Part shown: in pieces, positions 1 through 37,653 of the stretch
Layout: the number at the start of each line of letters is the position of its first letter
Position numbering within the stretch: position 1 is the stretch's first letter
Source of the DNA: Candidatus Aenigmatarchaeota archaeon
GTDB taxonomy: Archaea; Aenigmatarchaeota; Aenigmatarchaeia; GW2011-AR5
Direction of reading: 5' to 3'
Assembly (NCBI GenBank): GCA_038045465.1
Contig: JBBSYB010000014.1
Location: 1 to 37,653 of the forward strand
Length of the DNA stretch: 37,653 nt
Translations under genes and position numbers: made by a program
Notes under the pieces: model-generated
Told to the model about the DNA's origin: nothing
Seen by the model: the letters and a program-made list of their open reading frames with translations, nothing else
Database searches by the model: none

Positions 1-130
1 AGTATTTAAAGATTTTCATGTTTTTATAGGCGGTATTTATAAAGCTTCATAAAACGGGTTTGTGTAGGTTAATAAATCGTTTGGCGTTCAAGGGAGTTAA
101 TTTTTGAGCTTTATCGTCCACAATTAAGAC

Positions 131-1165
131 ATGACCCTGAAGCGTATAGCGTTATTTGCCATAGGAATTGCACTCATAATAGCTGTACTTAGTGTTTTTG
201 GCTTGCAGGAGACAATTACAGCGCTTAGCAGGACAAATCTGGAGTTGTTTGCAGCAGCCATTGGTTTGCAGCTTGTGGTTGTACTGCTTCTCATATTAAG
301 AATAAAAGTGCTTGTTCGCGGCAAGGGTTATGTGTCCTTTAGGCAGGCTGTGCGCGTAACACTGTCAGGCATGTTCGTGAGCATGATGACGCCACTAGCT
401 AAGCTAGGTGGCGAACCACTGAAGATGTATATGTTGCAGGGAAATGTGGGAGGTCACAATGCGTCAGCGGCTGTGGCTATAGAAAGTATAATGGAACTGG
501 CTTCAACGCTTTTTGTCGTGCTCGTCGTTGCCTTGTTGCTGTTCAGCCAGATACCAGCTGCTTTTGTGATGACATTTGTCATATTCCTGATTGTTGCTGG
601 CTTAGGTATTGGACTTCTACTCAAAATAATTTTCACGCCAAAGTGGCTTCACCACATAGTGAACTGGATTTCTGTGAAAATGGCAAAGATGATGGAGGTT
701 GAGAAAAAGAACTATGCTCACATGTTCTCATCGGCGTTCTATTCCATGTGGGCCAGCAAGAGAACACTTTTCGGCGCTTTCTCGCTTTCAGTTCTGATGA
801 AGCTAGTGGAAATGCTCCGGCTGTGGGTAATATTTCTTGCACTTGGAATATTTTTACCGTTCAATACTGTGGTTCTTGTTTGGACTATTATTCTTGTGGT
901 GCTCTTCATACCATGGCTTCCGGGCTCTCTTGGTCTGGCAGAGTTTGGTGGCATATCGGCGTTACTCGCTTTTGGCGTTGTTCCGTCCATGGCAGCTTCG
1001 AGCATGGTACTTGATCGTTTAGTTTCATTTTGGCTGCCACTTTTCATAGGGTTGGTTGGATTCACGGCTGCTAAAAAAAGAGGCGAATTACCTAGCTTGA
1101 GGCGGAAACACAAAGACACACATCATAAAAAAGGCTACTTAATTTTACGCGATCCGTACTACTGA
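131..1165 (+). CDS. polytopic membrane protein, UPF0104 / LPG-synthase-TM (flippase-like) family
   Basis: 344-aa ORF with about 8 hydrophobic segments. Motifs MTPLAKLGGEPLKMYML and IPWLPGSLGLAEFGG are shared with the paralog at 2917..3879. Confidence 0.6.
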   Translation: MTLKRIALFAIGIALIIAVLSVFGLQETITALSRTNLELFAAAIGLQLVVVLLLILRIKVLVRGKGYVSFRQAVRVTLSGMFVSMMTPLAKLGGEPLKMYMLQGNVGGHNASAAVAIESIMELASTLFVVLVVALLLFSQIPAAFVMTFVIFLIVAGLGIGLLLKIIFTPKWLHHIVNWISVKMAKMMEVEKKNYAHMFSSAFYSMWASKRTLFGAFSLSVLMKLVEMLRLWVIFLALGIFLPFNTVVLVWTIILVVLFIPWLPGSLGLAEFGGISALLAFGVVPSMAASSMVLDRLVSFWLPLFIGLVGFTAAKKRGELPSLRRKHKDTHHKKGYLILRDPYY

Positions 1166-1255
1166 TTTTCTAAACACGAGCTTTGCACGGATTCGATATC
1201 CGCCAAAAGATACCTTTAAGTCATTTTATAGAGGAATAAAATATAACAGGTAAGT

Positions 1256-1312
1256 CCTAAAGGCCAGTGTACCTTGAGGTGCACGTTTTAGTGCCTTTAG
1301 GGTCTGTTTTTT
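1256..1312 (+). terminator. long stem-loop followed by T6 between convergent genes
   Basis: cctaaaggc (1256-1264) pairs perfectly with gcctttagg (1293-1301). An inner stem is tgtacc/ggtgca. A tttttt run lies at 1307-1312. Confidence 0.35.
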
Positions 1313-1314
1313 AT

Positions 1315-1929
1315 TCACCACACATGATAAACCTCTTGTTCTAGTTTTATCAAGTCTATATATTCGCTATTGCTGTGCTCGAATTTCTGAAAGCATGACC
1401 ATGCAAGAATATCAGCAAACTGCAGGCCAGACCACGCATGCGAATAGCTGTGCTCTATTGTTGCTTTTATTGTAACAGATTTCTCTGTCAGGCAATTTGT
1501 GAAATACCCATTGAAATCCTCTCTCAACATTTGCTTGCCTTTAGATTTGTCTATTTTGATCAGAATATCCATGTTGTTAAGCATTATGTTTCTGGCCAGT
1601 TTGCCAGCCACATAATTGTAGAGCTTGTGTTTGTCGTTTTTCAAGAAATCGCTGAAGAGTTTCTTTTTCTCAAGAACAATGTAGAATATCTTCGCACCTT
1701 TCATTTCATTCAGTTTCTGAAGCATGTACTTTATGACAGCATCGGATGATTTATCAGCCTTTATTTCAGCAGCTTTTCTTAATTCTTTCTTGAACTTGTT
1801 TCTTCTCATGTTTTTGATGATTCTGTCTAGGTTTCTGGGCTCATCAATAAGCAATGCTGCAAGAACCATATATTTCGAACCTTTTCCACCCAAATCACCA
1901 CTCTCGTCAATATACATATACCTTAGCAT
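1315..1929 (-). CDS. DUF3800-family protein
   Basis: 204-aa ORF with N-terminal MYIDESGDLG and C-terminal GLQFADILAW, the two motifs I associate with DUF3800. Confidence 0.6.
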   Translation of the reverse strand: MLRYMYIDESGDLGGKGSKYMVLAALLIDEPRNLDRIIKNMRRNKFKKELRKAAEIKADKSSDAVIKYMLQKLNEMKGAKIFYIVLEKKKLFSDFLKNDKHKLYNYVAGKLARNIMLNNMDILIKIDKSKGKQMLREDFNGYFTNCLTEKSVTIKATIEHSYSHAWSGLQFADILAWSCFQKFEHSNSEYIDLIKLEQEVYHVW

Positions 1930-2097
1930 ATTGCTTAAATTCTATTGTGAGTTTTTAACATAATTAGAGATTCCTTCGAGTTACCTGAAATTGGAAAAAA
2001 CGGCTTAGCCCGTCTCATACGTCAAGCCTATATGTTTACTATTTATAAGTAACAACAAATAGGTATCTTTATATAGTACTTTAGACTACATATTTCT

Positions 2098-2847
2098 ATG
2101 AACATTGAAAACGGCGCAAAGACTCTGGAGAGAATGGGAAAAGAGGGAAATATTCAAGTACCAATTAATCTGACTACTTTTACGCTTGAAGAGATACCAG
2201 ATTTTGAAGGGATATTCGGAACAGATGCATTTAGCATTTATGTTGGTATTCCGCATCAAGGATGGATGAACGGTAGCCTGGCAAGTGAAATATTCAAAGC
2301 AGAATTAATGATTGACGGCGTGAGAGACCCGACAATAATCAAGAAACGTCATAATCTGACTCCGCAGGAGGCTGCAGTATTTTTAGAGGGGTCATATAAG
2401 GAACTGCAAATAGATCCATGGGAATTTAAGCCGAGCGATATTACAGGGGTTGCATACAAGTCATGGAGTGACTCAGATGTGGATAAAACATTTTTTGTCG
2501 AGACCCAAGAAAGAAACGGGTGTCTTACATACTCATTACAGGTAACAAACGGAAATCCGGACGGTTGGAAATTCACACCGTCTAAAGCAACGGAACAAGA
2601 CTTTGACGAGCCATTGCAAAAGGAAATACTTCGTCAGGCAACTCTACTTCATTATGAAGTTGCGCCACATACGATTACAGGGATTGTGATTATGGAGGGA
2701 AAAGTAACAAATAAAAATTATGGGCGAGTTGGCCCGATGATCATTGATGTGTATCAGGGATTTCCAATGGCAGAGACGCAGGCTCTTGGTCACGCAGAAC
2801 TTATACATGCTTATATTCATGACTCATTACAAGATTTAACCATTTAG
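2098..2847 (+). CDS. hypothetical soluble protein (249 aa), no recognisable family
   Basis: Long ORF with no TM segments. TATA-like ctttatata at 2067-2075 lies about 27 nt upstream of the ATG. Divergent from the DUF3800 gene. Confidence 0.6.
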   Translation: MNIENGAKTLERMGKEGNIQVPINLTTFTLEEIPDFEGIFGTDAFSIYVGIPHQGWMNGSLASEIFKAELMIDGVRDPTIIKKRHNLTPQEAAVFLEGSYKELQIDPWEFKPSDITGVAYKSWSDSDVDKTFFVETQERNGCLTYSLQVTNGNPDGWKFTPSKATEQDFDEPLQKEILRQATLLHYEVAPHTITGIVIMEGKVTNKNYGRVGPMIIDVYQGFPMAETQALGHAELIHAYIHDSLQDLTI

Positions 2848-2916
2848 TAATCAACCTGTCTTCAACACGTTCGTTTAGTTGTGAGATATTTATACCAAAA
2901 ATAATAACATATTATT

Positions 2917-3879
2917 ATGCTTACAAAAGTGCTTTTTGCCATAGGCGTTATTCTTATTGCACTGGTCATGTCGTTCTTTGGACTCAAGGAAGTAGTTGCT
3001 ACGATGATGACTGCTAATATCTTCCTGATTACGGTGGCTGTTCTTCTTCAGTTGCTGATACTGGCGCTGCTGGCGTTGCGCATCATTCTCATAGCAAAAA
3101 AATACGGTAAAATCGGCTTTGTCGAGGCGTTCAAGATAAGCATGGCAGGCATAGCCATAAGCTTGCTTACCCCGATAGCAAAGATAGGCGGTGAGCCTCT
3201 CAAGATATACCTGCTTCGCAAAAGATTAGGTGTATCAAAGGCAACGGCAGTCATAGCTGTTGATACCATCGCCGAGCTGGTTTCTTCACTGCTGATGATT
3301 TTTCTTGTGTTTATAATATTTGCAAAGGATGTGCCAGGAGTAATATTCTCTTCCTTCGCCATATTTCTTGTTATTGTTGCAGCTCTTTTACTGGGCTTGC
3401 TGAAATTGTTGCTAAATCCGGGGTGGATGCGCAGAATTATAAAATGGCTTGGCAGAAACATGGTGAAGTTTGCCAAGGTCAATAAAAAGGATTATGCAAA
3501 GCTTTTCTACAACGCATTTCGCTTGCTTATCAGAGACAAAAAAATCATGCTGTATGCCTTTGGCGTATCGTTTGCAACAAAGATAATTGAATTTGTCCGC
3601 ATGTGGATTGTTTTTGCTGCTATAGGCATATTCCTGCCGCCGGGTGTTGTTATAATACTTTGGTCTGTTATTCTTGTGCTCTATCTGGTGCCGTGGCTGC
3701 CTGGTTCACTTGGCTTGGTGGAGTTCTTCGGAACAGGTACGCTTATTTTCTTTGGTACAGCAAGCGGCGCTGCGGCAGGCGGACTTTTGATTGATAGATT
3801 CATATCATTTTGGTTTGTGCTAATATTTGGCCTGCTCATTGCGACTACTATGAAGCTGCCGAAGAAAGTCAGAAGATAA
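2917..3879 (+). CDS. polytopic membrane protein, UPF0104 / flippase-like family (paralog of 131..1165)
   Basis: 320-aa ORF with motifs LTPIAKIGGEPLKIYLL and VPWLPGSLGLVEFFG. TATA core tttata at 2889-2894 lies about 26 nt upstream of the ATG. Confidence 0.6.
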   Translation: MLTKVLFAIGVILIALVMSFFGLKEVVATMMTANIFLITVAVLLQLLILALLALRIILIAKKYGKIGFVEAFKISMAGIAISLLTPIAKIGGEPLKIYLLRKRLGVSKATAVIAVDTIAELVSSLLMIFLVFIIFAKDVPGVIFSSFAIFLVIVAALLLGLLKLLLNPGWMRRIIKWLGRNMVKFAKVNKKDYAKLFYNAFRLLIRDKKIMLYAFGVSFATKIIEFVRMWIVFAAIGIFLPPGVVIILWSVILVLYLVPWLPGSLGLVEFFGTGTLIFFGTASGAAAGGLLIDRFISFWFVLIFGLLIATTMKLPKKVRR

Positions 3880-3912
3880 CTTTATATTCTATGGCTATAA
3901 TTATAGTTATAG

Positions 3913-4119
3913 GTGGAAAAAATGGCAACGACAGTTCAAATAAGCGACATGACAAGGCAGAAATTAGAAACGTTAAAAGAGCAGCTCGCAGCTGGAACAT
4001 TCGACGAAGTAATATCAAAGATAGCGGACAAAGAATTGAAAGCGCCAAAATCAATGTTCGGAAAAGCAAAAATTTCCCCCTGGAAAAAAACAGACAGGAT
4101 GAAATTCCATGGCGAATAA
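3913..4119 (+). CDS. vapB: small antitoxin (VapB-like, probable RHH-type)
   Basis: 68-aa ORF overlapping the downstream PIN gene by 11 nt. Paralogous to the 6155..6361 product (shared ...FDEVI..., ...P(K/R)SMFG(K/A)AK...). Confidence 0.6.
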   Translation: MEKMATTVQISDMTRQKLETLKEQLAAGTFDEVISKIADKELKAPKSMFGKAKISPWKKTDRMKFHGE

Positions 4120-4501
4120 ATATATGCTCGACAGTTCAGCATGGGTAGAATATTTTGCCGGCACGACTATTGGCGAGAAAGTAAAAGAATTTCTAGAAAA
4201 TGAAGAGACGGCAGTGACAACATGCTTAATTTCTATAGCTGAAATTTCTGATAAATTCTCCAAAGAAAATGAAAAATTTGACAAATCACTTGCATTCGTC
4301 AAAAGTGCTTCTTCTATAGCTAATTTAACTCTGAATACTTGCTCAGAGGCCGGGAAACTGAAAGCCGAGCGCAGAAAAATAAAAAAAGAATTTGGTTTGG
4401 TGGATGCGATTACATACTTGACTGCGAAAGAGAATTCTTGTATATTAGTGGCCAAAGACGACGATTTTGAAAACATGGATAATGTTATCTTGTTAAAATA
4501 A
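4109..4501 (+). CDS. vapC: PIN-domain toxin (VapC)
   Basis: 130-aa ORF with N-terminal YMLDSSAWVEYF (first acidic PIN residue) and later ...VDAITYLTA... Overlaps the upstream antitoxin. Confidence 0.7.
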   Translation: MANKYMLDSSAWVEYFAGTTIGEKVKEFLENEETAVTTCLISIAEISDKFSKENEKFDKSLAFVKSASSIANLTLNTCSEAGKLKAERRKIKKEFGLVDAITYLTAKENSCILVAKDDDFENMDNVILLK

Positions 4502-4606
4502 TCATTTGCGCTTAAAACCGTGTCGGATAGTGATTGTTTCGTGATTTTCCTGCAGGCTGAAAAATTTAGCTATTAATCTTATATTTGTATTTCTCTAATT
4601 ACCAAC

Positions 4607-5065
4607 ATGCCAGATGACAATACGAACGTTAGTTTTGCATGGGCTGATGTCTTTGCTTGTTCTTACTGCAAACATTACGAGTGGGTTGGAACCTATGCAG
4701 CAGCTCAATACTGCCAAAATAAAGACAGCCCGTTTTATGACCATTCATCAGCCTCGAGAGGCACTGATTTGACAACCAAGCAAAAACTTACCGGCTGTGA
4801 TCGATTTGATCATAACGGAGAGAAATTTCCAGCGCCTCTTTTTGTGTATATGCCAAGCGACAGTGTGCTGCGAAAATACCCCCCTGAGCAACTAGCTATT
4901 GGATATTCCGAAGGCATGAACGTGACATCGGAAAAAACAGCGGACGATTTGTCTGCAGAACTCCAACACGCTCACGACGAACTACTAGAAATGTTTAGAA
5001 AACATGGAACGCTGAAATTTAACGAGCAGGGCAGACTAGTCCCTGCTGACGACGCACAAAAATGA
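4607..5065 (+). CDS. hypothetical protein with CxxC plus two further Cys (152 aa)
   Basis: ORF with TATA-like tcttatatt about 25 nt upstream. Contains CSYCKHYEW...YCQNK...GCDRFDH. No family recognised. Confidence 0.5.
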   Translation: MPDDNTNVSFAWADVFACSYCKHYEWVGTYAAAQYCQNKDSPFYDHSSASRGTDLTTKQKLTGCDRFDHNGEKFPAPLFVYMPSDSVLRKYPPEQLAIGYSEGMNVTSEKTADDLSAELQHAHDELLEMFRKHGTLKFNEQGRLVPADDAQK

Positions 5066-5124
5066 TTATGCAGGCTTTTGGCACAGCCCGCAGATATTTA
5101 TTAGTATCACAAACAATTAGTTCT

Positions 5125-5328
5125 ATGCTCTCACTGCTTGCTTTCGAGCGAATCGCCAAGAAATACGGTGTAAAGAGGATTTCCCGGGAGGCGCTTGAAG
5201 AGACGCGTGAGGTTATAGAGGAACTTGGCCTTGAAATGGCTGAAAAAGCAGTAAAGGCGAGCCGCTTTGCCGGTCGCAAAACTCTCATGGAAGAAGATAT
5301 CAAGTTCGTGACGGAGAAAAGGGAATAA
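5125..5328 (+). CDS. archaeal histone (HMf-type histone fold)
   Basis: MLSLLAFERIAKKYGVKRISREALEETREVIEELGLEMAEKAVKASRFAGRKTLMEEDIKF matches the archaeal histone-fold pattern (..RI.K..G..R.S..A......E.........A...A.HAGRKT....DI). An in-frame upstream ATG at 5062 would add 21 codons. Confidence 0.75.
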   Translation: MLSLLAFERIAKKYGVKRISREALEETREVIEELGLEMAEKAVKASRFAGRKTLMEEDIKFVTEKRE

Positions 5329-5370
5329 GTAAAATTTATATAGTTCTAATTTAATGGTTAGGTGATAATA

Positions 5371-5763
5371 ATGGAGAAAAGACAAACAGAAATCAAGAAT
5401 CTCAAACCGGGTTCTTACGTGCTCATAGATGATGTGCCTTTCCGCGTGGACAAGGTGCAGAAATCCAAGTCAGGCAAGCATGGCGCTTCCAAGGCACGCT
5501 TGTTTGCCAGCGGGCTTTTTGGGGATATCAAAAAAATCATAGTACATCCCGGAGACACCAAGATGGATATACCTATAATAGAGAAGAAAACAGCACAGAT
5601 TCTTTCTTTGTCAGGCGACCATGCGCAGTTGATGGACCTGGTTGACTACACGAACTATGAGGTAGTTATACCAGAAGAGTTTAAGGGACAACTAGTAGAA
5701 GGCGACGAAGTAGTAACGTGGGAATTCGGCGCCTACAGGATGATAAAAGGCAAGAAATCGTAA
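5371..5763 (+). CDS. eif5a: translation initiation factor 5A (aIF5A)
   Basis: KPGSYVLIDDVPFRVDKVQKSKSGKHGASKARLF contains the hypusine-loop motif S-G-K-H-G-x-x-K-A. TATA atttatata lies about 30 nt upstream. The ORF track starts at GTG 5362. Confidence 0.85.
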   Translation: MEKRQTEIKNLKPGSYVLIDDVPFRVDKVQKSKSGKHGASKARLFASGLFGDIKKIIVHPGDTKMDIPIIEKKTAQILSLSGDHAQLMDLVDYTNYEVVIPEEFKGQLVEGDEVVTWEFGAYRMIKGKKS

Positions 5764-5766
5764 AAA

Positions 5767-6171
5767 TTATTTTATCATTATAACATTTTTCAAATCTCTA
5801 AAGTGTTCATCACCACTTACAATCTTAATGTTCCTGATTTTTGCAACCGCCATTATTATTGCATCGGCCATACTAATTTTATTTTTGCTGAATCGCGTTC
5901 TTAGATTGCCCGCTTCCTCTGCTACCTCTGAGTCCACCGAAACTATTTCGCTTCTCAATTTTAGGAATTGAACAAATTCTGCATAGGTCTTCCCTTCACG
6001 GGTGAATTTATTGACAATCTCGGCAACTACTATTGAAGGCGTTATAAGGTTGCCTTTTTCTATAAAGTCTTTTATCCTGATACCTATATCAGAGCCTGTG
6101 AAATATTCGTACCATGCGTACGTGTCAATGACATAAGTTTTGGACGGATCTATGTCAATCTCTGTTGTCAT
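5767..6171 (-). CDS. vapC: PIN-domain toxin (VapC)
   Basis: 134-aa ORF with YVIDTYAWYEYF N-terminus and ...MADAIIMAVA...SGDEHF. Overlaps its antitoxin by 17 nt. Confidence 0.7.
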   Translation of the reverse strand: MTTEIDIDPSKTYVIDTYAWYEYFTGSDIGIRIKDFIEKGNLITPSIVVAEIVNKFTREGKTYAEFVQFLKLRSEIVSVDSEVAEEAGNLRTRFSKNKISMADAIIMAVAKIRNIKIVSGDEHFRDLKNVIMIK

Positions 6172-6361
6172 CTTGCCACATCTCTTTGCGTTCCTTTTGT
6201 GTAAGAGGTTTTAGACCCTTGGCCGCACCAAACATCGATCTCGGAATTTTTTCTGCCTTGAAAAGCGCGTCCTCTATAACATCCTCAAATGTGACACCTC
6301 TCTCGTCCTTGAGTTGCTTCAGCTTCTTCCACATTGCGTCGTCTACTGCTATCGTTTTCAT
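6155..6361 (-). CDS. vapB: small antitoxin (VapB-like), paralog of 3913..4119
   Basis: 68-aa ORF upstream of and overlapping the PIN gene. Confidence 0.6.
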   Translation of the reverse strand: MKTIAVDDAMWKKLKQLKDERGVTFEDVIEDALFKAEKIPRSMFGAAKGLKPLTQKERKEMWQDDNRD

Positions 6362-6569
6362 AATATCACCATTGTATTTTATAAATTATAATCTATAACT
6401 TATAAAGGTTTCGGTCTTTGTATTGCAGGATGATAAAGGAAAAGAAAAGCTAGAACTATATTTCCATAAGTTCTGGAAATTTATATTATATCACGGGCCT
6501 AATTCTAACCAATGGCGACGCAGAAATGCCTTAGTAACTTATTTTATTCTCGAATCCAATGCTATTCTA

Positions 6570-7139
6570 ATGAAAAGAAAACCTAGACGAAAGCAGAGAA
6601 TCTCTCAGAGAAACGAAAAGCTACTGCATTTGCTCAAGTTTTTCGTAAAATTCAACTTGTTTGCCATACCACTTTACATTATATTGCTATCAAAATTTGA
6701 GTGGGCTTGGCTGGAACAGTTTGTTGTGAGCATCGTTACGCCTATACTGCAATTACTTGGCTATAACCCTACGGTACATGATTTGCTGATTTCAATACCC
6801 ATAAAAAATGGCAGTTGGGGCGCTGTAATTAACTGGGACTGCACGGGCTGGAAAAGCATGCTTGCATTCTTTGCGCTGATAATGGCAACGGAGTTTCCTT
6901 TAAGGCGCAAGTTGGCTGGCATGGTGCTAATACCGGTTATATTTGTTATTAACCTACTCAGGATAGTTTTCATGTTCTTCTATGTGAGAACCTTTGATCT
7001 GGCAAATTACCAGACTGTTCATGCAGTCGTTTGGAGCTGGGGACTCATAGCTACAATAATCGTTTTATGGCTCCTGTGGCTCAGGTTTGACTTTACCAAG
7101 GTATTCAAGAAGAAACGAAAAAGACGCAGGCGAAGATAA
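6570..7139 (+). CDS. exosortase/archaeosortase-family intramembrane transpeptidase (short form)
   Basis: About 5 TM segments. Candidate Cys/Arg/His triad in NWDCTGWKSM, VINLLRIVFMF and QTVHAVVWSWG. The first in-frame ATG is 6570; the ORF-track start 6423 is TTG with a non-hydrophobic extension. Confidence 0.55.
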   Translation: MKRKPRRKQRISQRNEKLLHLLKFFVKFNLFAIPLYIILLSKFEWAWLEQFVVSIVTPILQLLGYNPTVHDLLISIPIKNGSWGAVINWDCTGWKSMLAFFALIMATEFPLRRKLAGMVLIPVIFVINLLRIVFMFFYVRTFDLANYQTVHAVVWSWGLIATIIVLWLLWLRFDFTKVFKKKRKRRRRR

Positions 7140-7192
7140 CTTCTTCTCAGTAGAAAAAACAATATATACCACCCACAGCAAAGTAAATAATT

Positions 7193-7726
7193 ATGGTAGA
7201 CAAGCTTACGGAGCTAGAGGGGCGCTTCGATCGCCTTGAGGAGAAGTTGAAAATCACTTTTATTGAGTTGGAAAAGCGTCTTAATCAACAACAGCCCCAG
7301 GAGCAACCACAGACAAATGTTGAGGACCACATACAGGAAGTCGAGGACCTGCTTTTGCTTCTGCAGCTGGAAAATACAAAAATGAAGGAAAAAGTAAGGG
7401 ACGGGCTTGACTTTGGAATAATACCCAATGTTCCTGATGTTTCAGAGCGCCTTACAAGGGTTGAGAGCGAGCTCGCTTCGCATGCGAGTGCTATGCCTTC
7501 CCAGACTGAGATTGAGACAAAGATAGCAACGCTTGAGGAGAGAATAAATTCACTCCAACCAACAAACTATGTAGAAACGCGGCCTGTCGAAGAGCCTGTT
7601 GAGGAATTTGCTGAGGAGCATGTTGCAGAGCATCATGGTCATAAGAAAGTCAAAACAGTCAAAGAAGTGCTTGATGAAGATTCGGATTTGCTTTCAAGCG
7701 TGCAGAAAATACTGGGGCGTGCCTAA
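7193..7726 (+). CDS. coiled-coil protein (177 aa), unknown function
   Basis: Heptad-rich, E/K/L/Q-rich ORF. Shares a module (I.NVPDVSERLTRVESEL) with the C-terminus of the next gene. TATA caatatatacc lies about 27 nt upstream. Confidence 0.6.
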   Translation: MVDKLTELEGRFDRLEEKLKITFIELEKRLNQQQPQEQPQTNVEDHIQEVEDLLLLLQLENTKMKEKVRDGLDFGIIPNVPDVSERLTRVESELASHASAMPSQTEIETKIATLEERINSLQPTNYVETRPVEEPVEEFAEEHVAEHHGHKKVKTVKEVLDEDSDLLSSVQKILGRA

Positions 7727-7735
7727 GGTGTTAAT

Positions 7736-9601
7736 ATGACAGATATGGAAAAAAGACTAAAGGAAGTGGAAGCTTCCATAAGAATGCTGGCAGAATTTGT
7801 GAGAAGACAGGCTGATGCAATTGATGAGACGGCTGGCGAAGATTACAAGGAAGAAATTGAGAAAATAAAAGAATCTTTTTCTGATGAGAAAGAGCTCATA
7901 CGGCTGCAAACAAGGAAATTAGACAAGCTAGAAGAACAGGTCGTGAGTATTACAAAGAATCCTAAAAACAAGGCTGCAGAAGAGAAGATGAGAAAAACTG
8001 TTAACGACGCGCGTGCTGAGCTGGAAACATTGCGCCACGAGTTGCTGCCTAAGGTAAAATTCATCGAAGGAAAAATGGACACGATAAAGGAAGCTGTTGA
8101 AGACGTGCACGAAATGCATGAAATGAAAAAATACCTCAAGGAACTCGAAAGAAAGCTGGAAAGCAGCGTTGCAAACGTGGAAAGCGAGCTGAAGGGCGTC
8201 AAGGAACTCACAAAAACTGACTTCAGCGAGAACTACAAGGCGAACCTTGAAAAAATAAACGAGGCGATGCTTGCACGCTTCAGGGATGATAACGCAGCGT
8301 ACTTCGAGAAGCTTGGTTATATTGAGCAGCGCCTGAATGCAATGACTGAAAAATCCGCTGAACCTAATGGTGACATACTTCAAAGGATGCAGAAACTTGA
8401 CGAAAAAGTAATTGGAATCAAGGAATCGGTAAATAACATGCTTTCAATCAGCCCGGAAGAGCTGAAAGACCGTGTCGATTTCGTGGACAAGCATGTCAGG
8501 GAAATGAGGGCAATCACGAATAGATTGAGGGATTTTGACTCGGAAATCTACAAGGAAGAAATGGATAAACATGTAAATGATTTACTTACACAATTCAAGA
8601 ACAAGGAATTCAAGGACGTAAAAGAAGTGGGTGAAACACTTTCGCATTTCAAGAATATGGAGACGCAGGACATAAAGAAAATCAGTGAGATGGTCGACGA
8701 GTTCAAAACAATGGAAGTTGACGACATCAAAGGCCTGAAAAACATTGAGTCCAAGGACATAAAAAAACTGGGCAGCATGCTTGAGGGCCTGGCGGGCATT
8801 GAAATGGAGGATGTCAAAAGACTATCCAAGCAACTCAAAGACACGAGAGATAAAATAACGCTGGAAGAGGAAAACAGCCACGCCGCAGAGGAACGTCTTG
8901 TCAGCGTAGAAGAAATGATAGACCAACTGAAGAAATCAGAAAGGAAATTTGACGAGCATATTTATGGTATTCTGGATCATTTCAAGGAACTAGAGCTCAA
9001 CAACGTGAAGGACATCGCAAAGCAGATGAAAGAGACAAAGGAAATACTGGAAGAGGAGTCGGTTAATAGGCAGTCGTTTGAAAAACGTATCATGGACCTG
9101 GAGTCGAAAACGGAGAAAATCGACAGCATGGAGATTCATGATATTGAGAGTCTTGCCAATGAGATGAAATCCGCCAAGGATGCTTTGGAAGATGAGTCCG
9201 TAAACAGGCAATCGATGGAAAAACGGTTTCATACTATTGAAACAGAGGTAGGGCAGTTGCGTGGCATAGAATTCGGGCAGGAGAACGCCGAGCGGGTTGA
9301 CATTACAAAAATCAACAACCGCATCCAGGACATGGAAAGCAACATGAAACTTATGACCGTCAAGCTGCTTACGCAGCAGCTGAACGAATTCGCAAAATCA
9401 ATTGACAGAAGACTGCCAAATATTGTCAGCCGCGAAGAGTACCTAAGACAGATAGCTGACATGCAGCAGAGATTGCGCAACATAGAGGCTCCGGACATGG
9501 CACCGCTGGGCGCGCGCGTTGAAAGGCTAGAACGTAAAATAGAAGAAGTAGCCGGCATGATGCGCGGCATGTACAACCGGATTCCTATTATCGTCGAGTA
9601 A
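7736..9601 (+). CDS. large coiled-coil protein with internal tandem repeats (621 aa), unknown function
   Basis: Starts 9 nt downstream of the previous stop. Five short repeats (FKNMETQDIKKISEMVDE-like) and two long repeats ending ...LE(E/D)ESVNRQS(F/M)EKR. Confidence 0.65.
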   Translation: MTDMEKRLKEVEASIRMLAEFVRRQADAIDETAGEDYKEEIEKIKESFSDEKELIRLQTRKLDKLEEQVVSITKNPKNKAAEEKMRKTVNDARAELETLRHELLPKVKFIEGKMDTIKEAVEDVHEMHEMKKYLKELERKLESSVANVESELKGVKELTKTDFSENYKANLEKINEAMLARFRDDNAAYFEKLGYIEQRLNAMTEKSAEPNGDILQRMQKLDEKVIGIKESVNNMLSISPEELKDRVDFVDKHVREMRAITNRLRDFDSEIYKEEMDKHVNDLLTQFKNKEFKDVKEVGETLSHFKNMETQDIKKISEMVDEFKTMEVDDIKGLKNIESKDIKKLGSMLEGLAGIEMEDVKRLSKQLKDTRDKITLEEENSHAAEERLVSVEEMIDQLKKSERKFDEHIYGILDHFKELELNNVKDIAKQMKETKEILEEESVNRQSFEKRIMDLESKTEKIDSMEIHDIESLANEMKSAKDALEDESVNRQSMEKRFHTIETEVGQLRGIEFGQENAERVDITKINNRIQDMESNMKLMTVKLLTQQLNEFAKSIDRRLPNIVSREEYLRQIADMQQRLRNIEAPDMAPLGARVERLERKIEEVAGMMRGMYNRIPIIVE

Positions 9602-9645
9602 GCCTCTTTCTTTTCGGAAAGAAAGATCCTTGTGAGAAAGAAAAC
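9602..9645. repeat. bipartite pyrimidine/purine hairpin element, copy C
   Basis: Begins at the base after the TAA stop. 9-bp stem 9605-9613/9618-9626 with loop tcgg, followed by ...gagaaagaaaac. Confidence 0.6.
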
Positions 9646-9679
9646 TTATTATATTTTGGCTCACTAACGTTCGCGATAA

Positions 9680-10489
9680 TTATGCTTTTCTTAAGAAATT
9701 GAGGAAATCTGCTTCTGACTCAGGCACGAAAGCGTCGTATTCTCTTGCGATTCTCTGCTTGAAAGCGTCGTCTGCGAAGAAAGGAGCTGCGACATGGCCA
9801 CCAGCACTTTTTATGTGCCGCATACACGGTTCATCGGTTGAACTATCACCGATATACAATGTTTTGTCCGTATCACGCGGACTGTTTACAGGCAGTCCCA
9901 ATAATTTTTGCCTTAATACTGTTAACTTGCTGTCACCGGTAAAGATGTCCAGGTCAAACCTGACACCTTTATCAACTCCAATCGGGACAAGCTCATTTGC
10001 AGCTATTAGATAAAATGGATAAGCATCATGGTACGGATGCTTATTTGATGACGGGTATGCATTTTGCAGCACTCTTCTTATTCCATACCTGTAACCGGTG
10101 GATAAAATAGCGCTACTTGTTGCCTGATCTTCATGTACTTTTGCCAAAGGTCTCAATAATCTTCCATCTACTTTTGCCTTTGTTGTATCCATTCGTGCGT
10201 AAGCTTCTACGTATACAGGTACAGCATGCGATGGCAGATCGCGTAAAACACGTTCATTAAAAACACGATAAATTTCATCATATCCTATTTCACCGCGTTT
10301 GTAAGCACCAACAAGGTTTTTCAGTTTTAGCATTGCCCCAAGAAGCTCTACGGTTCTTGGCATAGGGACGTAACCTAAAACAGTAGAATCTTTCAGTGCA
10401 GCTTTACCTACGTATTCCCATAGCTTGCCTTCGTCCCTGTCCTTAAAGAGCGCGCCGTTCCAGTCACAAATAACACGATGTATTGGCAT
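9680..10489 (-). CDS. HAD-superfamily-like hydrolase (tentative)
   Basis: 269-aa ORF. N-terminal VICDWNGALF resembles HAD motif I and YIGDSSTDEPCM resembles motif IV. Weak assignment. Confidence 0.35.
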   Translation of the reverse strand: MPIHRVICDWNGALFKDRDEGKLWEYVGKAALKDSTVLGYVPMPRTVELLGAMLKLKNLVGAYKRGEIGYDEIYRVFNERVLRDLPSHAVPVYVEAYARMDTTKAKVDGRLLRPLAKVHEDQATSSAILSTGYRYGIRRVLQNAYPSSNKHPYHDAYPFYLIAANELVPIGVDKGVRFDLDIFTGDSKLTVLRQKLLGLPVNSPRDTDKTLYIGDSSTDEPCMRHIKSAGGHVAAPFFADDAFKQRIAREYDAFVPESEADFLNFLRKA

Positions 10490-10558
10490 AGAAAGTCTAT
10501 AATCAAAATCTTCTTAAATCAAGTTTTGCTTTAAAGAATAGGTTTGTAATATTGAATT

Positions 10559-11488
10559 ATGCACATACTTGTTACCGGCGGAACGGGGTTTCTTGGAAAA
10601 TATGTAGTGGAAAAACTCGGAAAACACAAAGTTATTGTCTTTTCGAGAAGCATGCCGACAGGGCCTAAAAAAATTGCTTACGTACTCGGCGACATAACAA
10701 ATTCGGATGAGCTAGAAAAGGCATTTCCTGCTGACGCGGTTATTCACCTTGCTGCAACTCTTGATGAACATGACAGTGATTTGTTCCGGGTAAATGTTGA
10801 CGGAACGAGGAACGTCACGGAACTATGCAAAAAATACAAGGTCAAACATCTTATACATATGAGCTCTACCGCTGCTCTTGGCGAGACAAAATTTGCCAAG
10901 GAAGACTCACCAAGAAATCCAAAGACAAACTACGAAAAGTCGAAGCGCGACGCAGAGGACGTCGTGATGAATTCAGGGCTTAACTACACAATAATAAGAG
11001 CGCCTGTTATTTTTGGTCCGAGCAAAGTATGGCTTGACGTAATAAAAGCCGCTGAAAAAGGATTCCCGATTATCGGCAGCGGCTCAAACCATTTTCATGT
11101 GGCCTGTGTGGATGACGTTGCTTCGCTTATTGCCAGATGCCTAGGAAACAAAAAGGCTTATGGCCAGATTTTTCATATTGCCACCAGCGATACGCCCACT
11201 TACAGAGAATTCTATACGATGCTTTGCAAGTCACTTGGCATAGAGATGACAAAGAAAAGCTTACCGGTCACGGCAGTAAGAATATTTTCTGCTGCTAACA
11301 GGATTTCATCCAAACTAAGAGGCAAGAAGCCAAAGGCAATAATGGAAAAATCAAATATCGACAGAATAATACGGGACAGAACTGTTTCGACAAGGAAAAT
11401 ACAAACAAGCTTGCGCTTTAAACCGGCAACAACAAAAAGAGCAATAAGAGAAACAGTGAATTACTTTAAAAAGTCTGGCTTGATTTGA
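10559..11488 (+). CDS. NAD-dependent epimerase/dehydratase (extended SDR)
   Basis: N-terminal ILVTGGTGFLGKYVV Rossmann motif and YEKSK catalytic Y-x-x-x-K. Confidence 0.75.
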   Translation: MHILVTGGTGFLGKYVVEKLGKHKVIVFSRSMPTGPKKIAYVLGDITNSDELEKAFPADAVIHLAATLDEHDSDLFRVNVDGTRNVTELCKKYKVKHLIHMSSTAALGETKFAKEDSPRNPKTNYEKSKRDAEDVVMNSGLNYTIIRAPVIFGPSKVWLDVIKAAEKGFPIIGSGSNHFHVACVDDVASLIARCLGNKKAYGQIFHIATSDTPTYREFYTMLCKSLGIEMTKKSLPVTAVRIFSAANRISSKLRGKKPKAIMEKSNIDRIIRDRTVSTRKIQTSLRFKPATTKRAIRETVNYFKKSGLI

Positions 11489-11493
11489 TAATT

Positions 11494-12264
11494 ATGATAA
11501 TAGGCAAGACAGAAAAATACATACTGAAGAAGATAGAGGAAACCGGCGGCATACTTTCTGTGATAATCGACCCGGTTGACTATCCTATCCGAGAGAAGGC
11601 AATTGCTACAGGCGTTGCTGCACACAAAGCAGGCGCTGACCTGATAGCTGTCGGCGGTTCCATAAACGCCCAGGGGCAGCTTCTTGATACTGTAACAAAG
11701 GGCATAAAGGAAAAGGTTGACGTGCCGGTTGTTTTGTTCCCGGGAAACATAGCTACAATCACACCTCATGCAGATGCAATTTATTTTATGTCTCTTCTGA
11801 ACTCAAGAAACCCTTATTATATTTCTCAAGCACAAATGCTGGCGGCGCCGCTTATCAAAGAACTTAAGATAGAGCCGCTGCCCATAGGATACATTGTTGT
11901 TGAACCAGGCGGCACAGTAGGCTGGGTTGGCGATGCAAATGCGGTGCCAAGAATAAAACCGAAAATTGCTGCAGCTCTTGCGATGGCCGGCCAATTTTCG
12001 GGGCATAGAATAATATTTACAGACGCGGGTTCTGCTGCATTTGCGCCGGTTCCGGTGGAAATGGTCGCGACTGTAAAGAAGTCCATAGACGTGCCTTATC
12101 TTGTGGCAGGCGGAATACGAACAGCCAAGCAAGCTGGCGACATCATAAAAGCAGGCGCTGACTGGATTCAAGTGGGAACTGCAGCCGAGAACAGCAAGAA
12201 CCCCGAAGAGCTAATCAAAAAATTCGTCGCAGAAATCAAGAAAGCCGGCAAGAAGAAAAAATAG
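11494..12264 (+). CDS. geranylgeranylglyceryl phosphate synthase (GGGPS/PcrB family)
   Basis: Motifs GADLIAVGGS, VVLFPGN, DAIYFMSLLNSRNP, IGYIVVEPGG, DAGSAA and VAGGIRT. The ORF-track start 11485 is TTG; the first ATG is 11494. Confidence 0.75.
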   Translation: MIIGKTEKYILKKIEETGGILSVIIDPVDYPIREKAIATGVAAHKAGADLIAVGGSINAQGQLLDTVTKGIKEKVDVPVVLFPGNIATITPHADAIYFMSLLNSRNPYYISQAQMLAAPLIKELKIEPLPIGYIVVEPGGTVGWVGDANAVPRIKPKIAAALAMAGQFSGHRIIFTDAGSAAFAPVPVEMVATVKKSIDVPYLVAGGIRTAKQAGDIIKAGADWIQVGTAAENSKNPEELIKKFVAEIKKAGKKKK

Positions 12265-12265
12265 T

Positions 12266-12652
12266 TTAATCTTCTGAATCGCAAGTAGGTAGTTCAAAAG
12301 GCTCTAAACCGCCCCTAGCTCTTGTTTTGTTTACTTTGTCAAGATACTCACGTCTTTCGCTGTTCATGAACGGATACGCTTTGTGCATTTCAGAAACAAA
12401 GGCGTAGTCGCCATTAGTAACACCATCGCTAAAATACCCCCTAACCGCCCACCCATCCCATTCGGCTATTCCAAACAAATCTGGGTTATCGTCAAGAATA
12501 TGATTAAAGGACAAATCGGAAATATTTTCAGCTGTAATTCTTTGTGAATCTATTTCCGTCTTGGAATAGCGTGTTAACAGTGTTCTGTCTCTTTGGGCGG
12601 CTTTCATTATTCTGTCTAACGGCTGTCGAACCTTTGGATCATACAAGTGCAT
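12266..12652 (-). CDS. hypothetical protein (128 aa)
   Basis: ORF convergent with GGGPS. No family recognised. Confidence 0.45.
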   Translation of the reverse strand: MHLYDPKVRQPLDRIMKAAQRDRTLLTRYSKTEIDSQRITAENISDLSFNHILDDNPDLFGIAEWDGWAVRGYFSDGVTNGDYAFVSEMHKAYPFMNSERREYLDKVNKTRARGGLEPFELPTCDSED

Positions 12653-12703
12653 GAAAAAAGTATATACGGAGCTCTTATAAACTCTTGAATAACAGCCAAG
12701 AAT

Positions 12704-13495
12704 TTAGCCCAAAATTATAAAGAATAAATTTCCAAATAACAGCGTCAGGACAAGGGCTATAGCGAAGACGGGCACAAAGCGCATGCCGTCCTTTATAACT
12801 ACGTAGCGTTTCTGCTTTTTCAGTTTTTTGATGTCTTTTTCCGTCAGGCCGACCCAGTTGCCGTCTTCCAGAACGTCACCTTTTCTCAATTTACTTGTAA
12901 GAATCTTTCTGCGAAATACGCGTTTTTCAATGACGAATGCATATCGCCAGAAAACCAAAAGCAGGAATATAAGCGGAACTAGCTTTGGGATTAAATCAAT
13001 CATTCTTGGCGCAGCTGCGGATGCTGCAAGTATTACGATTAGGACGGCGGCAGGTACTCCGATTATAAATTTTAGATTTTCTCTGAAGTCTTTGGCAACA
13101 TATTTTAACACAGGTCGGTTTAGAAGCCCTATTATTACTGAATAGGCGATGGTGTAAAATATGCTGACAAGCATGAAGTTCATCAGATATGGTACTATGA
13201 ATATTTCACCTCCATAGACAGGTATCATATAGCCAATGGCTGCAAGAATCCATGCATCGGCGGCGCCCCACTGGCCTTTTTTGTACATTATTAGGCCGAT
13301 GACTAGAAGGGTCGTTCCTACTATAATGGAAACGGTAAATGGATACCAGTTTCCCAAAAAACCTTGCAGAATCCAGTAGGCTATGCCAACAATTACCATG
13401 CCGATGGGTAGCTGGTCAGGAACTTCTGTGGTCTTTAGGTCCCATAGACCAGCGAGAATAGAACCTGCGACAGCAATTATCAATATTTCCAGCAT
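12704..13495 (-). CDS. A24-family prepilin/prearchaellin peptidase (PibD/FlaK/EppA-like)
   Basis: Polytopic ORF with two candidate catalytic Asp contexts: WDLKTTEVPD near the N-terminus and GQWGAADAWILAAIG. Confidence 0.65.
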   Translation of the reverse strand: MLEILIIAVAGSILAGLWDLKTTEVPDQLPIGMVIVGIAYWILQGFLGNWYPFTVSIIVGTTLLVIGLIMYKKGQWGAADAWILAAIGYMIPVYGGEIFIVPYLMNFMLVSIFYTIAYSVIIGLLNRPVLKYVAKDFRENLKFIIGVPAAVLIVILAASAAAPRMIDLIPKLVPLIFLLLVFWRYAFVIEKRVFRRKILTSKLRKGDVLEDGNWVGLTEKDIKKLKKQKRYVVIKDGMRFVPVFAIALVLTLLFGNLFFIILG

Positions 13496-13654
13496 TTATT
13501 ATCACCAAAATGGCATGTTTGTAATGCACCAAAACATTTTTATTGTGGAAACTGCATGTATTGCATGGCAGTTAACGAACCTAAGGCAGATATTTAACCT
13601 AGGGTTTAAATTAATTAGTAATCAATATTAATAAACTGCTTAGAAGGGTAAGAA

Positions 13655-14362
13655 ATGCTTCCACAACACATAGGTATCATACTTGACGGCAATAGACGTT
13701 TTGCCCGCGAACTGATGAAGAGGCCGTGGCTTGGTCACAAGGCAGGTCTTGACAAGGCACGGCAAGTTCTTGGCTGGGCCTGTGAACGCGGAATAAAGTA
13801 TGTCACGGCTTATGTTCTATCTTTAGAAAACCTTCAAACAAGGCCAAAGAGAGAACTGCAACTTATACTGAAGTATTTCGGCGAAGAGATGGATGATATC
13901 CTGACAACAGCAGACCACGTCGTCAACCGATTTGCAGTGCAGGTAAGGTTCATAGGACGGACCCATATACTTCCGGATGCGCTGCAGGAAAAAATGAAAC
14001 TAGTAGCGGACAGAACAAAGAACTACAAGAAACACACACTTAATATTGCAATAGCATATGGCGGTCAGCAGGAAATCACAGACGCTGTCAAGCAGATTCT
14101 TCTAGATGGGCTAAAGGGAATCATAAAACCTTCAGATGTTGACGAAACTTTAGTCAAACACCATCTTTACACAAACGGCCAGCCCTACCCTGACATGATA
14201 TTCAGAACAGGCGGCGAAAAGCGCCTTTCCAACTTTTTGCCGTTTCAGTCAGCATACAGTGAGCTTATCTTTACAGACAAGAAATGGCCGTCCATAAAAG
14301 AAAATGACTTTGACGCAGCTTTGAAGGAATTCTCAGACAGGAAGAGAAGGTTCGGGCGGTAA
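13655..14362 (+). CDS. uppS: cis-prenyltransferase (undecaprenyl/tritrans,polycis-diphosphate synthase)
   Basis: HIGIILDGNRRFA, ...FRTGGEKRLSNFLPFQSAYSEL and C-terminal RKRRFG are typical UppS motifs. Confidence 0.85.
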   Translation: MLPQHIGIILDGNRRFARELMKRPWLGHKAGLDKARQVLGWACERGIKYVTAYVLSLENLQTRPKRELQLILKYFGEEMDDILTTADHVVNRFAVQVRFIGRTHILPDALQEKMKLVADRTKNYKKHTLNIAIAYGGQQEITDAVKQILLDGLKGIIKPSDVDETLVKHHLYTNGQPYPDMIFRTGGEKRLSNFLPFQSAYSELIFTDKKWPSIKENDFDAALKEFSDRKRRFGR

Positions 14363-14367
14363 AGCTG

Positions 14368-14796
14368 ATGTTTCTATTTATGCAAGAAAAAACCTGTTCC
14401 ATAATTACCCATGTTTTAGTTTTGGCGTTACTTGTCATATTCAGGAATCAATTCTCAGTTGAAAATATAGCATATAGTGCTATAACAGCTTTCATGGCAA
14501 TAATAGGTATTATAATTCTAAGTCTTGGTATGGCCACAATAGATAAAGCTTTGACTTCAAAAAAGTCGAGATTAATTACTTCAGGGATATATTCAAAAAT
14601 CAGACATCCCATCTATTATGGCAGAATATTATTTTTTATTGGACTGACTTTATTCTTTAGGTCAGTTTTTGGGATTGTTCTGATAATGATATTGCTTGTA
14701 CCGCTTCATATTTACGGAATTAGAGAAGAAGAGAGAGAATTGGTCAAAAAATTTGGGAATAAATATATCAAATACAAAAATAAAACGCTATTTTGA
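14368..14796 (+). CDS. isoprenylcysteine carboxyl methyltransferase (ICMT)/phospholipid methyltransferase-family membrane protein
   Basis: 4 TM segments, with LITSGIYSKIRHPIYYG and REEERELVKKFGNKYIKY motifs. Confidence 0.6.
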   Translation: MFLFMQEKTCSIITHVLVLALLVIFRNQFSVENIAYSAITAFMAIIGIIILSLGMATIDKALTSKKSRLITSGIYSKIRHPIYYGRILFFIGLTLFFRSVFGIVLIMILLVPLHIYGIREEERELVKKFGNKYIKYKNKTLF

Positions 14797-14864
14797 CTTA
14801 TTTAATCCCAGGTGTATATTTTTTCGACGGGTAATTCTGGACCTCGACCCTTTTCTGCATTGCA

Positions 14865-15119
14865 TCACTTTCTCTTCAGGCTCCAGTTGTAAAAGTATGC
14901 TATGAGCCATCCTGATATGTAGAAGGACACCACTAGGACTATCAGCAGCGCTATGGAGTTCATAGGGTTCATGAAGGAAAAGCGCGGGTACATGTAGCTC
15001 ATCATTGATGGCTGTACTATTCCTCCGTGCCATATAACACCCACGACCCAGAAGACGACTCCAAATATTGCTGACGCCATTGAAAGAGCTTTCGGGCTAA
15101 TTTCCTGATATTTTGCCAT
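14865..15119 (-). CDS. small membrane protein (84 aa, 2-3 TM)
   Basis: ORF with hydrophobic segments. No family recognised. Confidence 0.4.
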   Translation of the reverse strand: MAKYQEISPKALSMASAIFGVVFWVVGVIWHGGIVQPSMMSYMYPRFSFMNPMNSIALLIVLVVSFYISGWLIAYFYNWSLKRK

Positions 15120-15171
15120 GATAATCAGTTGTTTAAACTTCTATAAAAAGATTCGAAAATATTTTTAATAC

Positions 15172-15735
15172 ATGTCTTACGTCGACACAGAAAGAAAATA
15201 CAAGCGCGGGCCGCAGATAATTACTAGGAAGGATGCAGGAGCTATCATTGCTGAAACAGGTTTGCAGCCTAATTGGAAATGCCTGGATTTGGGCGGAGGC
15301 TCGGGGTTTCTCGCATTGTTCTTGGCTAATTTAGTGCCAAGCGGCTCGGTTACAACTTATGAAATCAAAAAGGAGCATGCTGCCATAATAAAGGAAAATA
15401 TTTCACGCAGCGGTTTCAAGAATATAAAACTTGTCAATAAACCGGGCGAGGAGTTTACGGGCAAGAACTTTGATTTGGTCACGATGGACATGAAGGGCGC
15501 TGAAAAAGTAATACCAAAAATTTATGCGGCGCTGAAACAGAGTGGCTGGCTTGCTGTTTACTCACCGCATATAGAGCAGCAGATTGCCTGCAGGAAATTC
15601 ATGGAAAAATTCTTCAAGAAAATAAAGACAGTGGAAAACGTCCAGAAAGAGTGGACAAGTGTTCACGGTTTTACTCATCCTATACCTTCCCAGATTGTGC
15701 ACACAGGCTTTATAACCATAGCAAGAAAAATATGA
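15172..15735 (+). CDS. trmI: tRNA (adenine-N1)-methyltransferase-like (TrmI/GCD14 catalytic domain), short form
   Basis: RGPQIITRKDAGAII, LDLGGGSGFLALFLA, TYEIKKEH, DLVTMDM and YSPHIEQQ match the TrmI pattern. TATA ttctataaaaag lies about 28 nt upstream. Confidence 0.6.
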   Translation: MSYVDTERKYKRGPQIITRKDAGAIIAETGLQPNWKCLDLGGGSGFLALFLANLVPSGSVTTYEIKKEHAAIIKENISRSGFKNIKLVNKPGEEFTGKNFDLVTMDMKGAEKVIPKIYAALKQSGWLAVYSPHIEQQIACRKFMEKFFKKIKTVENVQKEWTSVHGFTHPIPSQIVHTGFITIARKI

Positions 15736-16110
15736 ATTCTATGACGTGGAGAGGTGTTATTATTGAGGAGAGTCTTGAGGATCTGAGTCTTTTGAATTTA
15801 GTCAGGATTGTAAAAACAAAAAAAATCATTTCTTGAGAACGAAGACGAAAAAGGTATTTTGCATTTTCATTGTGTAGAGGCCGAGAAGAAGGGCGATTTC
15901 ATAGAAAAGGCAAAAAAATCGATAAAGCAGGGATGGTACATGCATATATGTAAGGATGGCATGATGATAGTTATTTTTAGAAATAAAGTATTCGAGTTCT
16001 CTGAACGTGAAAAAGGAAAAATAGCCGAGGCAAAGAATTATGGAATTTCTATTGGGATATTGCCCGAGCAAATGGAAATAGAAAACCTTATTAGGAACCC
16101 GTTTGATTAA
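15732..16110 (+). pseudogene. small conserved-looking gene interrupted by a frameshift in an A8 run (or sequencing indel)
   Basis: ATG 15732 overlaps the trmI stop (ATGA). This frame stops at 15834-15836, just after the A8 run at 15818-15825. The +1 frame is open from 15814 to 16110. With 7 As the two parts join as ...IVKTKKSFLENEDEKGILHFHCVE... Confidence 0.45.
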
Positions 16111-16532
16111 TGATAATTATGATAACTTCTCTGAATCCAGGCATCGCGCTTATTGTGGCAGTGCTTGCATTGTTTGGTCTTGAGGCAGAGATTTCTTCTG
16201 GCAATGGCATCGGTGCGTTTTTTCTCGGCGCTGTCGCAACCGTGCCATTGATAGTTTATGTATGGGAAGTCATGAAGAAGAACTGGGATGTCTATAGAAA
16301 ATTCTACTCTATGTCATTCCACAAGCGCGACATGAAAGTGATAAAAAAGAGCTGGATTCTGACGCGGTGGATTATTCCCTACTCCCTTGTTGTTTATTCT
16401 ATTCTGGATTTGATTGTGCTTCTCAATCCTACTCTCGGCACGCCCTATAGTATGCTCTATGGTGCGCTGTTTGTGATTTTCTTCTACACGGCGCTTCAGA
16501 AACACAAATACTATGATTCAGTAAAAGAGTAG
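16110..16532 (+). CDS. membrane protein (140 aa, about 4 TM)
   Basis: The ATG overlaps the preceding TAA by 1 nt. Hydrophobic ORF. Confidence 0.55.
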   Translation: MIIMITSLNPGIALIVAVLALFGLEAEISSGNGIGAFFLGAVATVPLIVYVWEVMKKNWDVYRKFYSMSFHKRDMKVIKKSWILTRWIIPYSLVVYSILDLIVLLNPTLGTPYSMLYGALFVIFFYTALQKHKYYDSVKE

Positions 16533-16546
16533 AGTGGGTTCGAGGA

Positions 16547-16585
16547 ACCCTTTCTAAAAGAAAGCGTTCACGGAAAGAAATATTA
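16547..16585. repeat. bipartite hairpin element, copy D, flanked by a 12-nt direct repeat of the tRNA 3' end
   Basis: ctttct/agaaag stem at 16550-16564, then gcgttcacggaaagaaa. tgggttcgagga occurs at both 16535-16546 and 16586-16597. Confidence 0.6.
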
Positions 16586-16741
16586 TGGGTTCGAGGAGAT
16601 TTGAACTCCTGTCTCAAGGTACATCGCACCTTCTTTGGTACTTTCCGAAAAGAAAGGTGTCCCGAACCTCGGATCCTGACCATTCTAGAGCCTTCTTTCC
16701 GCAAGAGCTACGACGAAATGGCTTAGCTAGACTACGAACCC
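16586..16741 (-). tRNA. tRNA-Pro (anticodon CGG) with two introns (D-loop and 37/38)
   Basis: Minus strand. Perfect 7-bp acceptor GGGTTCG/CGAACCC. T-arm AGGAG-TTCAAAT-CTCCT. Anticodon stem CGAGG/CCTTG with loop TT-CGG-GA after removing 16660..16621 (40 nt). The D-arm is only restored after removing about 42 nt (16726..16685). No encoded CCA. Hand-folded; boundaries +/- a few nt. Confidence 0.7.
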
Positions 16742-16767
16742 TACATCTTGATATTTGATTTACTTCT

Positions 16768-16777
16768 AATTATAAAT
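16768..16777 (-). promoter_or_regulatory. TATA box for the tRNA gene
   Basis: The minus strand reads atttataatt, centred about 32 nt upstream of the tRNA 5' end. Confidence 0.4.
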
Positions 16778-17544
16778 CAAACTTTTTGCACGAGAAAAAC
16801 AAAATCCCCGACTTTCGAGTTACTGAACCTATTGTCTTTCGGCCATAGTTTTGTTGTTCTTATTATTTTTAAGCCTACTGAGGCTAAATCTTTGACAATT
16901 CGCTGATATGAGACCTTGTACTCGTCCAGTCTTATGGATGATAAATATATTTCATTGTAGAGTCCAAATATTTGGTGTGAATCAAGTTTTTCATTTTTCA
17001 TCATTTCTGGAATGCGCTTTGCATAAAACTCCGTCCCGCTTCGAGCTGCTTCCGAAGGATTTTTGAAGGGAGCAATAGCCTTTTCGTAGACGATTAGAAT
17101 CCCTTCTGACTCCATGTGCGAGCGTATGTTTAACAAAAACTCGCGCTTTGTTACATCCTTTATATGATGATATGCAGACGTCGCAATAACTATATCGAAT
17201 TTATCGTTCAGCTTTACTGTACTTGCATCATGCAGAATAAACTCCGAAGTTTTCATCTTAGAATTTTCTATTGCGTATTTGAGGAAGTGTTTGTTTATGT
17301 CGACCCCTGTGTATGAAAATGAAATATCCAAACGAGAAAGCCATTTTCTAAGGAATATACCAGTTCCGCAACACATATCAAGTATTTTTACATATTTTTT
17401 TCCTTTACAGAAAGATTTTACGTGCTTTAACACTTCTGAGAAGTTTTCCGCTTCTATTTTTGTGCTCACGTATCTGTCATAAATTACTGGCGACATTTCA
17501 TAGAGATTTTGACGTACCACCATACAACCGCCCTCATCTTGCAT
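16777..17544 (-). CDS. class I SAM-dependent methyltransferase
   Basis: ILDMCCGTGIFLRKW (motif I) and DIVIATSAYHHI (motif post-II/III). The start could be the internal Met at 17523. Confidence 0.7.
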   Translation of the reverse strand: MQDEGGCMVVRQNLYEMSPVIYDRYVSTKIEAENFSEVLKHVKSFCKGKKYVKILDMCCGTGIFLRKWLSRLDISFSYTGVDINKHFLKYAIENSKMKTSEFILHDASTVKLNDKFDIVIATSAYHHIKDVTKREFLLNIRSHMESEGILIVYEKAIAPFKNPSEAARSGTEFYAKRIPEMMKNEKLDSHQIFGLYNEIYLSSIRLDEYKVSYQRIVKDLASVGLKIIRTTKLWPKDNRFSNSKVGDFVFLVQKV

Positions 17545-17586
17545 TCGTTCTGCGCGGAGCCTATTACATGCAAACAGCTGCGAGCA

Positions 17587-17994
17587 CTAATAGTCCAAAG
17601 GCTTTATCGTTTTAATTCCTTTTATGTCTTCAAAATGCGAATCGTTTGTTATGATTGCATCTATGAACTTTTCTTTCATTACAGCAACAAAAACAGTGTC
17701 AAAATAGTTTGCTTCATATGAAGAGAATATGGAAAGTGCATCAATTTCATGTTCTTTTACAACATCTTCTATATCCATTGGCAAAGCCAGCAGAAGCTCA
17801 GCGACATTGGTAGCGATTTTCCTGTTTACATTTCTGTCAATAACTTCCACAACTTCCGCTACGTTCAACACGGATGTAGTAGCTTCTAGTTTTCTTGATT
17901 CGATATCCTCTATTATTTTTTTACACGCCTTCCCGAATTTAGGGTGTGCTTGTGCCGCATAGATAAAGATGTTCGAATCGATAAAAGCTCTCAT
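17587..17994 (-). CDS. vapC: PIN-domain toxin (VapC)
   Basis: MRAFIDSNIFIYAA N-terminus, ...DTVFVAVM..., ...ITNDSHF. 4-nt overlap with the upstream antitoxin. Confidence 0.75.
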   Translation of the reverse strand: MRAFIDSNIFIYAAQAHPKFGKACKKIIEDIESRKLEATTSVLNVAEVVEVIDRNVNRKIATNVAELLLALPMDIEDVVKEHEIDALSIFSSYEANYFDTVFVAVMKEKFIDAIITNDSHFEDIKGIKTIKPLDY

Positions 17995-18236
17995 TCTCTA
18001 CTACTCCTTATCTTGTGCACTGCTTCTACTGCATCGCCTTTGAACTTTGCAGAGCCGTAGAGCTTTGCCGATATGTTTTCTATTTTTTTTGCTGCTAGTA
18101 GTTCGATACCGGTTTCTCTTGGTATCAAAGACACTTTGGAGCCACGCTTCACTCCATACACATCCCGAAGCTTTTTCGGTATTGTTATCTGATACTTGTC
18201 AGTCACCTTAGTTTGGTATACCATTCTTACCACCAT
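17991..18236 (-). CDS. vapB: AbrB/SpoVT-type antitoxin (VapB)
   Basis: TKVTDKYQITIPKKLRDVYGVKRGSKV is a swapped-hairpin AbrB motif. An alternative start is at 18224. Confidence 0.7.
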   Translation of the reverse strand: MVVRMVYQTKVTDKYQITIPKKLRDVYGVKRGSKVSLIPRETGIELLAAKKIENISAKLYGSAKFKGDAVEAVHKIRSSRE

Positions 18237-18273
18237 ACCAAATTATACACAACAAACTATAAAAAGATTTCTA

Positions 18274-18313
18274 GAACCAAACAAGCATAGCACAGCTACG
18301 AGCCCTAACGAAT
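18274..18313. repeat. R-repeat copy R1 (5'-truncated)
   Basis: gaaccaaacaag...agctacgagccctaacgaat. The final 20 nt are identical to R2. Confidence 0.65.
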
Positions 18314-18360
18314 GAATAATTGGATTGTATGTATAAGAATTTAAGAGCTAAATAATCACT

Positions 18361-18879
18361 ATGAAAAAATACGTATTCAAAAAATATGACTCTAATTACA
18401 GACGATTCTTTTCCTCTGAAAAGAGAAAGATACAGAAAATAATCGGATCGAAGGCATTGATAGAGCATGTTGGAAGTACTGCTATTCCTAAACTCAGAGG
18501 TAAAGGTATTGTGGACATTCTTTTGGTAGTCCAGAAAAATACAATTGCAAATACATCAAAAAAGCTCCAAAAAGCTGACTATGAGTTCAGAGATGTTGCA
18601 AGCACAAAGTCAAGGTGTTTCTTCCGAAAAGACTACAAAACTTCTAATGGTATTAGGAGAGTACACATTCACCTAACGTTTATAGGAAGTAAAGATCAAA
18701 AGGAAATGATAGGGTTTCGTGATTATATTATTTCTCATCCGAAAATGGCAAAAAAGTATGAGAAGATAAAAAAGGACGCTGTGAAATTTGCGAAAGGCGA
18801 GGGAGAACTATACAGGAAGCAGAAAGAAAAATTTATTCTCGGCATTATTAAGAAAGCTCTGGAGAATAATCAAGAATAA
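18361..18879 (+). CDS. GrpB-family protein
   Basis: IEHVGSTAIPKLRGKGIVDILLVV and RVHIHL...FRDYI..HP....Y..IK match the GrpB pattern. Confidence 0.7.
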   Translation: MKKYVFKKYDSNYRRFFSSEKRKIQKIIGSKALIEHVGSTAIPKLRGKGIVDILLVVQKNTIANTSKKLQKADYEFRDVASTKSRCFFRKDYKTSNGIRRVHIHLTFIGSKDQKEMIGFRDYIISHPKMAKKYEKIKKDAVKFAKGEGELYRKQKEKFILGIIKKALENNQE

Positions 18880-18913
18880 ACAACTACCAGAAATTATTCG
18901 TAGATTACAAATA

Positions 18914-18957
18914 GCCCGCACATGACCAAACCATCGGACAAACACAACTACGAACCC
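18914..18957. repeat. R-repeat copy R3
   Basis: gcccgcacatgaccaaaccatcggacaaacacaactacgaaccc. By hand count, 31/44 ungapped identities to R2. The last 11 nt are identical to 16731-16741 (complement of the tRNA 5' end). Confidence 0.6.
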
Positions 18958-18990
18958 AATTGGTATACTGATCAATTCGATTGATGTATT

Positions 18991-19022
18991 AGGCTGATAA
19001 ATTTTAGCAGCTTTATCAGCCT
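18991..19022. repeat. perfect 11-bp inverted repeat (hairpin or binding site)
   Basis: aggctgataaa (18991-19001) and tttatcagcct (19012-19022), with a 10-nt spacer. Confidence 0.6.
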
Positions 19023-19078
19023 AACTGATAAGATTTTTAATTCAATTCAAGCATTATTGTTCATTTGAAATGAATGAA

Positions 19079-19111
19079 TTTGTTCATTACTAATGAACAA
19101 ACTTTATATAC
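19079..19111 (+). promoter_or_regulatory. 23-nt palindrome abutting the TATA box of the DUF4143 ATPase gene
   Basis: tttgttcatta-c-taatgaacaaa (19079-19101) is immediately followed by ctttatatac (19102-19111). ATG at 19133. An extra half-site ttgttcatt lies at 19058-19066. Confidence 0.5.
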
Positions 19112-19132
19112 TTTTCTATTCAAATATCATGT

Positions 19133-20344
19133 ATGATTTTAAAGGAAGAACTAAGAGAAATAGTGAAGACCCAGCGCAAGTCTATACTGGAAAGCGAAGT
19201 TGGCGTGATGAGGGAGAAGACATCTGAAATGGACATTAGCATGCCATTTGCAATAGTTATATCTGGCATTAGAAGGTGTGGAAAAAGCACCGTGTTGCGC
19301 CAGTTGATTAAAAAGAAAGATAAGTTCTATTACTTTAATTTTGAGGACCCAAGAACAGCTTCATTTGAAGTGGTCGATTTTCAAAAACTTAAAGACGTGT
19401 TCACTGAAGAATTTGGCAAAGCTGATTGTTATTTCTTTGATGAAATACAGAATGTCCAAAAATGGGAGCTTTTCGTAAGACAGATGCTAGACCAAAAGAT
19501 GCATTTTGTTTTAACGGGATCGAACGCTTCCTTGCTAAGTAGGGAATTAGGCACAAGACTGACAGGCAGGCATCTTAGATACGAGTTATTTCCATTTTCA
19601 TTTAAGGAGTTTCTTGCATTTACAAAATCAAATCCGTCCATAAAATCGTTTGAAATTTATTTTAATAGCGGAGGTTTTCCGGAATATCTTAAACATAAAA
19701 ATGTCGAAATATTGAATGAGCTTCTGAACAACATAATTGCACGCGATATAGTAGTAAGATATAAGCTGCGCAATTCAAAACTTCTGAAAGAAATTGCAGT
19801 ATATATGCTTACAAACATTGGAAAAGAATTTTCTTACAATTCGCTGAAAAAAGTATTTGATCTAGGTTCCACCAACAGTGCAATATCTTTTATTTCTCAT
19901 TTTGAGGATAGTTATTTGATATTTACAATACCGAAATTTAGCCATTCAATGAAAAGTCAAATAAGAAATCCAAGAAAGATATATGCCATAGACAATGGAC
20001 TAGCTGCCGCAAATTCTGCATCTTTTTCAGGAGATACTGGAAGAATGCTGGAGAATTTGGTCTTTTTGCACCTAAGAAGAAAATACAAGGATATTTATTA
20101 TTTTAAAGAAAAGCACGAATGCGATTTCCTGATTAAAGAAAAAGGGAAAATAACCGGCGCATTTCAAGTATGCTTTGAATTAAATAGCGACAATAAAGAC
20201 CGCGAAATTAAAGGACTACAAGAGGCTCTTGAGATACTTAAGCTCGAGCAAGGCACGATATTAACGTTTAACCAAGAAGATGAATTATCAGTTGCAAACA
20301 AGAAAATTACAATAATGCCTGCCTGGAAGTGGTTGATAAGTTAA
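19133..20344 (+). CDS. AAA-family ATPase with DUF4143 C-terminal domain (AAA_14/DUF4143 type)
   Basis: Walker A ISGIRRCGKST, Walker B CYFFDEIQ, and the later YAIDNGLAAA motif typical of DUF4143 proteins. Confidence 0.7.
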   Translation: MILKEELREIVKTQRKSILESEVGVMREKTSEMDISMPFAIVISGIRRCGKSTVLRQLIKKKDKFYYFNFEDPRTASFEVVDFQKLKDVFTEEFGKADCYFFDEIQNVQKWELFVRQMLDQKMHFVLTGSNASLLSRELGTRLTGRHLRYELFPFSFKEFLAFTKSNPSIKSFEIYFNSGGFPEYLKHKNVEILNELLNNIIARDIVVRYKLRNSKLLKEIAVYMLTNIGKEFSYNSLKKVFDLGSTNSAISFISHFEDSYLIFTIPKFSHSMKSQIRNPRKIYAIDNGLAAANSASFSGDTGRMLENLVFLHLRRKYKDIYYFKEKHECDFLIKEKGKITGAFQVCFELNSDNKDREIKGLQEALEILKLEQGTILTFNQEDELSVANKKITIMPAWKWLIS

Positions 20345-20356
20345 AAATTTTAACAG

Positions 20357-20375
20357 GCTGCACAGTAACCACAGA
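20357..20375. repeat. partial extra copy of the R-repeat 5' part (R2')
   Basis: ggctgcacagtaaccacag compared with gcctgcacagaaccaaac at 20389. Confidence 0.4.
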
Positions 20376-20388
20376 AATCTTACGATTA

Positions 20389-20440
20389 GCCTGCACAGAA
20401 CCAAACAAGTAGCATAACAAAGCTACGAGCCCTAACGAAT
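20389..20440. repeat. R-repeat copy R2 (full length)
   Basis: gcctgcacagaaccaaacaagtagcataacaaagctacgagccctaacgaat. Contains a gtagc/gctac stem. Confidence 0.65.
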
Positions 20441-20498
20441 AACTTCTATACAGCGCTTTTTATGTTAATTTTTGCTGATAGAAGGCTTTATAAATGTG

Positions 20499-20510
20499 CA
20501 TATTAATATG
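20499..20510 (+). promoter_or_regulatory. 12-nt perfect palindrome between the TATA box and RBS of the TA operon
   Basis: catattaatatg lies downstream of gctttataaa (20485-20494) and upstream of aggtga (20521-20526). Confidence 0.4.
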
Positions 20511-20533
20511 TAACAAAAGAAGGTGAAAAAATA

Positions 20534-20800
20534 GTGCAAACCGACAGACGCCCAAGACGTCAACCTGCTATAGACTTCACCAAGGAAATCAAGCCAAGCA
20601 AGCACTTTAGGAATACGTGGCTTAGAAAATGGGATTGGGATATTAAACAGTTGCGGTCGGCACTAATGAATGCCAGGATAGATCATGTTGGAAAAAACAA
20701 ATACGAAGCTTACATACAAGATAAGAAAAGGAGCAGAAAAATAATTTTTGTGTATACGGGAAATGAGATTTTTATAATAACAGGAACTGAGGGAAAATGA
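20534..20800 (+). CDS. putative toxin, DUF4258-like (tentative)
   Basis: 88-aa ORF (GTG start) with SKHFRNTW... and C-terminal KIIFVYTGNEIFIITGTEG. 4-nt ATGA overlap with the downstream antitoxin-like gene. Confidence 0.4.
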   Translation: MQTDRRPRRQPAIDFTKEIKPSKHFRNTWLRKWDWDIKQLRSALMNARIDHVGKNKYEAYIQDKKRSRKIIFVYTGNEIFIITGTEGK

Positions 20801-21141
20801 CAAACAAAATATGTCCGGCATGTGAAAAAGGAGAATTGATAGAAGTAGACAACATAGTGTCTGAGCTGGATGGCTATGTGTTTATAGAAAAAGGTCAGCG
20901 TTGCACAGAATGTGGTGAAGAGTTTATACGCGAAAAAGACGCACAGCGCACAATCGAAGTCGCTAAAAAATTAGGTGTATGGCCTCAACCACTCAAGCTC
21001 CATAGAAGCTTGTCGAAAAGCGGTCGAGGACTAGTATTAAGAATACCAAGCGATCTCGAAAAAGACCTAAAATTAAAATCCGGAGAATCTGTAAGCATAA
21101 GCAAAGTCGGAAGCAGAATAATAATAGAGCCGGAGGATTGA
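20797..21141 (+). CDS. putative antitoxin: YgiT/MqsA-type zinc ribbon fused to an AbrB/SpoVT-like domain
   Basis: CPACEKGEL...CTECGEEF (4-Cys ribbon), then GRGLVLRIPSDLEKDLKLKSGESVSI. Confidence 0.5.
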   Translation: MTNKICPACEKGELIEVDNIVSELDGYVFIEKGQRCTECGEEFIREKDAQRTIEVAKKLGVWPQPLKLHRSLSKSGRGLVLRIPSDLEKDLKLKSGESVSISKVGSRIIIEPED

Positions 21142-21155
21142 ATTTCAAAGAGTCA

Positions 21156-23321
21156 CTATTCAGCGCTACTGAGGACTTCCTTGGCAACTTTTGGACCTAG
21201 CAGCTTTGCCAGCACGATTTCGTCTGCTTTCTTGATATCAACGGGCGTGCGGATTCCAGCGTTGAATAGTTTTCTTGCTCTTGCTCTTCCTATGCCTTTC
21301 AGGGTCACAAGCTTGAGGAGCTCTTCCTTTACACCATGCTTGACCTGCAGACGCACTTTGTTTATGTTGTTTGCTATTTCCTTTATTCCCAACAACATGG
21401 CTAATTCGCTCGCTGAGTATAATAGCCATTCAGCGTTTGTTGTTTTATTGTATAATTCGCCTGGGGTCACGCCGTATTTTTCAAGTATTACATCCTCGCC
21501 AGATTCACTGGTCCATTCTTTGATAAGCAAAGCTGTCTTGAATTCACTCAAAAAGTCTTCATATTCCACATCCCATACATCAGGTGCCTCTATGTCAGAT
21601 TTCGAAAGCTCATCTTCTATATCCTCATACTCTTTTTTCTTTACGCTGAGAAGCGGATACATTTCAGTGCACTGGCAGATCATCATCAGACTTTGGATAG
21701 GTGTGTCATCTTCGGTCATCAAACCTAGTATAAGATTTGCCGAAACGGGATCCAGGTATAACTCGCTTACACGCTTGCCGAGCTTTGTCGCATGCAGCTC
21801 AACATCCTGGGTAAGCTGAAAAGCCGGCATGAATTCCTTTGATATAAATTCACCCTTATTTCCCACGATTATAAATTTGTAATTTTCCAGTTCGGTTATT
21901 ATGCGCTCTATTTTTCCTTTAATACTTTCGATATCGCCGTATTGTTTGGCAAAAAAAGTCCGCATAAAGAATGTTTCAAGCTCGCCTCTTGTTTTAACAT
22001 AGCCTGAAGAAATGAGGGATAAAATGTAAACCCGCAGAACACGCTCCACACCTAGCTTTGAATAAATGGGTTCTGCATCGCCACTTATGTAACGCTCCCA
22101 GAGTGCTTTTGCCTCACTTTTGCTTTTGGCAAGGAGTATTGCCTCGCCTTCTGTATCGTACTTAGGCCTACCTGCACGTCCCATGCATTGATGAATGTCT
22201 ATCACCGGAATATAGGACATGCCGTAGCTTCCGTTAAATCGTTTTGTATCCCTAATAACGACACGATACGCGGGTAAATTCATGCCATATGCTAATGTAG
22301 TTGTGGCTGCCAAAACCTTCAGCAGACCGGAGCGAAACGCGTCCTCGATAAGCTTGCGCTGTTTGCTCACTAAACCAGCGTGATGGAAAGCTGTACCGCC
22401 TTCAACTATGCGGGCGAGACGACGGCATTGCTTTGTCGGATTGCTGAGAACATTCTCAATGTCATTCGCCAATTTTTTTAGTCGATCACGCTCACCTACG
22501 GCCAGAGCTTTTTTCAGATCCTTGGAGAGCTTTTCCGCCACAGACTCCGCACTTCTCCTGGTTGATACAAACATGAGTGTTTGCTTTTCCTTTTTAGTTG
22601 TGTCAAGGCAGATAGCTGTTTCTATATCAGCTTCAAGTGGAATTGTGCTCTTGCGTCCGGAAAATTCTAGCTTGTAATTTTCATTGTCAGGGTACATTAC
22701 ACCCTTGTGCAACTTAACGGGACGGTAATCGCTTTTTACAAGCTGGGCATCGAGCCACTCGGCAATTTCTTTAGCATTTTCTATGGTTGCAGAAAGCGCG
22801 ACTATCTGCGCTCTTGTTATGCCTGCTAATTGCGTCAGCACTACCTCCAGGGTCGGCCCGCGTGTTGGGTCGTCAATAAGGTGAATCTCGTCGGAAACAA
22901 TCAGGGCAATGTCCTTGGTCCATGGCACGCCGTGGCGCAACAATGAATCCATTTTTTCGTTGCTGAGAATTATCAGATCATAGCTGCCGAGCCAGCCGTC
23001 GCTGCTGTCCAGGTCGCCAGTGGAAACGCCGACGCGCATGCCTATCTTCTTGTACTTGCTGAAATCCTCGTACTTCTCTGATGCGAGAGCTTTGAGCGGC
23101 ACAAGATAAACGCTTTTCTTACCTTCCAAATAATTTTTTAATATGGCCATCTCGGCGATCAATGTTTTGCCAGAGGCTGTGGGCGACGCTATTACCATAT
23201 TTTTTCCGTCAAGAAGACCTTTTTTAATAGCGGCAACCTGCGGTGGGTTGAGCTGCTCTATACCGCCCTGTTTAAGCAGCGCAATGAGTTTTTGCGGCAG
23301 TGGGAGTTTTTCAAGAAGCAT
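21156..23321 (-). CDS. hel308: Ski2-like DNA helicase Hel308
   Basis: Motif I ASPTASGKT, motif II SDEIH, HHAGL, GMNLPA, QCMGRAGR, and C-terminal HhH GIGRARARKL. The ORF-track start 23327 is GTG; ATG at 23321. Confidence 0.85.
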   Translation of the reverse strand: MLLEKLPLPQKLIALLKQGGIEQLNPPQVAAIKKGLLDGKNMVIASPTASGKTLIAEMAILKNYLEGKKSVYLVPLKALASEKYEDFSKYKKIGMRVGVSTGDLDSSDGWLGSYDLIILSNEKMDSLLRHGVPWTKDIALIVSDEIHLIDDPTRGPTLEVVLTQLAGITRAQIVALSATIENAKEIAEWLDAQLVKSDYRPVKLHKGVMYPDNENYKLEFSGRKSTIPLEADIETAICLDTTKKEKQTLMFVSTRRSAESVAEKLSKDLKKALAVGERDRLKKLANDIENVLSNPTKQCRRLARIVEGGTAFHHAGLVSKQRKLIEDAFRSGLLKVLAATTTLAYGMNLPAYRVVIRDTKRFNGSYGMSYIPVIDIHQCMGRAGRPKYDTEGEAILLAKSKSEAKALWERYISGDAEPIYSKLGVERVLRVYILSLISSGYVKTRGELETFFMRTFFAKQYGDIESIKGKIERIITELENYKFIIVGNKGEFISKEFMPAFQLTQDVELHATKLGKRVSELYLDPVSANLILGLMTEDDTPIQSLMMICQCTEMYPLLSVKKKEYEDIEDELSKSDIEAPDVWDVEYEDFLSEFKTALLIKEWTSESGEDVILEKYGVTPGELYNKTTNAEWLLYSASELAMLLGIKEIANNINKVRLQVKHGVKEELLKLVTLKGIGRARARKLFNAGIRTPVDIKKADEIVLAKLLGPKVAKEVLSSAE

Positions 23322-23345
23322 AAACACAAATCACCATCTAAAGAC

Positions 23346-23370
23346 AGTGGTATTCTTTTTGAATACCACT
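23346..23370 (-). promoter_or_regulatory. perfect 10-bp inverted repeat just downstream of the hel308 TATA box
   Basis: agtggtattc-ttttt-gaataccact. The minus-strand TATA gatatattataag lies at 23370-23382. ATG at 23321. Confidence 0.5.
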
Positions 23371-23417
23371 TATAATATATCTGTGGTTTGTGTTATGCCG
23401 GAAATACCACAAATACT

Positions 23418-23439
23418 ACCATCGTATTAATACGATGGT
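23418..23439 (-). terminator. 22-nt perfect palindrome downstream of the 23487..24362 gene
   Basis: accatcgtatt|aatacgatggt. Outer ggaaatacca (23400-23409) can alternatively pair with tggtatttcc (23437-23446). Confidence 0.4.
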
Positions 23440-23486
23440 ATTTCCTTACATAAATGATATAGTAGCTCAAAGAATAAATAATGGTT

Positions 23487-24362
23487 TTACTTGCCGAGGA
23501 GTGCATCAACCAGGTATGCATTACAGCCGTGGGATCTTTTGGCGGCTGGAACAAGGACATTCTCGGCATATACCCTGTCAAGTGCTCCCATGGCACTGGC
23601 AAAATCAATTAGAACGGGATGGGCAATGTCACAATTGAACTGGGTGCCGTAGTTAAAAGGCGAGTACGATTCCTTCAGAATATCTCGCTCTAGCATGGGC
23701 ATCAGCAAACCCCTGTAATTTGGAATGAATGGCTTGTCGGGATTCCACCTTATGAACTGCGCCATATCGCGTGTAGTGCCGTACTGGATGTAGTGTTGCA
23801 GCACCCTTTCGCTACCGGTTTTCGCTAGAGTTTCGTCATACATTCTCATACCATGATAATAATTTCTCGGCAGACCTCTTTTCAGTAATGCATCTGCAAC
23901 AATTTCTGGATCCAATCTTATAAGTGTCTCAACTGCGATTTCATTTACATTAACATTCTTCTCTGGCGCAATGCTAAAAGCAAGTGCGTATAATATGTCT
24001 CGCGCCTCTCTTGTGTTAAACCTTGCCAATGCGTCAACAGATGCTCTTGCAACTTCTCTCATTCCATACTTCACTGCTGCGTCTCGCACATTTTGTGCAC
24101 AGTGCGAGTCTGCAGGACCAAGACTTTGTATTTTCCCGACTAACTCTGCTTCCATTCTGTCACGCATTTCAGATTTTTCATTTTTCGAATCAAGCAGCAA
24201 CCTCAATTTATGTTTGTAGTATTCAGAACCGGTGAACTGAGGCTCTTCCATAACTAAATTCGGGCACGGTTTCTGTGCTTCTGACGTATCATACGGAAGA
24301 AGTGTAACACCTGTAAAAAGTAATGCTGATGCAAAAAGTCCAAGCCTGCGATGCTTTTTCAT
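23487..24362 (-). CDS. secreted protein of unknown function (291 aa), possibly alpha-helical repeat
   Basis: Sec-type signal peptide MKKHRRLGLFASALLFTGVTLL. The stop of the upstream gene lies 1 nt from its start. Confidence 0.55.
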   Translation of the reverse strand: MKKHRRLGLFASALLFTGVTLLPYDTSEAQKPCPNLVMEEPQFTGSEYYKHKLRLLLDSKNEKSEMRDRMEAELVGKIQSLGPADSHCAQNVRDAAVKYGMREVARASVDALARFNTREARDILYALAFSIAPEKNVNVNEIAVETLIRLDPEIVADALLKRGLPRNYYHGMRMYDETLAKTGSERVLQHYIQYGTTRDMAQFIRWNPDKPFIPNYRGLLMPMLERDILKESYSPFNYGTQFNCDIAHPVLIDFASAMGALDRVYAENVLVPAAKRSHGCNAYLVDALLGK

Positions 24363-24363
24363 A

Positions 24364-25347
24364 TCACTTCTTCCTGTTTACCAGATAATCGGCGAAAAAA
24401 TTCAGGGTTTCCTGGAGCTCGGGCGGCATCTTTTTTATTGATACATAGGCTTTTTTCTTTAGTTCTTCTGCTCTCTTTTTCGCATAGTCAAGAGAATTAT
24501 ATTTGTTAAGCATGGAGATTGCTCGGCGGACGTCATCATCGCTGGTAGCTTCAGGAGTTTTTTCGAGTATTTCTAGAAGCAATTTTTTTTCCTTGGCATT
24601 GCATTTGCCTAAGCAGTGAATTATCAATATGCTTTTCTTACCTTCTTTTATGTCACGGCCTGTTTCTCCGCGGCCCTTGCCTTCGGTCAAATCGAGGATG
24701 TCATCTGCTATCTGGAATGCAGGTCCAATGAAGCTGCCAAACTCAATGAGTTTTGGTATTATTTCCTCGCGGCCGGCAACTAGAGCTGCGCCTACCATGG
24801 GCACTGTAAGGTAATGGCCTGTTTTTGCCATGACCATGGCTAGGTAATCGCTCTCCTTTGGAGAACCAGAGCGCATGTTAATGTCCATGGTCTGGCCTTC
24901 AGATGTCTTGACAGATGTGGTAACCATGGCATCCACGAGCTTCAGCACAGTTTTGTCATCGACCCCGCAATTTCTGGAATTAATTATAAGTTCGAATACT
25001 TTCTGGGCCATGTAGTCGCCGACGTTTATGCCATGAGCAAGGCCATACTTTACCCAGACAGTTGGCTTATCCCTACGCATACGGTCGCCGTCCATTATGT
25101 CATCATGGACAAGAAACCAGTTGTGGAGCAGTTCGCAGGCAGCTGCAAAGGGCAATATTTTATTGTCACTGCCGCCCAGAGCCTCGTAGGTCACTATTGA
25201 TAGCAAGGGCCTTAGTCGCTTGCCGCCGGTTCCCAAATGGTACTTTATAGCGTCATGCAGGTTTGGCATGTTTCCACTAAATACAGATGCGAGTTCCTTG
25301 TCTATGAGAGGAGCCTTTTCTTTTGACAGTTTTTCCAGGTCTATCAT
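24364..25347 (-). CDS. polyprenyl (geranylgeranyl) diphosphate synthase
   Basis: FARM LVHDDIMDGDRMRR and SARM FQIADDILD. The ORF-track N-terminus (to 25389) merely translates a hairpin repeat; the Met at 25347 has GGAG 5 nt upstream. Confidence 0.8.
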   Translation of the reverse strand: MIDLEKLSKEKAPLIDKELASVFSGNMPNLHDAIKYHLGTGGKRLRPLLSIVTYEALGGSDNKILPFAAACELLHNWFLVHDDIMDGDRMRRDKPTVWVKYGLAHGINVGDYMAQKVFELIINSRNCGVDDKTVLKLVDAMVTTSVKTSEGQTMDINMRSGSPKESDYLAMVMAKTGHYLTVPMVGAALVAGREEIIPKLIEFGSFIGPAFQIADDILDLTEGKGRGETGRDIKEGKKSILIIHCLGKCNAKEKKLLLEILEKTPEATSDDDVRRAISMLNKYNSLDYAKKRAEELKKKAYVSIKKMPPELQETLNFFADYLVNRKK

Positions 25348-25352
25348 AAAAC

Positions 25353-25396
25353 TCCTTTTCTTTGGGAAAGAAAAGTAGCTTCCAGTCAAAAGAAAT
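25353..25396. repeat. bipartite hairpin element, copy E
   Basis: ccttttctttgggaaagaaaag (25354-25375) is identical over 22 nt to 33436-33457. It is followed by gtagc...gctac and aaaagaaat. Confidence 0.65.
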
Positions 25397-25446
25397 TGCT
25401 ACACTTTCCTATAAGACTTTTGCAAGAAAAGCTTAAGAAGAAATTA

Positions 25447-26175
25447 TTATCGCGCGCTCAGATAGTCGCGTATTTTGTTTCTGATGCGCTGATGACCTTC
25501 CTCAAGCAGCAGCGTGTCTGGACTTGATGCAGAAAACGCTTCGTATTCCATTTCAAACGCGTCAAGCGGCCCGTATTTGAATGGTGTCCAGCCATGCTGC
25601 CATTTGTAAACACCGAGAATTTTTCCTGGCTTTGTGCCAAAGGGTTTTCTGAGTTCACATGAAAAAATAACTATGGCCTCGTCAGTGCCGTCTCGATCAA
25701 GGTCTTTGTAGTAGAAATCATCAACCTGATTCCAGTCGGACGGGGCTCCGTGAAGCGAAGAGGCGTCCTGTGATTTATACTCACCACCACCCCAGAAATA
25801 ATATCTGCGCCGGCCATTTTTGAATAGTACTTCAACTTCTTTTTTTCCGTCGTGCCCCATGTCGGTCAGGTTTATTTCTTCTACAACAGATGGTATACGT
25901 GGCTGACTCATCAGTCCTGATATCAGCCGGTCGCCCTGTTTTTTCAGTATAAAAAATGTCGGGGTTGGCGGGCCTTGATAATAAACAAAAATGCAGTTTT
26001 CACCGCCTTTCAAATCCACCGATTTCCATGCTGTTATTTCGCTGCTGCGCCAGCGAGTAGCCTGATTTATTTCTGCTTCTGTTACCTTGTAATCCTGAGC
26101 TGCTACAGTTACGGGTTCCGTAGAAGTGCAGTACAGAGCAAGCGCGGCAGCCGCCAACAATCTTGGAAACCTCAT
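25447..26175 (-). CDS. secreted protein of unknown function (242 aa) with FG-GAP/VCBS-like Asp-rich loops
   Basis: Signal peptide MRFPRLLAAAALALYC...AAQD. Motifs DMGHDGKKE and DLDRDGTDE. Confidence 0.5.
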   Translation of the reverse strand: MRFPRLLAAAALALYCTSTEPVTVAAQDYKVTEAEINQATRWRSSEITAWKSVDLKGGENCIFVYYQGPPTPTFFILKKQGDRLISGLMSQPRIPSVVEEINLTDMGHDGKKEVEVLFKNGRRRYYFWGGGEYKSQDASSLHGAPSDWNQVDDFYYKDLDRDGTDEAIVIFSCELRKPFGTKPGKILGVYKWQHGWTPFKYGPLDAFEMEYEAFSASSPDTLLLEEGHQRIRNKIRDYLSAR

Positions 26176-27380
26176 TTGCGTTCCTCCAGTATAACCATCG
26201 TCGATCCGAACGGTAAATGAGCAACCTGCCTTCTACCCCCGAAGGACAACCACTCATTGAAATCAATGTAAAAGGCTTCCATGTAGTGCTCTTCCATGGC
26301 TTTGCTCTGTCCTGAATAATACGTCGCGAAGGAAAGTTCCCTGCCTGGCGAAGACACCCTCATACCCATCCTCTCGAAATTTACCTGCTTGCCCTGGCGT
26401 TCTGTGATGAAAGAATTTTTTCTAAATTTCAGAGTGCCGCTGAAGTCCTCACCTACACGATTCACAAGGTTCCAGAATTCAATTTTATCTATACTTACGC
26501 TGTCACACATTCTGGCTGCACGATTCCGTTTGAAATCGCCTGCGCCGTTTTCAGCATCCAGATATCTCATCAGAGCTTTAGGGCTGTGGGCTGTATACAA
26601 GGTTGTTCTGCCGTTATTGTCCAAAACCACATTTCCGTTTTTGTCTAACAGTACCGCAGTGTTCCATCCTATACTGTCTGTAGCTATCCTATATTTTGTA
26701 GATTCATTTGGTGAATATTCACTGATTCGACCTTGGGGAGGTGAAGCATAATCTATCTGGATAACACCTTCGTCGTAGTATTCCAAATTGTATCTTGGCC
26801 AGAATCTCCCTTTGAAATAGTCCCTTCCGGTGTTGATTGCAATATCCATATCAGCGCTGATGGAACTCGGAAGATTGCACAGGTCCTGTTTTAATTGTGT
26901 GACAGCACGTTTTTTTGCTACACGAGGCAACTGGTTTCTGGCACTTTGAGCGTTGTAGTCTATTCCCCACCTCACTTCGTTTATTATGACTTTGACCTGC
27001 TCCTCGTAAGAACCTTCAAGCGGCGGTCTTTCTCTTCCAGCTTTGTCATAGAATTCTTTGTTTATGGGTATTGTTAACCCATAGGATGCCGCACAGGGTC
27101 CGTATCGACCACGAATGTTCATATATTGTGAAAACTTTTCATCGTCAGAAATATTGTAATTATAGATGACACCTTGGAATTCAGTGCGAGCCTTCCGGGA
27201 TGTGTTGATAAAATCTATGTTGTCCGGATATTTAGAAAGCGCAGCTTTTACACACGGCACGCTTTCCTTGGCAACTATGCTCTGCTCATAAGCAGAAGTG
27301 CTTCCCTGCATTTCTCGCATGGCTGCTGACGGGCTTGAGAGATAGAGAAGTGTTGCCAGTCCCGCTACTAGCTTTTTCAT
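26172..27380 (-). CDS. secreted protein of unknown function (about 402 aa)
   Basis: Signal peptide MKKLVAGLATLLYLSSPSAA from the Met at 27380. 4-nt overlap with the downstream gene. Confidence 0.55.
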   Translation of the reverse strand: MKKLVAGLATLLYLSSPSAAMREMQGSTSAYEQSIVAKESVPCVKAALSKYPDNIDFINTSRKARTEFQGVIYNYNISDDEKFSQYMNIRGRYGPCAASYGLTIPINKEFYDKAGRERPPLEGSYEEQVKVIINEVRWGIDYNAQSARNQLPRVAKKRAVTQLKQDLCNLPSSISADMDIAINTGRDYFKGRFWPRYNLEYYDEGVIQIDYASPPQGRISEYSPNESTKYRIATDSIGWNTAVLLDKNGNVVLDNNGRTTLYTAHSPKALMRYLDAENGAGDFKRNRAARMCDSVSIDKIEFWNLVNRVGEDFSGTLKFRKNSFITERQGKQVNFERMGMRVSSPGRELSFATYYSGQSKAMEEHYMEAFYIDFNEWLSFGGRRQVAHLPFGSTMVILEERK

Positions 27381-27513
27381 ATAATAAACTGTCGTAATTA
27401 AGCTTAAATTCAAAACTTTCGATAGTGTGACTTAATATGCGGTCACTGCACCGCTTTCTATATATACGGAATCTGTCATATAATATGAACAGGGAACATG
27501 GAGGTATTTAGCT

Positions 27514-27786
27514 ATGTCTGCACCTTACAAAAGAGGTTACACTCACACAAGATCCAAAGGAAAGGAATCGATGGTTGTATGTACTTATTGCGGAAGAAGA
27601 GTGCCACGCTGGAAGACTTTTGTTCAGTACCGGGGTTTCAGAATAAGCGATCCGGGCCTGCGAAAGCAGATAGATCCCAGATTTGTAAGCGGCTTCCAGT
27701 CCAAGATGTATGTATGCCCTTCCTGTGCACGATATCGCGGCATTGTGCAAGTTGGACGCTCACGGAAGAGCAGAAGAGGTCCGTAA
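27514..27786 (+). CDS. rps26e: ribosomal protein S26e
   Basis: Basic N-terminus, ...VVCTYCGRRVPRWK...KMYVCPSCARYRGIVQVGRSRKSRR matches the eS26 zinc-ribbon pattern. GGAGGT lies 8 nt upstream. Confidence 0.65.
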   Translation: MSAPYKRGYTHTRSKGKESMVVCTYCGRRVPRWKTFVQYRGFRISDPGLRKQIDPRFVSGFQSKMYVCPSCARYRGIVQVGRSRKSRRGP

Positions 27787-27806
27787 AATGACTATGGTGA
27801 CTGTGG

Positions 27807-30800
27807 ATGGTAGATAATGTAAAAACGAAAAAGGGAACCAAACTTAGGGGAGCCCTTTACAGAAAATTGCATAGCAAAAAAACTGTTATAAACGGAACCC
27901 GTGCAGGCCAGATGCTATTATGCATGCGAAAAACCGAGGAACCTAAGTTCAGGTTTGAGCCGATGAAATCCCTTATCACATTACCGCGGCCTTCTGACAT
28001 AAAAATAAGCGGTATTGTTTATCCTCTGATAAAACCCTATTCTTATGCCAATATACATTACGACGCCAAGGAAGGTGCTGTAGTATACGATATTATCGAG
28101 CCAAAGCTCAACGAAAAGGAAATATTCATACTCAAAAAGGTTTATGATGGCTTGGTGCAGATAATAGATATTACCCTATCGGACATAAAGGAAAAGGAAA
28201 AGATGATTGTATTCCTTGAAAAGAGCGTTACCCGTCTTCTGGATGAATATGAGATTAAGGTAAGCGAAAAGGAATACGTAAAGATAATGTATTATATTTT
28301 TCGCGACCTGGTTGGCCTCAACCGTATAGAGTCGCTTCTCAATGACCCATACATCGAAGACATAGGATGTGATGGAACAGGAATAGCAATCTATGTTGTG
28401 CACCAGAAGTTTGGTTCTGTGAAGACAAACATTGTTTACCATGAAATCAAAGAGCTGCGCGAATTTGTCACGAAACTCGCGGAAAGATGCGATAGATACA
28501 TCAGCTATGCGGATCCACTACTGGATGGTTCGCTACCGGACGGAACTCGAGTACAGGCATCGCTGGCCAGCGACGTAACTACGCGCGGGCCTACATTCTC
28601 AATAAGAAAGTTCCGCGAAGAGCCAATTTCTCCAGTGGACATGATACGGCTCAATACAGTCTCGGCTGAAATGCTCGCTTATCTATGGTTCTTGATAGAG
28701 AACGACATCAACATACTGATAGCAGGAGGCGTAGCAACTGGCAAAACCAGCCTATTGAACAGCATATCATTTTTCATTCCACCCGAGGCAAAGATAGTCT
28801 CAATTGAGGACAGTGTTACCGGCGACGCGGAAATGCTGATTAAAAGAAACGGAATTGCCGAACTTGTAAAGATAGGCGACCTTGTGGACGAGATGATAAA
28901 CAAGTATGGAAGAGACAAAGAGCACGGCGAAAACAAAGAAGGTATAGAAGTCCTTACCATGGATAAAAACTGCAAAATAGAATTCCAGAAACCCTCTGCA
29001 TTCATACGCCACCTGGTAAACAAAGATATTTATGAAGTTACAACAGCCACAGGCAAAAAAGTAAAGGTCACAAAAGACCATTCTTTATTCGGTCTGGATG
29101 ATTATGGAAACGTGATAGAGGCAAAACCCGAAGACCTGGAAAAAATCAAATTCATCGCAACACCACGCTGCATACCTTACGAAGGGAGTGAAATAACAGA
29201 AATAAATCTGATTGAGCATCTCGACAAACTTAGTGGAGAGTTTCTTACAGGTGCACCTATTTCACGAATTTTTGAAATCCCTTACGACGAATTCAAAAAG
29301 ATAGGCGTTGACAAAGGCAAATACGCATGGTGGAAAAGAAAATCAATGGTATCAACGGACGTTTTTGCGCAATTATCCAACAAAACCACATTTACTAGGG
29401 ACGAAATTGAGCAGATAAGAATAATTGGAAAAAGATCATGCGTTTCTATGCCTGTAATTTTCCCAATAAACGACAACTTTCTCAACTTCTTGGGCTTATG
29501 GGTTGGCGACGGTTGTTATGACAGCAGAAATAAAAACAGGGTAATCATTTCGAACATTGACAAGGAATGCATAGAAGCAGTTAGAAGGCTCGCAGCTTCT
29601 CTAAATATAAACGTAAGCCTGATGTCTGATAACGTTTCAATGAGCCTCAATTCCACCTTGCTGTACAAAGTCATGAAAAACGTCCTCGGCTTTGACGGAC
29701 ATGCGGATACAAAGCGCATACCCACCTTTATACAAAACACATCTAACGGGCAGATATCTGAGTTCTTGAAAGGCTACTTCTCTGCTGACGGAACCGTTAA
29801 AAATTACGAAGCTTCATGTTCGTCACAGAGCCTCGGGTTGCTCAATGATATCCAGACGCTTTTGCTGAGATTTGGCATTATATCAAGAATTTCTCACTAT
29901 ACAAGAAAGGACAAATGCAGAGATCTTTCTATATCATCCAGCGAAAATATATCAAAGTTCAGGCGTATAGGATTCCTTCAGGAAAGGAAGTCCTCAAAAA
30001 TAGAAATACTGGCTAGTAGGCATTCGCACCATACTAAAACAGATATAATTCCGCTCGGCGGAGAACTTGCGGCAGAGATAAATCAGTACCAAAAATTATC
30101 TTTCCCTTACATGAATGGAATGCAGAACATTGGAAGACAATACCTGCAAACTATTGTACGCGACTGCGAGTCCCAGATGCTTCATCAGCTCGCAGAGTCA
30201 GATATATTCTGGGACAAAGTAAGAGATGTAAGAATAATGCCAAGTGAGGAAATTTATGTTTATGATCTTAGCGTTCCGGAGAATGAAAGCTTCGTGTGCT
30301 CGAATATAATCCTCCACAATACACGCGAACTAAACCTGCCGCACGAAAACTGGATACCTGGCGTTGCGCGAACAGGCTTTACTGGCACAGGCGTCGGCGA
30401 GGTCACGATGTTCGAGCTACTGAGAGAGTCATTTAGACAAAACCCGGACTACCTGATAGTCGGAGAAATAAGAGGCAAGGAAGCCTATGTCATGTTCCAA
30501 GGTATGGCGTCTGGTCATCCGTCTATCTCAACTATCCACGCTGGCGGCGTCGAAGATCTCATGAAAAGACTGCAAACAAAACCCATAAGTCTTTCTGTCG
30601 GCCTGATAGAAAGCTTGGACATGGTAATAGTTATGATACACGCGCGCGAGAAAGGAAAGTCAGCGCGACGCGTGAAGGAAATTGTCGAGATAGAAAGCAT
30701 AGACATCAATACAGGCGCCCCGCACAGCGTAAAGTCATTTGTGTGGATACCAGCTGAGGATATCTATGAGTACAGGTCAAATTCGTGGCTGCTTAACAAG

Positions 30801-30995
30801 GTCTCTACGGAGAAAGGAATACCTATGAGCGTCATAGTCAGCGAGATAGCGAAAAGGAAAAAAGTTTTGATATGGATGCTTGAAAACAACATAACGAACA
30901 TGAAAGATATTGCAAAGTACGTAAGCCTTTGTCATCAAAGCCCTGAAAAGATGGCAAGGATTTTGGCAGGCGAAAAAATGCTGGGCGACGAATAA
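27807..30995 (+). CDS. FlaI/VirB11-family (T2SSE) secretion ATPase, intein-containing precursor
   Basis: Walker A IAGGVATGKTS, Walker B/Asp box IVSIED...TRELN (split by the intein), His box GHPSISTIHAG. N-terminal YPLIKPYSYANIHYD...YDIIEPKL is typical of FlaI. The extein sum is 559 aa. Confidence 0.8.
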   Translation: MVDNVKTKKGTKLRGALYRKLHSKKTVINGTRAGQMLLCMRKTEEPKFRFEPMKSLITLPRPSDIKISGIVYPLIKPYSYANIHYDAKEGAVVYDIIEPKLNEKEIFILKKVYDGLVQIIDITLSDIKEKEKMIVFLEKSVTRLLDEYEIKVSEKEYVKIMYYIFRDLVGLNRIESLLNDPYIEDIGCDGTGIAIYVVHQKFGSVKTNIVYHEIKELREFVTKLAERCDRYISYADPLLDGSLPDGTRVQASLASDVTTRGPTFSIRKFREEPISPVDMIRLNTVSAEMLAYLWFLIENDINILIAGGVATGKTSLLNSISFFIPPEAKIVSIEDSVTGDAEMLIKRNGIAELVKIGDLVDEMINKYGRDKEHGENKEGIEVLTMDKNCKIEFQKPSAFIRHLVNKDIYEVTTATGKKVKVTKDHSLFGLDDYGNVIEAKPEDLEKIKFIATPRCIPYEGSEITEINLIEHLDKLSGEFLTGAPISRIFEIPYDEFKKIGVDKGKYAWWKRKSMVSTDVFAQLSNKTTFTRDEIEQIRIIGKRSCVSMPVIFPINDNFLNFLGLWVGDGCYDSRNKNRVIISNIDKECIEAVRRLAASLNINVSLMSDNVSMSLNSTLLYKVMKNVLGFDGHADTKRIPTFIQNTSNGQISEFLKGYFSADGTVKNYEASCSSQSLGLLNDIQTLLLRFGIISRISHYTRKDKCRDLSISSSENISKFRRIGFLQERKSSKIEILASRHSHHTKTDIIPLGGELAAEINQYQKLSFPYMNGMQNIGRQYLQTIVRDCESQMLHQLAESDIFWDKVRDVRIMPSEEIYVYDLSVPENESFVCSNIILHNTRELNLPHENWIPGVARTGFTGTGVGEVTMFELLRESFRQNPDYLIVGEIRGKEAYVMFQGMASGHPSISTIHAGGVEDLMKRLQTKPISLSVGLIESLDMVIVMIHAREKGKSARRVKEIVEIESIDINTGAPHSVKSFVWIPAEDIYEYRSNSWLLNKVSTEKGIPMSVIVSEIAKRKKVLIWMLENNITNMKDIAKYVSLCHQSPEKMARILAGEKMLGDE
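28812..30320 (+). mobile_element. intein (503 aa) with LAGLIDADG homing-endonuclease domain
   Basis: Ser1 (SVTGDAEM), block B TKDHSLF, LAGLIDADG motifs LGLWVGDGCYD and LKGYFSADGTV, block F VYDLSVPENESF, block G ILHN followed by Thr+1. Confidence 0.8.
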
Positions 30996-31049
30996 GCCCT
31001 TTTGGAAAAAGCGCTTGCGGAAAAATAACAAGAAGCCCTTTTGGAAAAA
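30996..31049. repeat. bipartite hairpin element, copy A, with 17-nt direct duplication
   Basis: aagcccttttggaaaaa occurs at 30994-31010 and 31033-31049. aaagcgcttgcggaaaa (31008-31024) is identical to 33454-33470. Confidence 0.6.
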
Positions 31050-31070
31050 TAATGAAATAAGTGTATTATT

Positions 31071-31742
31071 ATGAATAAAATTCCTTCTGGTGTGAGCGGT
31101 CTTGACGAGATTCTTGGCGGCGGCATCCCGGAACGCTATACTATCCTTCTCACAGGAACCTGCGGTTCCGGCAAGACCGTAATGGGGCTTCAATATCTCC
31201 TTTCTTCAAATGACCCGGGCATCTATGTCAGCTTCGAAGAGGAAGAGGATAGCATAAGAGAAACAGCGAAAACATTTGGCTTTGACATAGCAAGGCGCGA
31301 GGCCGCTAAAAAATTCGTCATACTGAAATACGATCCCTTCCGCCTTGAGGACATACTAGAGGTAATAGAAAATAACATACGCGAGATAGGCGCGAAGCGT
31401 GTCGTGTTCGATTCCGTAGCAGCTTTGGGAATATATCTAAAGGACTCTTCTGAACTGAGGAGAATGATACTTCAGATAGACCGGATTATGAAAAAGAACA
31501 AGTGCACCACAGTGATAATTTCAGAGATAGTTCCCGGAAGCTCGTCGTTGTCAAGATTTGGGGTCGAGGAGTTCGTTTCCGACGGTGTTATCGTTCTTGA
31601 TAATATAAATGTCAGGGGCGAGTACAAGCGAGCCGTTACGGTATGGAAACTGCGTGGAGTCGATCATTCTAGACGCGTACATCCATATAATATTACAAGT
31701 CGCGGCATTGTTATAAACCCAAAAACCGTTTTCGTGAAGTGA
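31071..31742 (+). CDS. single-domain KaiC/RecA-superfamily ATPase (FlaH-like)
   Basis: IPSGVSGLDEILGGGIP, Walker A LTGTCGSGKT, Walker B RVVFDSV. At 223 aa it is similar in size to FlaH. Confidence 0.65.
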   Translation: MNKIPSGVSGLDEILGGGIPERYTILLTGTCGSGKTVMGLQYLLSSNDPGIYVSFEEEEDSIRETAKTFGFDIARREAAKKFVILKYDPFRLEDILEVIENNIREIGAKRVVFDSVAALGIYLKDSSELRRMILQIDRIMKKNKCTTVIISEIVPGSSSLSRFGVEEFVSDGVIVLDNINVRGEYKRAVTVWKLRGVDHSRRVHPYNITSRGIVINPKTVFVK

Positions 31743-31755
31743 TCGTGGTGGCTGT

Positions 31756-32622
31756 ATGTACAAGACCATAATAAAACATCTAGGAAGCTTTGGTTCACAC
31801 CACTTTGCAAGCTACCTTAAGCCGCTGCGTGAAGAAGTGATAAAATCAAACCTCAACATACTCTTTGAACTCTATGTTGGCAGGATGATATTCCTGTCAA
31901 TTATGGCATTTTTGCTTTCATCCACGTTCATATTTGTCGTGTTTTCAATCATAAGAGCCGACTTTTTGCTCTCTTTAATAGGCTCGCTTGTAACAGGTAT
32001 TGCAATAGGTTTTACTGTTCTCACGCTGTATCACTCCTATCCATTTCATATTCTCACGAACAAGAAAAACAGCATAGAAGGCAACATGCCCTTTGCCATA
32101 AACCACATGGCAGCCATATCAGCCAGTGGTGTTCCGCCTTTTGTCATGTTCAAGCTGCTGACAAACATACCTGAGTATGGTGAGGTATCCAATGAAGCAA
32201 AGCGTATAGTCAGGAATGTTGACGTGTTCGGCATGGACGTTGTTTCTGCGATGCGCAATGTATCTGAGAGAACGCCTTCTGTGGAATTCAAACACTTTGT
32301 GTACGGAATAATCTCGACGATAGAAACCGGCGGTGATCTTAAGCGATACCTTGAGAATGCAGCAAAGGACGCACTTTTTGATTACAGGTTAAAAAGAGAA
32401 AAATATGTACAGACTCTTGCCACTTATGCAGACTTCTATACGGCTGTCCTTATTGCCGCCCCGCTTTTCTTCGTTTCTGTGCTGTCGGTCATGTCCATGG
32501 TAGGCGGCACGATAATGGGACTAAGCATACCCAATGCCATGAGAATAGGTGTCTATGCCATGATGCCGCTGATGAATATAATGTTTATAATGTTTATACA
32601 CTATACGCAACCTTCGGTGTAA
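31756..32622 (+). CDS. type II secretion F-domain membrane protein (FlaJ/TadB-like, N-terminal half equivalent)
   Basis: 288-aa polytopic ORF with a cytoplasmic helical domain between TM blocks, directly after the ATPases. Confidence 0.55.
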   Translation: MYKTIIKHLGSFGSHHFASYLKPLREEVIKSNLNILFELYVGRMIFLSIMAFLLSSTFIFVVFSIIRADFLLSLIGSLVTGIAIGFTVLTLYHSYPFHILTNKKNSIEGNMPFAINHMAAISASGVPPFVMFKLLTNIPEYGEVSNEAKRIVRNVDVFGMDVVSAMRNVSERTPSVEFKHFVYGIISTIETGGDLKRYLENAAKDALFDYRLKREKYVQTLATYADFYTAVLIAAPLFFVSVLSVMSMVGGTIMGLSIPNAMRIGVYAMMPLMNIMFIMFIHYTQPSV

Positions 32623-32626
32623 ATCC

Positions 32627-33433
32627 ATGAAAAAAATCCAGATGAACCTGAAAATATTGAGTGTTATAACACTTAGCGTTGGCGGAGTCGCACTGCTGAT
32701 TAATTTTATTTTTCTTTCTGTATACCCGACAATTTACGCTTTTGTTAATGTTGGCGCTGCTGTGGTAATAATCGGATTGCCTCTCCTCTACAAATTCAAT
32801 AAGTTCAAAAAAATAAGACTGATAGAGGAATTATTTCCTAAGTATCTCAATGATATAGCATCGAACATAGCCGCAGGCATGACACTACCGCAGGCTATAC
32901 GCGCGACAGCTAACATAGAATACGGAGTGATGACTCCTTACGTGCGTGAAATAGCTTCCAAAGTTTCCTGGGGCATAACATTTGAGCGCATAATGAATGA
33001 TTTTGCGAAAAAGACTGGCAGCAAAGCAATGAAGAGAAACGTCCAGACCATAATAGAAACGCACCGATCCGGCGGCTCCATGGATACCATAATGCGGTCG
33101 GTTGCCCAATCTCTTGTGGAACTGGAGAAAATTAAAAAAGAAAGGTCTGCCTCGGTTTATGCACAGATGATAAACGGCTATCTTATTTTCTTCGTTTTCC
33201 TTGGCGTAATGATAGGACTTTCATCAGTACTGGTCCCGGCCTTCCAAATGAACGAGCAGCAGGAGGATCTCCGGGGCGTCTTCAGCGAGATTTTCCGCGC
33301 GCTCATAATTGTACAAGGGTTTTTCGCTGGCCTTTCCATTGGAAAGATGGCCGAGGGCTCTCTCATAGCAGGCATAAAACACTCCTTAGTGATGGTTGTA
33401 ATAGGTTACTCGGCTTTCCTGCTGTTCGGGTAA
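32627..33433 (+). CDS. type II secretion F-domain membrane protein (FlaJ/TadC-like, C-terminal half equivalent)
   Basis: 268-aa ORF starting 4 nt after the previous stop, with the same TM / helical-domain / TM layout. Confidence 0.55.
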   Translation: MKKIQMNLKILSVITLSVGGVALLINFIFLSVYPTIYAFVNVGAAVVIIGLPLLYKFNKFKKIRLIEELFPKYLNDIASNIAAGMTLPQAIRATANIEYGVMTPYVREIASKVSWGITFERIMNDFAKKTGSKAMKRNVQTIIETHRSGGSMDTIMRSVAQSLVELEKIKKERSASVYAQMINGYLIFFVFLGVMIGLSSVLVPAFQMNEQQEDLRGVFSEIFRALIIVQGFFAGLSIGKMAEGSLIAGIKHSLVMVVIGYSAFLLFG

Positions 33434-33475
33434 GCCCTTTTCTTTGGGAAAGAAAAGCGCTTGCGGAAAAGAAAC
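33434..33475. repeat. bipartite hairpin element, copy B (most complete)
   Basis: Begins at the base after TAA. 9-bp stem cttttcttt-ggg-aaagaaaag (33437-33457), mini-stem cgc-tt-gcg, tail gaaaagaaac. Confidence 0.65.
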
Positions 33476-33608
33476 ATATTATAAATATAAAAAGGGTCTC
33501 ACTGGTGTTCGGATAAAGTTTATATATTGGGAAAGTACAGCTATTATTGATGAACAAAGATGATAATCATCGATATGTCGCAATGATGATTACCATTAAT
33601 GAAGTGTT

Positions 33609-34526
33609 ATGATGACTACAGAAGAAAGGATAACAGACATCGTGGATAATTCCTCCTATGGTCTTACGGTGGAAGAGCTCTCTTTGAAAATGCGTATAAA
33701 CGAAAAAAGCACCCTGCTGTTTCTTGACAGGCTTGTCGCGGAAAAAAAAGTTAAGAAGACGCGGGCGGGCAGCATGTTTTTCTACAGGAAATTTATCATA
33801 ATTATACCTATTATGCTGGTCTTTCTCATGGGAACGGCCAGTGCTCAGGACATCAACAGCACAAACTTCAAGATTATCCCGGTCCTGGACAGCGCCGGCA
33901 CCCGCGCCCAGAGCACCACCTATGTGCTTTTTGGCAGCGTCGGCCAGATATCAAGCACTACAACTTCTGTGTCATTTAGTTTATGTTCCGGCTTCCTGTG
34001 CAATTTCCTCGAACTAATACTCCACGGAAAGATAACATTCCTGCTGGAGTTTAACATAAGTGGGAATGCCAATGACACGGCTTTTGTTGACAACTACACA
34101 CAAACTACACGGCAATACACAACGAGCGACCTCAATAATTATTATGCCTGCCTGCAGGACGTTAATTTGACCAGTAGCCCGACCTTTGGCATAATCTACG
34201 CAGGCTCGGCACTCAACTACATAAACATATCCTCAGGCAACTCATTTGTACTGAGGCTGTCGCAGGACATTCCAGGAAACAAGTTCATAATTCCTATAAC
34301 AAGCGGCAACTGCACTGTTTTCAATACTAGAACAGCGGAAATCGCGCAATATGGAACGCTGCTGCAGCCGTTTGTGCTGGCGAATGAGGCTATTAATGCC
34401 ATTGAACTGGCGCTGAGCTATCCTTCGGTGCAGATTGCAGGCAGCTTTGACAAGAGTGGCGCCTTTGGACTTATATTCGAGAAGAATGAGACGAATGAGA
34501 ATCAGATAATAGTGAAACCGGTGTAG
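33609..34526 (+). CDS. membrane-tethered winged-helix protein with sequon-rich extracellular domain
   Basis: The N-terminal 60 aa align by eye with the soluble wHTH at 35259..35441 (LTVEELS.K..I..ST....L..L...K.V......G..F). Then a single TM (FIIIIPIMLVFLMGTASA) and about 225 aa with many N-x-S/T sites. Confidence 0.55.
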   Translation: MMTTEERITDIVDNSSYGLTVEELSLKMRINEKSTLLFLDRLVAEKKVKKTRAGSMFFYRKFIIIIPIMLVFLMGTASAQDINSTNFKIIPVLDSAGTRAQSTTYVLFGSVGQISSTTTSVSFSLCSGFLCNFLELILHGKITFLLEFNISGNANDTAFVDNYTQTTRQYTTSDLNNYYACLQDVNLTSSPTFGIIYAGSALNYINISSGNSFVLRLSQDIPGNKFIIPITSGNCTVFNTRTAEIAQYGTLLQPFVLANEAINAIELALSYPSVQIAGSFDKSGAFGLIFEKNETNENQIIVKPV

Positions 34527-34530
34527 CAAT

Positions 34531-35262
34531 ATGAAGGGAGATTTAATCAGCGGAGTTGTGGCGATTATAATAGTCGTCAGCTCGACGATCCTTGTGCTCA
34601 ATACAATAAACCCTTTTGTTCAGGAGAGCCAGGATTTTCAGGCATTCAATGAGGCTGAGCAGACTTTGAAATCGATAGACGCGGCTATAAACCAGCTGTT
34701 TGTCGAGGCCCCTGGCGCCAGGCGCACGCTTGATGTAAATGTGCGCAGCGGAAGGCTTGTCGTGTCAGGAACTGAAAACAAAATAAAGATAAGACTGGAG
34801 AACACAAACCTTTTCAGCTCTGGCGTGCGCAGGCAGGAAGGTAACATACTCATATCTAGCGGCGCAGTCATGAATACCTATGAAAGTGATATAGACGGGG
34901 ACGGCAACACGGACCTTGTGCTGGAAAACGGCGTACTGATTTTTGCCATCAAGAAGATTGGCACGCCTTCGGTCCACGGCGTTGTCAACACTACAAACAT
35001 GATAGTTCTTATGCGCAACAAGGTCCTTGATTTAAATGTCAGCTATCCACGCAGCGGCATTTTTATCAATGACAAACAGAACAGCGCTTATGGCGTCGGC
35101 TATACAGAACTTACAAGGCTCGGCCAGAATATTGCTACCAGCTCTATTCATATTTATGTAAATGCCACTCAGGCCAATATGGCTTATGATGTTTCTTTCA
35201 CCCTTGGCGCTTCCCAGGATTTCATTGAGATGCAGGCCACACGAGTTGTAGGAGCTTCATGA
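34531..35262 (+). CDS. archaellin / archaeal type IV pilin-like protein (class III signal peptide)
   Basis: MKG|DLISGVVAIIIVVSSTILVLNTINPFVQ: short basic leader ending in Gly, a hydrophobic helix, and an L-x-N-T-x3-V-Q motif resembling the archaellin N-terminal domain. Confidence 0.5.
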   Translation: MKGDLISGVVAIIIVVSSTILVLNTINPFVQESQDFQAFNEAEQTLKSIDAAINQLFVEAPGARRTLDVNVRSGRLVVSGTENKIKIRLENTNLFSSGVRRQEGNILISSGAVMNTYESDIDGDGNTDLVLENGVLIFAIKKIGTPSVHGVVNTTNMIVLMRNKVLDLNVSYPRSGIFINDKQNSAYGVGYTELTRLGQNIATSSIHIYVNATQANMAYDVSFTLGASQDFIEMQATRVVGAS

Positions 35263-35441
35263 AAATGATAGAAGAGAATATACTCAAATGCCTCAAAAAA
35301 CAGGACATGACGATAGAAGAGGTTTCTAATAAGATTAACATAAGCCGCAGCACCGCATCAAAATACCTTCTGGTTCTAGAGACAAAAGGCTTTGTAAGAT
35401 GCCGCGAGATTGGAAGAGCAAAGCTTTTCTCTTTGAAGTAA
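35259..35441 (+). CDS. small winged-helix DNA-binding protein (60 aa)
   Basis: MTIEEVSNKINISRSTASKYLLVLETKGFV. 4-nt overlap with the preceding gene. Confidence 0.6.
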   Translation: MKMIEENILKCLKKQDMTIEEVSNKINISRSTASKYLLVLETKGFVRCREIGRAKLFSLK

Positions 35442-35473
35442 AATCAGAAACAGGAATCTTGCAAAATCCATGC

Positions 35474-37653
35474 TTAATGACTGAAGAATGAATTTACCTT
35501 TTCTTTTTTCTTGAAACTTTTCCGGAATTTGAAGATTACCAGCGCTGCAATGGCAATTCCTATTATTATGCTTACAGGCAGCGGATTTACCACGAGTAAC
35601 GTCTCAACGAGCTCTTTAATTGTGGACGTTTTTTCGGTTACGATTGTGTCAGGTGAATTCTTTCCCGGAACTGTTGTGCTGCTTGATGCACTTGTTGTGT
35701 TTGTTGTATTTGTTGTTCTTGTTCCTGTATTTGTTCCACCGCTGCCTGAAACTGAACTTGACAGGCATGTTGGAATTCCGGAGCGGCAGTCAACGCCTCC
35801 GGTGCTGCAGGTTGGTGCATAACAGTCCATCTGACACAGGCAATAATTTTCGTTTGACTGGCACACACCGTCACCGCAGGACAGCTGACCGAGATAGAAG
35901 TATCCCGCGTTGCCGAACGTGACAGAGTTTCCGTTTTCATCGGAAGCTGCCAGATCTATCTTATAAGCTCCAGTGCTTGTGGCGCGGATTGTTTTTGTCC
36001 AGTTTCCTGTTGTAAGAACAAGGTCTGCGCTTATGGTTGATCCCGGATTACTTATTGAAGCGGAGACGGACTTCACTGCGCTCCCCTGGTCTATAATATC
36101 TGCTTGTATTGACACGTTGGTCGGTGAGCTGGGATTAAGCGGAGTTATTTTCAGCGAACGGAACTCAGGCGGGTTTTTGTCAACAAATATTATTTTTGAT
36201 TTTGTTGTTGCATGGTCAAGCTTGTCGGTTGCTGCTATCGTGACATTGTACGGGCCGTCTGCCAGCGAACTAAAATCATACTGGCTTGTGCAATACAAAA
36301 TATCGCTTTGCTGCAGGCATGACATTAGTTTTGTTACTCCTAGGATGGTGTAGGAAACTTTCTGGCTGTCGCCATTCGGGTCATTTACCCTTACGTTTAT
36401 CGTTAGAGTGGCTTTTGTATAATTCGCGCTCTCTATTATTATTTCGGGGTTTGTGTTGTCTATGATAAGAGTTCCGGTGTCTTTTATGTCATAGCTAAGG
36501 ACGTTGCTTGCCGATGCTCTCAAGTCGTAAATTCCGTCAGCGAAAGTGTTTGTATTGAATGGATAGGTGCACTGCGTAAAACCAGAGTTGCAACTCATAG
36601 CAGTGCTCAGCGATTGGGATCTGTTCACGTCAAGCGTAACGGCCGTTATTATTCCACCCGGTCTTGTGATTGTTGCGGTAAATGTTATGTTGCCCTTTGC
36701 ATAATTCTTTGGCGTTAGTATCACGAATGGGCGGGAGTTGCGGAAGGTTACGGGCACAACGGAAGAATTGGAGTTGCCGGCGACGTCGTAGACGGTGAAT
36801 GTTATGCTGTAATCATTGTCGGCAAAGTTTTTTGTTTTCACGGTGCTACTGCAGACATTTCCAGAGCAGGCAAGTGGATAGGACTGATTTATGAAATATG
36901 TAACCCTTGTGGTATTCACACCGGAAAATTGGTCGCTGACATTAACGGAAAATATTTTATCATCATTCAATATACTGCCTGATGCTGGTGACGTCACTAA
37001 AAGCAACGGTATCTCATTGTCTATGCTGACATTCACTTCAGCCATGTTGTAGTTGCCCACGTTGTCAGCAGCGCGCACTTTTACGCTTATAATCTGGTTG
37101 TTTGCATAAGGATAGGTGTTGAGGTAGCCTGTCAGGTTTGCCATGGGCGACCATCCCGATCCAGTAGAGAATTGGATCGTTGAAAGGTTCACGCCGGAAA
37201 CTTCGTCAGTGGCGCTAATATTAAGCGTCGTATTTCCGAAAACATAGGTATAGTTCTTTGGATGAATAAATGTTATCTTGGGCGGGGTACGGTCTATCTT
37301 GAATCTCAGCGGGCTTGTCGGACTTCCCAAATTTCCGTAATCAGTATCCTTTGCCGTGAAATAGAAAAATTCCAGGGTATCGCTTCCTGCTATTGAAAAG
37401 GAAACGGATTTTGTGCAGATCCAATTGTCTGCGGCGTACTGGGTGCACTGCATGGTGTAGTTGTCCCAGGACTCGTTGTTCATGTACGCATCTTCTGATA
37501 TCAACGATAGCCATACGTTATTGGTATCTAGGCTAGTGCTGGTTATATTAACAAAGAAATAAACAGAGCCGCGGCCAAAGTAGCTGTTGTTTGCAGGAAG
37601 CGAGTCAAACATCAAAGGTGCTGCATTACCTACGGCAAAAAACACAAAGAATA
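35474..37653 (-). CDS. giant cell-surface protein with tandem Ig-like domains, Cys-rich module, Thr-rich stalk and C-terminal TM anchor (5' end outside window)
   Basis: Reading frame open to the window edge. Recurrent domain-boundary motifs IDRTPPKI, IDNEIPLL, IDNTNPEI, VDKNPPEF. CGDGVCQSNENYCLCQMDC module, TNTGTRTTNTTNTTS linker, and ...NPLPVSIIIGIAIAALVIFKFRKSFKKKEK tail. Confidence 0.65.
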   Translation of the reverse strand, partial: FFVFFAVGNAAPLMFDSLPANNSYFGRGSVYFFVNITSTSLDTNNVWLSLISEDAYMNNESWDNYTMQCTQYAADNWICTKSVSFSIAGSDTLEFFYFTAKDTDYGNLGSPTSPLRFKIDRTPPKITFIHPKNYTYVFGNTTLNISATDEVSGVNLSTIQFSTGSGWSPMANLTGYLNTYPYANNQIISVKVRAADNVGNYNMAEVNVSIDNEIPLLLVTSPASGSILNDDKIFSVNVSDQFSGVNTTRVTYFINQSYPLACSGNVCSSTVKTKNFADNDYSITFTVYDVAGNSNSSVVPVTFRNSRPFVILTPKNYAKGNITFTATITRPGGIITAVTLDVNRSQSLSTAMSCNSGFTQCTYPFNTNTFADGIYDLRASASNVLSYDIKDTGTLIIDNTNPEIIIESANYTKATLTINVRVNDPNGDSQKVSYTILGVTKLMSCLQQSDILYCTSQYDFSSLADGPYNVTIAATDKLDHATTKSKIIFVDKNPPEFRSLKITPLNPSSPTNVSIQADIIDQGSAVKSVSASISNPGSTISADLVLTTGNWTKTIRATSTGAYKIDLAASDENGNSVTFGNAGYFYLGQLSCGDGVCQSNENYCLCQMDCYAPTCSTGGVDCRSGIPTCLSSSVSGSGGTNTGTRTTNTTNTTSASSSTTVPGKNSPDTIVTEKTSTIKELVETLLVVNPLPVSIIIGIAIAALVIFKFRKSFKKKEKVNSFFSH

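What the first reader, a model, noticed from the sequence alone, without database searches (positions are those of the whole stretch)
18274..20440. Second repeat family (R1, R3, R2', R2) that reads like a tRNA 5' end on the minus strand and brackets single-gene cassettes
Seen: R3 (18914-18957) and R2 (20389-20440) align without gaps at 31/44 positions by hand count. R1 (18274-18313) matches R2 over gaaccaaacaag and the terminal 20 nt agctacgagccctaacgaat. A partial extra 5' part lies at 20357-20375. On the minus strand all copies begin GGG(C/T)TCGTAG(C/T)T, like an archaeal tRNA acceptor/D-arm start. R3 shares 11 nt (actacgaaccc) with the real tRNA-Pro 5' end at 16731-16741, but no D- or T-arm follows. 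The layout is: tRNA | MTase-VapCB | R1 | grpB | R3 | DUF4143 ATPase | R2' R2 | TA pair. Inference: these could be remnants of serial site-specific integrations next to a tRNA gene, cassette boundaries of an integron-like array, or a family of short minus-strand RNAs; R1 is followed on that strand by TCTTTTTAT. No recombinase gene is present in the window.
Basis: partly seen in the sequence, partly recalled or inferred. Interest (0 to 1): 0.65.

Follow-up and report, generated by a model that had tools for sequence, protein, structure and literature searches.

The report
tRNA-like repeats bounding archaeal gene cassettes
The repeats belong to a roughly 90-base family found across a group of tiny DPANN archaea (Aenigmatarchaeota); it copies the promoter and first ~20 bases of a tRNA gene and marks the borders of small swappable accessory-gene cassettes stacked upstream of a tRNA-Pro gene, an integron-like layout with no recombinase found.

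Summary
All hand counts reproduce, and GGGYTCGTAGYT occurs 4 times, all on the minus strand, against 0.29 expected. The units are larger than described. R2 is a full ~89-nt element (20344-20432), and R2' is its 3' part. R3 carries an internal deletion. R1 is cut after nt ~35. A fourth, degenerate copy (R0, 17504-17587) was missed.

The same element occurs in Aenigmatarchaeota-type archaeal MAGs: 94 profile hits, 74 distinct copies. It always forms same-orientation arrays with 0.5-1.9 kb spacing and 1-2 genes per interval. At least 13 arrays end at an intron-containing tRNA-Pro (once tRNA-Arg) in the same orientation.

Each window cassette (vapBC, grpB, DUF4143, a TA pair) recurs in other genomes with different neighbours. 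In 25 element pairs the cargo is shared on one side only, never on both.

No attC-like hairpin, conserved RNA fold, tRNA body or recombinase gene was found.

Best reading: these are tRNA-5'-derived recombination junctions of a cassette island built at a tRNA gene, with the recombinase acting in trans. The recombinase and the exact crossover point are not identified. I rate it a new variant of a known kind, of moderate-to-high interest.

The parts
16587..16741 (-). tRNA-Pro(CGG) with two introns: a ~41-44-nt insert in the D-loop and a 40-nt canonical intron. It is the 3'-terminal anchor of the array.
   Evidence: Acceptor and T-arm scan. ARAGORN calls tRNA-Pro(cgg) after in-silico removal of the D-loop insert. 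The orthologue in L031 lacks the D-loop insert.
16777..17500 (-). Cassette 1 cargo: a SAM-dependent methyltransferase. The true start is probably downstream of the 17544 ATG, which lies inside R0.
   Evidence: Pfam Methyltransf_25/31/11. R0 overlaps the ORF start.
17504..17587 (-).
   Evidence: nhmmer model positions 3-88, E about 1e-5.
17587..18236 (-). Cassette 2 cargo: vapC (PIN, 17587-17994) and vapB (MazE-type, 17991-18236).
   Evidence: Pfam. The same cassette with the same truncated element occurs in L023/L040 and L044 at 78-86% identity.
18272..18305 (-). R1: the 5' module only (model positions 1-37), fused to a short 'C-type' 3' module (TAGAAAnC..) and the vapBC promoter region.
   Evidence: nhmmer E about 5e-5. 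Identical junction in L023, L044 and L030.
18361..18879 (+). Cassette 3 cargo: grpB.
   Evidence: Pfam GrpB 1.5e-34. Found at 83-84% identity in L032 and L035 with other neighbours.
18896..18957 (-). R3: an element copy with an internal deletion. Its first 11 nt equal the 5' end of the tRNA-Pro.
   Evidence: nhmmer model positions 1-62, E about 1e-7. The 11-nt identity is confirmed.
19133..20344 (+). Cassette 4 cargo: an AAA_14/DUF4143 ATPase.
   Evidence: Pfam. 93.5% identical over 1445 nt to L048, between different neighbouring cassettes.
20344..20432 (-). R2: a full-length element, 5' module plus A-type 3' module.
   Evidence: nhmmer model positions 1-89, E 5e-18 to 1e-17.
20534..21141 (+). 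Cassette 5 cargo (distal): an 88-aa plus 114-aa pair, the second with a MazE/AbrB-like C-terminus. It abuts the core gene Hel308 (21156-23327, minus strand).
   Evidence: Pfam. The same pair lies between elements in L005, L011, L016, L028 and L053 at 78-86% identity.

Best explanation
The repeats are copies of a ~90-nt DNA element, described below on the minus strand. It has three parts.

1. A promoter-like upstream stretch.
2. A strongly conserved 5' module of ~35 nt, GGGCTCGTAGCTGTGCTTGGCTGnTGGTTTGGTTC. Its first 20 nt mimic the 5' end of tRNA-Arg(TCG) and tRNA-Pro of the same lineage.
3. One of several alternative 3' modules.

The elements act as recombination junctions. They delimit small accessory-gene cassettes of one or two genes, mostly toxin-antitoxin and defence-type, in a hypervariable island. 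That island grows upstream of, and in the same orientation as, a tRNA-Pro gene.

Proposed mechanism (inferred). A site-specific recombinase encoded elsewhere recombines an element-like site on incoming DNA with the 5' part of the tRNA gene or with a resident element. It is most likely tyrosine-type, because the apparent core TTGGTT(C) is 6-7 bp long. Each event leaves a displaced pseudo-tRNA 5' fragment in front of the new cassette, which produces a head-to-tail array that ends at the real tRNA. The same exchanges can change the tRNA's own 5' end and leave extra D-arm introns.

Shown: the family, its array architecture, the tRNA anchor, the independent assortment of cassettes, and hybrid and module-swapped copies.

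Inferred: that recombination is site-specific, where the crossover lies, and that a trans-acting recombinase exists.
For: 1. Family and distribution. The pattern scan finds 24 matches in 21 loci of GTDB genomes. All but one are archaeal MAGs of Aenigmatarchaeota/AR5 type. It finds 29 metagenome loci and none in viral contigs. The profile search gives 94 hits, or 74 distinct copies.

2. Array architecture. There are 27 loci with more than one copy, and none has mixed orientation. Spacing is 496-1935 bp, median 786. Of 34 distinct intervals, 15 hold one ORF, 15 hold two and 3 hold three.

3. tRNA anchor. An intron-bearing tRNA-Pro (tRNA-Arg in L008) lies just 3' of the array, in the same orientation, in the window and in L005, L006, L008, L009, L010, L015, L018, L020, L022, L031, L032, L041 and L049.

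4. tRNA origin. The element's first 20 nt match tRNA-Arg(TCG) of AR5 at 18-19 of 20 positions and tRNA-Pro at 16 of 20. The regions upstream of elements resemble genuine tRNA-Pro promoters. A TATA-like motif lies at -40..-23 in 27/65 copies, against 3/65 at -22..-5.

5. Junction behaviour.
- Every window cassette recurs in other genomes with other neighbours.
- 12 element pairs share only upstream cargo, 13 share only downstream cargo, and none shares both.
- Identity between elements is no higher within a genome than between genomes.

6. Recombinant forms.
- 12 copies end at model positions 34-37 and carry one of at least two alternative 3' modules.
- Copies with a replaced 5' end keep everything from about position 16-25 onward.
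- L023 5608 has TTGGTTC duplicated at the junction.
- L023 2173 has a true tRNA-Pro 5' 20 nt fused to the rest of the element.
- The L031 1366-1503 tRNA-Pro has a C4.A69 acceptor mismatch.

7. Island signature. GC is 0.33-0.38 in the island against 0.42-0.46 in the flanks. The core flank is 84% identical to L031, and Hel308 is 85% identical to L040, yet the arrays differ.

8. Precedent. A 5' tRNA fragment 1.8 kb upstream of a tRNA that gained an intron through integration of a recombinase-bearing element is described in PMC3293823.
Against: - No integrase, resolvase or other dedicated recombinase was found in the window or in about 60 related loci (Pfam and PHROGs; motif regex on 378 ORFs).
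- No circular cassette contig was found, and no viral or plasmid-borne copy.
- The element's 5' module could not serve as a functional tRNA 5' part. The D-stem is changed, A14 is lost and there is an 11-12-nt insertion. Integrating a typical element into the tRNA at the proposed core would therefore damage the tRNA.
- The 'hot spot' after position 35 may only mark where element subfamilies stop being homologous.
- Elements next to the same cargo are much more diverged than the cargo (68% against 95% for R2/L048). Co-inheritance with upstream or downstream cargo cannot be told apart (p=0.66), so the crossover point is unresolved.
- Some arrays (L007, L023, L035) show no tRNA at their end in the sequence held.
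Confidence: 0.55

Rival explanations
1. Passive scars plus homologous recombination. The elements are decaying duplicates of tRNA 5' regions left by old integrations. Cassette shuffling happens by ordinary homologous recombination or gene conversion between these dispersed ~35-nt identical stretches, for instance after DNA uptake. No dedicated recombinase acts on them.
For: - No recombinase was found anywhere near the arrays.
- Breakpoints vary: 5'-truncated, 3'-truncated and hybrid copies.
- Positions 4 and 11 (C/T) assort independently.
- Elements sometimes resemble each other when upstream cargo is shared and sometimes when downstream cargo is shared.
Against: - The elements share a consensus that differs from every real tRNA, and that consensus is kept across many species. 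The 5' module is about 83% identical between random pairs. Independently decaying scars should not behave this way.
- There is no concerted evolution within genomes.
- 35 nt is short for efficient homologous recombination.
- Orientation is strictly uniform in 27/27 multi-copy loci.
- 12 copies break within a 4-nt interval.
Confidence: 0.25
2. Small RNA genes. Each element is transcribed from its tRNA-type promoter into a ~90-nt RNA that works as a regulator, an antitoxin or a guide. The arrays exist because this RNA gene accompanies accessory genes.
For: - TATA-like motif at tRNA-promoter distance in 27/65 copies.
- Strict strand consistency.
- Conserved 5' 'handle' with a variable 3' part.
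- Small hairpin at nt 8-23 with a few one-sided changes.
- B-type copies can close a long terminal stem, -12.4 kcal/mol.
Against: - The consensus fold of the main type is only -3.6 kcal/mol with one compensatory pair.
- Typical members fold no better than shuffles.
- No Rfam match even at E<=10.
- No tRNA body or 3' acceptor strand downstream.
- The variable part shows no excess complementarity to its own flanks: 8.9 nt against 8.7 nt in controls.
- Many copies are truncated or degenerate, and most cargo genes are antisense to the element, 37 against 17.
Confidence: 0.12
3. Canonical integron. The elements are attC sites recombined by an IntI integrase, as reported for some archaeal MAGs.
For: Arrays of short cassettes separated by 60-140-nt repeats, with cargo rich in toxin-antitoxin genes, as in integrons. 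CALIN-type arrays without IntI are common in archaeal MAGs (PMC9668308).
Against: - No attC-like imperfect palindrome. Single-strand DNA folds have z about 0 to +1 for typical members on both strands.
- There is no conserved GTTRRRY/RYYYAAC pair.
- Cargo orientation is mixed.
- No IntI was found.
- The element sequence is absent from the supplementary data of the archaeal integron paper, whose Aenigmatarchaeota case is from another order.
Confidence: 0.03

Closest known systems
tRNA 5'-fragment plus intron gain by integration of a mobile element at a tRNA gene (Caldiarchaeum subterraneum tRNA-Thr locus, PMC3293823)
   Same: - A 5' tRNA fragment lies upstream of, and in the same orientation as, the intact tRNA, with inserted DNA between them.
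- The reconstituted tRNA carries an extra D-arm intron that a close relative lacks. Here that is the window tRNA-Pro against its L031 orthologue.
- Later recombination scatters the fragments.
   Different: - That case is a single 1.8-kb insert encoding a putative recombinase, and its fragment is identical to the tRNA.
- Here there are arrays of up to 5 or more cassettes with no recombinase.
- Here the repeats have their own consensus, distinct from any tRNA, and it is shared across many species.
Islands built by successive integrations at one tRNA gene (tycheposons of Prochlorococcus, bioRxiv 10.1101/2020.12.28.424599; bacterial tRNA-linked genomic islands)
   Same: - A tRNA-anchored hypervariable island.
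- New arrivals push older ones away from the tRNA.
- Partial tRNA repeats are scattered through the island.
- Cargo is adaptive or defence-related.
   Different: - Those elements carry integrases and replication genes, are several kb long, and have att sites that are exact tRNA segments, as far as I know usually the 3' part.
- Here the units are 0.5-1.9 kb with 1-2 genes and no integrase.
- Here the repeat covers the promoter and the 5' part.
Integrons and CALIN arrays, including archaeal ones (PMC9668308)
   Same: - Tandem arrays of one- or two-gene cassettes separated by a 60-140-nt repeat family with conserved ends and a variable middle.
- Cargo rich in toxin-antitoxin genes.
- Arrays often lack an adjacent integrase.
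- An IS110/IS1111-type insertion sequence targets the repeat, as IS1111-attC elements do by my own knowledge.
   Different: - No attC hairpin and no R/L boxes.
- No IntI and no attI next to an integrase gene.
- Cassettes have mixed orientation and their own promoters.
- The repeat is tRNA-derived and the array ends at a tRNA gene.
Split or tri-split tRNA half genes of Nanoarchaeum and Caldivirga (own knowledge; cf. PMC2237900)
   Same: Separately encoded, promoter-bearing sequences that begin like a tRNA 5' end, in a DPANN archaeon rich in tRNA introns.
   Different: - The elements lack a D-stem, an anticodon arm and a complementary partner.
- They number at least 7 per genome, all with the same acceptor sequence.
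- They are not detectable with tRNA models.

Membership tests
Integron (IntI / attI / attC) | attC folds as an imperfect single-stranded hairpin with paired R''/R' and L''/L' boxes (RYYYAAC ... GTTRRRY) | tested here: not met
   DNA folds of 5 elements on both strands: typical members have z = 0 to +1, and the window copies z = -1.9 to -2.6 without a shared structure. No conserved GTTRRRY or RYYYAAC in the alignments.
Integron (IntI / attI / attC) | IntI tyrosine recombinase gene next to the array (may be absent in CALINs) | tested here: not met
   No Phage_integrase or IntI hit in the window or in related loci. A regex for Tyr-recombinase boxes found none in 378 ORFs. Only up to 13 kb per locus was available.
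Integron (IntI / attI / attC) | Tandem array of short cassettes, one repeat per cassette | tested here: met
   27 multi-copy loci, spacing 0.5-1.9 kb, 1-2 ORFs in 30 of 34 intervals.
att repeats of tRNA-targeting integrative elements (pNOB8 / SSV / tycheposon type) | Intact tRNA gene at one end of the inserted DNA, with partial tRNA copies as direct repeats in the same orientation | tested here: met
   A tRNA-Pro or tRNA-Arg lies at the 3' end of at least 13 arrays, always in the same orientation.
att repeats of tRNA-targeting integrative elements (pNOB8 / SSV / tycheposon type) | The repeat is a copy of a segment of the target tRNA | tested here: inconclusive
   Only the first ~20 nt match: 18-19/20 to tRNA-Arg(TCG), 16/20 to tRNA-Pro, and 11 nt exactly for R3. 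The remainder has its own consensus with weak similarity to D-arm introns. One hybrid copy (L023 2173) carries the true tRNA-Pro 5' 20 nt.
att repeats of tRNA-targeting integrative elements (pNOB8 / SSV / tycheposon type) | Integrase gene, whole or split, inside the inserted DNA | tested here: not met
   46 distinct cassette ORFs and their flanking ORFs were scanned. Hits were TA, Fic, GrpB, DUF4143, RNase_T, APH and similar families, with no integrase.
Split tRNA 5'-half genes | Canonical acceptor, D and anticodon arms up to the split point, plus a complementary 3'-half partner | tested here: not met
   No D-stem. The Rfam tRNA model gives no hit at E<=10. No 3' acceptor strand within 420 nt. 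No opposite-strand or complementary partner in the held loci. A genome-wide search for partners was not possible.
MITE / REP-type dispersed repeats | Terminal inverted repeats, target-site duplications, and either orientation at scattered intergenic sites | tested here: not met
   Uniform orientation in 27 of 27 multi-copy loci. A-type copies have no terminal inverted repeats. Copies are confined to arrays.

The most novel reading that the evidence does not exclude
Aenigmatarchaeota (DPANN) have an integron-like gene-capture platform. Its recombination site is derived from the promoter-proximal 5' part of tRNA-Pro/Arg genes, and its recombinase is unrecognised and acts in trans. As a by-product, the system remodels the anchoring tRNA genes through 5'-end swaps, extra D-arm introns and pseudo-tRNA fragments. 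That would give a live mechanism for how multi-intron and fragmented tRNA genes arise in DPANN archaea.
Probability: 0.3. Interest if true: 0.8.

Novelty: new variant of a known kind. Interest (0 to 1): 0.62.

Why it matters
DPANN archaea have tiny genomes, and how they exchange accessory and defence genes is poorly understood. This family marks a compact, recognisable cassette platform. It is present at 7 or more copies per genome in several species, carries mainly toxin-antitoxin and defence-type genes, and sits at tRNA genes.

If the elements are active recombination sites, three things follow:
- They define a gene-capture system that is integron-like in architecture but built from a tRNA 5' region.
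- They point to an unidentified recombinase.
- They link cassette traffic to the gain of tRNA introns and tRNA fragments, an open question in archaeal tRNA evolution.

On the practical side, the element profile is a ready marker for variable islands in these MAGs. It also explains why assemblies break there.

Tried and rejected
- attC-like hairpin: DNA folding of both strands shows no shared structure.
- Structured RNA: RNAalifold gives -3.6 kcal/mol and one compensatory pair. Rfam gives nothing, even at a relaxed threshold.
- Cis tRNA with long introns, or a split-tRNA half: there is no 3' acceptor strand or T-arm within 420 nt of any element, and no complementary partner in the held loci.
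- Guide-RNA idea: the longest exact matches between each variable 3' module and its own +/-1.5-kb flanks are no longer than for modules from other loci, 8.9 against 8.7 nt.
- Virus- or plasmid-borne attP: no match in IMG/VR. No circular contigs among the held loci.
- Recombinase search: Pfam on about 130 ORFs, PHROGs on 10 ORFs with no Pfam hit, and a motif regex on 378 ORFs all came back negative. The alignment-based Pfam summary for 52 ORFs lists only the top 25 of 80 families, so a single weak hit there could have been hidden.
- Which side of the cargo the element travels with: no difference (Mann-Whitney p=0.66), so this stays inconclusive.
- Same sequence as published archaeal attCs: not found in the supplementary data of PMC9668308.
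- Strain-level presence/absence: look-ups of identical proteins return only the same arrangement. However, contigs break at window 17164-17193 in four assemblies and at 20291-20320 in one sample. This is suggestive of heterogeneity but not decisive.
Full report
**1. Checking the observation**

- R3 against R2 gives 31/44 without gaps.
- R1 and R2 share GAACCAAACAAG and an identical terminal 20-mer.
- R3 shares 11 nt with 16731-16741.
- Only 9 of 20000 random window pairs reach 31/44.

GGGYTCGTAGYT with at most one mismatch occurs 4 times, all on the minus strand between 16.7 and 20.4 kb, against 0.29 expected.

ARAGORN and Rfam report no tRNA in the window. A scan for a T-arm plus a matching acceptor stem finds one at 16587-16741 on the minus strand. 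After in-silico removal of a ~41-44-nt insert in the D-loop, ARAGORN calls tRNA-Pro(CGG) with a 40-nt canonical intron.

Pfam confirms the gene order: methyltransferase, VapC/VapB, GrpB, AAA_14/DUF4143 ATPase, an 88-aa plus 114-aa pair, then the core helicase Hel308. The island has 0.33-0.38 GC, against 0.42-0.46 around it.

**2. The repeats belong to a lineage-wide family and are longer than described**

One pattern that matches all three window copies, ACCAAAN{5,16}ARCAMARCTACGARCCC, has zero chance expectation. Scans with it gave:
- 24 matches in 21 loci of the species-representative genomes. All but one likely chance hit are archaeal MAGs labelled Aenigmatarchaeota, AR5 or uncultured archaeon.
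- 29 loci in JGI metagenomes.
- No match in viral contigs.

Aligned on the minus strand, the unit is about 90 nt: GGGCTCGTAGCTGTGCTTGGCTGnTGGTTTGGTTC TTTGCAGGCTAAT.GTAAGATG...GTGGTTG....G.GGCTAC.

A profile built from 18 copies finds 94 hits, or 74 distinct copies. Of these, 45 are full length, 12 end at model positions 34-37, and 9 lack the 5' end.

In the window:
- R2 is full length (20344-20432).
- R3 (18896-18957) has an internal deletion.
- R1 (18272-18305) is only the 5' module.
- A fourth, degenerate copy, R0 (17504-17587), lies between vapC and the methyltransferase.

All five gene units of the island are therefore separated by an element. The last unit abuts the tRNA.

**3. Architecture**

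- In 27 loci with more than one copy, orientation is never mixed. Spacing is 496-1935 bp, median 786.
- Of 34 distinct intervals, 15 hold one ORF, 15 hold two and 3 hold three. ORFs lie opposite to the element 37 times and on the same strand 17 times.
- An intron-bearing tRNA-Pro (tRNA-Arg(TCG) in AR5) lies immediately 3' of the array, in the same orientation, in the window and in at least 13 other distinct arrays.
- Cargo is accessory or defence-like: PIN/VapBC, MazE, MazF/PemK, HicA/HicB-like, DUF2283, Fic (three species), GrpB, DUF4143, RNase_T-BRCT, APH, NYN, serpin, ADH, radical SAM, AAA_11/12 helicase-nuclease and insertion sequences.

**4. Relation to tRNA**

- The first 20 nt match tRNA-Arg(TCG) of AR5 at 18-19 of 20 positions and tRNA-Pro at 16 of 20.
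- The 40 nt upstream of elements resemble genuine tRNA-Pro upstream regions. Compare the L015 tRNA with the L013 element.
- A TATA-like motif lies at -40..-23 in 27/65 copies, against 3/65 nearer the element.
- Beyond nt 20 the element departs from the tRNA. The D-stem is changed and there is an 11-12-nt insertion that looks like a duplication of the TTGG motif.
- After that point it weakly resembles the D-arm introns of neighbouring tRNA-Pro genes: TTGCAGG..GGCTAT in L015.
- No tRNA body follows any element, and Rfam gives no hit even at E<=10.

**5. Evidence that the elements are recombination junctions**

BLAST of the island against all loci shows each window cassette on its own in other genomes, with other neighbours.

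| Cassette | Found in | Identity |
|---|---|---|
| vapBC, with the same truncated element | L023/L040, L044 | 78-86% |
| grpB | L032, L035 | 83-84% |
| DUF4143 | L048 | 93.5% |
| 88+114-aa pair | L005, L011, L016, L028, L053 | 78-86% |

- The core flank left of the tRNA is 84% identical to L031, and Hel308 is 85% identical to L040. Both relatives carry different arrays.
- Among full-length elements from different contexts, 12 pairs share only the upstream 400 nt, 13 share only the downstream 400 nt, and none shares both.
- Elements within one genome are no more alike than elements from different genomes.

Recombinant forms exist:
- At least three alternative 3' modules (A, B, C) join the same 5' module right after GGTT(C).
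- Copies with a replaced 5' end keep everything from about position 16-25 onward.
- One junction carries a TTGGTTC duplication.
- L023 2173 has the true tRNA-Pro 5' 20 nt fused to the rest of the element.
- A tRNA-Pro inside the L031 array has a C4.A69 mismatch, as if its 5' end had been exchanged.
- The window tRNA-Pro has a D-loop insert that its L031 orthologue lacks. That insert contains TCGTAGCT, the core of the element's 5' module.

**6. What it is not**

- Not attC. Typical members fold no better than shuffled sequence on either strand, and there are no R-box motifs.
- Not a clearly structured RNA. The consensus fold is -3.6 kcal/mol with one compensatory pair. Only the B-type variant closes a longer stem, -12.4 kcal/mol across 8 similar sequences.
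- Not a guide-like RNA. There is no excess complementarity to its own flanks.
- No recombinase was found in the window, among cassette ORFs, among flanking ORFs, or by a motif regex on 378 ORFs.
- No circular contigs were found.

**7. Interpretation**

The best-supported reading is that the elements are tRNA-5'-derived recombination junctions of a cassette island built at a tRNA gene.

This follows the logic described for a Caldiarchaeum tRNA-Thr locus. There, integration of a recombinase-bearing element left a 5' tRNA fragment upstream and added a D-arm intron to the tRNA (PMC3293823). It also follows the logic of tRNA-anchored islands that grow by successive integrations (tycheposons).

This case differs in three ways:
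- The units are integron-sized cassettes without integrases.
- The repeat has its own conserved consensus across species.
- The repeat covers the promoter-proximal 5' part of the tRNA.

I propose a trans-acting, probably tyrosine-type recombinase with a core near TTGGTT(C). This step is inferred. The crossover point could not be fixed, because elements next to the same cargo are far more diverged than the cargo, and co-inheritance with either side is statistically indistinguishable.

Plain homologous recombination between the conserved 5' modules is the main rival. A small-RNA function is a minor rival.

**8. Novelty and score**

Integration scars at tRNA genes and integron-like arrays are both known, and archaeal integrons with canonical attC sites have been reported (PMC9668308). 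I found no description of this element or of tRNA-5'-like repeats bounding single-gene cassettes in DPANN archaea. The literature search was limited to open-access text.

I rate it a new variant of a known kind, interest 0.62.

Noticed in passing
L016 569-1822 (also L025 about 1581-1620): An IS110-family transposase gene with 15-bp subterminal inverted repeats (ATGATAAAATCCGCC / GGCGGATTTTATCAT) is inserted exactly between the promoter-like upstream region and position 1 of an element. The same IS right end abuts an element in a second genome. The element's 5' junction therefore seems to be a specific target for this IS, much as IS1111 targets attC.
   Followed up: partly
window 16696-16708 (-), 31011-31023 (+), 33457-33469 (+); L041 3272-3281: The motif GCKCTTGCGGAAA occurs 3 times in the window against 0.15 expected: once inside the D-loop intron of the tRNA-Pro and twice in intergenic spacers of the pilus/archaellum-like operon. 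It also occurs in a tRNA-Pro intron of another genome.
   Followed up: partly
window 17164-17193 and 20291-20320: Contigs from four other assemblies of the same population break with 30-nt overlaps inside the methyltransferase cassette. In one sample they also break just before the 3' end of the DUF4143 gene next to R2. This suggests strain heterogeneity in the island.
   Followed up: partly
L031 1366-1503: A second tRNA-Pro-like gene lies inside the array. It has a D-arm intron, an unusual AGG anticodon reading and a C4.A69 acceptor mismatch. It is either a pseudo-tRNA or a tRNA whose 5' end was swapped by recombination.
   Followed up: partly
L023 3950-4074, L009 6566-6690, L025, L028, L029, L032, L048: There is an alternative 'B-type' 3' module of ~75 nt, CCCTTAAAACAGCCCTAGAACTAGCGTTTTCAGCAGAAATAAGCATGTTTCCGAGCAT, conserved in several genomes. 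Its end is a degenerate inverted copy of the element's 5' module and can close a long stem (-12.4 kcal/mol).
   Followed up: partly
L011 about 2330-2447: A ~110-nt hairpin-rich insertion, possibly a MITE, interrupts an element between its GTAATCC and GTGGTCTAG parts.
   Followed up: no
window 27807-30995 (+): A T2SSE-type secretion/pilus ATPase gene carries an intein with a LAGLIDADG homing endonuclease domain, according to the Pfam list attached to the identical-protein contig.
   Followed up: no
window 17544 (ORF 16777-17544, -): The longest methyltransferase ORF starts inside element R0. The real start is probably one of the ATGs a few codons downstream.
   Followed up: no
L015 228-3173, L037 894-2765, L046 2849-5164: A large AAA_11/AAA_12 helicase fused to a DUF559/MTES_1575 nuclease domain is a recurrent cargo directly next to elements in three genomes. 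It is probably a defence gene.
   Followed up: no

What the first reader, a model, noticed from the sequence alone, without database searches (positions are those of the whole stretch)
27807..35441. Rearranged, minimal archaellum-like type IV filament locus (FlaI, FlaH-like, split FlaJ, one archaellin/pilin-like gene, two wHTH genes)
Seen: a FlaI-family ATPase and a single-domain KaiC/FlaH-like ATPase. The membrane platform is encoded as two separate single-domain ORFs (stop 32620-32622, ATG 32627). There is only one protein with a class III signal peptide (34531..35262), and two winged-helix genes are interleaved. Gene order is I-H-J rather than the usual H-I-J. I see no FlaF/FlaG/FlaCDE/FlaX-like genes, and the A24 peptidase lies 15 kb away (12704..13495). 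Established: FlaH is regarded as archaellum-specific among archaeal type IV filament systems, whereas a platform split into two proteins is the hallmark of Tad/Epd-type pili. Inference: this may be a hybrid or undescribed filament-system variant rather than a standard archaellum or adhesive pilus.
Basis: partly seen in the sequence, partly recalled or inferred. Interest (0 to 1): 0.7.

Follow-up and report, generated by a model that had tools for sequence, protein, structure and literature searches.

The report
Conserved DPANN type IV pilus operon
This is the pilus-building gene cluster of a tiny groundwater archaeon (Aenigmatarchaeota); it is real and conserved in relatives, but it is an ordinary archaeal type IV pilus machine, not a hybrid with the archaeal flagellum.

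Summary
These are an intein-split FlaI/VirB11-family ATPase, a single-domain KaiC-fold ATPase, two one-domain T2SSF platform genes, one class III signal-peptide protein, two wHTH elements and a distant A24 peptidase. There are no archaellins or FlaF/G/X/CDE.

The "hybrid" reading fails. The KaiC-fold protein is a generic KaiC-family ATPase, not a FlaH/ArlH orthologue. It scores 43 bits on the ArlH model (cut-off 215), while a cyanobacterial KaiC domain scores 59. The ATPase scores below the FlaI cut-off and groups with A. fulgidus GspE, a published "Clade 2" pilus ATPase.

The platform split is ancestral. It is seen as two ORFs in 62 species-level loci, and all 150 nearest cluster representatives have one domain. 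In 57 of 69 informative related genomes, nearly all DPANN, the KaiC gene is followed directly by the two half-platform genes.

KaiC-family genes in pilus operons and paired platform genes were already described (Makarova 2016; Denise 2019). I therefore call this a new member of a known kind: a DPANN adhesion-type type IV pilus operon.

Side interests are the tight KaiC–platform coupling, an intein-rich ATPase, and a wHTH fused to a signal-peptide-like segment.

The parts
27807..30995 (+). Pilus assembly ATPase (FlaI/VirB11/PilB family, 559-aa extein) interrupted by an intein
   Evidence: Pfam T2SSE 9e-26. The extein scores 380 bits on NCBIfam FlaI, below the 550 cut-off. Best solved relative is A. 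fulgidus GspE 2OAP at 376 bits, ahead of S. acidocaldarius FlaI at 274 and CpaF at 133. Relatives carry Pfam PilB3_N.
28812..30320 (+). 503-aa intein with a LAGLIDADG homing endonuclease, inserted at IVSIED|TREL (Walker B region)
   Evidence: Intein_splicing 3e-23, LAGLIDADG_3 5e-23, Hom_end 2e-5; intein_Nterm. Ser1, a TKDH block, a C-terminal HN and Thr+1 are read from the sequence. Intein-free homologues of 557-561 aa exist.
31071..31742 (+). Single-domain KaiC-family ATPase (not an ArlH/FlaH orthologue); predicted partner or regulator of the pilus motor
   Evidence: PF06745 2e-62. ArlH model 43 bits against a cut-off of 215. PDB: KaiC about 1e-60, PH0284 2e-44, FlaH 4YDS 2e-4. Walker A GSGKT, the EE pair (E56/E57) and D114 are invariant in alignment A3. 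The gene is followed by the two platform genes in 57 of 69 related loci.
31756..32622 (+). Membrane platform, N-terminal half (one T2SSF domain)
   Evidence: T2SSF 5e-16. Aligns to ArlJ model positions 8-248 of 555. All 150 nearest cluster representatives have one domain that ends at the C terminus.
32627..33433 (+). Membrane platform, C-terminal half (one T2SSF domain)
   Evidence: T2SSF 1e-16. Aligns to ArlJ model positions 188-354 of 465 and 261-471 of 555. Only 25% identical to the N half.
33609..34526 (+). 305-aa protein: cytoplasmic wHTH (aa 1-59), a 15-residue hydrophobic segment, a conserved AxA|Q site, and a Cys-containing beta-rich ectodomain. Lineage-specific accessory protein
   Evidence: No Pfam or NCBIfam hit. 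35 homologues, all Aenigmatarchaeota-type. Alignment A2. The model shows wHTH topology at pLDDT 71-83. Foldseek hits MarR/IclR/Rio2 wHTH domains. Adjacent to the pilin-like gene in the closest relatives.
34531..35262 (+). 243-aa pilin-like protein with a class III-type N terminus (MKG|DLISGVVAIIIVV...) and a beta-rich C-terminal domain carrying a DxDxDGxxD motif
   Evidence: It is the only class III candidate in the window. Weak DUF7289 hit at 1e-3. 41 homologues with a conserved N terminus. In the model the C-terminal domain has pLDDT about 90 and the N-terminal helices are low. No PDB fold match.
35259..35441 (+). 60-aa winged-helix DNA-binding protein; its start overlaps the stop of the pilin-like gene
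   Evidence: HTH_IclR 3e-7, TrmB 4e-7, HTH_24 4e-7. A 58-aa counterpart sits at the same place in GW2011_AR5.
12704..13495 (-). A24 prepilin peptidase, encoded about 14 kb upstream
   Evidence: PF01478 3.5e-10, above the cut-off. FlaK model only 29 bits against 330. It has the same position relative to the locus in AR5 and in L008.
27514..27786 (+). Ribosomal protein S26e-like gene. It is the most constant upstream neighbour of the ATPase and may be co-transcribed with it; it is not a pilus part
   Evidence: PF01283 4.5e-5, below the cut-off. It lies upstream of the ATPase in 41 of 73 loci, and in L007, where KaiC and the platform genes are absent.
35474..37645 (-). Large Ig-like surface protein with a Cys-rich stalk and a C-terminal membrane anchor, convergent to the locus. 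Its 5' end is cut by the window end. Possible associated surface protein or adhesin; association not shown
   Evidence: Weak Big_3_3/Big_13/PKD hits. It is 738 aa in L001. It is not conserved at this position in AR5.
30993..31024 (+). Repeated 3' motif TAAGCCCTTTT..AGCGCTTGCGGAAAA directly after the ATPase stop codon
   Evidence: Exact 15-mer found twice in the locus; 0.15 expected by chance. Conserved in L009.
33431..33470 (+). Second copy of the same 3' motif, directly after the platform C-half stop codon; small hairpin
   Evidence: Hairpin of -12.1 kcal/mol, z-score -1.9.

Best explanation
The locus encodes the assembly machine of a non-rotary archaeal type IV pilus in an Aenigmatarchaeota (DPANN) archaeon. 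It is of the kind Makarova et al. call euryarchaeal 'Clade 2' (PilB3/AfGspE-like).

Proposed mechanism:
1. The intein splices out and the ATPase forms the hexameric motor.
2. The motor acts on a membrane platform made of two separately translated half-proteins. These are the N-like and C-like halves of a FlaJ/PilC-type protein, the product of an old gene fission.
3. The distant A24 peptidase trims class III signal peptides. The substrates include the 243-aa KG|D protein and presumably small pilins encoded elsewhere in the genome.
4. The motor then lifts the trimmed subunits into a filament.
5. The single-domain KaiC-family ATPase sits in the operon between the motor and platform genes. It most likely forms a ring that binds and gates the motor or platform in an ATP- or phosphorylation-dependent way.
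6. The small wHTH protein, and perhaps the membrane-tethered wHTH protein, regulate transcription.

The probable use is attachment to surfaces or host cells.

Shown: gene identities, the intein, the fission, the conservation of the operon, and the absence of archaellum-specific genes.
Inferred: filament formation, the role of KaiC, the adhesion function and the regulation.
For: Gene identities come from Pfam and NCBIfam.

ATPase:
- It scores 380 bits on the FlaI equivalog model, below the 550 cut-off.
- Its closest solved structure is AfGspE 2OAP (376 bits, against 274 for FlaI). Makarova's Fig. S4 lists AfGspE as Clade 2, and places Nanoarchaeota ATPases in Clade 2 as well.
- An NJ tree groups the DPANN ATPases with AfGspE at 88% bootstrap, to the exclusion of S. 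acidocaldarius FlaI, with CpaF as root.

KaiC-fold protein: it is KaiC-like, not ArlH-like.

Operon conservation, from 80 species-representative loci retrieved with the KaiC protein:
- KaiC is followed by the N-half and C-half platform genes in 57 of 69 informative loci.
- The ATPase lies directly upstream in 45 of 73.
- Median gaps are 21 nt (ATPase to KaiC) and 41 nt (KaiC to platform), with many 4-nt overlaps.

A paralogous KaiC-plus-half-platforms locus (L073) is followed by six small class III proteins. One of them passes the Pfam threshold for archaeal pilin Pilin_N.

The fission is family-wide.

The published literature already links KaiC-family ATPases and paired tadC genes to archaeal pili.
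Against: - No small major pilin of the Pilin_N type lies in this window. The only class III candidate is 243 aa and resembles published minor pilins more than a filament subunit. Its N-terminal helix is modelled at low confidence.
- The clade assignment of the ATPase rests on three reference sequences only. No Clade 1 (Epd) or Clade 4 reference could be included.
- KaiC-family ATPases are general signalling proteins, so adjacency alone does not show physical binding to the motor.
- There are no expression, proteomic or imaging data for this organism.
Confidence: 0.75

Rival explanations
1. A reduced or hybrid archaellum. On this view an ArlI-ArlH-ArlJ core was kept from an archaellum and combined with a Tad-like split platform, giving a novel filament class.
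For: The best NCBIfam names are FlaI for the ATPase and ArlJ for both platform halves. The ATPase / KaiC-fold / platform trio mirrors ArlI/ArlH/ArlJ. Published MAG surveys annotate such genes in Aenigmarchaeota as FlaI/FlaJ/FlaG (PMC8407114).
Against: All three scores are below the equivalog cut-offs: 380 against 550, 97 against 550, and 43 against 215. The KaiC-fold protein is no nearer to ArlH than cyanobacterial KaiC is. No archaellin, ArlF/G, ArlX or ArlCDE was found in the locus or in any of about 85 related loci that were inspected (by own HMMs, precomputed gene-call annotations or ORF reading). The ATPase groups with the Clade 2 pilus ATPase AfGspE. Both 'hybrid' traits are already described for ordinary archaeal pili.
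Confidence: 0.04
2. An Epd/Tad-lineage pilus by descent. On this view the split platform is the same ancient fission that defines Epd-like and bacterial Tad systems, so the locus belongs to that clade rather than to Clade 2.
For: It has two adjacent one-domain T2SSF genes plus an ATPase plus a RecA/KaiC-fold secondary ATPase. That is exactly the Epd-like core composition described by Denise et al. 2019. Makarova et al. consider Clade 1 a fast-evolving derivative of the euryarchaeal system.
Against: The ATPase is far closer to AfGspE (376 bits) and FlaI (274 bits) than to the Tad ATPase CpaF (133 bits). It scores 159 bits on the TadA-family model against a cut-off of 373. The platform halves hit ArlJ/UpsF models and no TadB/TadC model. 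The gene order here is ATPase, KaiC, N half, C half, whereas Epd has platform, platform, ATPase, FlaH. The locus has no short Flp/Epd-type pilins and no FleN/MinD/TadZ ATPase. No Epd reference sequence was available here, so the question stays open.
Confidence: 0.15
3. Not a long pilus but a short pseudopilus, or a surface-assembly or secretion device (bindosome- or T2SS-like). It would export or anchor the 305-aa and 243-aa proteins.
For: The window holds only one large class III protein and a secreted ectodomain protein, with no small pilin. The ATPase scores 204 bits on the bindosome BasE model.
Against: The BasE score is far below its cut-off of 1000 and below the FlaI and AfGspE scores. 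Related KaiC-plus-platform loci carry full sets of small pilins, including a Pilin_N member. Pilins encoded in trans are usual for Clade 2 systems.
Confidence: 0.06

Closest known systems
Euryarchaeal 'Clade 2' type IV pili (Haloferax volcanii PilB3-PilC3 and PilB4 loci; A. fulgidus GspE AF0659) as defined by Makarova, Koonin & Albers 2016
   Same: The ATPase is of AfGspE/PilB3_N type. Many loci have two tadC-like genes. KaiC-family ATPase genes occur in or next to the operon. There is a large beta-rich class III 'minor pilin' (arCOG02911-like; here a weak DUF7289 match). Transcription regulators lie in the locus. Pilins are often encoded in trans. Nanoarchaeota ATPases already fall in this clade.
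   Different: This locus is in Aenigmatarchaeota. It has a fixed operon order: S26e, ATPase, KaiC, N half, C half. The KaiC gene is almost always glued to the platform genes. The accessory proteins (305-aa and 243-aa families) are lineage-specific and have no Pfam family. The ATPase is invaded by inteins.
Epd pilus of Methanococcus maripaludis and bacterial Tad (Flp) pilus (Denise et al. 2019)
   Same: The platform is encoded by two adjacent genes, each with one T2SSF domain, derived by fission of a two-domain ancestor. A secondary P-loop ATPase lies next to the motor ATPase.
   Different: The ATPase and the platform halves are much closer to AfGspE/FlaI and ArlJ than to CpaF and TadB/C. The gene order differs: here the halves are collinear with the unsplit gene. 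The secondary ATPase is KaiC-type, not FlaH (arCOG04148) or TadZ/FleN. The locus has no short Flp/Epd pilins and no recognisable EppA.
Archaellum motor core ArlI-ArlH-ArlJ
   Same: It has the same three protein folds (VirB11-type hexameric ATPase, single RecA/KaiC-fold domain, polytopic T2SSF platform), encoded side by side.
   Different: There are no archaellins, ArlF/G, ArlX or ArlCDE. The KaiC-fold protein is not an ArlH orthologue. The platform is split. The order is I-'H'-J. The ATPase scores below the FlaI cut-off and groups with a pilus ATPase.

Membership tests
Archaellum | Archaellin (ArlB/FlaB, PF01917) genes | tested here: not met
   No archaellin model hit any ORF from 27.5 to 37.6 kb at E<=0.1 (Pfam) or 0.01 (NCBIfam). 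There is only one class III ORF in the window. None was seen in the related loci whose genes were inspected.
Archaellum | ArlF/ArlG and ArlX or ArlCDE accessory genes | tested here: not met
   No hits in the locus ORFs. The rest of the genome could not be examined.
Archaellum | ArlH/FlaH orthologue | tested here: not met
   NCBIfam ArlH 43 bits (cut-off 215); FlaH PRK06067 32 bits (cut-off 194). Cyanobacterial KaiC CI scores 59 bits on the same ArlH model. PDB FlaH 4YDS 24 bits, against 155 bits for PH0284 and about 200 bits for KaiC.
Archaellum | ArlI/FlaI orthologue | tested here: not met
   The extein scores 380 bits against the 550 cut-off. It groups with AfGspE rather than S. acidocaldarius FlaI at 88% bootstrap, with three references only.
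Archaellum | Single two-domain ArlJ platform | tested here: not met
   Two ORFs with one T2SSF domain each. The split is conserved in 62 loci.
Archaeal type IV pilus, Clade 2 (Makarova 2016) | ATPase belongs to the Clade 2 branch (arCOG01817, AfGspE/PilB3-like) | tested here: inconclusive
   The evidence leans towards met. The best PDB hit is AfGspE, which Fig. S4 assigns to Clade 2. The NJ tree gives 88% support. Relatives carry PilB3_N. No Clade 1 or Clade 4 reference sequences were available.
Archaeal type IV pilus, Clade 2 (Makarova 2016) | TadC/PilC-like platform gene(s) next to the ATPase, often two | tested here: met
.
Archaeal type IV pilus, Clade 2 (Makarova 2016) | Class III signal-peptide proteins and an A24 prepilin peptidase | tested here: met
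   The 243-aa protein has a conserved MKG|D + hydrophobic N terminus. A24 peptidase PF01478. Cleavage itself is not testable here.
Archaeal type IV pilus, Clade 2 (Makarova 2016) | Major pilin of PilA/Pilin_N type | tested here: not met
   None in this window. One is present in the paralogous locus L073. Pilins in trans are common in this clade.
Epd-like / Tad pili (Denise 2019) | Two adjacent platform genes, each with one T2SSF domain | tested here: met
Epd-like / Tad pili (Denise 2019) | ATPase in the Epd/Tad clade | tested here: inconclusive
   CpaF scores 133 bits against 376 for AfGspE. The TadA-family model scores 159 bits against a cut-off of 373. No Epd ATPase reference was available.
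Epd-like / Tad pili (Denise 2019) | Short Flp/Epd-type major pilins and a FleN/MinD/TadZ-type ATPase in the locus | tested here: not met
   No such ORFs or hits from 27.5 to 37.6 kb.
KaiC family (PF06745), archaeal single-domain type | KaiC domain above the Pfam threshold, with Walker A, a catalytic Glu pair and a Walker B Asp | tested here: met
   211 bits against a cut-off of 26.6. GSGKT, E56/E57 and D114 are invariant in alignment A3 and align with KaiC CI. The protein has one domain only, like PH0284 and SSO2452.
Class 1 intein with LAGLIDADG homing endonuclease | Splicing blocks (Ser/Cys1, TxxH, terminal HN, nucleophile at +1) and an endonuclease domain, with in-frame restoration of the host protein | tested here: met
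   Splicing activity is not testable here.

The most novel reading that the evidence does not exclude
In Aenigmatarchaeota and other DPANN archaea the KaiC-type ATPase may not be a loosely linked regulator. It may be an obligatory third subunit of a non-rotary pilus motor, docked between the PilB-like ATPase and the two-piece platform. That would be an ArlI-ArlH-ArlJ-like architecture outside the archaellum. It would give a concrete living model for the 'unknown source' from which the archaellum recruited ArlH (PMC9087265).
Probability: 0.2. Interest if true: 0.55.

Novelty: new member of a known kind. Interest (0 to 1): 0.3.

Why it matters
- Annotation. Automatic labels (FlaI, FlaJ, 'FlaH-like') lead MAG studies to credit DPANN archaea with partial archaella and motility (for example PMC8407114). 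This analysis shows the genes form a pilus operon, which fits an attached, host-dependent lifestyle.
- Experimental target. The operon S26e–ATPase–KaiC–half-platform–half-platform is one of the most conserved surface-structure modules in Aenigmatarchaeota. That makes it a sensible target for imaging and for host-attachment studies.
- KaiC coupling. The near-obligate KaiC–platform linkage gives a clean system for asking what KaiC-fold rings do on type IV filament motors.

None of this overturns current views.

Tried and rejected
- Assembly error at the platform junction. Rejected: the junction is identical in independent assemblies and strains, there are 62 split pairs with varied spacers, and there are 150 one-domain representatives.
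- KaiC fused to the platform half in the long relatives of 550-1000 aa (a possible Rosetta-stone fusion). Rejected: the N-terminal extensions are K/E-rich and have no KaiC or other Pfam domain.
- Fold assignment of the 243-aa protein by AlphaFold2 plus Foldseek against the PDB. No match better than E=0.04.
- Fold assignment of the 305-aa ectodomain. The model confidence was too low; only the wHTH is interpretable.
- The repeated 3' motif as a structured RNA or terminator. Only a weak hairpin was found (z-scores -1.9 and +0.7). Its function is left open.
- A full reference phylogeny (Epd, Aap, Ups, Tad, archaellum). No named reference sequences could be fetched, so I had to settle for three PDB sequences.
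- Makarova et al. 2017 (KaiC hubs, PMC5717392). The paper is not held in the library.
- tRNA scan of the window. None found.

Full report
**Origin of the window.** The KaiC-fold protein of the window is encoded, residue for residue, on contigs from Hainich groundwater (ENA ERZ1292640, 0.2 µm fraction), on NCBI MAG GCA_964363835.1 and on a Logan assembly. The closest homologues of the ATPase are annotated as Candidatus Aenigmatarchaeota, and one is from archaeon GW2011_AR5. The organism is therefore a DPANN archaeon.

**Check of the observation.**
- The 1062-aa ORF at 27807-30995 has T2SSE matches on both sides of an intein with a LAGLIDADG endonuclease.
- I located the intein at aa 336-838 (nt 28812-30320). 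It starts with Ser, has a TKDH block, ends in HN and is followed by Thr. It sits in IVSIED|TREL.
- Removing it gives a 559-aa protein that matches the FlaI model in one stretch, positions 25-516 of 527. It is 87% identical, end to end, to an intein-free 557-aa homologue.
- The ORF at 31071-31742 is a single KaiC domain (2e-62).
- The ORFs at 31756-32622 and 32627-33433 each carry one T2SSF domain. They align with the N half and the C half of ArlJ models. They are only 25% identical to each other.
- The junction reads TAA-ATCC-ATG.
- The 243-aa product of 34531-35262 is the only ORF in the 37.6-kb window with a class III-like N terminus.
- The 60-aa product of 35259-35441 hits many winged-helix models.
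- The first ~59 residues of the 305-aa protein fold as a wHTH at pLDDT 71-83. They match MarR/IclR/Rio2 wHTH domains in Foldseek.
- The A24 peptidase is at 12704-13495 on the minus strand.
- No archaellin, FlaF/G, FlaX or FlaCDE model hit any locus ORF.

**Is the split platform an artefact?** No. The junction is identical in three other assemblies, two of which are a different strain with 14 mismatches over 7.6 kb. In 80 species-representative loci I found 62 N-half/C-half pairs as separate ORFs. Their spacers range from -4 to +170 nt, with a mode of 4. An exhaustive HMMER search of 1.84 billion cluster representatives with the N half gave 328 hits below 1e-30. In all 150 best hits the match is a single T2SSF half that runs to within about 45 residues of the C terminus. 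Ten of the long hits have exactly one T2SSF domain, behind K/E-rich extensions with no Pfam domain. The fission is old and family-wide.

**Is the KaiC-fold protein FlaH?** No.
- On NCBIfam it scores 166 bits on KaiC, 159 on thermo_KaiC_1 and 147 on KaiC_arch_3. It scores only 43 bits on ArlH (cut-off 215) and 32 and 24 bits on the two FlaH models.
- In the PDB it matches cyanobacterial KaiC at about 1e-60, PH0284 at 2e-44 and SSO2452 at 8e-23. S. acidocaldarius FlaH (4YDS) scores only 2e-4.
- As a control, a cyanobacterial KaiC CI domain scores 59 bits on the ArlH model, which is more than the window protein. Other KaiC paralogues from related loci score 24-45 bits.
- The protein keeps the Walker A motif, the KaiC Glu pair and the Walker B Asp. 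An active P-loop enzyme is therefore plausible.

**Is the ATPase FlaI?** It is below the equivalog cut-off (380 against 550). Its best solved relative is A. fulgidus GspE (2OAP, 376 bits), ahead of S. acidocaldarius FlaI (274) and the Tad ATPase CpaF (133). Makarova et al. list AfGspE AF0659 as the typical Clade 2 ATPase and place Nanoarchaeota ATPases in Clade 2 (supplement). A neighbour-joining tree of 12 DPANN ATPases with these three references groups DPANN with AfGspE at 88% bootstrap and excludes FlaI. This is suggestive, not conclusive, because no Clade 1 or Clade 4 reference was available.

**Synteny.**
- In GW2011_AR5 (ATPase 77% identical) the order is S26e, ATPase, KaiC, N half, C half, 302-aa protein, 242-aa protein, small HTH. 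This is the same as in the window. The A24 peptidase, UPP synthase, Hel308 and polyprenyl synthase lie upstream as they do here.
- More distant genomes keep S26e–ATPase–KaiC–N half–C half, S26e–ATPase–KaiC or only S26e–ATPase.
- A scan of one genome per GTDB species with a KaiC alignment found 523 relatives. The best 80 are nearly all labelled Aenigmatarchaeota or other DPANN.
- I annotated them with my own HMMs. KaiC is followed by both half-platform genes in 57 of 69 loci with enough downstream DNA. The ATPase is directly upstream in 45 of 73. The full set is present in 36 of 64.
- Median gaps are 21 nt (ATPase to KaiC) and 41 nt (KaiC to platform), and many pairs overlap by 4 nt.
- A second type of locus (for example L073) has KaiC and both halves without an adjacent ATPase. 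It is followed by six small class III proteins, one of which passes the Pfam threshold for the archaeal pilin N-terminal domain.

These are therefore pilus loci, and KaiC is a stable operon member.

**Accessory proteins.**
- The 243-aa family has only 41 detectable members. It has a conserved MKG|D-x-I-S-G-V hydrophobic N terminus and an invariant DxDxDGxxD-type acidic motif. Its C-terminal beta domain is modelled confidently but has no PDB counterpart. A weak DUF7289 hit, its size and its all-beta make-up resemble the arCOG02911 'minor pilin' of Clade 2 systems.
- The 305-aa family has 35 members. It combines a wHTH, a 15-residue hydrophobic segment, a conserved AxA|Q site and a Cys-containing ectodomain. 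Distant homologues carry the ectodomain behind an ordinary signal peptide.

**Comparison with the literature.**
[quoted passage not shown] They also state that many Clade 1, 2 and 4B loci have two tadC-like genes.
- Denise et al. 2019 show that Epd-like and Tad systems have two one-domain platform genes derived by fission. These lie next to the ATPase and a secondary ATPase: FlaH (arCOG04148) in Epd.
- Makarova et al. 2019 already show DPANN pilus islands with divergent pilins.
- I found no paper that describes this particular DPANN operon, but its composition is within what is known.
- The origin of ArlH is described as unknown. This gives the tight KaiC–motor–platform linkage some residual interest.

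**Verdict.** The best explanation is a Clade-2-type, adhesion-type type IV pilus operon that is conserved across Aenigmatarchaeota. It has a KaiC-family ATPase as a probable motor partner or regulator. I rate it a new member of a known kind, with interest 0.3.

Noticed in passing
window 28812-30320; L009 1306-4461; L010 4816-7974; L017 4771-7893; L033 3496-8004; L084 4790-7849: The pilus ATPase gene is an intein hot spot with at least three insertion sites. The window and L033 have one at extein residue ~336 (IED|T). L009, L010 and L017 have one at ~188. L033 and L084 have one at ~399, so L033 has two. The window's closest relative, L009, lacks the window's intein but has one at a different site. 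Most relatives have none.
   Followed up: partly
window 33609-34526 (aa 1-80): A folded cytoplasmic wHTH is joined to a short (15-residue) hydrophobic segment and a conserved AxA|Q site. It looks like a Sec signal peptide whose n-region is a DNA-binding domain. If signal peptidase cuts there, secretion of the ectodomain would leave a membrane-held wHTH fragment, which could link secretion to transcription. This is purely inferred.
   Followed up: partly
window 30993-31024, 33431-33470, 16695-16709(-); L009 4477-4490 and 7010-7023; L008 6231-6244(-): The motif TAAGCCCTTTT…AGCGCTTGCGGAAAA lies directly after stop codons. The exact 15-mer occurs twice in the locus, with 0.15 expected by chance. 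It is conserved at both homologous sites in a related species. Predicted hairpins are weak. It could be a terminator, a 3' end element or a regulator site.
   Followed up: partly
window 27514-27786 and the same position in L004-L008 and 41 of 73 other loci: A ribosomal protein S26e-like gene sits 20 nt upstream of the ATPase and is its most constant neighbour. This holds even where the KaiC and platform genes are elsewhere (L007). It suggests the pilus ATPase is co-transcribed with a housekeeping gene.
   Followed up: partly
P0205, P0208, P0213 and many others: Many relatives of the N-half platform protein carry 200-700-residue K/E-rich, probably disordered, N-terminal cytoplasmic extensions with no recognisable domain.
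   Followed up: partly
window 34531-35262 (aa 117-133): An invariant acidic loop, YESDIDGDGNTDLVLEN (DxDxDGxxD, calcium-binding-like), lies in the confidently modelled beta domain of the pilin-like protein.
   Followed up: no
L006 11906-12350 and 15332-16560: In one relative, toxin-antitoxin pairs are inserted into the operon without disrupting it. HicAB lies between the ATPase and KaiC, and MazE/PIN genes lie after the platform genes.
   Followed up: no
window 25447-27413(-): Two signal-peptide proteins (242 and 413 aa) with no family match lie between polyprenyl synthase and S26e. They are absent at this position in GW2011_AR5, so they are a strain- or species-specific insertion. GC content there is slightly higher (0.456).
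   Followed up: no
window 35474-37645(-): A large Ig-like surface protein with many N-glycosylation sequons, a Cys-rich stalk and a C-terminal membrane anchor is convergent to the locus. Its 5' end is cut by the window end. It resembles the S-layer-like proteins that Makarova et al. find near some pilus loci, but it is not conserved at this position in AR5.
   Followed up: no

What the first reader, a model, noticed from the sequence alone, without database searches (positions are those of the whole stretch)
28812..30320. 503-aa LAGLIDADG intein inserted exactly in the Walker B / Asp-box of the filament ATPase
Seen: the protein reads ...KIVSIED|SVTGDAEM...CSNIILHN|TRELNLPHENW. Deleting 28812..30320 restores IVSIEDTRELN, the conserved catalytic motif of FlaI/VirB11/GspE ATPases, and leaves a 559-aa extein. 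All splicing blocks are recognisable: Ser1, T-x-x-H, two LAGLIDADG motifs, VYDLSV, and HN followed by Thr+1. Established: inteins target catalytic motifs of P-loop ATPases. From memory, the KlbA mini-inteins of methanogens and Thermococcales lie in a homologous secretion-ATPase family but begin with Ala and lack an endonuclease. Inference: this is a full-length, possibly homing-competent intein, perhaps at a different insertion site, and filament assembly would depend on protein splicing.
Basis: partly seen in the sequence, partly recalled or inferred. Interest (0 to 1): 0.6.

Follow-up and report, generated by a model that had tools for sequence, protein, structure and literature searches.

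The report
Homing intein splitting a pilus-motor ATPase
A self-splicing, mobile protein insert (an intein carrying its own homing endonuclease) really does interrupt the magnesium-binding "Asp box" of a pilus/archaellum-type motor ATPase in a tiny DPANN archaeon; it is a genuine but fairly ordinary member of an intein allele common in these archaea.

Summary
ORF 27807..30995 (+) encodes a 1062-aa precursor. Residues 336-838 (nt 28812..30320) are a 503-aa class-1 intein with Ser1, TKDH, two LAGLIDADG motifs, VYDLSV and HN|Thr+1. Removing it gives a 559-aa FlaI/GspE-like ATPase that aligns without a gap across IVSIED|TRELN to A. fulgidus GspE and S. acidocaldarius FlaI.

Two corrections:
- The site is the Asp box, not Walker B. 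Walker B is DYLIVGEIRG, about 45 residues downstream.
- The host scores below NCBIfam's FlaI cut-off, so it is a type IV filament ATPase of unresolved type.

The KlbA comparison was tested. Methanocaldococcus KlbA inteins sit in the His box (GHDG|A…SN|CSGTLHA), 67 residues downstream, so this is a different allele.

It is not rare. At least 111 protein clusters, the named ones all DPANN, carry the same intein at the same junction. None of 38 order-level relatives with an ortholog does. Five same-genus genomes have an empty site, and four carry an unrelated intein at a different site (EDIG|CDG). The sister genome shows a recombination breakpoint within 5 nt of that other site. I found no paper describing the allele.

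Verdict: a real new member of a known kind, of modest interest. The genome's roughly 24 inteins in 0.9 Mb is the more striking side observation.

The parts
27807..28811 (+). N-extein coding region (residues 1-335) of the FlaI/GspE-like ATPase. It includes Walker A GGVATGKTS (nt 28725-28751) and the first half of the Asp box, IVSIED.
   Evidence: The N-terminus MVDNVKTKKGTKLRGALYRK is conserved in G006 and in P0002/P0003.
28812..30320 (+). 503-aa class-1 intein with a LAGLIDADG homing endonuclease (precursor residues 336-838).
   Evidence: Pfam Intein_splicing, LAGLIDADG_3 and Hom_end. PI-PkoII by sequence, E 7e-22. Foldseek to 2cw7, 7qss and 1dq3. 111 homologues with the same junction.
28812..28826 (+). 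Splicing block A, SVTGD. Ser336 is the N-terminal nucleophile.
   Evidence: S336 and G339 are invariant in alignment A1.
29070..29081 (+). Splicing block B, T-K-D-H (T422...H425).
   Evidence: T422, D424 and H425 are invariant in A1.
29490..29519 (+). First LAGLIDADG motif, LGLWVGDGCY, with catalytic Asp568.
   Evidence: G567, D568 and G569 are invariant in A1.
29766..29798 (+). Second LAGLIDADG motif, LKGYFSADGTV, with catalytic Asp661.
   Evidence: D661 is at least 90% conserved, and G662 and K665 are invariant.
30258..30320 (+). Splicing blocks F and G: VYDLSVPENESFVCSNIILHN, with penultimate His837 and terminal Asn838.
   Evidence: D820, H837 and N838 are invariant.
30321..30995 (+). C-extein coding region plus stop. 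Thr839 (+1) begins TRELN, the second half of the Asp box. Walker B DYLIVGEIRG is at nt 30447-30476 and the His box GMASGHPSISTIHAG at nt 30501-30545.
   Evidence: T839, R840 and E841 are invariant.
28367..28368 (+). Empty 'site A' (YIEDIG|CDG). It is occupied by an unrelated 477-492-aa Cys1 intein in same-genus genomes G003, G005, G006 and G009. The G000/G006 recombination breakpoint lies within 5 nt of it.
31071..31742 (+). Single-domain KaiC-family ATPase. It is FlaH-like in position but below the ArlH cut-off.
   Evidence: Pfam KaiC E 2e-62. NCBIfam ArlH scores 43 bits against a cut-off of 215.
31756..33433 (+). Membrane platform protein encoded as two T2SSF-domain genes (31756-32622 and 32627-33433), resembling the two halves of ArlJ/FlaJ.
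   Evidence: Pfam T2SSF in both. Each matches one half of the NCBIfam ArlJ model, below cut-off.
34531..35262 (+). Candidate type IV pilin-like protein. The N-terminus MKG|DLISGVVAIIIVVSSTILVL looks like a class III signal peptide.
   Evidence: Sequence read directly. Only a weak DUF7289 match, E 1e-3 and below cut-off. This assignment is an inference.

Best explanation
Nucleotides 28812-30320 encode a canonical class-1 intein fused to a two-motif LAGLIDADG homing endonuclease. It is inserted between Asp335 and Thr839 of the Asp box (IVSIED|TRELN) of a FlaI/GspE2-clade type IV filament assembly ATPase, in a small-genome (0.9 Mb) DPANN archaeon.

Shown:
- the anatomy of the intein
- the contiguous extein alignment across the junction
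- the conservation of the catalytic residues
- the polymorphic distribution among relatives

Inferred mechanism of splicing: the 1062-aa precursor is translated whole. Ser336 makes an N-O acyl shift. The hydroxyl of Thr839 attacks the resulting ester. Asn838, helped by His837, cyclises to release the roughly 58-kDa intein. An O-N shift then leaves a native peptide bond, recreating IEDTRE in a 559-aa ATPase.

Inferred consequence for the host: the Asp-box acidic residues coordinate Mg2+ in this family. The precursor should therefore be catalytically dead, and filament assembly should depend on splicing.

Inferred mechanism of spread: the freed intein acts as a site-specific endonuclease on intein-free alleles of the strongly conserved target (protein [30 protein letters not shown]) and is copied in by double-strand-break repair. 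This fits its sporadic presence, its absence from all close relatives sampled, and the mosaic sequence of the host gene.
For: - Frame and junctions.
- Pfam: Intein_splicing at 86.7 bits and LAGLIDADG_3 at 83.7 bits, both well above cut-off, with T2SSE split in two.
- Exteins: the spliced extein aligns gap-free over the junction to 2OAP (E 3e-111) and to FlaI.
- Intein relatives by sequence: PI-PkoII, E 7e-22, and TFIIB and CDC21 inteins.
- Structure: AF2 precursor model with mean pLDDT 82, and about 75-97 per 10-residue block over the intein. Foldseek places the extein on 2OAP (TM 0.70) and the intein on PI-PkoII (TM 0.69), the TliVMA intein (0.76) and PI-PfuI (0.62).
- Same allele elsewhere: 111 of the 120 best hits share [IV][IV][ST]IED|S[VI]xGD...HN|TRE[LI] (S[VI]TGD in nearly all), with inteins of 480-533 aa.
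- Conserved catalytic residues: S336, T422, H425, D568, D820, H837, N838 and T839 are invariant and D661 at least 90% conserved among 64 precursors. The endonuclease core is as conserved as the splicing blocks, 0.80 against 0.79.
- Empty sites: found in 15 relatives' genes, with identical or nearly identical protein (up to 5 of 30 residues differ, none in SIED|TREL) and differences that are mostly synonymous in the DNA.
- Relatives: 38 of 40 order-level relatives have an ortholog with an uninterrupted Asp box, and none has this intein.
- Tree: the extein tree puts G000 sister to G006, which carries a site-A intein, with 100/99 support.
- Mosaic: G000 and G006 are 97% identical up to 5 nt past site A, 86-92% from there to 31340, and 98% again beyond.
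- Asp-box function: PMC5424180.
Against: - No experiment was done. Splicing, endonuclease activity and inactivity of the precursor are all inferred.
- The nearest homologous intein is only 59% identical. No recent donor is sampled, and dN/dS could not be used to test current selection on the endonuclease.
- The direction of the G000/G006 recombination event is unresolved. Both are equally distant from G005 and G002 in the divergent tract. The mosaic may therefore record movement of the site-A intein rather than of this one.
- Identity along the whole locus is patchy, so some mosaicism is background.
- A 42-44%-identical intein-free paralog exists in the same genome. Dependence of the cell on this particular ATPase is therefore not established.
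Confidence: 0.92

Rival explanations
1. The intein still splices, but its endonuclease is no longer active. On this view it is a 'stuck' intein inherited vertically in this lineage, and its sporadic distribution reflects losses elsewhere rather than recent homing.
For: The closest homologous intein is only 57-60% identical, so no recent donor is evident. Over distant carriers, intein identity (median 50%) tracks extein identity (median 48%; r = 0.65), as long co-descent would predict. The direction of the recombination tract is unresolved.
Against: Both LAGLIDADG acids and the surrounding motifs are invariant or nearly so in 64-111 homologues. The endonuclease core is as conserved as the splicing domain, which is not expected of a decaying domain. 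G000 is nested among site-B-free genomes: sister G006, then G005, then G002. Vertical descent would therefore need several independent precise losses.
Confidence: 0.3
2. The intein has been co-opted as a conditional switch. Splicing would be triggered or blocked by an environmental cue such as redox state, temperature or host contact, so that filament assembly is controlled after translation.
For: The insertion is in a motif essential for catalysis, so the precursor is a natural 'off' state. Conditional splicing is documented for other archaeal inteins (cited, reference 76). Residues 840-872, just after the intein, are disordered in the precursor model.
Against: There is no direct evidence. 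Ser1 and Thr+1 lack the cysteines used by the known redox-controlled inteins. Close relatives manage with no intein at this site. Insertion in a catalytic motif is equally explained by the homing endonuclease's need for a conserved target.
Confidence: 0.1
3. The insert is a degenerate, non-splicing relic and the gene is effectively a pseudogene, with the intein-free paralog on contig C66 doing the work.
For: A 576-aa intein-free paralog with an intact IISIEDTSE Asp box exists in the same genome.
Against: The frame is open over all 1062 codons. Every residue needed for splicing is present and invariant in the family. The exteins are 95.6% (N-extein core) identical to the sister genome's protein, with changes mostly synonymous. 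That indicates purifying selection on the host gene.
Confidence: 0.04

Closest known systems
PI-PkoII / Tko Pol-2 intein (PDB 2CW7), and other archaeal LAGLIDADG inteins (PI-PfuI 1DQ3, TliVMA 7QSS, PI-SceI)
   Same: The architecture is the same: a HINT splicing domain split by a two-motif LAGLIDADG endonuclease plus extra DNA-binding regions. PI-PkoII is the best sequence match in the PDB (E 7e-22) and a strong fold match (E 6e-26, TM 0.69).
   Different: The host gene and insertion site differ: a DNA polymerase, VMA or RNR rather than a secretion-type ATPase. Sequence identity is only about 20%.
KlbA inteins of Methanocaldococcus (Mja KlbA, PDB 2JMZ/2JNQ)
   Same: They sit in the same ATPase superfamily (PF00437, PilT/VirB11-like), also inside a catalytic motif, and have a HINT fold.
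   Different: - The KlbA site is the His box (AMNTGHDG|ALAYDEP...AVSN|CSGTLHANS). That corresponds to P402|S403 of this extein, 67 residues downstream of the Asp-box site.
- KlbA starts with Ala, not Ser, and has Cys+1, not Thr+1.
- In Methanocaldococcus it is a 168-aa mini-intein without an endonuclease.
- The KlbA extein is only about 36% identical to this one.
- The KlbA intein was not among the PDB hits of this intein at E <= 0.01, nor of the whole precursor at E <= 10.

Sources.
A. fulgidus GspE (2OAP) and S. acidocaldarius FlaI (4II7)
   Same: These are the closest solved relatives of the spliced host protein, at E 3e-111 and 3e-80. They have the same N-terminal domain plus RecA-like C-terminal domain, and the same Walker A, Asp box (IEDTRE / IEDTPE), Walker B and His box.
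   Different: Neither carries an intein. This protein scores 380 bits against NCBIfam FlaI, whose cut-off is 550. Its KaiC-like and split T2SSF neighbours are also below the ArlH and ArlJ cut-offs.
Multi-site intein host genes, such as haloarchaeal MCM with four sites (PMC10643990)
   Same: One conserved P-loop ATPase gene is invaded at several nearby sites by unrelated inteins, with different site occupancy among close relatives. Here the sites are EDIG|CDG, LPDG|SR, IED|TRE and GMA|SGH in the orthologs, plus the KlbA site in homologs.
   Different: The host gene and lineage differ. Interference between neighbouring inteins has not been tested here. The only indication is that none of the 120 site-B carriers also carries a site-A intein.

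Membership tests
Class-1 intein (HINT splicing domain) | In-frame insertion whose removal restores a contiguous, conserved host protein | tested here: met
   The spliced 559-aa extein aligns without a gap across IVSIED|TRELN to 2OAP and 4II7, and to 15 intein-free genes of relatives.
Class-1 intein (HINT splicing domain) | N-terminal Cys/Ser nucleophile, block B TxxH, block F Asp, penultimate His with terminal Asn, and a Cys/Ser/Thr at +1 | tested here: met
   Ser336, T422-K-D-H425, D820, H837-N838 and Thr839 are present and invariant in 64 aligned precursors.
Class-1 intein (HINT splicing domain) | Profile match above the curated threshold, and HINT fold | tested here: met
   PF14890 scores 86.7 bits against a cut-off of 35.8. 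Foldseek matches intein structures with E from 6e-26 to 1e-14.
Class-1 intein (HINT splicing domain) | Autocatalytic protein splicing | not testable with these tools
   This needs expression and detection of the products.
LAGLIDADG homing endonuclease (intein-borne, two-motif monomer) | Two LAGLIDADG motifs, each with the catalytic acidic residue, in an alpha-beta-beta-alpha-beta-beta-alpha core | tested here: met
   LGLWVGD568G and GYFSAD661G are present. PF14528 matches twice, at 83.7 bits against a cut-off of 22.5. The acids are conserved in homologues. The fold matches PI-PkoII, PI-PfuI and I-DmoI.
LAGLIDADG homing endonuclease (intein-borne, two-motif monomer) | Site-specific cleavage of the intein-free allele, and homing | not testable with these tools
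   Support is indirect only: empty sites in relatives, sporadic distribution and a mosaic host gene.
KlbA intein allele (InBase klbA site) | Insertion at the His-box site GHxG|C(S)xxT(L)HA of an MJ0781-type ATPase | tested here: not met
   The KlbA site was mapped in Methanocaldococcus loci L031, L032 and L036. This intein sits 67 residues upstream, in the Asp box.
KlbA intein allele (InBase klbA site) | Ala1 (alternative splicing mechanism) and Cys+1 | tested here: not met
   Here the residues are Ser1 and Thr+1. KlbA loci read G|ALAYDEP...SN|C.
Archaellum ATPase FlaI/ArlI (NCBIfam NF058587 equivalog) | Score above the curated cut-off | tested here: not met
   The spliced extein scores 380.4 bits against a cut-off of 550.
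Archaellum ATPase FlaI/ArlI (NCBIfam NF058587 equivalog) | Operon with ArlH, ArlJ and archaellins | tested here: inconclusive
   The neighbours are a KaiC-like ATPase (ArlH 43 bits against 215), a split T2SSF platform (ArlJ 96.6 against 550) and one pilin-like ORF. No archaellin, ArlF or ArlG was recognised.
PilT/VirB11-like secretion ATPase superfamily (PF00437) | Walker A, Asp box, atypical Walker B plus catalytic Glu, and His box, in that order | tested here: met
   GGVATGKTS (307-315), IVSIEDTRE (330-338), DYLIVGEIRG (378-387) and GMASGHPSISTIHAG (396-410) in the spliced protein. PF00437 scores 90.8 bits.

The most novel reading that the evidence does not exclude
The ATPase gene may be an intein battleground in this DPANN genus, where unrelated inteins at neighbouring sites replace each other by homing-linked gene conversion. 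Site A is EDIG|CDG and site B is IED|TRE, 148 codons apart.

G000 (B+, A-) and its sister G006 (A+, B-) are 97-98% identical on both sides of a roughly 1.5-kb tract (excluding the intein) that is only 86-92% identical. That tract starts within 5 nt of site A and spans site B. A single double-strand-break repair event may therefore have swapped one intein for the other.

The genus ranges from 0 to about 24 inteins per genome of about 1 Mb. That would make it a natural system for studying intein invasion, interference and loss, in what may be the most intein-dense cellular genome described.
Probability: 0.3. Interest if true: 0.6.

Novelty: new member of a known kind. Interest (0 to 1): 0.35.

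Why it matters
Taken alone, this is one more LAGLIDADG intein in a P-loop ATPase motif, which is the textbook pattern. It does add three things:
- The secretion/filament ATPase superfamily hosts inteins at many more sites than the classical KlbA one. These are EDIG|CDG, LPDG|SR, Asp box and GMA|SGH in this ortholog group, plus Walker A and post-Walker B in a paralog of the same genome.
- DPANN archaea, barely sampled in published intein surveys (2 genomes and 1 intein in PMC10643990), can be extremely intein-rich.
- In organisms thought to depend on surface filaments for host contact, the assembly motor has to be made by protein splicing.

The Ser1/Thr+1 intein may also interest protein engineers, because it leaves a native IED-TRE junction.

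Tried and rejected
1. The paper on the KlbA precursor structure (PMC2206692) is not held. I mapped the KlbA site instead from Methanocaldococcus genomes found with the KlbA intein sequence. That sequence came from memory and was verified against PDB 2JMZ.
I could not test whether intein-plus and intein-minus alleles coexist in the source sample.
3. I tested whether the same intein has jumped between paralogous ATPases, and rejected it. All 109 carriers tested are closer to this protein than to the C66 paralog.
4. I tested whether the site-A or site-C inteins of relatives are related to this one by ectopic transposition, and rejected it. They are only 21-24% identical.
5. Using G005 and G002 as outgroups did not decide which of G000 and G006 is the recombinant. 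The distances are symmetrical.
6. Base composition does not mark the intein as foreign: intein 40.3% GC, extein 44.1%, genome 41.6%.
7. The listing of cluster members gave no organism names for the nearest carriers.
8. Literature searches for inteins with DPANN, FlaI, VirB11 or pilus ATPases found no description of this allele. This covers the held library only.
Full report
**1. Is it there?**

Yes. The window has one uninterrupted 1062-codon frame at 27807..30995 on the + strand. Translating 28812..30320 gives 503 residues, SVTGDAEM...CSNIILHN. They are flanked by ...[11 protein letters not shown] on the left and TRELNLPHENW on the right. The two exteins together are 559 aa.

Pfam finds Intein_splicing (86.7 bits on the intein alone; cut-off 35.8), LAGLIDADG_3 twice (83.7 bits; cut-off 22.5) and Hom_end. 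The T2SSE ATPase domain is split in two.

The spliced extein aligns end to end with A. fulgidus GspE (2OAP, E 3e-111) and S. acidocaldarius FlaI (4II7, E 3e-80). There is no gap at the junction: query 'akivsiedtrelnlphenw' against target 'akvvsiedtreiklyhenw'. The precursor itself matches these proteins in two pieces that end and resume at residue 336/838.

These are Ser336, T422-K-D-H425, LGLWVGD568G, GYFSAD661G, VYD820LSV and H837-N838|T839.

**2. Which motif is interrupted?**

The spliced protein has these motifs in order:
- Walker A: GGVATGKTS, 307-315
- IVSIEDTRE: 330-338
- DYLIVGEIRG: 378-387
- GMASGHPSISTIHAG: 396-410

In the PilT/VirB11-like family these are Walker A, Asp box, the atypical Walker B with its catalytic Glu, and the His box. 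The E336A mutant of FlaI in 4IHQ falls in the GEIR stretch, which fixes the position of Walker B. The intein is therefore in the Asp box, not in Walker B.

In this family an Asp-box glutamate coordinates Mg2+ in place of the usual Walker B acid, and mutations in these motifs abolish activity (PMC5424180). It follows by inference that the precursor is inactive until spliced. In the AlphaFold model of the precursor (mean pLDDT 82), the intein is confidently folded, while residues 840-872 just after it are disordered.

**3. What kind of intein is it?**

By sequence, the nearest solved relative is PI-PkoII (2CW7, E 7e-22), followed by TFIIB and CDC21 mini-inteins.

By fold, the extein part of the model matches 2OAP (TM 0.70) and FlaI. 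The intein part matches PI-PkoII (E 6e-26, TM 0.69), the endonuclease-bearing TliVMA intein (TM 0.76), PI-PfuI, PI-SceI and free LAGLIDADG enzymes such as I-DmoI.

It is a standard class-1 intein with an inserted two-motif LAGLIDADG endonuclease. The +1 Thr is the native Thr of the archaeal IEDT(R/P)E Asp box.

**4. How common is it?**

A word-indexed search restricted to the intein region returned 432 proteins at E <= 1e-3, among 8000 candidates scored. The best 120 all also carry PF00437.

Of those 120, 111 have the same junction, [IV][IV][ST]IED|S[VI]xGD ... HN|TRE[LI] (S[VI]TGD in nearly all), with inteins of 480-533 aa. Where sources give names, they are Pacearchaeota, Nanoarchaeota, Micrarchaeota or Aenigmarchaeota. 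Several JGI product names already read 'ATPase VirB11/archaellum biosynthesis ATPase/intein/homing endonuclease'.

The window's genome is 0.91 Mb in 94 contigs and 82% complete, which fits a DPANN archaeon. The allele is therefore widespread and pipeline-annotated. I found no paper that describes it. A recent survey table lists only 2 DPANN genomes with 1 intein (PMC10643990).

**5. Is the endonuclease likely alive?**

In an alignment of 111 homologous inteins, the LAGLIDADG core (mean top-residue frequency 0.80) is as conserved as the N- and C-terminal splicing regions (0.79). In 64 aligned precursors, G567, D568, G569, G662 and K665 are invariant and D661 is at least 90% conserved. The splicing residues S336, T422, H425, D820, H837, N838 and T839 are also invariant.

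That is the pattern of a domain under selection, not of a decaying one. The nearest homologue is only 59% identical, so I could not test current selection in this lineage.

**6. Intein-free alleles and other sites**

A six-frame search of 40 relatives found an ortholog with an uninterrupted Asp box in 38. None has this intein.

In the same genus, G002 (87% identical protein), G010, G007, G004 and G008 have no intein in the gene. Around the site the protein is identical or nearly identical ([30 protein letters not shown]; up to 5 of 30 residues differ, none in SIED|TREL). The DNA differs at 11-25 of 90 positions, mostly synonymously.

Other sites found in orthologs:
- **Site A.** Four same-genus genomes (G003, G005, G006, G009) carry a 477-492-aa intein at YIEDIG|CLPEHE...FTHN|CDG, with Cys1 and Cys+1.
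- **Site C.** Two same-family genomes (G013, G015), and the roughly 1500-aa proteins P0002-P0006, carry another at QGMA|SIPG...LHN|SGHPS.
- **LPDG site.** P0008 and its kin carry one at LPDG|SIDYNE...CCHN|SRV.

The site-A and site-C inteins are only 21-24% identical to this one, so they are independent invaders.

A third, distant T2SSE-like ATPase in the same genome (C85, a 1406-aa frame) holds two inteins. One is a mini-intein in Walker A (SSGK|CLSGDT...VHN|SS). The other is a full-length intein after Walker B (IIGEVRS|SIPG...LLHN|TE).

**7. KlbA**

The Mja KlbA intein sequence, which I recalled from memory, was verified against PDB 2JMZ (E 8e-109). I then used it to fetch Methanocaldococcus and Methanothermococcus loci.

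Their precursors read ...VAMNTGHDG|ALAYDEPIYL...GLAVSN|CSGTLHANS.... Aligned with this extein (HSPs end at residue 401 and resume at about 405), the KlbA site corresponds to P402|S403. That is in the His box, 67 residues downstream of the Asp-box site and 4 residues from site C.

KlbA exteins are only about 36% identical to this protein. KlbA was not among the PDB hits of this intein at E <= 0.01, nor of the whole precursor at E <= 10.

One caveat: Micrarchaeota loci L037 and L039 have Ala1 inteins at the KlbA site that do contain a LAGLIDADG domain (LAGLIYGDGHI). The mini form is not universal.

**8. Signs of recent mobility**

An extein tree (IQ-TREE) places G000 (site B) sister to G006 (site A) with 100/99 support. 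The pair sits inside (G002 none, (G005 site A, (G000, G006))).

After removing the inteins, nucleotide identity between G000 and G006 along the locus runs as follows:

| Window nt | Identity |
|---|---|
| 27807-28372 | 97% |
| 28373 to about 31340 | 86-92% |
| 31341-32240 | 98% |

The middle tract covers the rest of the ATPase gene, including site B, and the start of the KaiC-like gene. Site A lies at 28367|28368, so the left breakpoint is within 5 nt of it.

Such a tract is what break-induced gene conversion at an intein site would leave. However, both genomes are equally distant from G005 and G002 in the tract. I cannot say whether G000 received 'empty A + intein B' or G006 received 'intein A + empty B'.

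Identity is patchy elsewhere in the locus too, so this is suggestive rather than proven. None of the 120 site-B carriers also has a site-A intein. Eight have B+C and three have LPDG+B.

**9. The host system**

The spliced protein's best NCBIfam model is FlaI, but at 380 bits against a cut-off of 550. The downstream genes are:
- a single-domain KaiC-family ATPase, far below the ArlH cut-off
- two consecutive T2SSF genes that together resemble ArlJ
- a 243-aa ORF with a class III signal-peptide-like N-terminus, MKG|DLISGVVAIIIVV

This agrees with an earlier first-reader note on the locus.

'Type IV filament assembly ATPase' is safe. Whether the filament is an archaellum or a pilus is not settled.

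**10. Verdict**

The element is a new member of a known kind, and its allele is common in DPANN data. Interest is modest.

The more unusual facts are contextual. One ATPase family is invaded at many sites, there is a possible intein swap between sister genomes, and the genome's intein load is very high (see the items noticed in passing).

Noticed in passing
Whole genome G000 (contigs C10, C11/C43, C14, C28, C41, C43, C47, C56, C60, C64, C66, C67, C68, C70, C81, C85, C91; loci L044-L062): This 0.91-Mb, 82%-complete genome holds about 24 inteins in 19 genes. The hosts are a radical-SAM enzyme, MetK (its intein is broken across two contig ends), this ATPase, MCM, a DEAD helicase, PolB (2), a CDC48-like AAA (2), RpoA'', an SRP54-type GTPase, RNR (2), aEF-2, TopoVI-A, a nucleoside phosphorylase, eRF1, a DNA methylase (weak), RadA, FttA/aCPSF1 (2), a third T2SSE-like ATPase (2) and HerA. 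That is roughly 26 per Mb, above M. jannaschii (19 in about 1.7 Mb, from memory).
   Followed up: partly
Relatives G001-G040: Intein load varies enormously within one genus. Intein_splicing matches range from 0 in G004 (90% complete, 8 contigs) and 2 in G010 to 25 in G005 and 33 in G000, the highest of 41 relatives. Fifteen of the 41 genomes in the order have none.
   Followed up: partly
G000:C85:22092-26309 (L061): A third, divergent T2SSE-like ATPase sits in a 1406-aa frame. It carries a mini-intein inside Walker A (SSGK|CLSGDT...VHN|SS) and a full LAGLIDADG intein just after Walker B (IIGEVRS|SIPG...LLHN|TEAL). Pfam recognised nothing in its exteins at E < 1e-5.
   Followed up: partly
L037 and L039 (Micrarchaeota MAGs, genome contigs): These loci carry Ala1 inteins at the KlbA (His-box) site that include a LAGLIDADG endonuclease (LAGLIYGDGHI...). 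They look like full-length relatives of the Methanocaldococcus KlbA mini-inteins.
   Followed up: no
window 27514-27786 (+): A 90-aa ORF lies immediately upstream of the ATPase. It has two CxxC pairs (CTYCGRRVP...CPSCARYRG) and a basic tail, and looks like ribosomal protein eS26. I did not check it with a profile.
   Followed up: no
window 26531-37653 vs G006:C62 (L063): Nucleotide identity to the sister genome is strongly mosaic along the whole 11-kb syntenic stretch. Blocks of 95-100% alternate with blocks of 70-90%, which suggests frequent recombination among these populations.
   Followed up: partly
G000:C68:13474-16173 (L057): The eRF1 intein carries an HTH_3 (Xre-type) domain in addition to two LAGLIDADG motifs, which is an unusual accessory DNA-binding module.
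   Followed up: no

What the first reader, a model, noticed from the sequence alone, without database searches (positions are those of the whole stretch)
33434..33475. Family of bipartite pyrimidine/purine hairpin elements directly after stop codons, sharing exact 16-22-mers with each other and with a tRNA intron
Seen: there are five intergenic copies: C 9602-9645, D 16547-16585, E 25353-25396, A 30996-31049 and B 33434-33475. The common plan is (G/A)CC + CTTT(T)CTTT-loop-AAAGAAA(A)G + a short GC mini-stem (cgcttgcg / cgttcacg) + a purine tail AAA(A)GAAA. B and E share an identical 22-mer (33436-33457 = 25354-25375). A and B share an identical 17-mer (31008-31024 = 33454-33470). C shares the 16-mer ctttcttttcggaaag (9606-9621) with intron 2 of the tRNA (reverse complement of 16641-16656). 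Intron 1 RNA (GCTCTTGCGGAAAGAAGG) resembles the second half of B (GCGCTTGCGGAAAAGAAA). Four copies start within 0-15 nt of a plus-strand stop codon. Copy E has the same plus-strand orientation although its neighbours are on the minus strand, and its purine arm overlaps the GGAG upstream of the GGPP synthase start. The distal purine tail could pair with the 5' pyrimidine arm as an alternative to the proximal arm. Inference: possibilities are a dispersed terminator or RNA-processing module, a splicing-endonuclease substrate outside tRNA, or a mobile mini-element related to mobile tRNA introns. I know of no named element with this structure.
Basis: partly seen in the sequence, partly recalled or inferred. 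Interest (0 to 1): 0.7.

Follow-up and report, generated by a model that had tools for sequence, protein, structure and literature searches.

The report
Intron-type RNA hairpin modules behind genes
The five short repeats are real copies of a small folded RNA module that, in many uncultivated archaea, sits at the start of introns in tRNA, rRNA and RNase P RNA genes; here it lies in the spacers behind protein genes, which offers a concrete handle on how such introns spread.

Summary
All five copies and all three shared exact k-mers are present, with 0 expected by chance. The "GC mini-stem" is the 3' strand of an outer 4-6 bp helix whose 5' strand lies just before the pyrimidine arm; in A, B and C it includes the AA of the TAA stop. 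The plan is: outer helix, C·C mismatch, U-rich/A-rich hairpin, RCGGAAA tail. A metagenome scan found at least 120 loci. The helices covary, with at least 8 Watson-Crick variants of the outer helix. Most copies lie, always in sense, inside tRNA genes (D-, anticodon- and T-loop introns), inside 16S/23S rRNA and RNase P RNA, or 2-4 nt after tRNA and C/D sRNA 3' ends. A model built only from those copies finds A, B, D and tRNA intron 1 in the window. C and E are divergent subtypes. Close relatives (Aenigmatarchaeota) show presence/absence polymorphism, and several copies are flanked by 9-15 nt direct repeats. Most likely this is a proliferating, ORF-less intron-type module, not a terminator. Its insertion mechanism and the role of the conserved tail are unknown. 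No description was found in Rfam or the literature searched.

The parts
30994..31025 (+). Copy A, canonical module. It lies between arlI (FlaI-like ATPase with intein, 27807-30995) and arlH (KaiC-like, 31071-31742). Outer helix AAGC 30994-30997 / GCTT 31013-31016, where the first two A are the last two bases of the TAA stop. C·C mismatch 30998/31012. Inner hairpin 30999-31011. Tail GCGGAAAAA 31017-31025.
   Evidence: CM R1, built only from metagenome copies, scores 52 bits, E 2e-16. Sequence. Present only in the window and L005; absent in L006, L007 and L009-L011.
31033..31049 (+). Partial second copy of A (AAGCCCTTTTGGAAAAA), lacking the 3' strand of the outer helix and the tail. Together with A it looks like a 1.5-unit tandem duplication.
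   Evidence: In L005 the duplicated unit carries an exact repeat of at least 10 nt, ATGAGTAAGC.
33432..33516 (+). Copy B, canonical module plus 3' extension, after arlJ2 (T2SSF, 32627-33433). Outer helix AAGC 33432-33435 / GCTT 33459-33462. C·C mismatch 33436/33458. Inner hairpin 33437-33457. Tail GCGGAAAAGAAA 33463-33474. Extension CATATTATAAATATAAAAAGGGTCTCA 33475-33501. The terminal CTGGTGTTCGGATAA 33502-33516 repeats the gene end CTGCTGTTCGGGTAA 33419-33433.
   Evidence: CM R1 49.5 bits. RNAfold recovers the outer helix, mismatch and hairpin. Direct repeat 13/15, matched by 1 of 300 shuffles. The site is occupied in L005-L007 and L009, but by different subtypes.
16545..16585 (+). Copy D, canonical module with a compensatory outer helix GAAC 16545-16548 / GTTC 16566-16569. 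C·C mismatch 16549/16565. Hairpin 16550-16564. Tail ACGGAAAGAAAT 16570-16581. It lies between gene 16110-16532 (+) and the 3' end of the minus-strand tRNA, antisense to the tRNA. It is bracketed by the 12-nt direct repeat TGGGTTCGAGGA (16535-16546 and 16586-16597); the second copy is the 3' end of the tRNA gene.
   Evidence: CM R1 30.5 bits, E 9e-9. Repeat 12/12, matched by 0 of 300 shuffles.
9599..9679 (+). Copy C, divergent 'C-type' full-length element. It fills the whole spacer between convergent genes 7736-9601 (+) and 9680-10489 (-). Outer helix TAAG 9599-9602 / CTTG 9629-9632 (with a U·G pair), 2x2 internal loop, hairpin 9605-9626, tail TGAGAAAGAAAAC 9633-9645, extension to 9679.
   Evidence: 87% identical (71/82) to the copy behind arlJ2 in L007, a non-orthologous site. 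RNAfold z = -2.1. A C-type copy also sits inside an RNase P RNA gene (L125). CM R1 gives only a weak hairpin hit.
25349..25395 (+). Copy E, divergent 'E-type'. Outer helix AAACT 25349-25353 / AGCTT 25377-25381 (one mismatch). Hairpin 25355-25375. Tail CCAGTCAAAAGAAA 25382-25395. It lies on the + strand between two minus-strand genes, and its 5' arm provides the GGAG in front of the polyprenyl synthase start (25347).
   Evidence: It is 84% identical to an E-type copy that starts directly after a TAA stop, in sense, in L080; L080 comes from the same sample assembly as L001, a contig carrying this window's locus, at the same coverage. Present in L007, absent in L006 and L009.
25413..25443 (+). 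Possible sixth, degenerate family-like hairpin: AAG-A-CTTTT-GCAAG-AAAAG-CTT-AAGAAGAAA, next to E. It is older than E, being conserved in L006, L007 and partly in L009.
   Evidence: Weak CM hairpin hits at 25417-25432.
16586..16741 (-). tRNA-Pro(CGG) gene with two introns. The mature length of 74 nt is inferred by comparison with the orthologues in L009 and L011.
   Evidence: Rfam tRNA 33.5 bits. Orthologues.
16683..16724 (-). Intron 1 (D-loop), a degenerate module: AAGC-C-AUUUCGUCGUAG-C-UCUU-GCGGAAAG... It starts with the module's outer-helix strand. Boundaries are good to about 1 nt.
   Evidence: CM R1 12.2 bits, E 0.024 at 16684-16728 minus strand. D-loop comparison with L009. Fold.
16621..16660 (-). 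Intron 2 (canonical 37/38 position), C-type-like: A-CACC-[UUUCUUUUCGGAAAGUACCAAAGAA]-GGUG-CGA-UGU. The helix CACC/GGUG is the h' helix of a near-canonical bulge-helix-bulge motif. It shares the 16-mer with copy C.
   Evidence: plus manual pairing.

Best explanation
The five elements belong to one family of small, ORF-less, structured modules: three canonical (A, B, D) and two divergent subtypes (C, E). The module is an RNA, or single-strand, hairpin. It has an outer helix of 4-6 bp in which only the pairing is conserved, a conserved C·C mismatch, and an inner stem that always begins C-UUU and ends AAA-G. It ends in a conserved single-stranded tail RCGGAAA(R)(R). In Aenigmatarchaeota and other uncultivated archaea the same module forms the 5' part of splicing-endonuclease (bulge-helix-bulge, BHB) introns in tRNA, 16S/23S rRNA and RNase P RNA genes. 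There its outer helix starts 0-2 nt after the 5' splice site, so it acts as the h' helix. It also fills the trailers and spacers right after tRNA and C/D sRNA genes. In this window, copies have been inserted at the DNA level into the very short spacers behind protein genes. That is why they abut stop codons. Several insertions duplicated 9-15 nt of the target. The intergenic copies are transcribed through as 3'-UTR or intercistronic hairpins. They are probably not spliced and are not efficient terminators. Shown: family identity, the fold, the intron/trailer contexts, the polymorphism and the flanking repeats. Inferred: DNA-level mobility, lack of termination and near-neutrality. Unknown: the enzyme that moves the module and what reads the conserved tail.
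For: Family and fold. The 4 nt before the hairpin covary with the 4 nt after it: CAGC/GCTG 81, AAGC/GCTT 17, mixed 1. On 93 distinct copies 98.7% of cells pair, and the covariation score is 0.189 against 0.051 in shuffles (0 of 500 reach it). The distal stem extends by 1.68 bp against 0.52 when shuffled. Copies found by the model rather than the pattern add the outer-helix variants CGGC/GCCG, AGGC/GCCU, GAGC/GCUC, UAAC/GUUA, UGGC/GCCA and GAAC/GUUC, while the tail stays RCGGAAA.

Window. A model built without any window sequence finds A (52 bits), B (49.5), D (30.5) and tRNA intron 1 (12.2 bits, E 0.024).

Contexts. Every copy inside or after an ARAGORN-called tRNA is in sense. Where the tRNA call is clean, canonical introns start 1 nt before CAGC or at AGC. 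There are inserts in RNase P RNA, in 16S rRNA at a conserved internal stretch that I recall as a known Thermoproteales intron position, and in 23S rRNA. A copy begins 2 nt after C/D sRNA sR36.

Not a terminator. The 42-nt tRNA-Ser/tRNA-Val spacer in L074 is almost all module. A and the L006 insertion sit inside the arl operon.

Mobility. A occurs only in the window and L005. The 170-nt insertion in L006 sits where four relatives have a 2-4 nt spacer, and it is flanked by an exact 9-nt repeat. E is absent from L006 and L009. C is 87% identical to a copy at another locus in L007. Homologous tRNAs carry the module at different D-loop positions.

The pattern has no match in 2.9 million viral contigs.
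Against: No transposase, integrase, reverse transcriptase or endonuclease gene is in the window (Pfam), and no partner protein was identified anywhere. The flanking repeats vary in length (9, 12, 15 nt) and are not significant for window copies A, C and E. They could come from slipped-strand duplication, which is clearly frequent in this family (tandem arrays). The intergenic copies show no convincing bulge-helix-bulge motif. The tail and mismatch are conserved across contigs of 28-57% G+C, which points to a sequence-specific reader, and 'neutral insertion' does not explain that. The site behind arlJ2 is occupied in every close relative, which suggests some local function. The metagenome set was collected with a sequence pattern and extended with a model that rewards the tail, so conservation of the core is partly built in. 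The hosts of most contigs are unidentified.
Confidence: 0.6

Rival explanations
1. Host-beneficial RNA processing or stability signal. A conserved protein (the splicing endonuclease with its DPANN-type loop, or another RNA-binding factor) recognises the mismatch plus the RCGGAAA tail and cuts or protects just 5' of the outer helix. This would define the 3' ends of tRNAs, sRNAs, 5' exons and mRNAs. The copies behind genes would then be functional 3'-end modules rather than passengers.
For: The module begins at a nearly fixed 0-4 nt after the end of the upstream functional RNA in introns, tRNA trailers and an sRNA trailer. The tail and C·C mismatch are sequence-conserved while the outer helix only covaries. 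Orientation is strictly sense in RNA genes. The site behind arlJ2 is always occupied. T-run and A-run lengths are correlated, which suggests a selected alternative pairing.
Against: Presence/absence polymorphism occurs at 86-96% protein identity. Copy E is antisense to its genes. There are tandem reiterations and truncated copies. No upstream helix is available in mRNAs to form a bulge-helix substrate. No protein partner is known.
Confidence: 0.2
2. Single-strand-DNA transposon relic: REP/REPIN- or IS200/IS605-PATE-like. A Y1/HUH-type transposase encoded elsewhere in the genome recognises the imperfect hairpin and the conserved flank and moves the module as single-stranded DNA.
For: The element is an imperfect palindrome with a conserved mismatch and a conserved one-sided flank. 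It is extragenic and often abuts stop codons. All window copies are on the + strand regardless of gene direction. An inverted pair of modules occurs in L080. There is a weak trend for modules to lie on the G-rich strand (37 against 22, p 0.07).
Against: These transposons leave no target duplication, whereas 9-15 nt repeats flank several copies. Strict sense orientation in RNA genes points to an RNA-level constraint. No Y1 transposase is in the window, and none was looked for elsewhere. There is no conserved GTAG-type tetranucleotide.
Confidence: 0.1
3. Archaeal intrinsic (oligo-T) terminators, bidirectional because the hairpin puts a T-run first on both strands.
For: The T-rich run lies directly after stop codons and after tRNA 3' ends. 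C and D lie between convergent genes. B lies at the end of the arl operon.
Against: The T-runs are short: 3-4 in A and D and 4+3 in B. The module sits inside introns of essential RNAs, including copies with T5. It also sits in tRNA-tRNA spacers too short for a promoter and in operon junctions of arlI-arlH and arlJ1-arlJ2. The conserved tail and outer helix are not explained.
Confidence: 0.07
4. Chance similarity of low-complexity T/A-G sequence.
For: The arms are low-complexity, and overall hairpin density in the window equals that of shuffles.
Against: The exact 16-, 17- and 22-mers have 0 expected matches. Independent-model E-values are 1e-9 to 1e-16. There is 87% identity over 82 columns between unrelated loci, and covariation.
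Confidence: 0.01

Closest known systems
Archaeal bulge-helix-bulge (BHB) introns removed by the splicing endonuclease EndA and joined by RtcB
   Same: The module is the 5' part of such introns in tRNA (D-, anticodon- and T-loop), rRNA and RNase P RNA genes. Its outer helix sits where the h' helix belongs. The window's tRNA intron 2 forms a near-canonical BHB with that helix.
   Different: Copies A-E are not inside any RNA gene and show no second bulge or helix. In most intron copies a conserved tail of at least 7 nt separates h' from the central helix, so the motif is relaxed. I found no described BHB intron family with a sequence-conserved core shared across hosts.
Transposing tRNA introns of Thermoproteales (Fujishima et al. 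2010, as summarised in PMC4090602)
   Same: [quoted passage not shown]
   Different: The lineage differs (Aenigmatarchaeota/DPANN and others). The conserved unit is only about 30-45 nt. It also occurs in rRNA and RNase P RNA, in tRNA/sRNA trailers and behind protein genes, with filled/empty site pairs and flanking repeats. I could not read the original paper, so overlap in sequence cannot be excluded.
Small structured intergenic repeats of bacteria (REP/REPIN, Correia, ERIC); from general knowledge
   Same: Short, ORF-less, hairpin-forming, extragenic and often just after stop codons. They are co-transcribed and polymorphic between strains.
   Different: Those are bacterial, are not intron components, and have defined transposase partners or terminal inverted repeats with fixed target duplications.
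tRNA-gene disruption by integrating mobile elements (Sugahara et al. 2012, PMC3293823)
   Same: A partial copy of a tRNA end lies next to the intact gene: the 12-nt repeat around copy D. That paper links intron gain to insertion events.
   Different: That case involves a 1.8-kb element with a recombinase gene. Here the inserted piece between the repeats is 39 nt with no gene.
Archaeal oligo-T transcription terminators
   Same: A T-run lies directly downstream of genes.
   Different: See the terminator rival: the intron, spacer and operon contexts, and the conserved non-T features.

Membership tests
BHB (splicing-endonuclease) intron | Interrupts a stable RNA (or mRNA) gene whose mature sequence is restored by removing it | tested here: not met
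   A-E lie in spacers between genes. The feature is met by the two tRNA introns and by many metagenome copies.
BHB (splicing-endonuclease) intron | Two 3-nt bulges separated by a 4-bp helix at the junctions (or a relaxed helix-bulge-helix form) | tested here: inconclusive
   Intron 2 of the window's tRNA is near-canonical: h, a 3-nt bulge, a 3-bp central helix, a 3-nt bulge, then h' = CACC/GGUG (plus manual pairing). For A, B and D only the h' helix is present; no partner helix was found by eye or by RNAfold.
BHB (splicing-endonuclease) intron | Cleavage by EndA and ligation or circularisation by RtcB | not testable with these tools
   Needs RNA-seq or circRNA-seq, or in vitro cleavage.
Transposing tRNA introns (Thermoproteales type) | Near-identical intron sequences in different tRNAs and at different positions | tested here: met
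   The same core occurs in D-, anticodon- and T-loop introns of many isoacceptors.
Archaeal oligo-T terminator | A run of about 5 or more T at the 3' end of a transcription unit, with no downstream co-transcribed gene | tested here: not met
   T3-T4 in A and D, T4+T3 in B. The module occurs inside introns, operons and tRNA-tRNA spacers. The activity itself was not testable.
REP/REPIN or IS200/IS605-derived palindromic element | Imperfect palindrome, extragenic | tested here: met
REP/REPIN or IS200/IS605-derived palindromic element | Cognate Y1 (RAYT/TnpA) transposase in the genome; no target duplication | tested here: inconclusive
   No such Pfam domain is encoded in the window; the rest of the genome was not available. 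Target-like duplications are present at B, D and the L006 insertion, which argues against membership.
MITE | Terminal inverted repeats and a target-site duplication of fixed length | tested here: not met
   The inverted repeat is internal (the hairpin), not terminal. The flanking repeats are 9, 12 and 15 nt.
Any Rfam 15 family | Match to a curated covariance model | tested here: not met
   No hit on the whole window at gathering score. Nothing on the elements in E-value mode.

The most novel reading that the evidence does not exclude
The module is the functional core of a new kind of ORF-less mobile mini-intron, an archaeal counterpart of eukaryotic 'introners'. It would spread horizontally and within genomes into any transcribed DNA. 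It would survive in essential RNA genes because its own outer helix supplies half of the splice motif. Its conserved C·C mismatch and RCGGAAA tail would be the recognition site of the still unknown machinery that moves it: an RNA-level route through the excised circular intron, or a hairpin-specific DNA enzyme.
Probability: 0.2. Interest if true: 0.9.

Novelty: new variant of a known kind. Interest (0 to 1): 0.72.

Why it matters
How archaeal endonuclease-spliced introns are gained and moved has been an open question since similar introns were seen at many tRNA positions in Thermoproteales; the review PMC4090602 states that the mechanism is unknown. This family gives a short, recognisable core that can be traced. 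It occurs inside tRNA, rRNA and RNase P RNA genes, right behind them, and behind protein genes. There are filled and empty sites between close relatives, and flanking duplications at recent insertions. That makes the question testable, by a census in complete DPANN genomes, by population data and by cleavage assays. The covariance model also flags disrupted RNA genes that standard tRNA finders miss: ARAGORN in default mode found none of them here.

Tried and rejected
Rejected in favour of an outer helix with the 4 nt upstream.

(2) Terminator reading. Disfavoured by the intron, operon and spacer contexts.

(3) ARAGORN in default mode found no tRNA in the window or in seven relatives. The intron option and the Rfam E-value mode were needed.

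(4) Viral origin. The specific pattern has 0 hits in IMG/VR. A low-complexity hairpin pattern gave 6 hits that I took as chance and did not follow.

(5) ORF-context statistics on the metagenome loci using stop-to-stop ORFs were too noisy to use.

(6) Strand bias relative to GC skew is only a weak trend, 37 against 22, p 0.07, and is confounded by gene orientation.

(7) By eye I considered a K-turn (no conserved GA 5' of the helix), a hammerhead core (no stem between CUG... and GAAA), an RNase P minihelix mimic (wrong end chemistry for introns) and a promoter role for the AAAGAAA+ATATTATA extension (the real promoter of the gene after B lies further downstream and is conserved). None is supported.

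(8) Copy E's tail (CTTCCAGTCAAAAGAAA) resembles archaeal origin-recognition boxes as I remember them. This is untested and probably coincidental.

(9) The two 723-aa ORFs are not paralogues.

(10) Literature searches found no description of this module. Fujishima 2010 is not held.
Full report
THE WINDOW

The window comes from an uncultivated Aenigmatarchaeota (DPANN) archaeon from Hainich groundwater. The protein after which copy B sits is encoded on contigs of ENA assembly ERZ1292640 and MAG GCA_964363835.1. Seven syntenic relatives, at 96% to 50% ArlH identity, are titled Aenigmatarchaeota or 'archaeon' MAGs.

The gene map was built from ORFs and Pfam.
- Copy A lies between arlI (FlaI-type ATPase with an intein) and arlH (KaiC-like).
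- Copy B lies after the second arlJ-like gene.
- Copy C lies between convergent genes.
- Copy D lies between a + strand gene and the 3' end of a minus-strand tRNA.
- Copy E lies between two minus-strand genes, just upstream of a polyprenyl synthase.

No transposase, integrase, reverse transcriptase or splicing endonuclease is encoded in the window.

CHECKING THE OBSERVATION

The 22-mer, the 17-mer and the 16-mer shared with the tRNA intron are exact, and none occurs even once in 100 shuffles. The tRNA is real (Rfam tRNA, 33.5 bits, 16586-16741 minus strand, two inserts), although ARAGORN misses it.

Hairpins in general are not enriched in the window: 98 against 99.5 ± 14 in shuffles. The only 9-bp pyrimidine/purine stems are C, E and B. 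All five copies fall in the roughly 9% of the window that is intergenic.

THE ELEMENT IS LONGER AND FOLDS DIFFERENTLY THAN DESCRIBED

I compared orthologous spacers in the relatives. The L007 copy behind arlJ2 is 87% identical, over 82 columns, to window copy C, which lies at an unrelated locus. Full-length elements are therefore about 80 nt. They consist of the hairpin part, a purine tail, a (C/T)(A/T)TATTATA stretch and a GGCTCAC/GGTCTCA stretch.

To get more copies I scanned metagenome contigs with CCTTTN{1,12}AAAGCGCTKGCGGAAA, a pattern taken from A, B and copies in relatives. About a dozen high-G+C hits, most of them lacking the outer helix, look like chance.

In the real hits the 4 nt before the hairpin covary with the 4 nt after it: CAGC with GCTG in 81, AAGC with GCTT in 17, mixed in 1.

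On 93 distinct copies my proposed structure pairs 98.7% of cells, with a covariation score of 0.189 against 0.051 in shuffles (0 of 500 reach it). The two variable inner pairs switch among U-A, C-G and G-C. The distal stem extends by 1.68 bp against 0.52 after shuffling.

Copies later found by the model rather than the pattern add outer helices CGGC/GCCG, AGGC/GCCU, GAGC/GCUC, UAAC/GUUA, UGGC/GCCA and, in window copy D, GAAC/GUUC. Meanwhile the C·C mismatch, the C-UUU...AAA-G stem base and the tail RCGGAAA stay the same.

In A, B and C the 5' strand of that helix includes the last two bases of the TAA stop codon.

AN INDEPENDENT TEST IN THE WINDOW

A covariance model built only from the metagenome copies was run on the window with filters off.

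| Hit | Bits | E-value |
|---|---|---|
| A | 52 | 2e-16 |
| B | 49.5 | 2e-15 |
| D | 30.5 | 9e-9 |
| tRNA intron 1 | 12.2 | 0.024 |

C and E give only weak hairpin hits because they are divergent subtypes.
- C-type: outer helix UAAG/CUUG, a 2x2 loop, tail G(U/G)GAGAAAG.
- E-type: outer helix AAGCU/AGCUU, tail GCAGUCAAAAG.

Their family membership rests on three points: the shared plan, the 22-mer shared between B and E, and close relatives elsewhere. An E-type copy (84% identical) starts directly after a TAA stop, in sense, in L080; L080 comes from the same assembly and has the same coverage as a contig carrying this window's locus. A C-type copy lies inside an RNase P RNA gene.

WHERE THE MODULE LIVES ELSEWHERE

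This was the main surprise.
- ARAGORN with its intron option finds the module inside about two dozen intron-containing tRNAs and 6-8 nt after about a dozen tRNA 3' ends, always in the sense orientation.
- Other copies directly follow T-loop, D-loop or anticodon-loop sequences.
- A crude regex classed 45 of 97 unique copies as tRNA intron or trailer. Reading the rest and running Rfam adds more: three inserts in one RNase P RNA gene, three in a 16S rRNA gene, one in 23S rRNA, and copies beginning 2 nt after the C/D box sRNA sR36. One of the 16S inserts interrupts a conserved internal stretch that I recall as a known Thermoproteales intron position.
- In canonical 37/38 introns with clean tRNA calls, the intron starts 1 nt before CAGC or at AGC. 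The outer helix therefore sits where the h' helix of a bulge-helix-bulge motif belongs.
- The window's own intron 2 shows this cleanly: anticodon stem, 3-nt bulge UGU, central helix UCG/CGA, 3-nt bulge GG|A, then CACC/GGUG (and manual pairing).
- In most other intron copies the conserved tail, and often more sequence, separates h' from the central helix, so the motif is relaxed. That fits lineages whose endonucleases carry an extra loop and whose tRNA genes are heavily disrupted (PMC5829648).

IS IT A TERMINATOR?

Probably not.
- The module sits inside introns of essential RNAs, including copies with five T.
- In L074 a tRNA-Ser and a tRNA-Val are separated by 42 nt, of which 35 are the module, leaving no room for a promoter.
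- Copy A, and a 170-nt composite insertion in L006, sit inside the arl operon, where relatives have overlapping genes or 2-4 nt spacers.

These are inferences from context, not measurements.

IS IT MOBILE?

Among genomes whose proteins are 86-96% identical:
- A is present only in the window and L005.
- The arlJ1/arlJ2 insertion is present only in L006.
- E is present in the window and L007 but not in L006 or L009.
- L007 has a bare 29-nt module inserted in one of two tandem C-type copies.
- The site behind arlJ2 is always occupied, but by different subtypes.

Homologous tRNAs from different contigs carry the module at different D-loop positions.

Several copies are bracketed by direct repeats of the upstream gene's end.

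| Copy | Repeat | Shuffles as good (of 300) |
|---|---|---|
| D | 12/12; the second copy is the tRNA gene's 3' end | 0 |
| B | 13/15 | 1 |
| L006 insertion | 9/9 | 3 |
| L005 copy of A | at least 10/10 | 0 |

Window copies A, C and E show nothing significant. C ends with a 15-nt stretch resembling the arlJ2 gene end rather than its own target, as if it had been copied from the arlJ2 site together with that site's repeat.

The variable repeat length, the frequent tandem reiterations (19-87 nt units) and the lack of any partner gene leave the mechanism open. Candidates are staggered-cut insertion, template switching or slippage at the hairpin, or an RNA-mediated route. The strict sense orientation in RNA genes argues for a constraint, or a step, at the RNA level.

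UNEXPLAINED FEATURES

- The tail and the C·C mismatch are sequence-conserved in contigs of 28-57% G+C, which suggests a sequence-specific reader. The collection method favours this finding, so it needs an unbiased search.
- The number of A in the tail tracks the number of T in the 5' arm (Spearman 0.67, p 2e-13; the copies are not phylogenetically independent).
- The AAGC|GCTT junction makes an 8-nt palindrome.

COMPARISON WITH WHAT IS KNOWN

Nothing in Rfam 15 matches. Five literature searches found no description of this module.

The nearest precedent is the large-scale tRNA intron transposition inferred in Thermoproteales, whose mechanism is stated to be unknown (PMC4090602). Related ideas link intron gain and tRNA fragments to integrating elements (PMC3293823) and report direct repeats near intron borders (PMC11782384).

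What is new here:
- a short conserved core shared by introns of several RNA classes, by trailers and by spacers behind protein genes;
- clear covariation;
- filled and empty sites between close relatives.

I therefore rate it a new variant of a known kind. The caveat is that I could not read the original Thermoproteales paper.

VERDICT

| Question | Result |
|---|---|
| Observation | confirmed |
| Terminator reading | disfavoured |
| Splicing of the intergenic copies | unsupported |
| Mobility | likely, but the mechanism is unresolved |

Noticed in passing
window 27807-30995; L005, L006, L007, L009, L011: The ArlI/FlaI ATPase carries a LAGLIDADG intein (about aa 337-835). L007, L009 and L011 lack it, and L005/L006 have an insert at a different place (after about aa 188). 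The intein content of this gene is therefore polymorphic among close relatives.
   Followed up: partly
window 18284-18313 and 20411-20440 (also about 18948-18957, minus strand): A 30-nt direct repeat (93% identical) brackets a 2.1-kb island encoding GrpB and an AAA_14/DUF4143 ATPase. Read on the minus strand, these repeats and a third copy begin with GGG(C/T)TCGTAG, the first 10 nt of the tRNA-Pro gene. L007 and L011 have similar tRNA-5'-like fragments. These may be attachment-site scars of integrating elements.
   Followed up: partly
L047 4142-4359 (also L054, L107); L057, L042, L084; L006 11530-11570: Tandem arrays occur. In one, an 87-nt unit repeated at least 3 times each contains a module. 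In several loci, 19-33 nt units starting CTGGCGGAAAG are reiterated right after a module. The family is prone to slippage or has an iteron-like property.
   Followed up: no
L007 about 9790-9995: At the arlI-arlH junction, where the window has copy A, L007 has an unrelated insert of about 220 nt made of several different hairpins. This looks like another small repeat family using the same site.
   Followed up: no
window 33555-33600; L005-L007, L009 orthologous positions: Conserved inverted repeats (GATGATAATCATCGA ... TGATGATTACCATTAATGA) lie between a conserved AAAGTTTATATAT promoter-like box and the start of gene 33609-34526. This is likely an operator.
   Followed up: no
window 17587-18236 (-), 5767-6398: PIN-domain and MazE/AbrB-type toxin-antitoxin pairs lie next to the variable island and next to an aIF5A-like gene.
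   Followed up: no
window 21156-23327 and 35474-37645: Two ORFs of exactly 723 aa with GTG starts looked like duplicates but are unrelated: one is a Hel308-like helicase, the other an Ig-like-domain protein.
   Followed up: yes
L075 3446-3500, L087 1512-1570, L024 1055-1613: Some module-bearing contigs of 51-55% G+C carry a Pyrococcus-type C/D sRNA (sR36) or a CRISPR array. The module is therefore probably not confined to DPANN archaea; these hosts were not identified.
   Followed up: no
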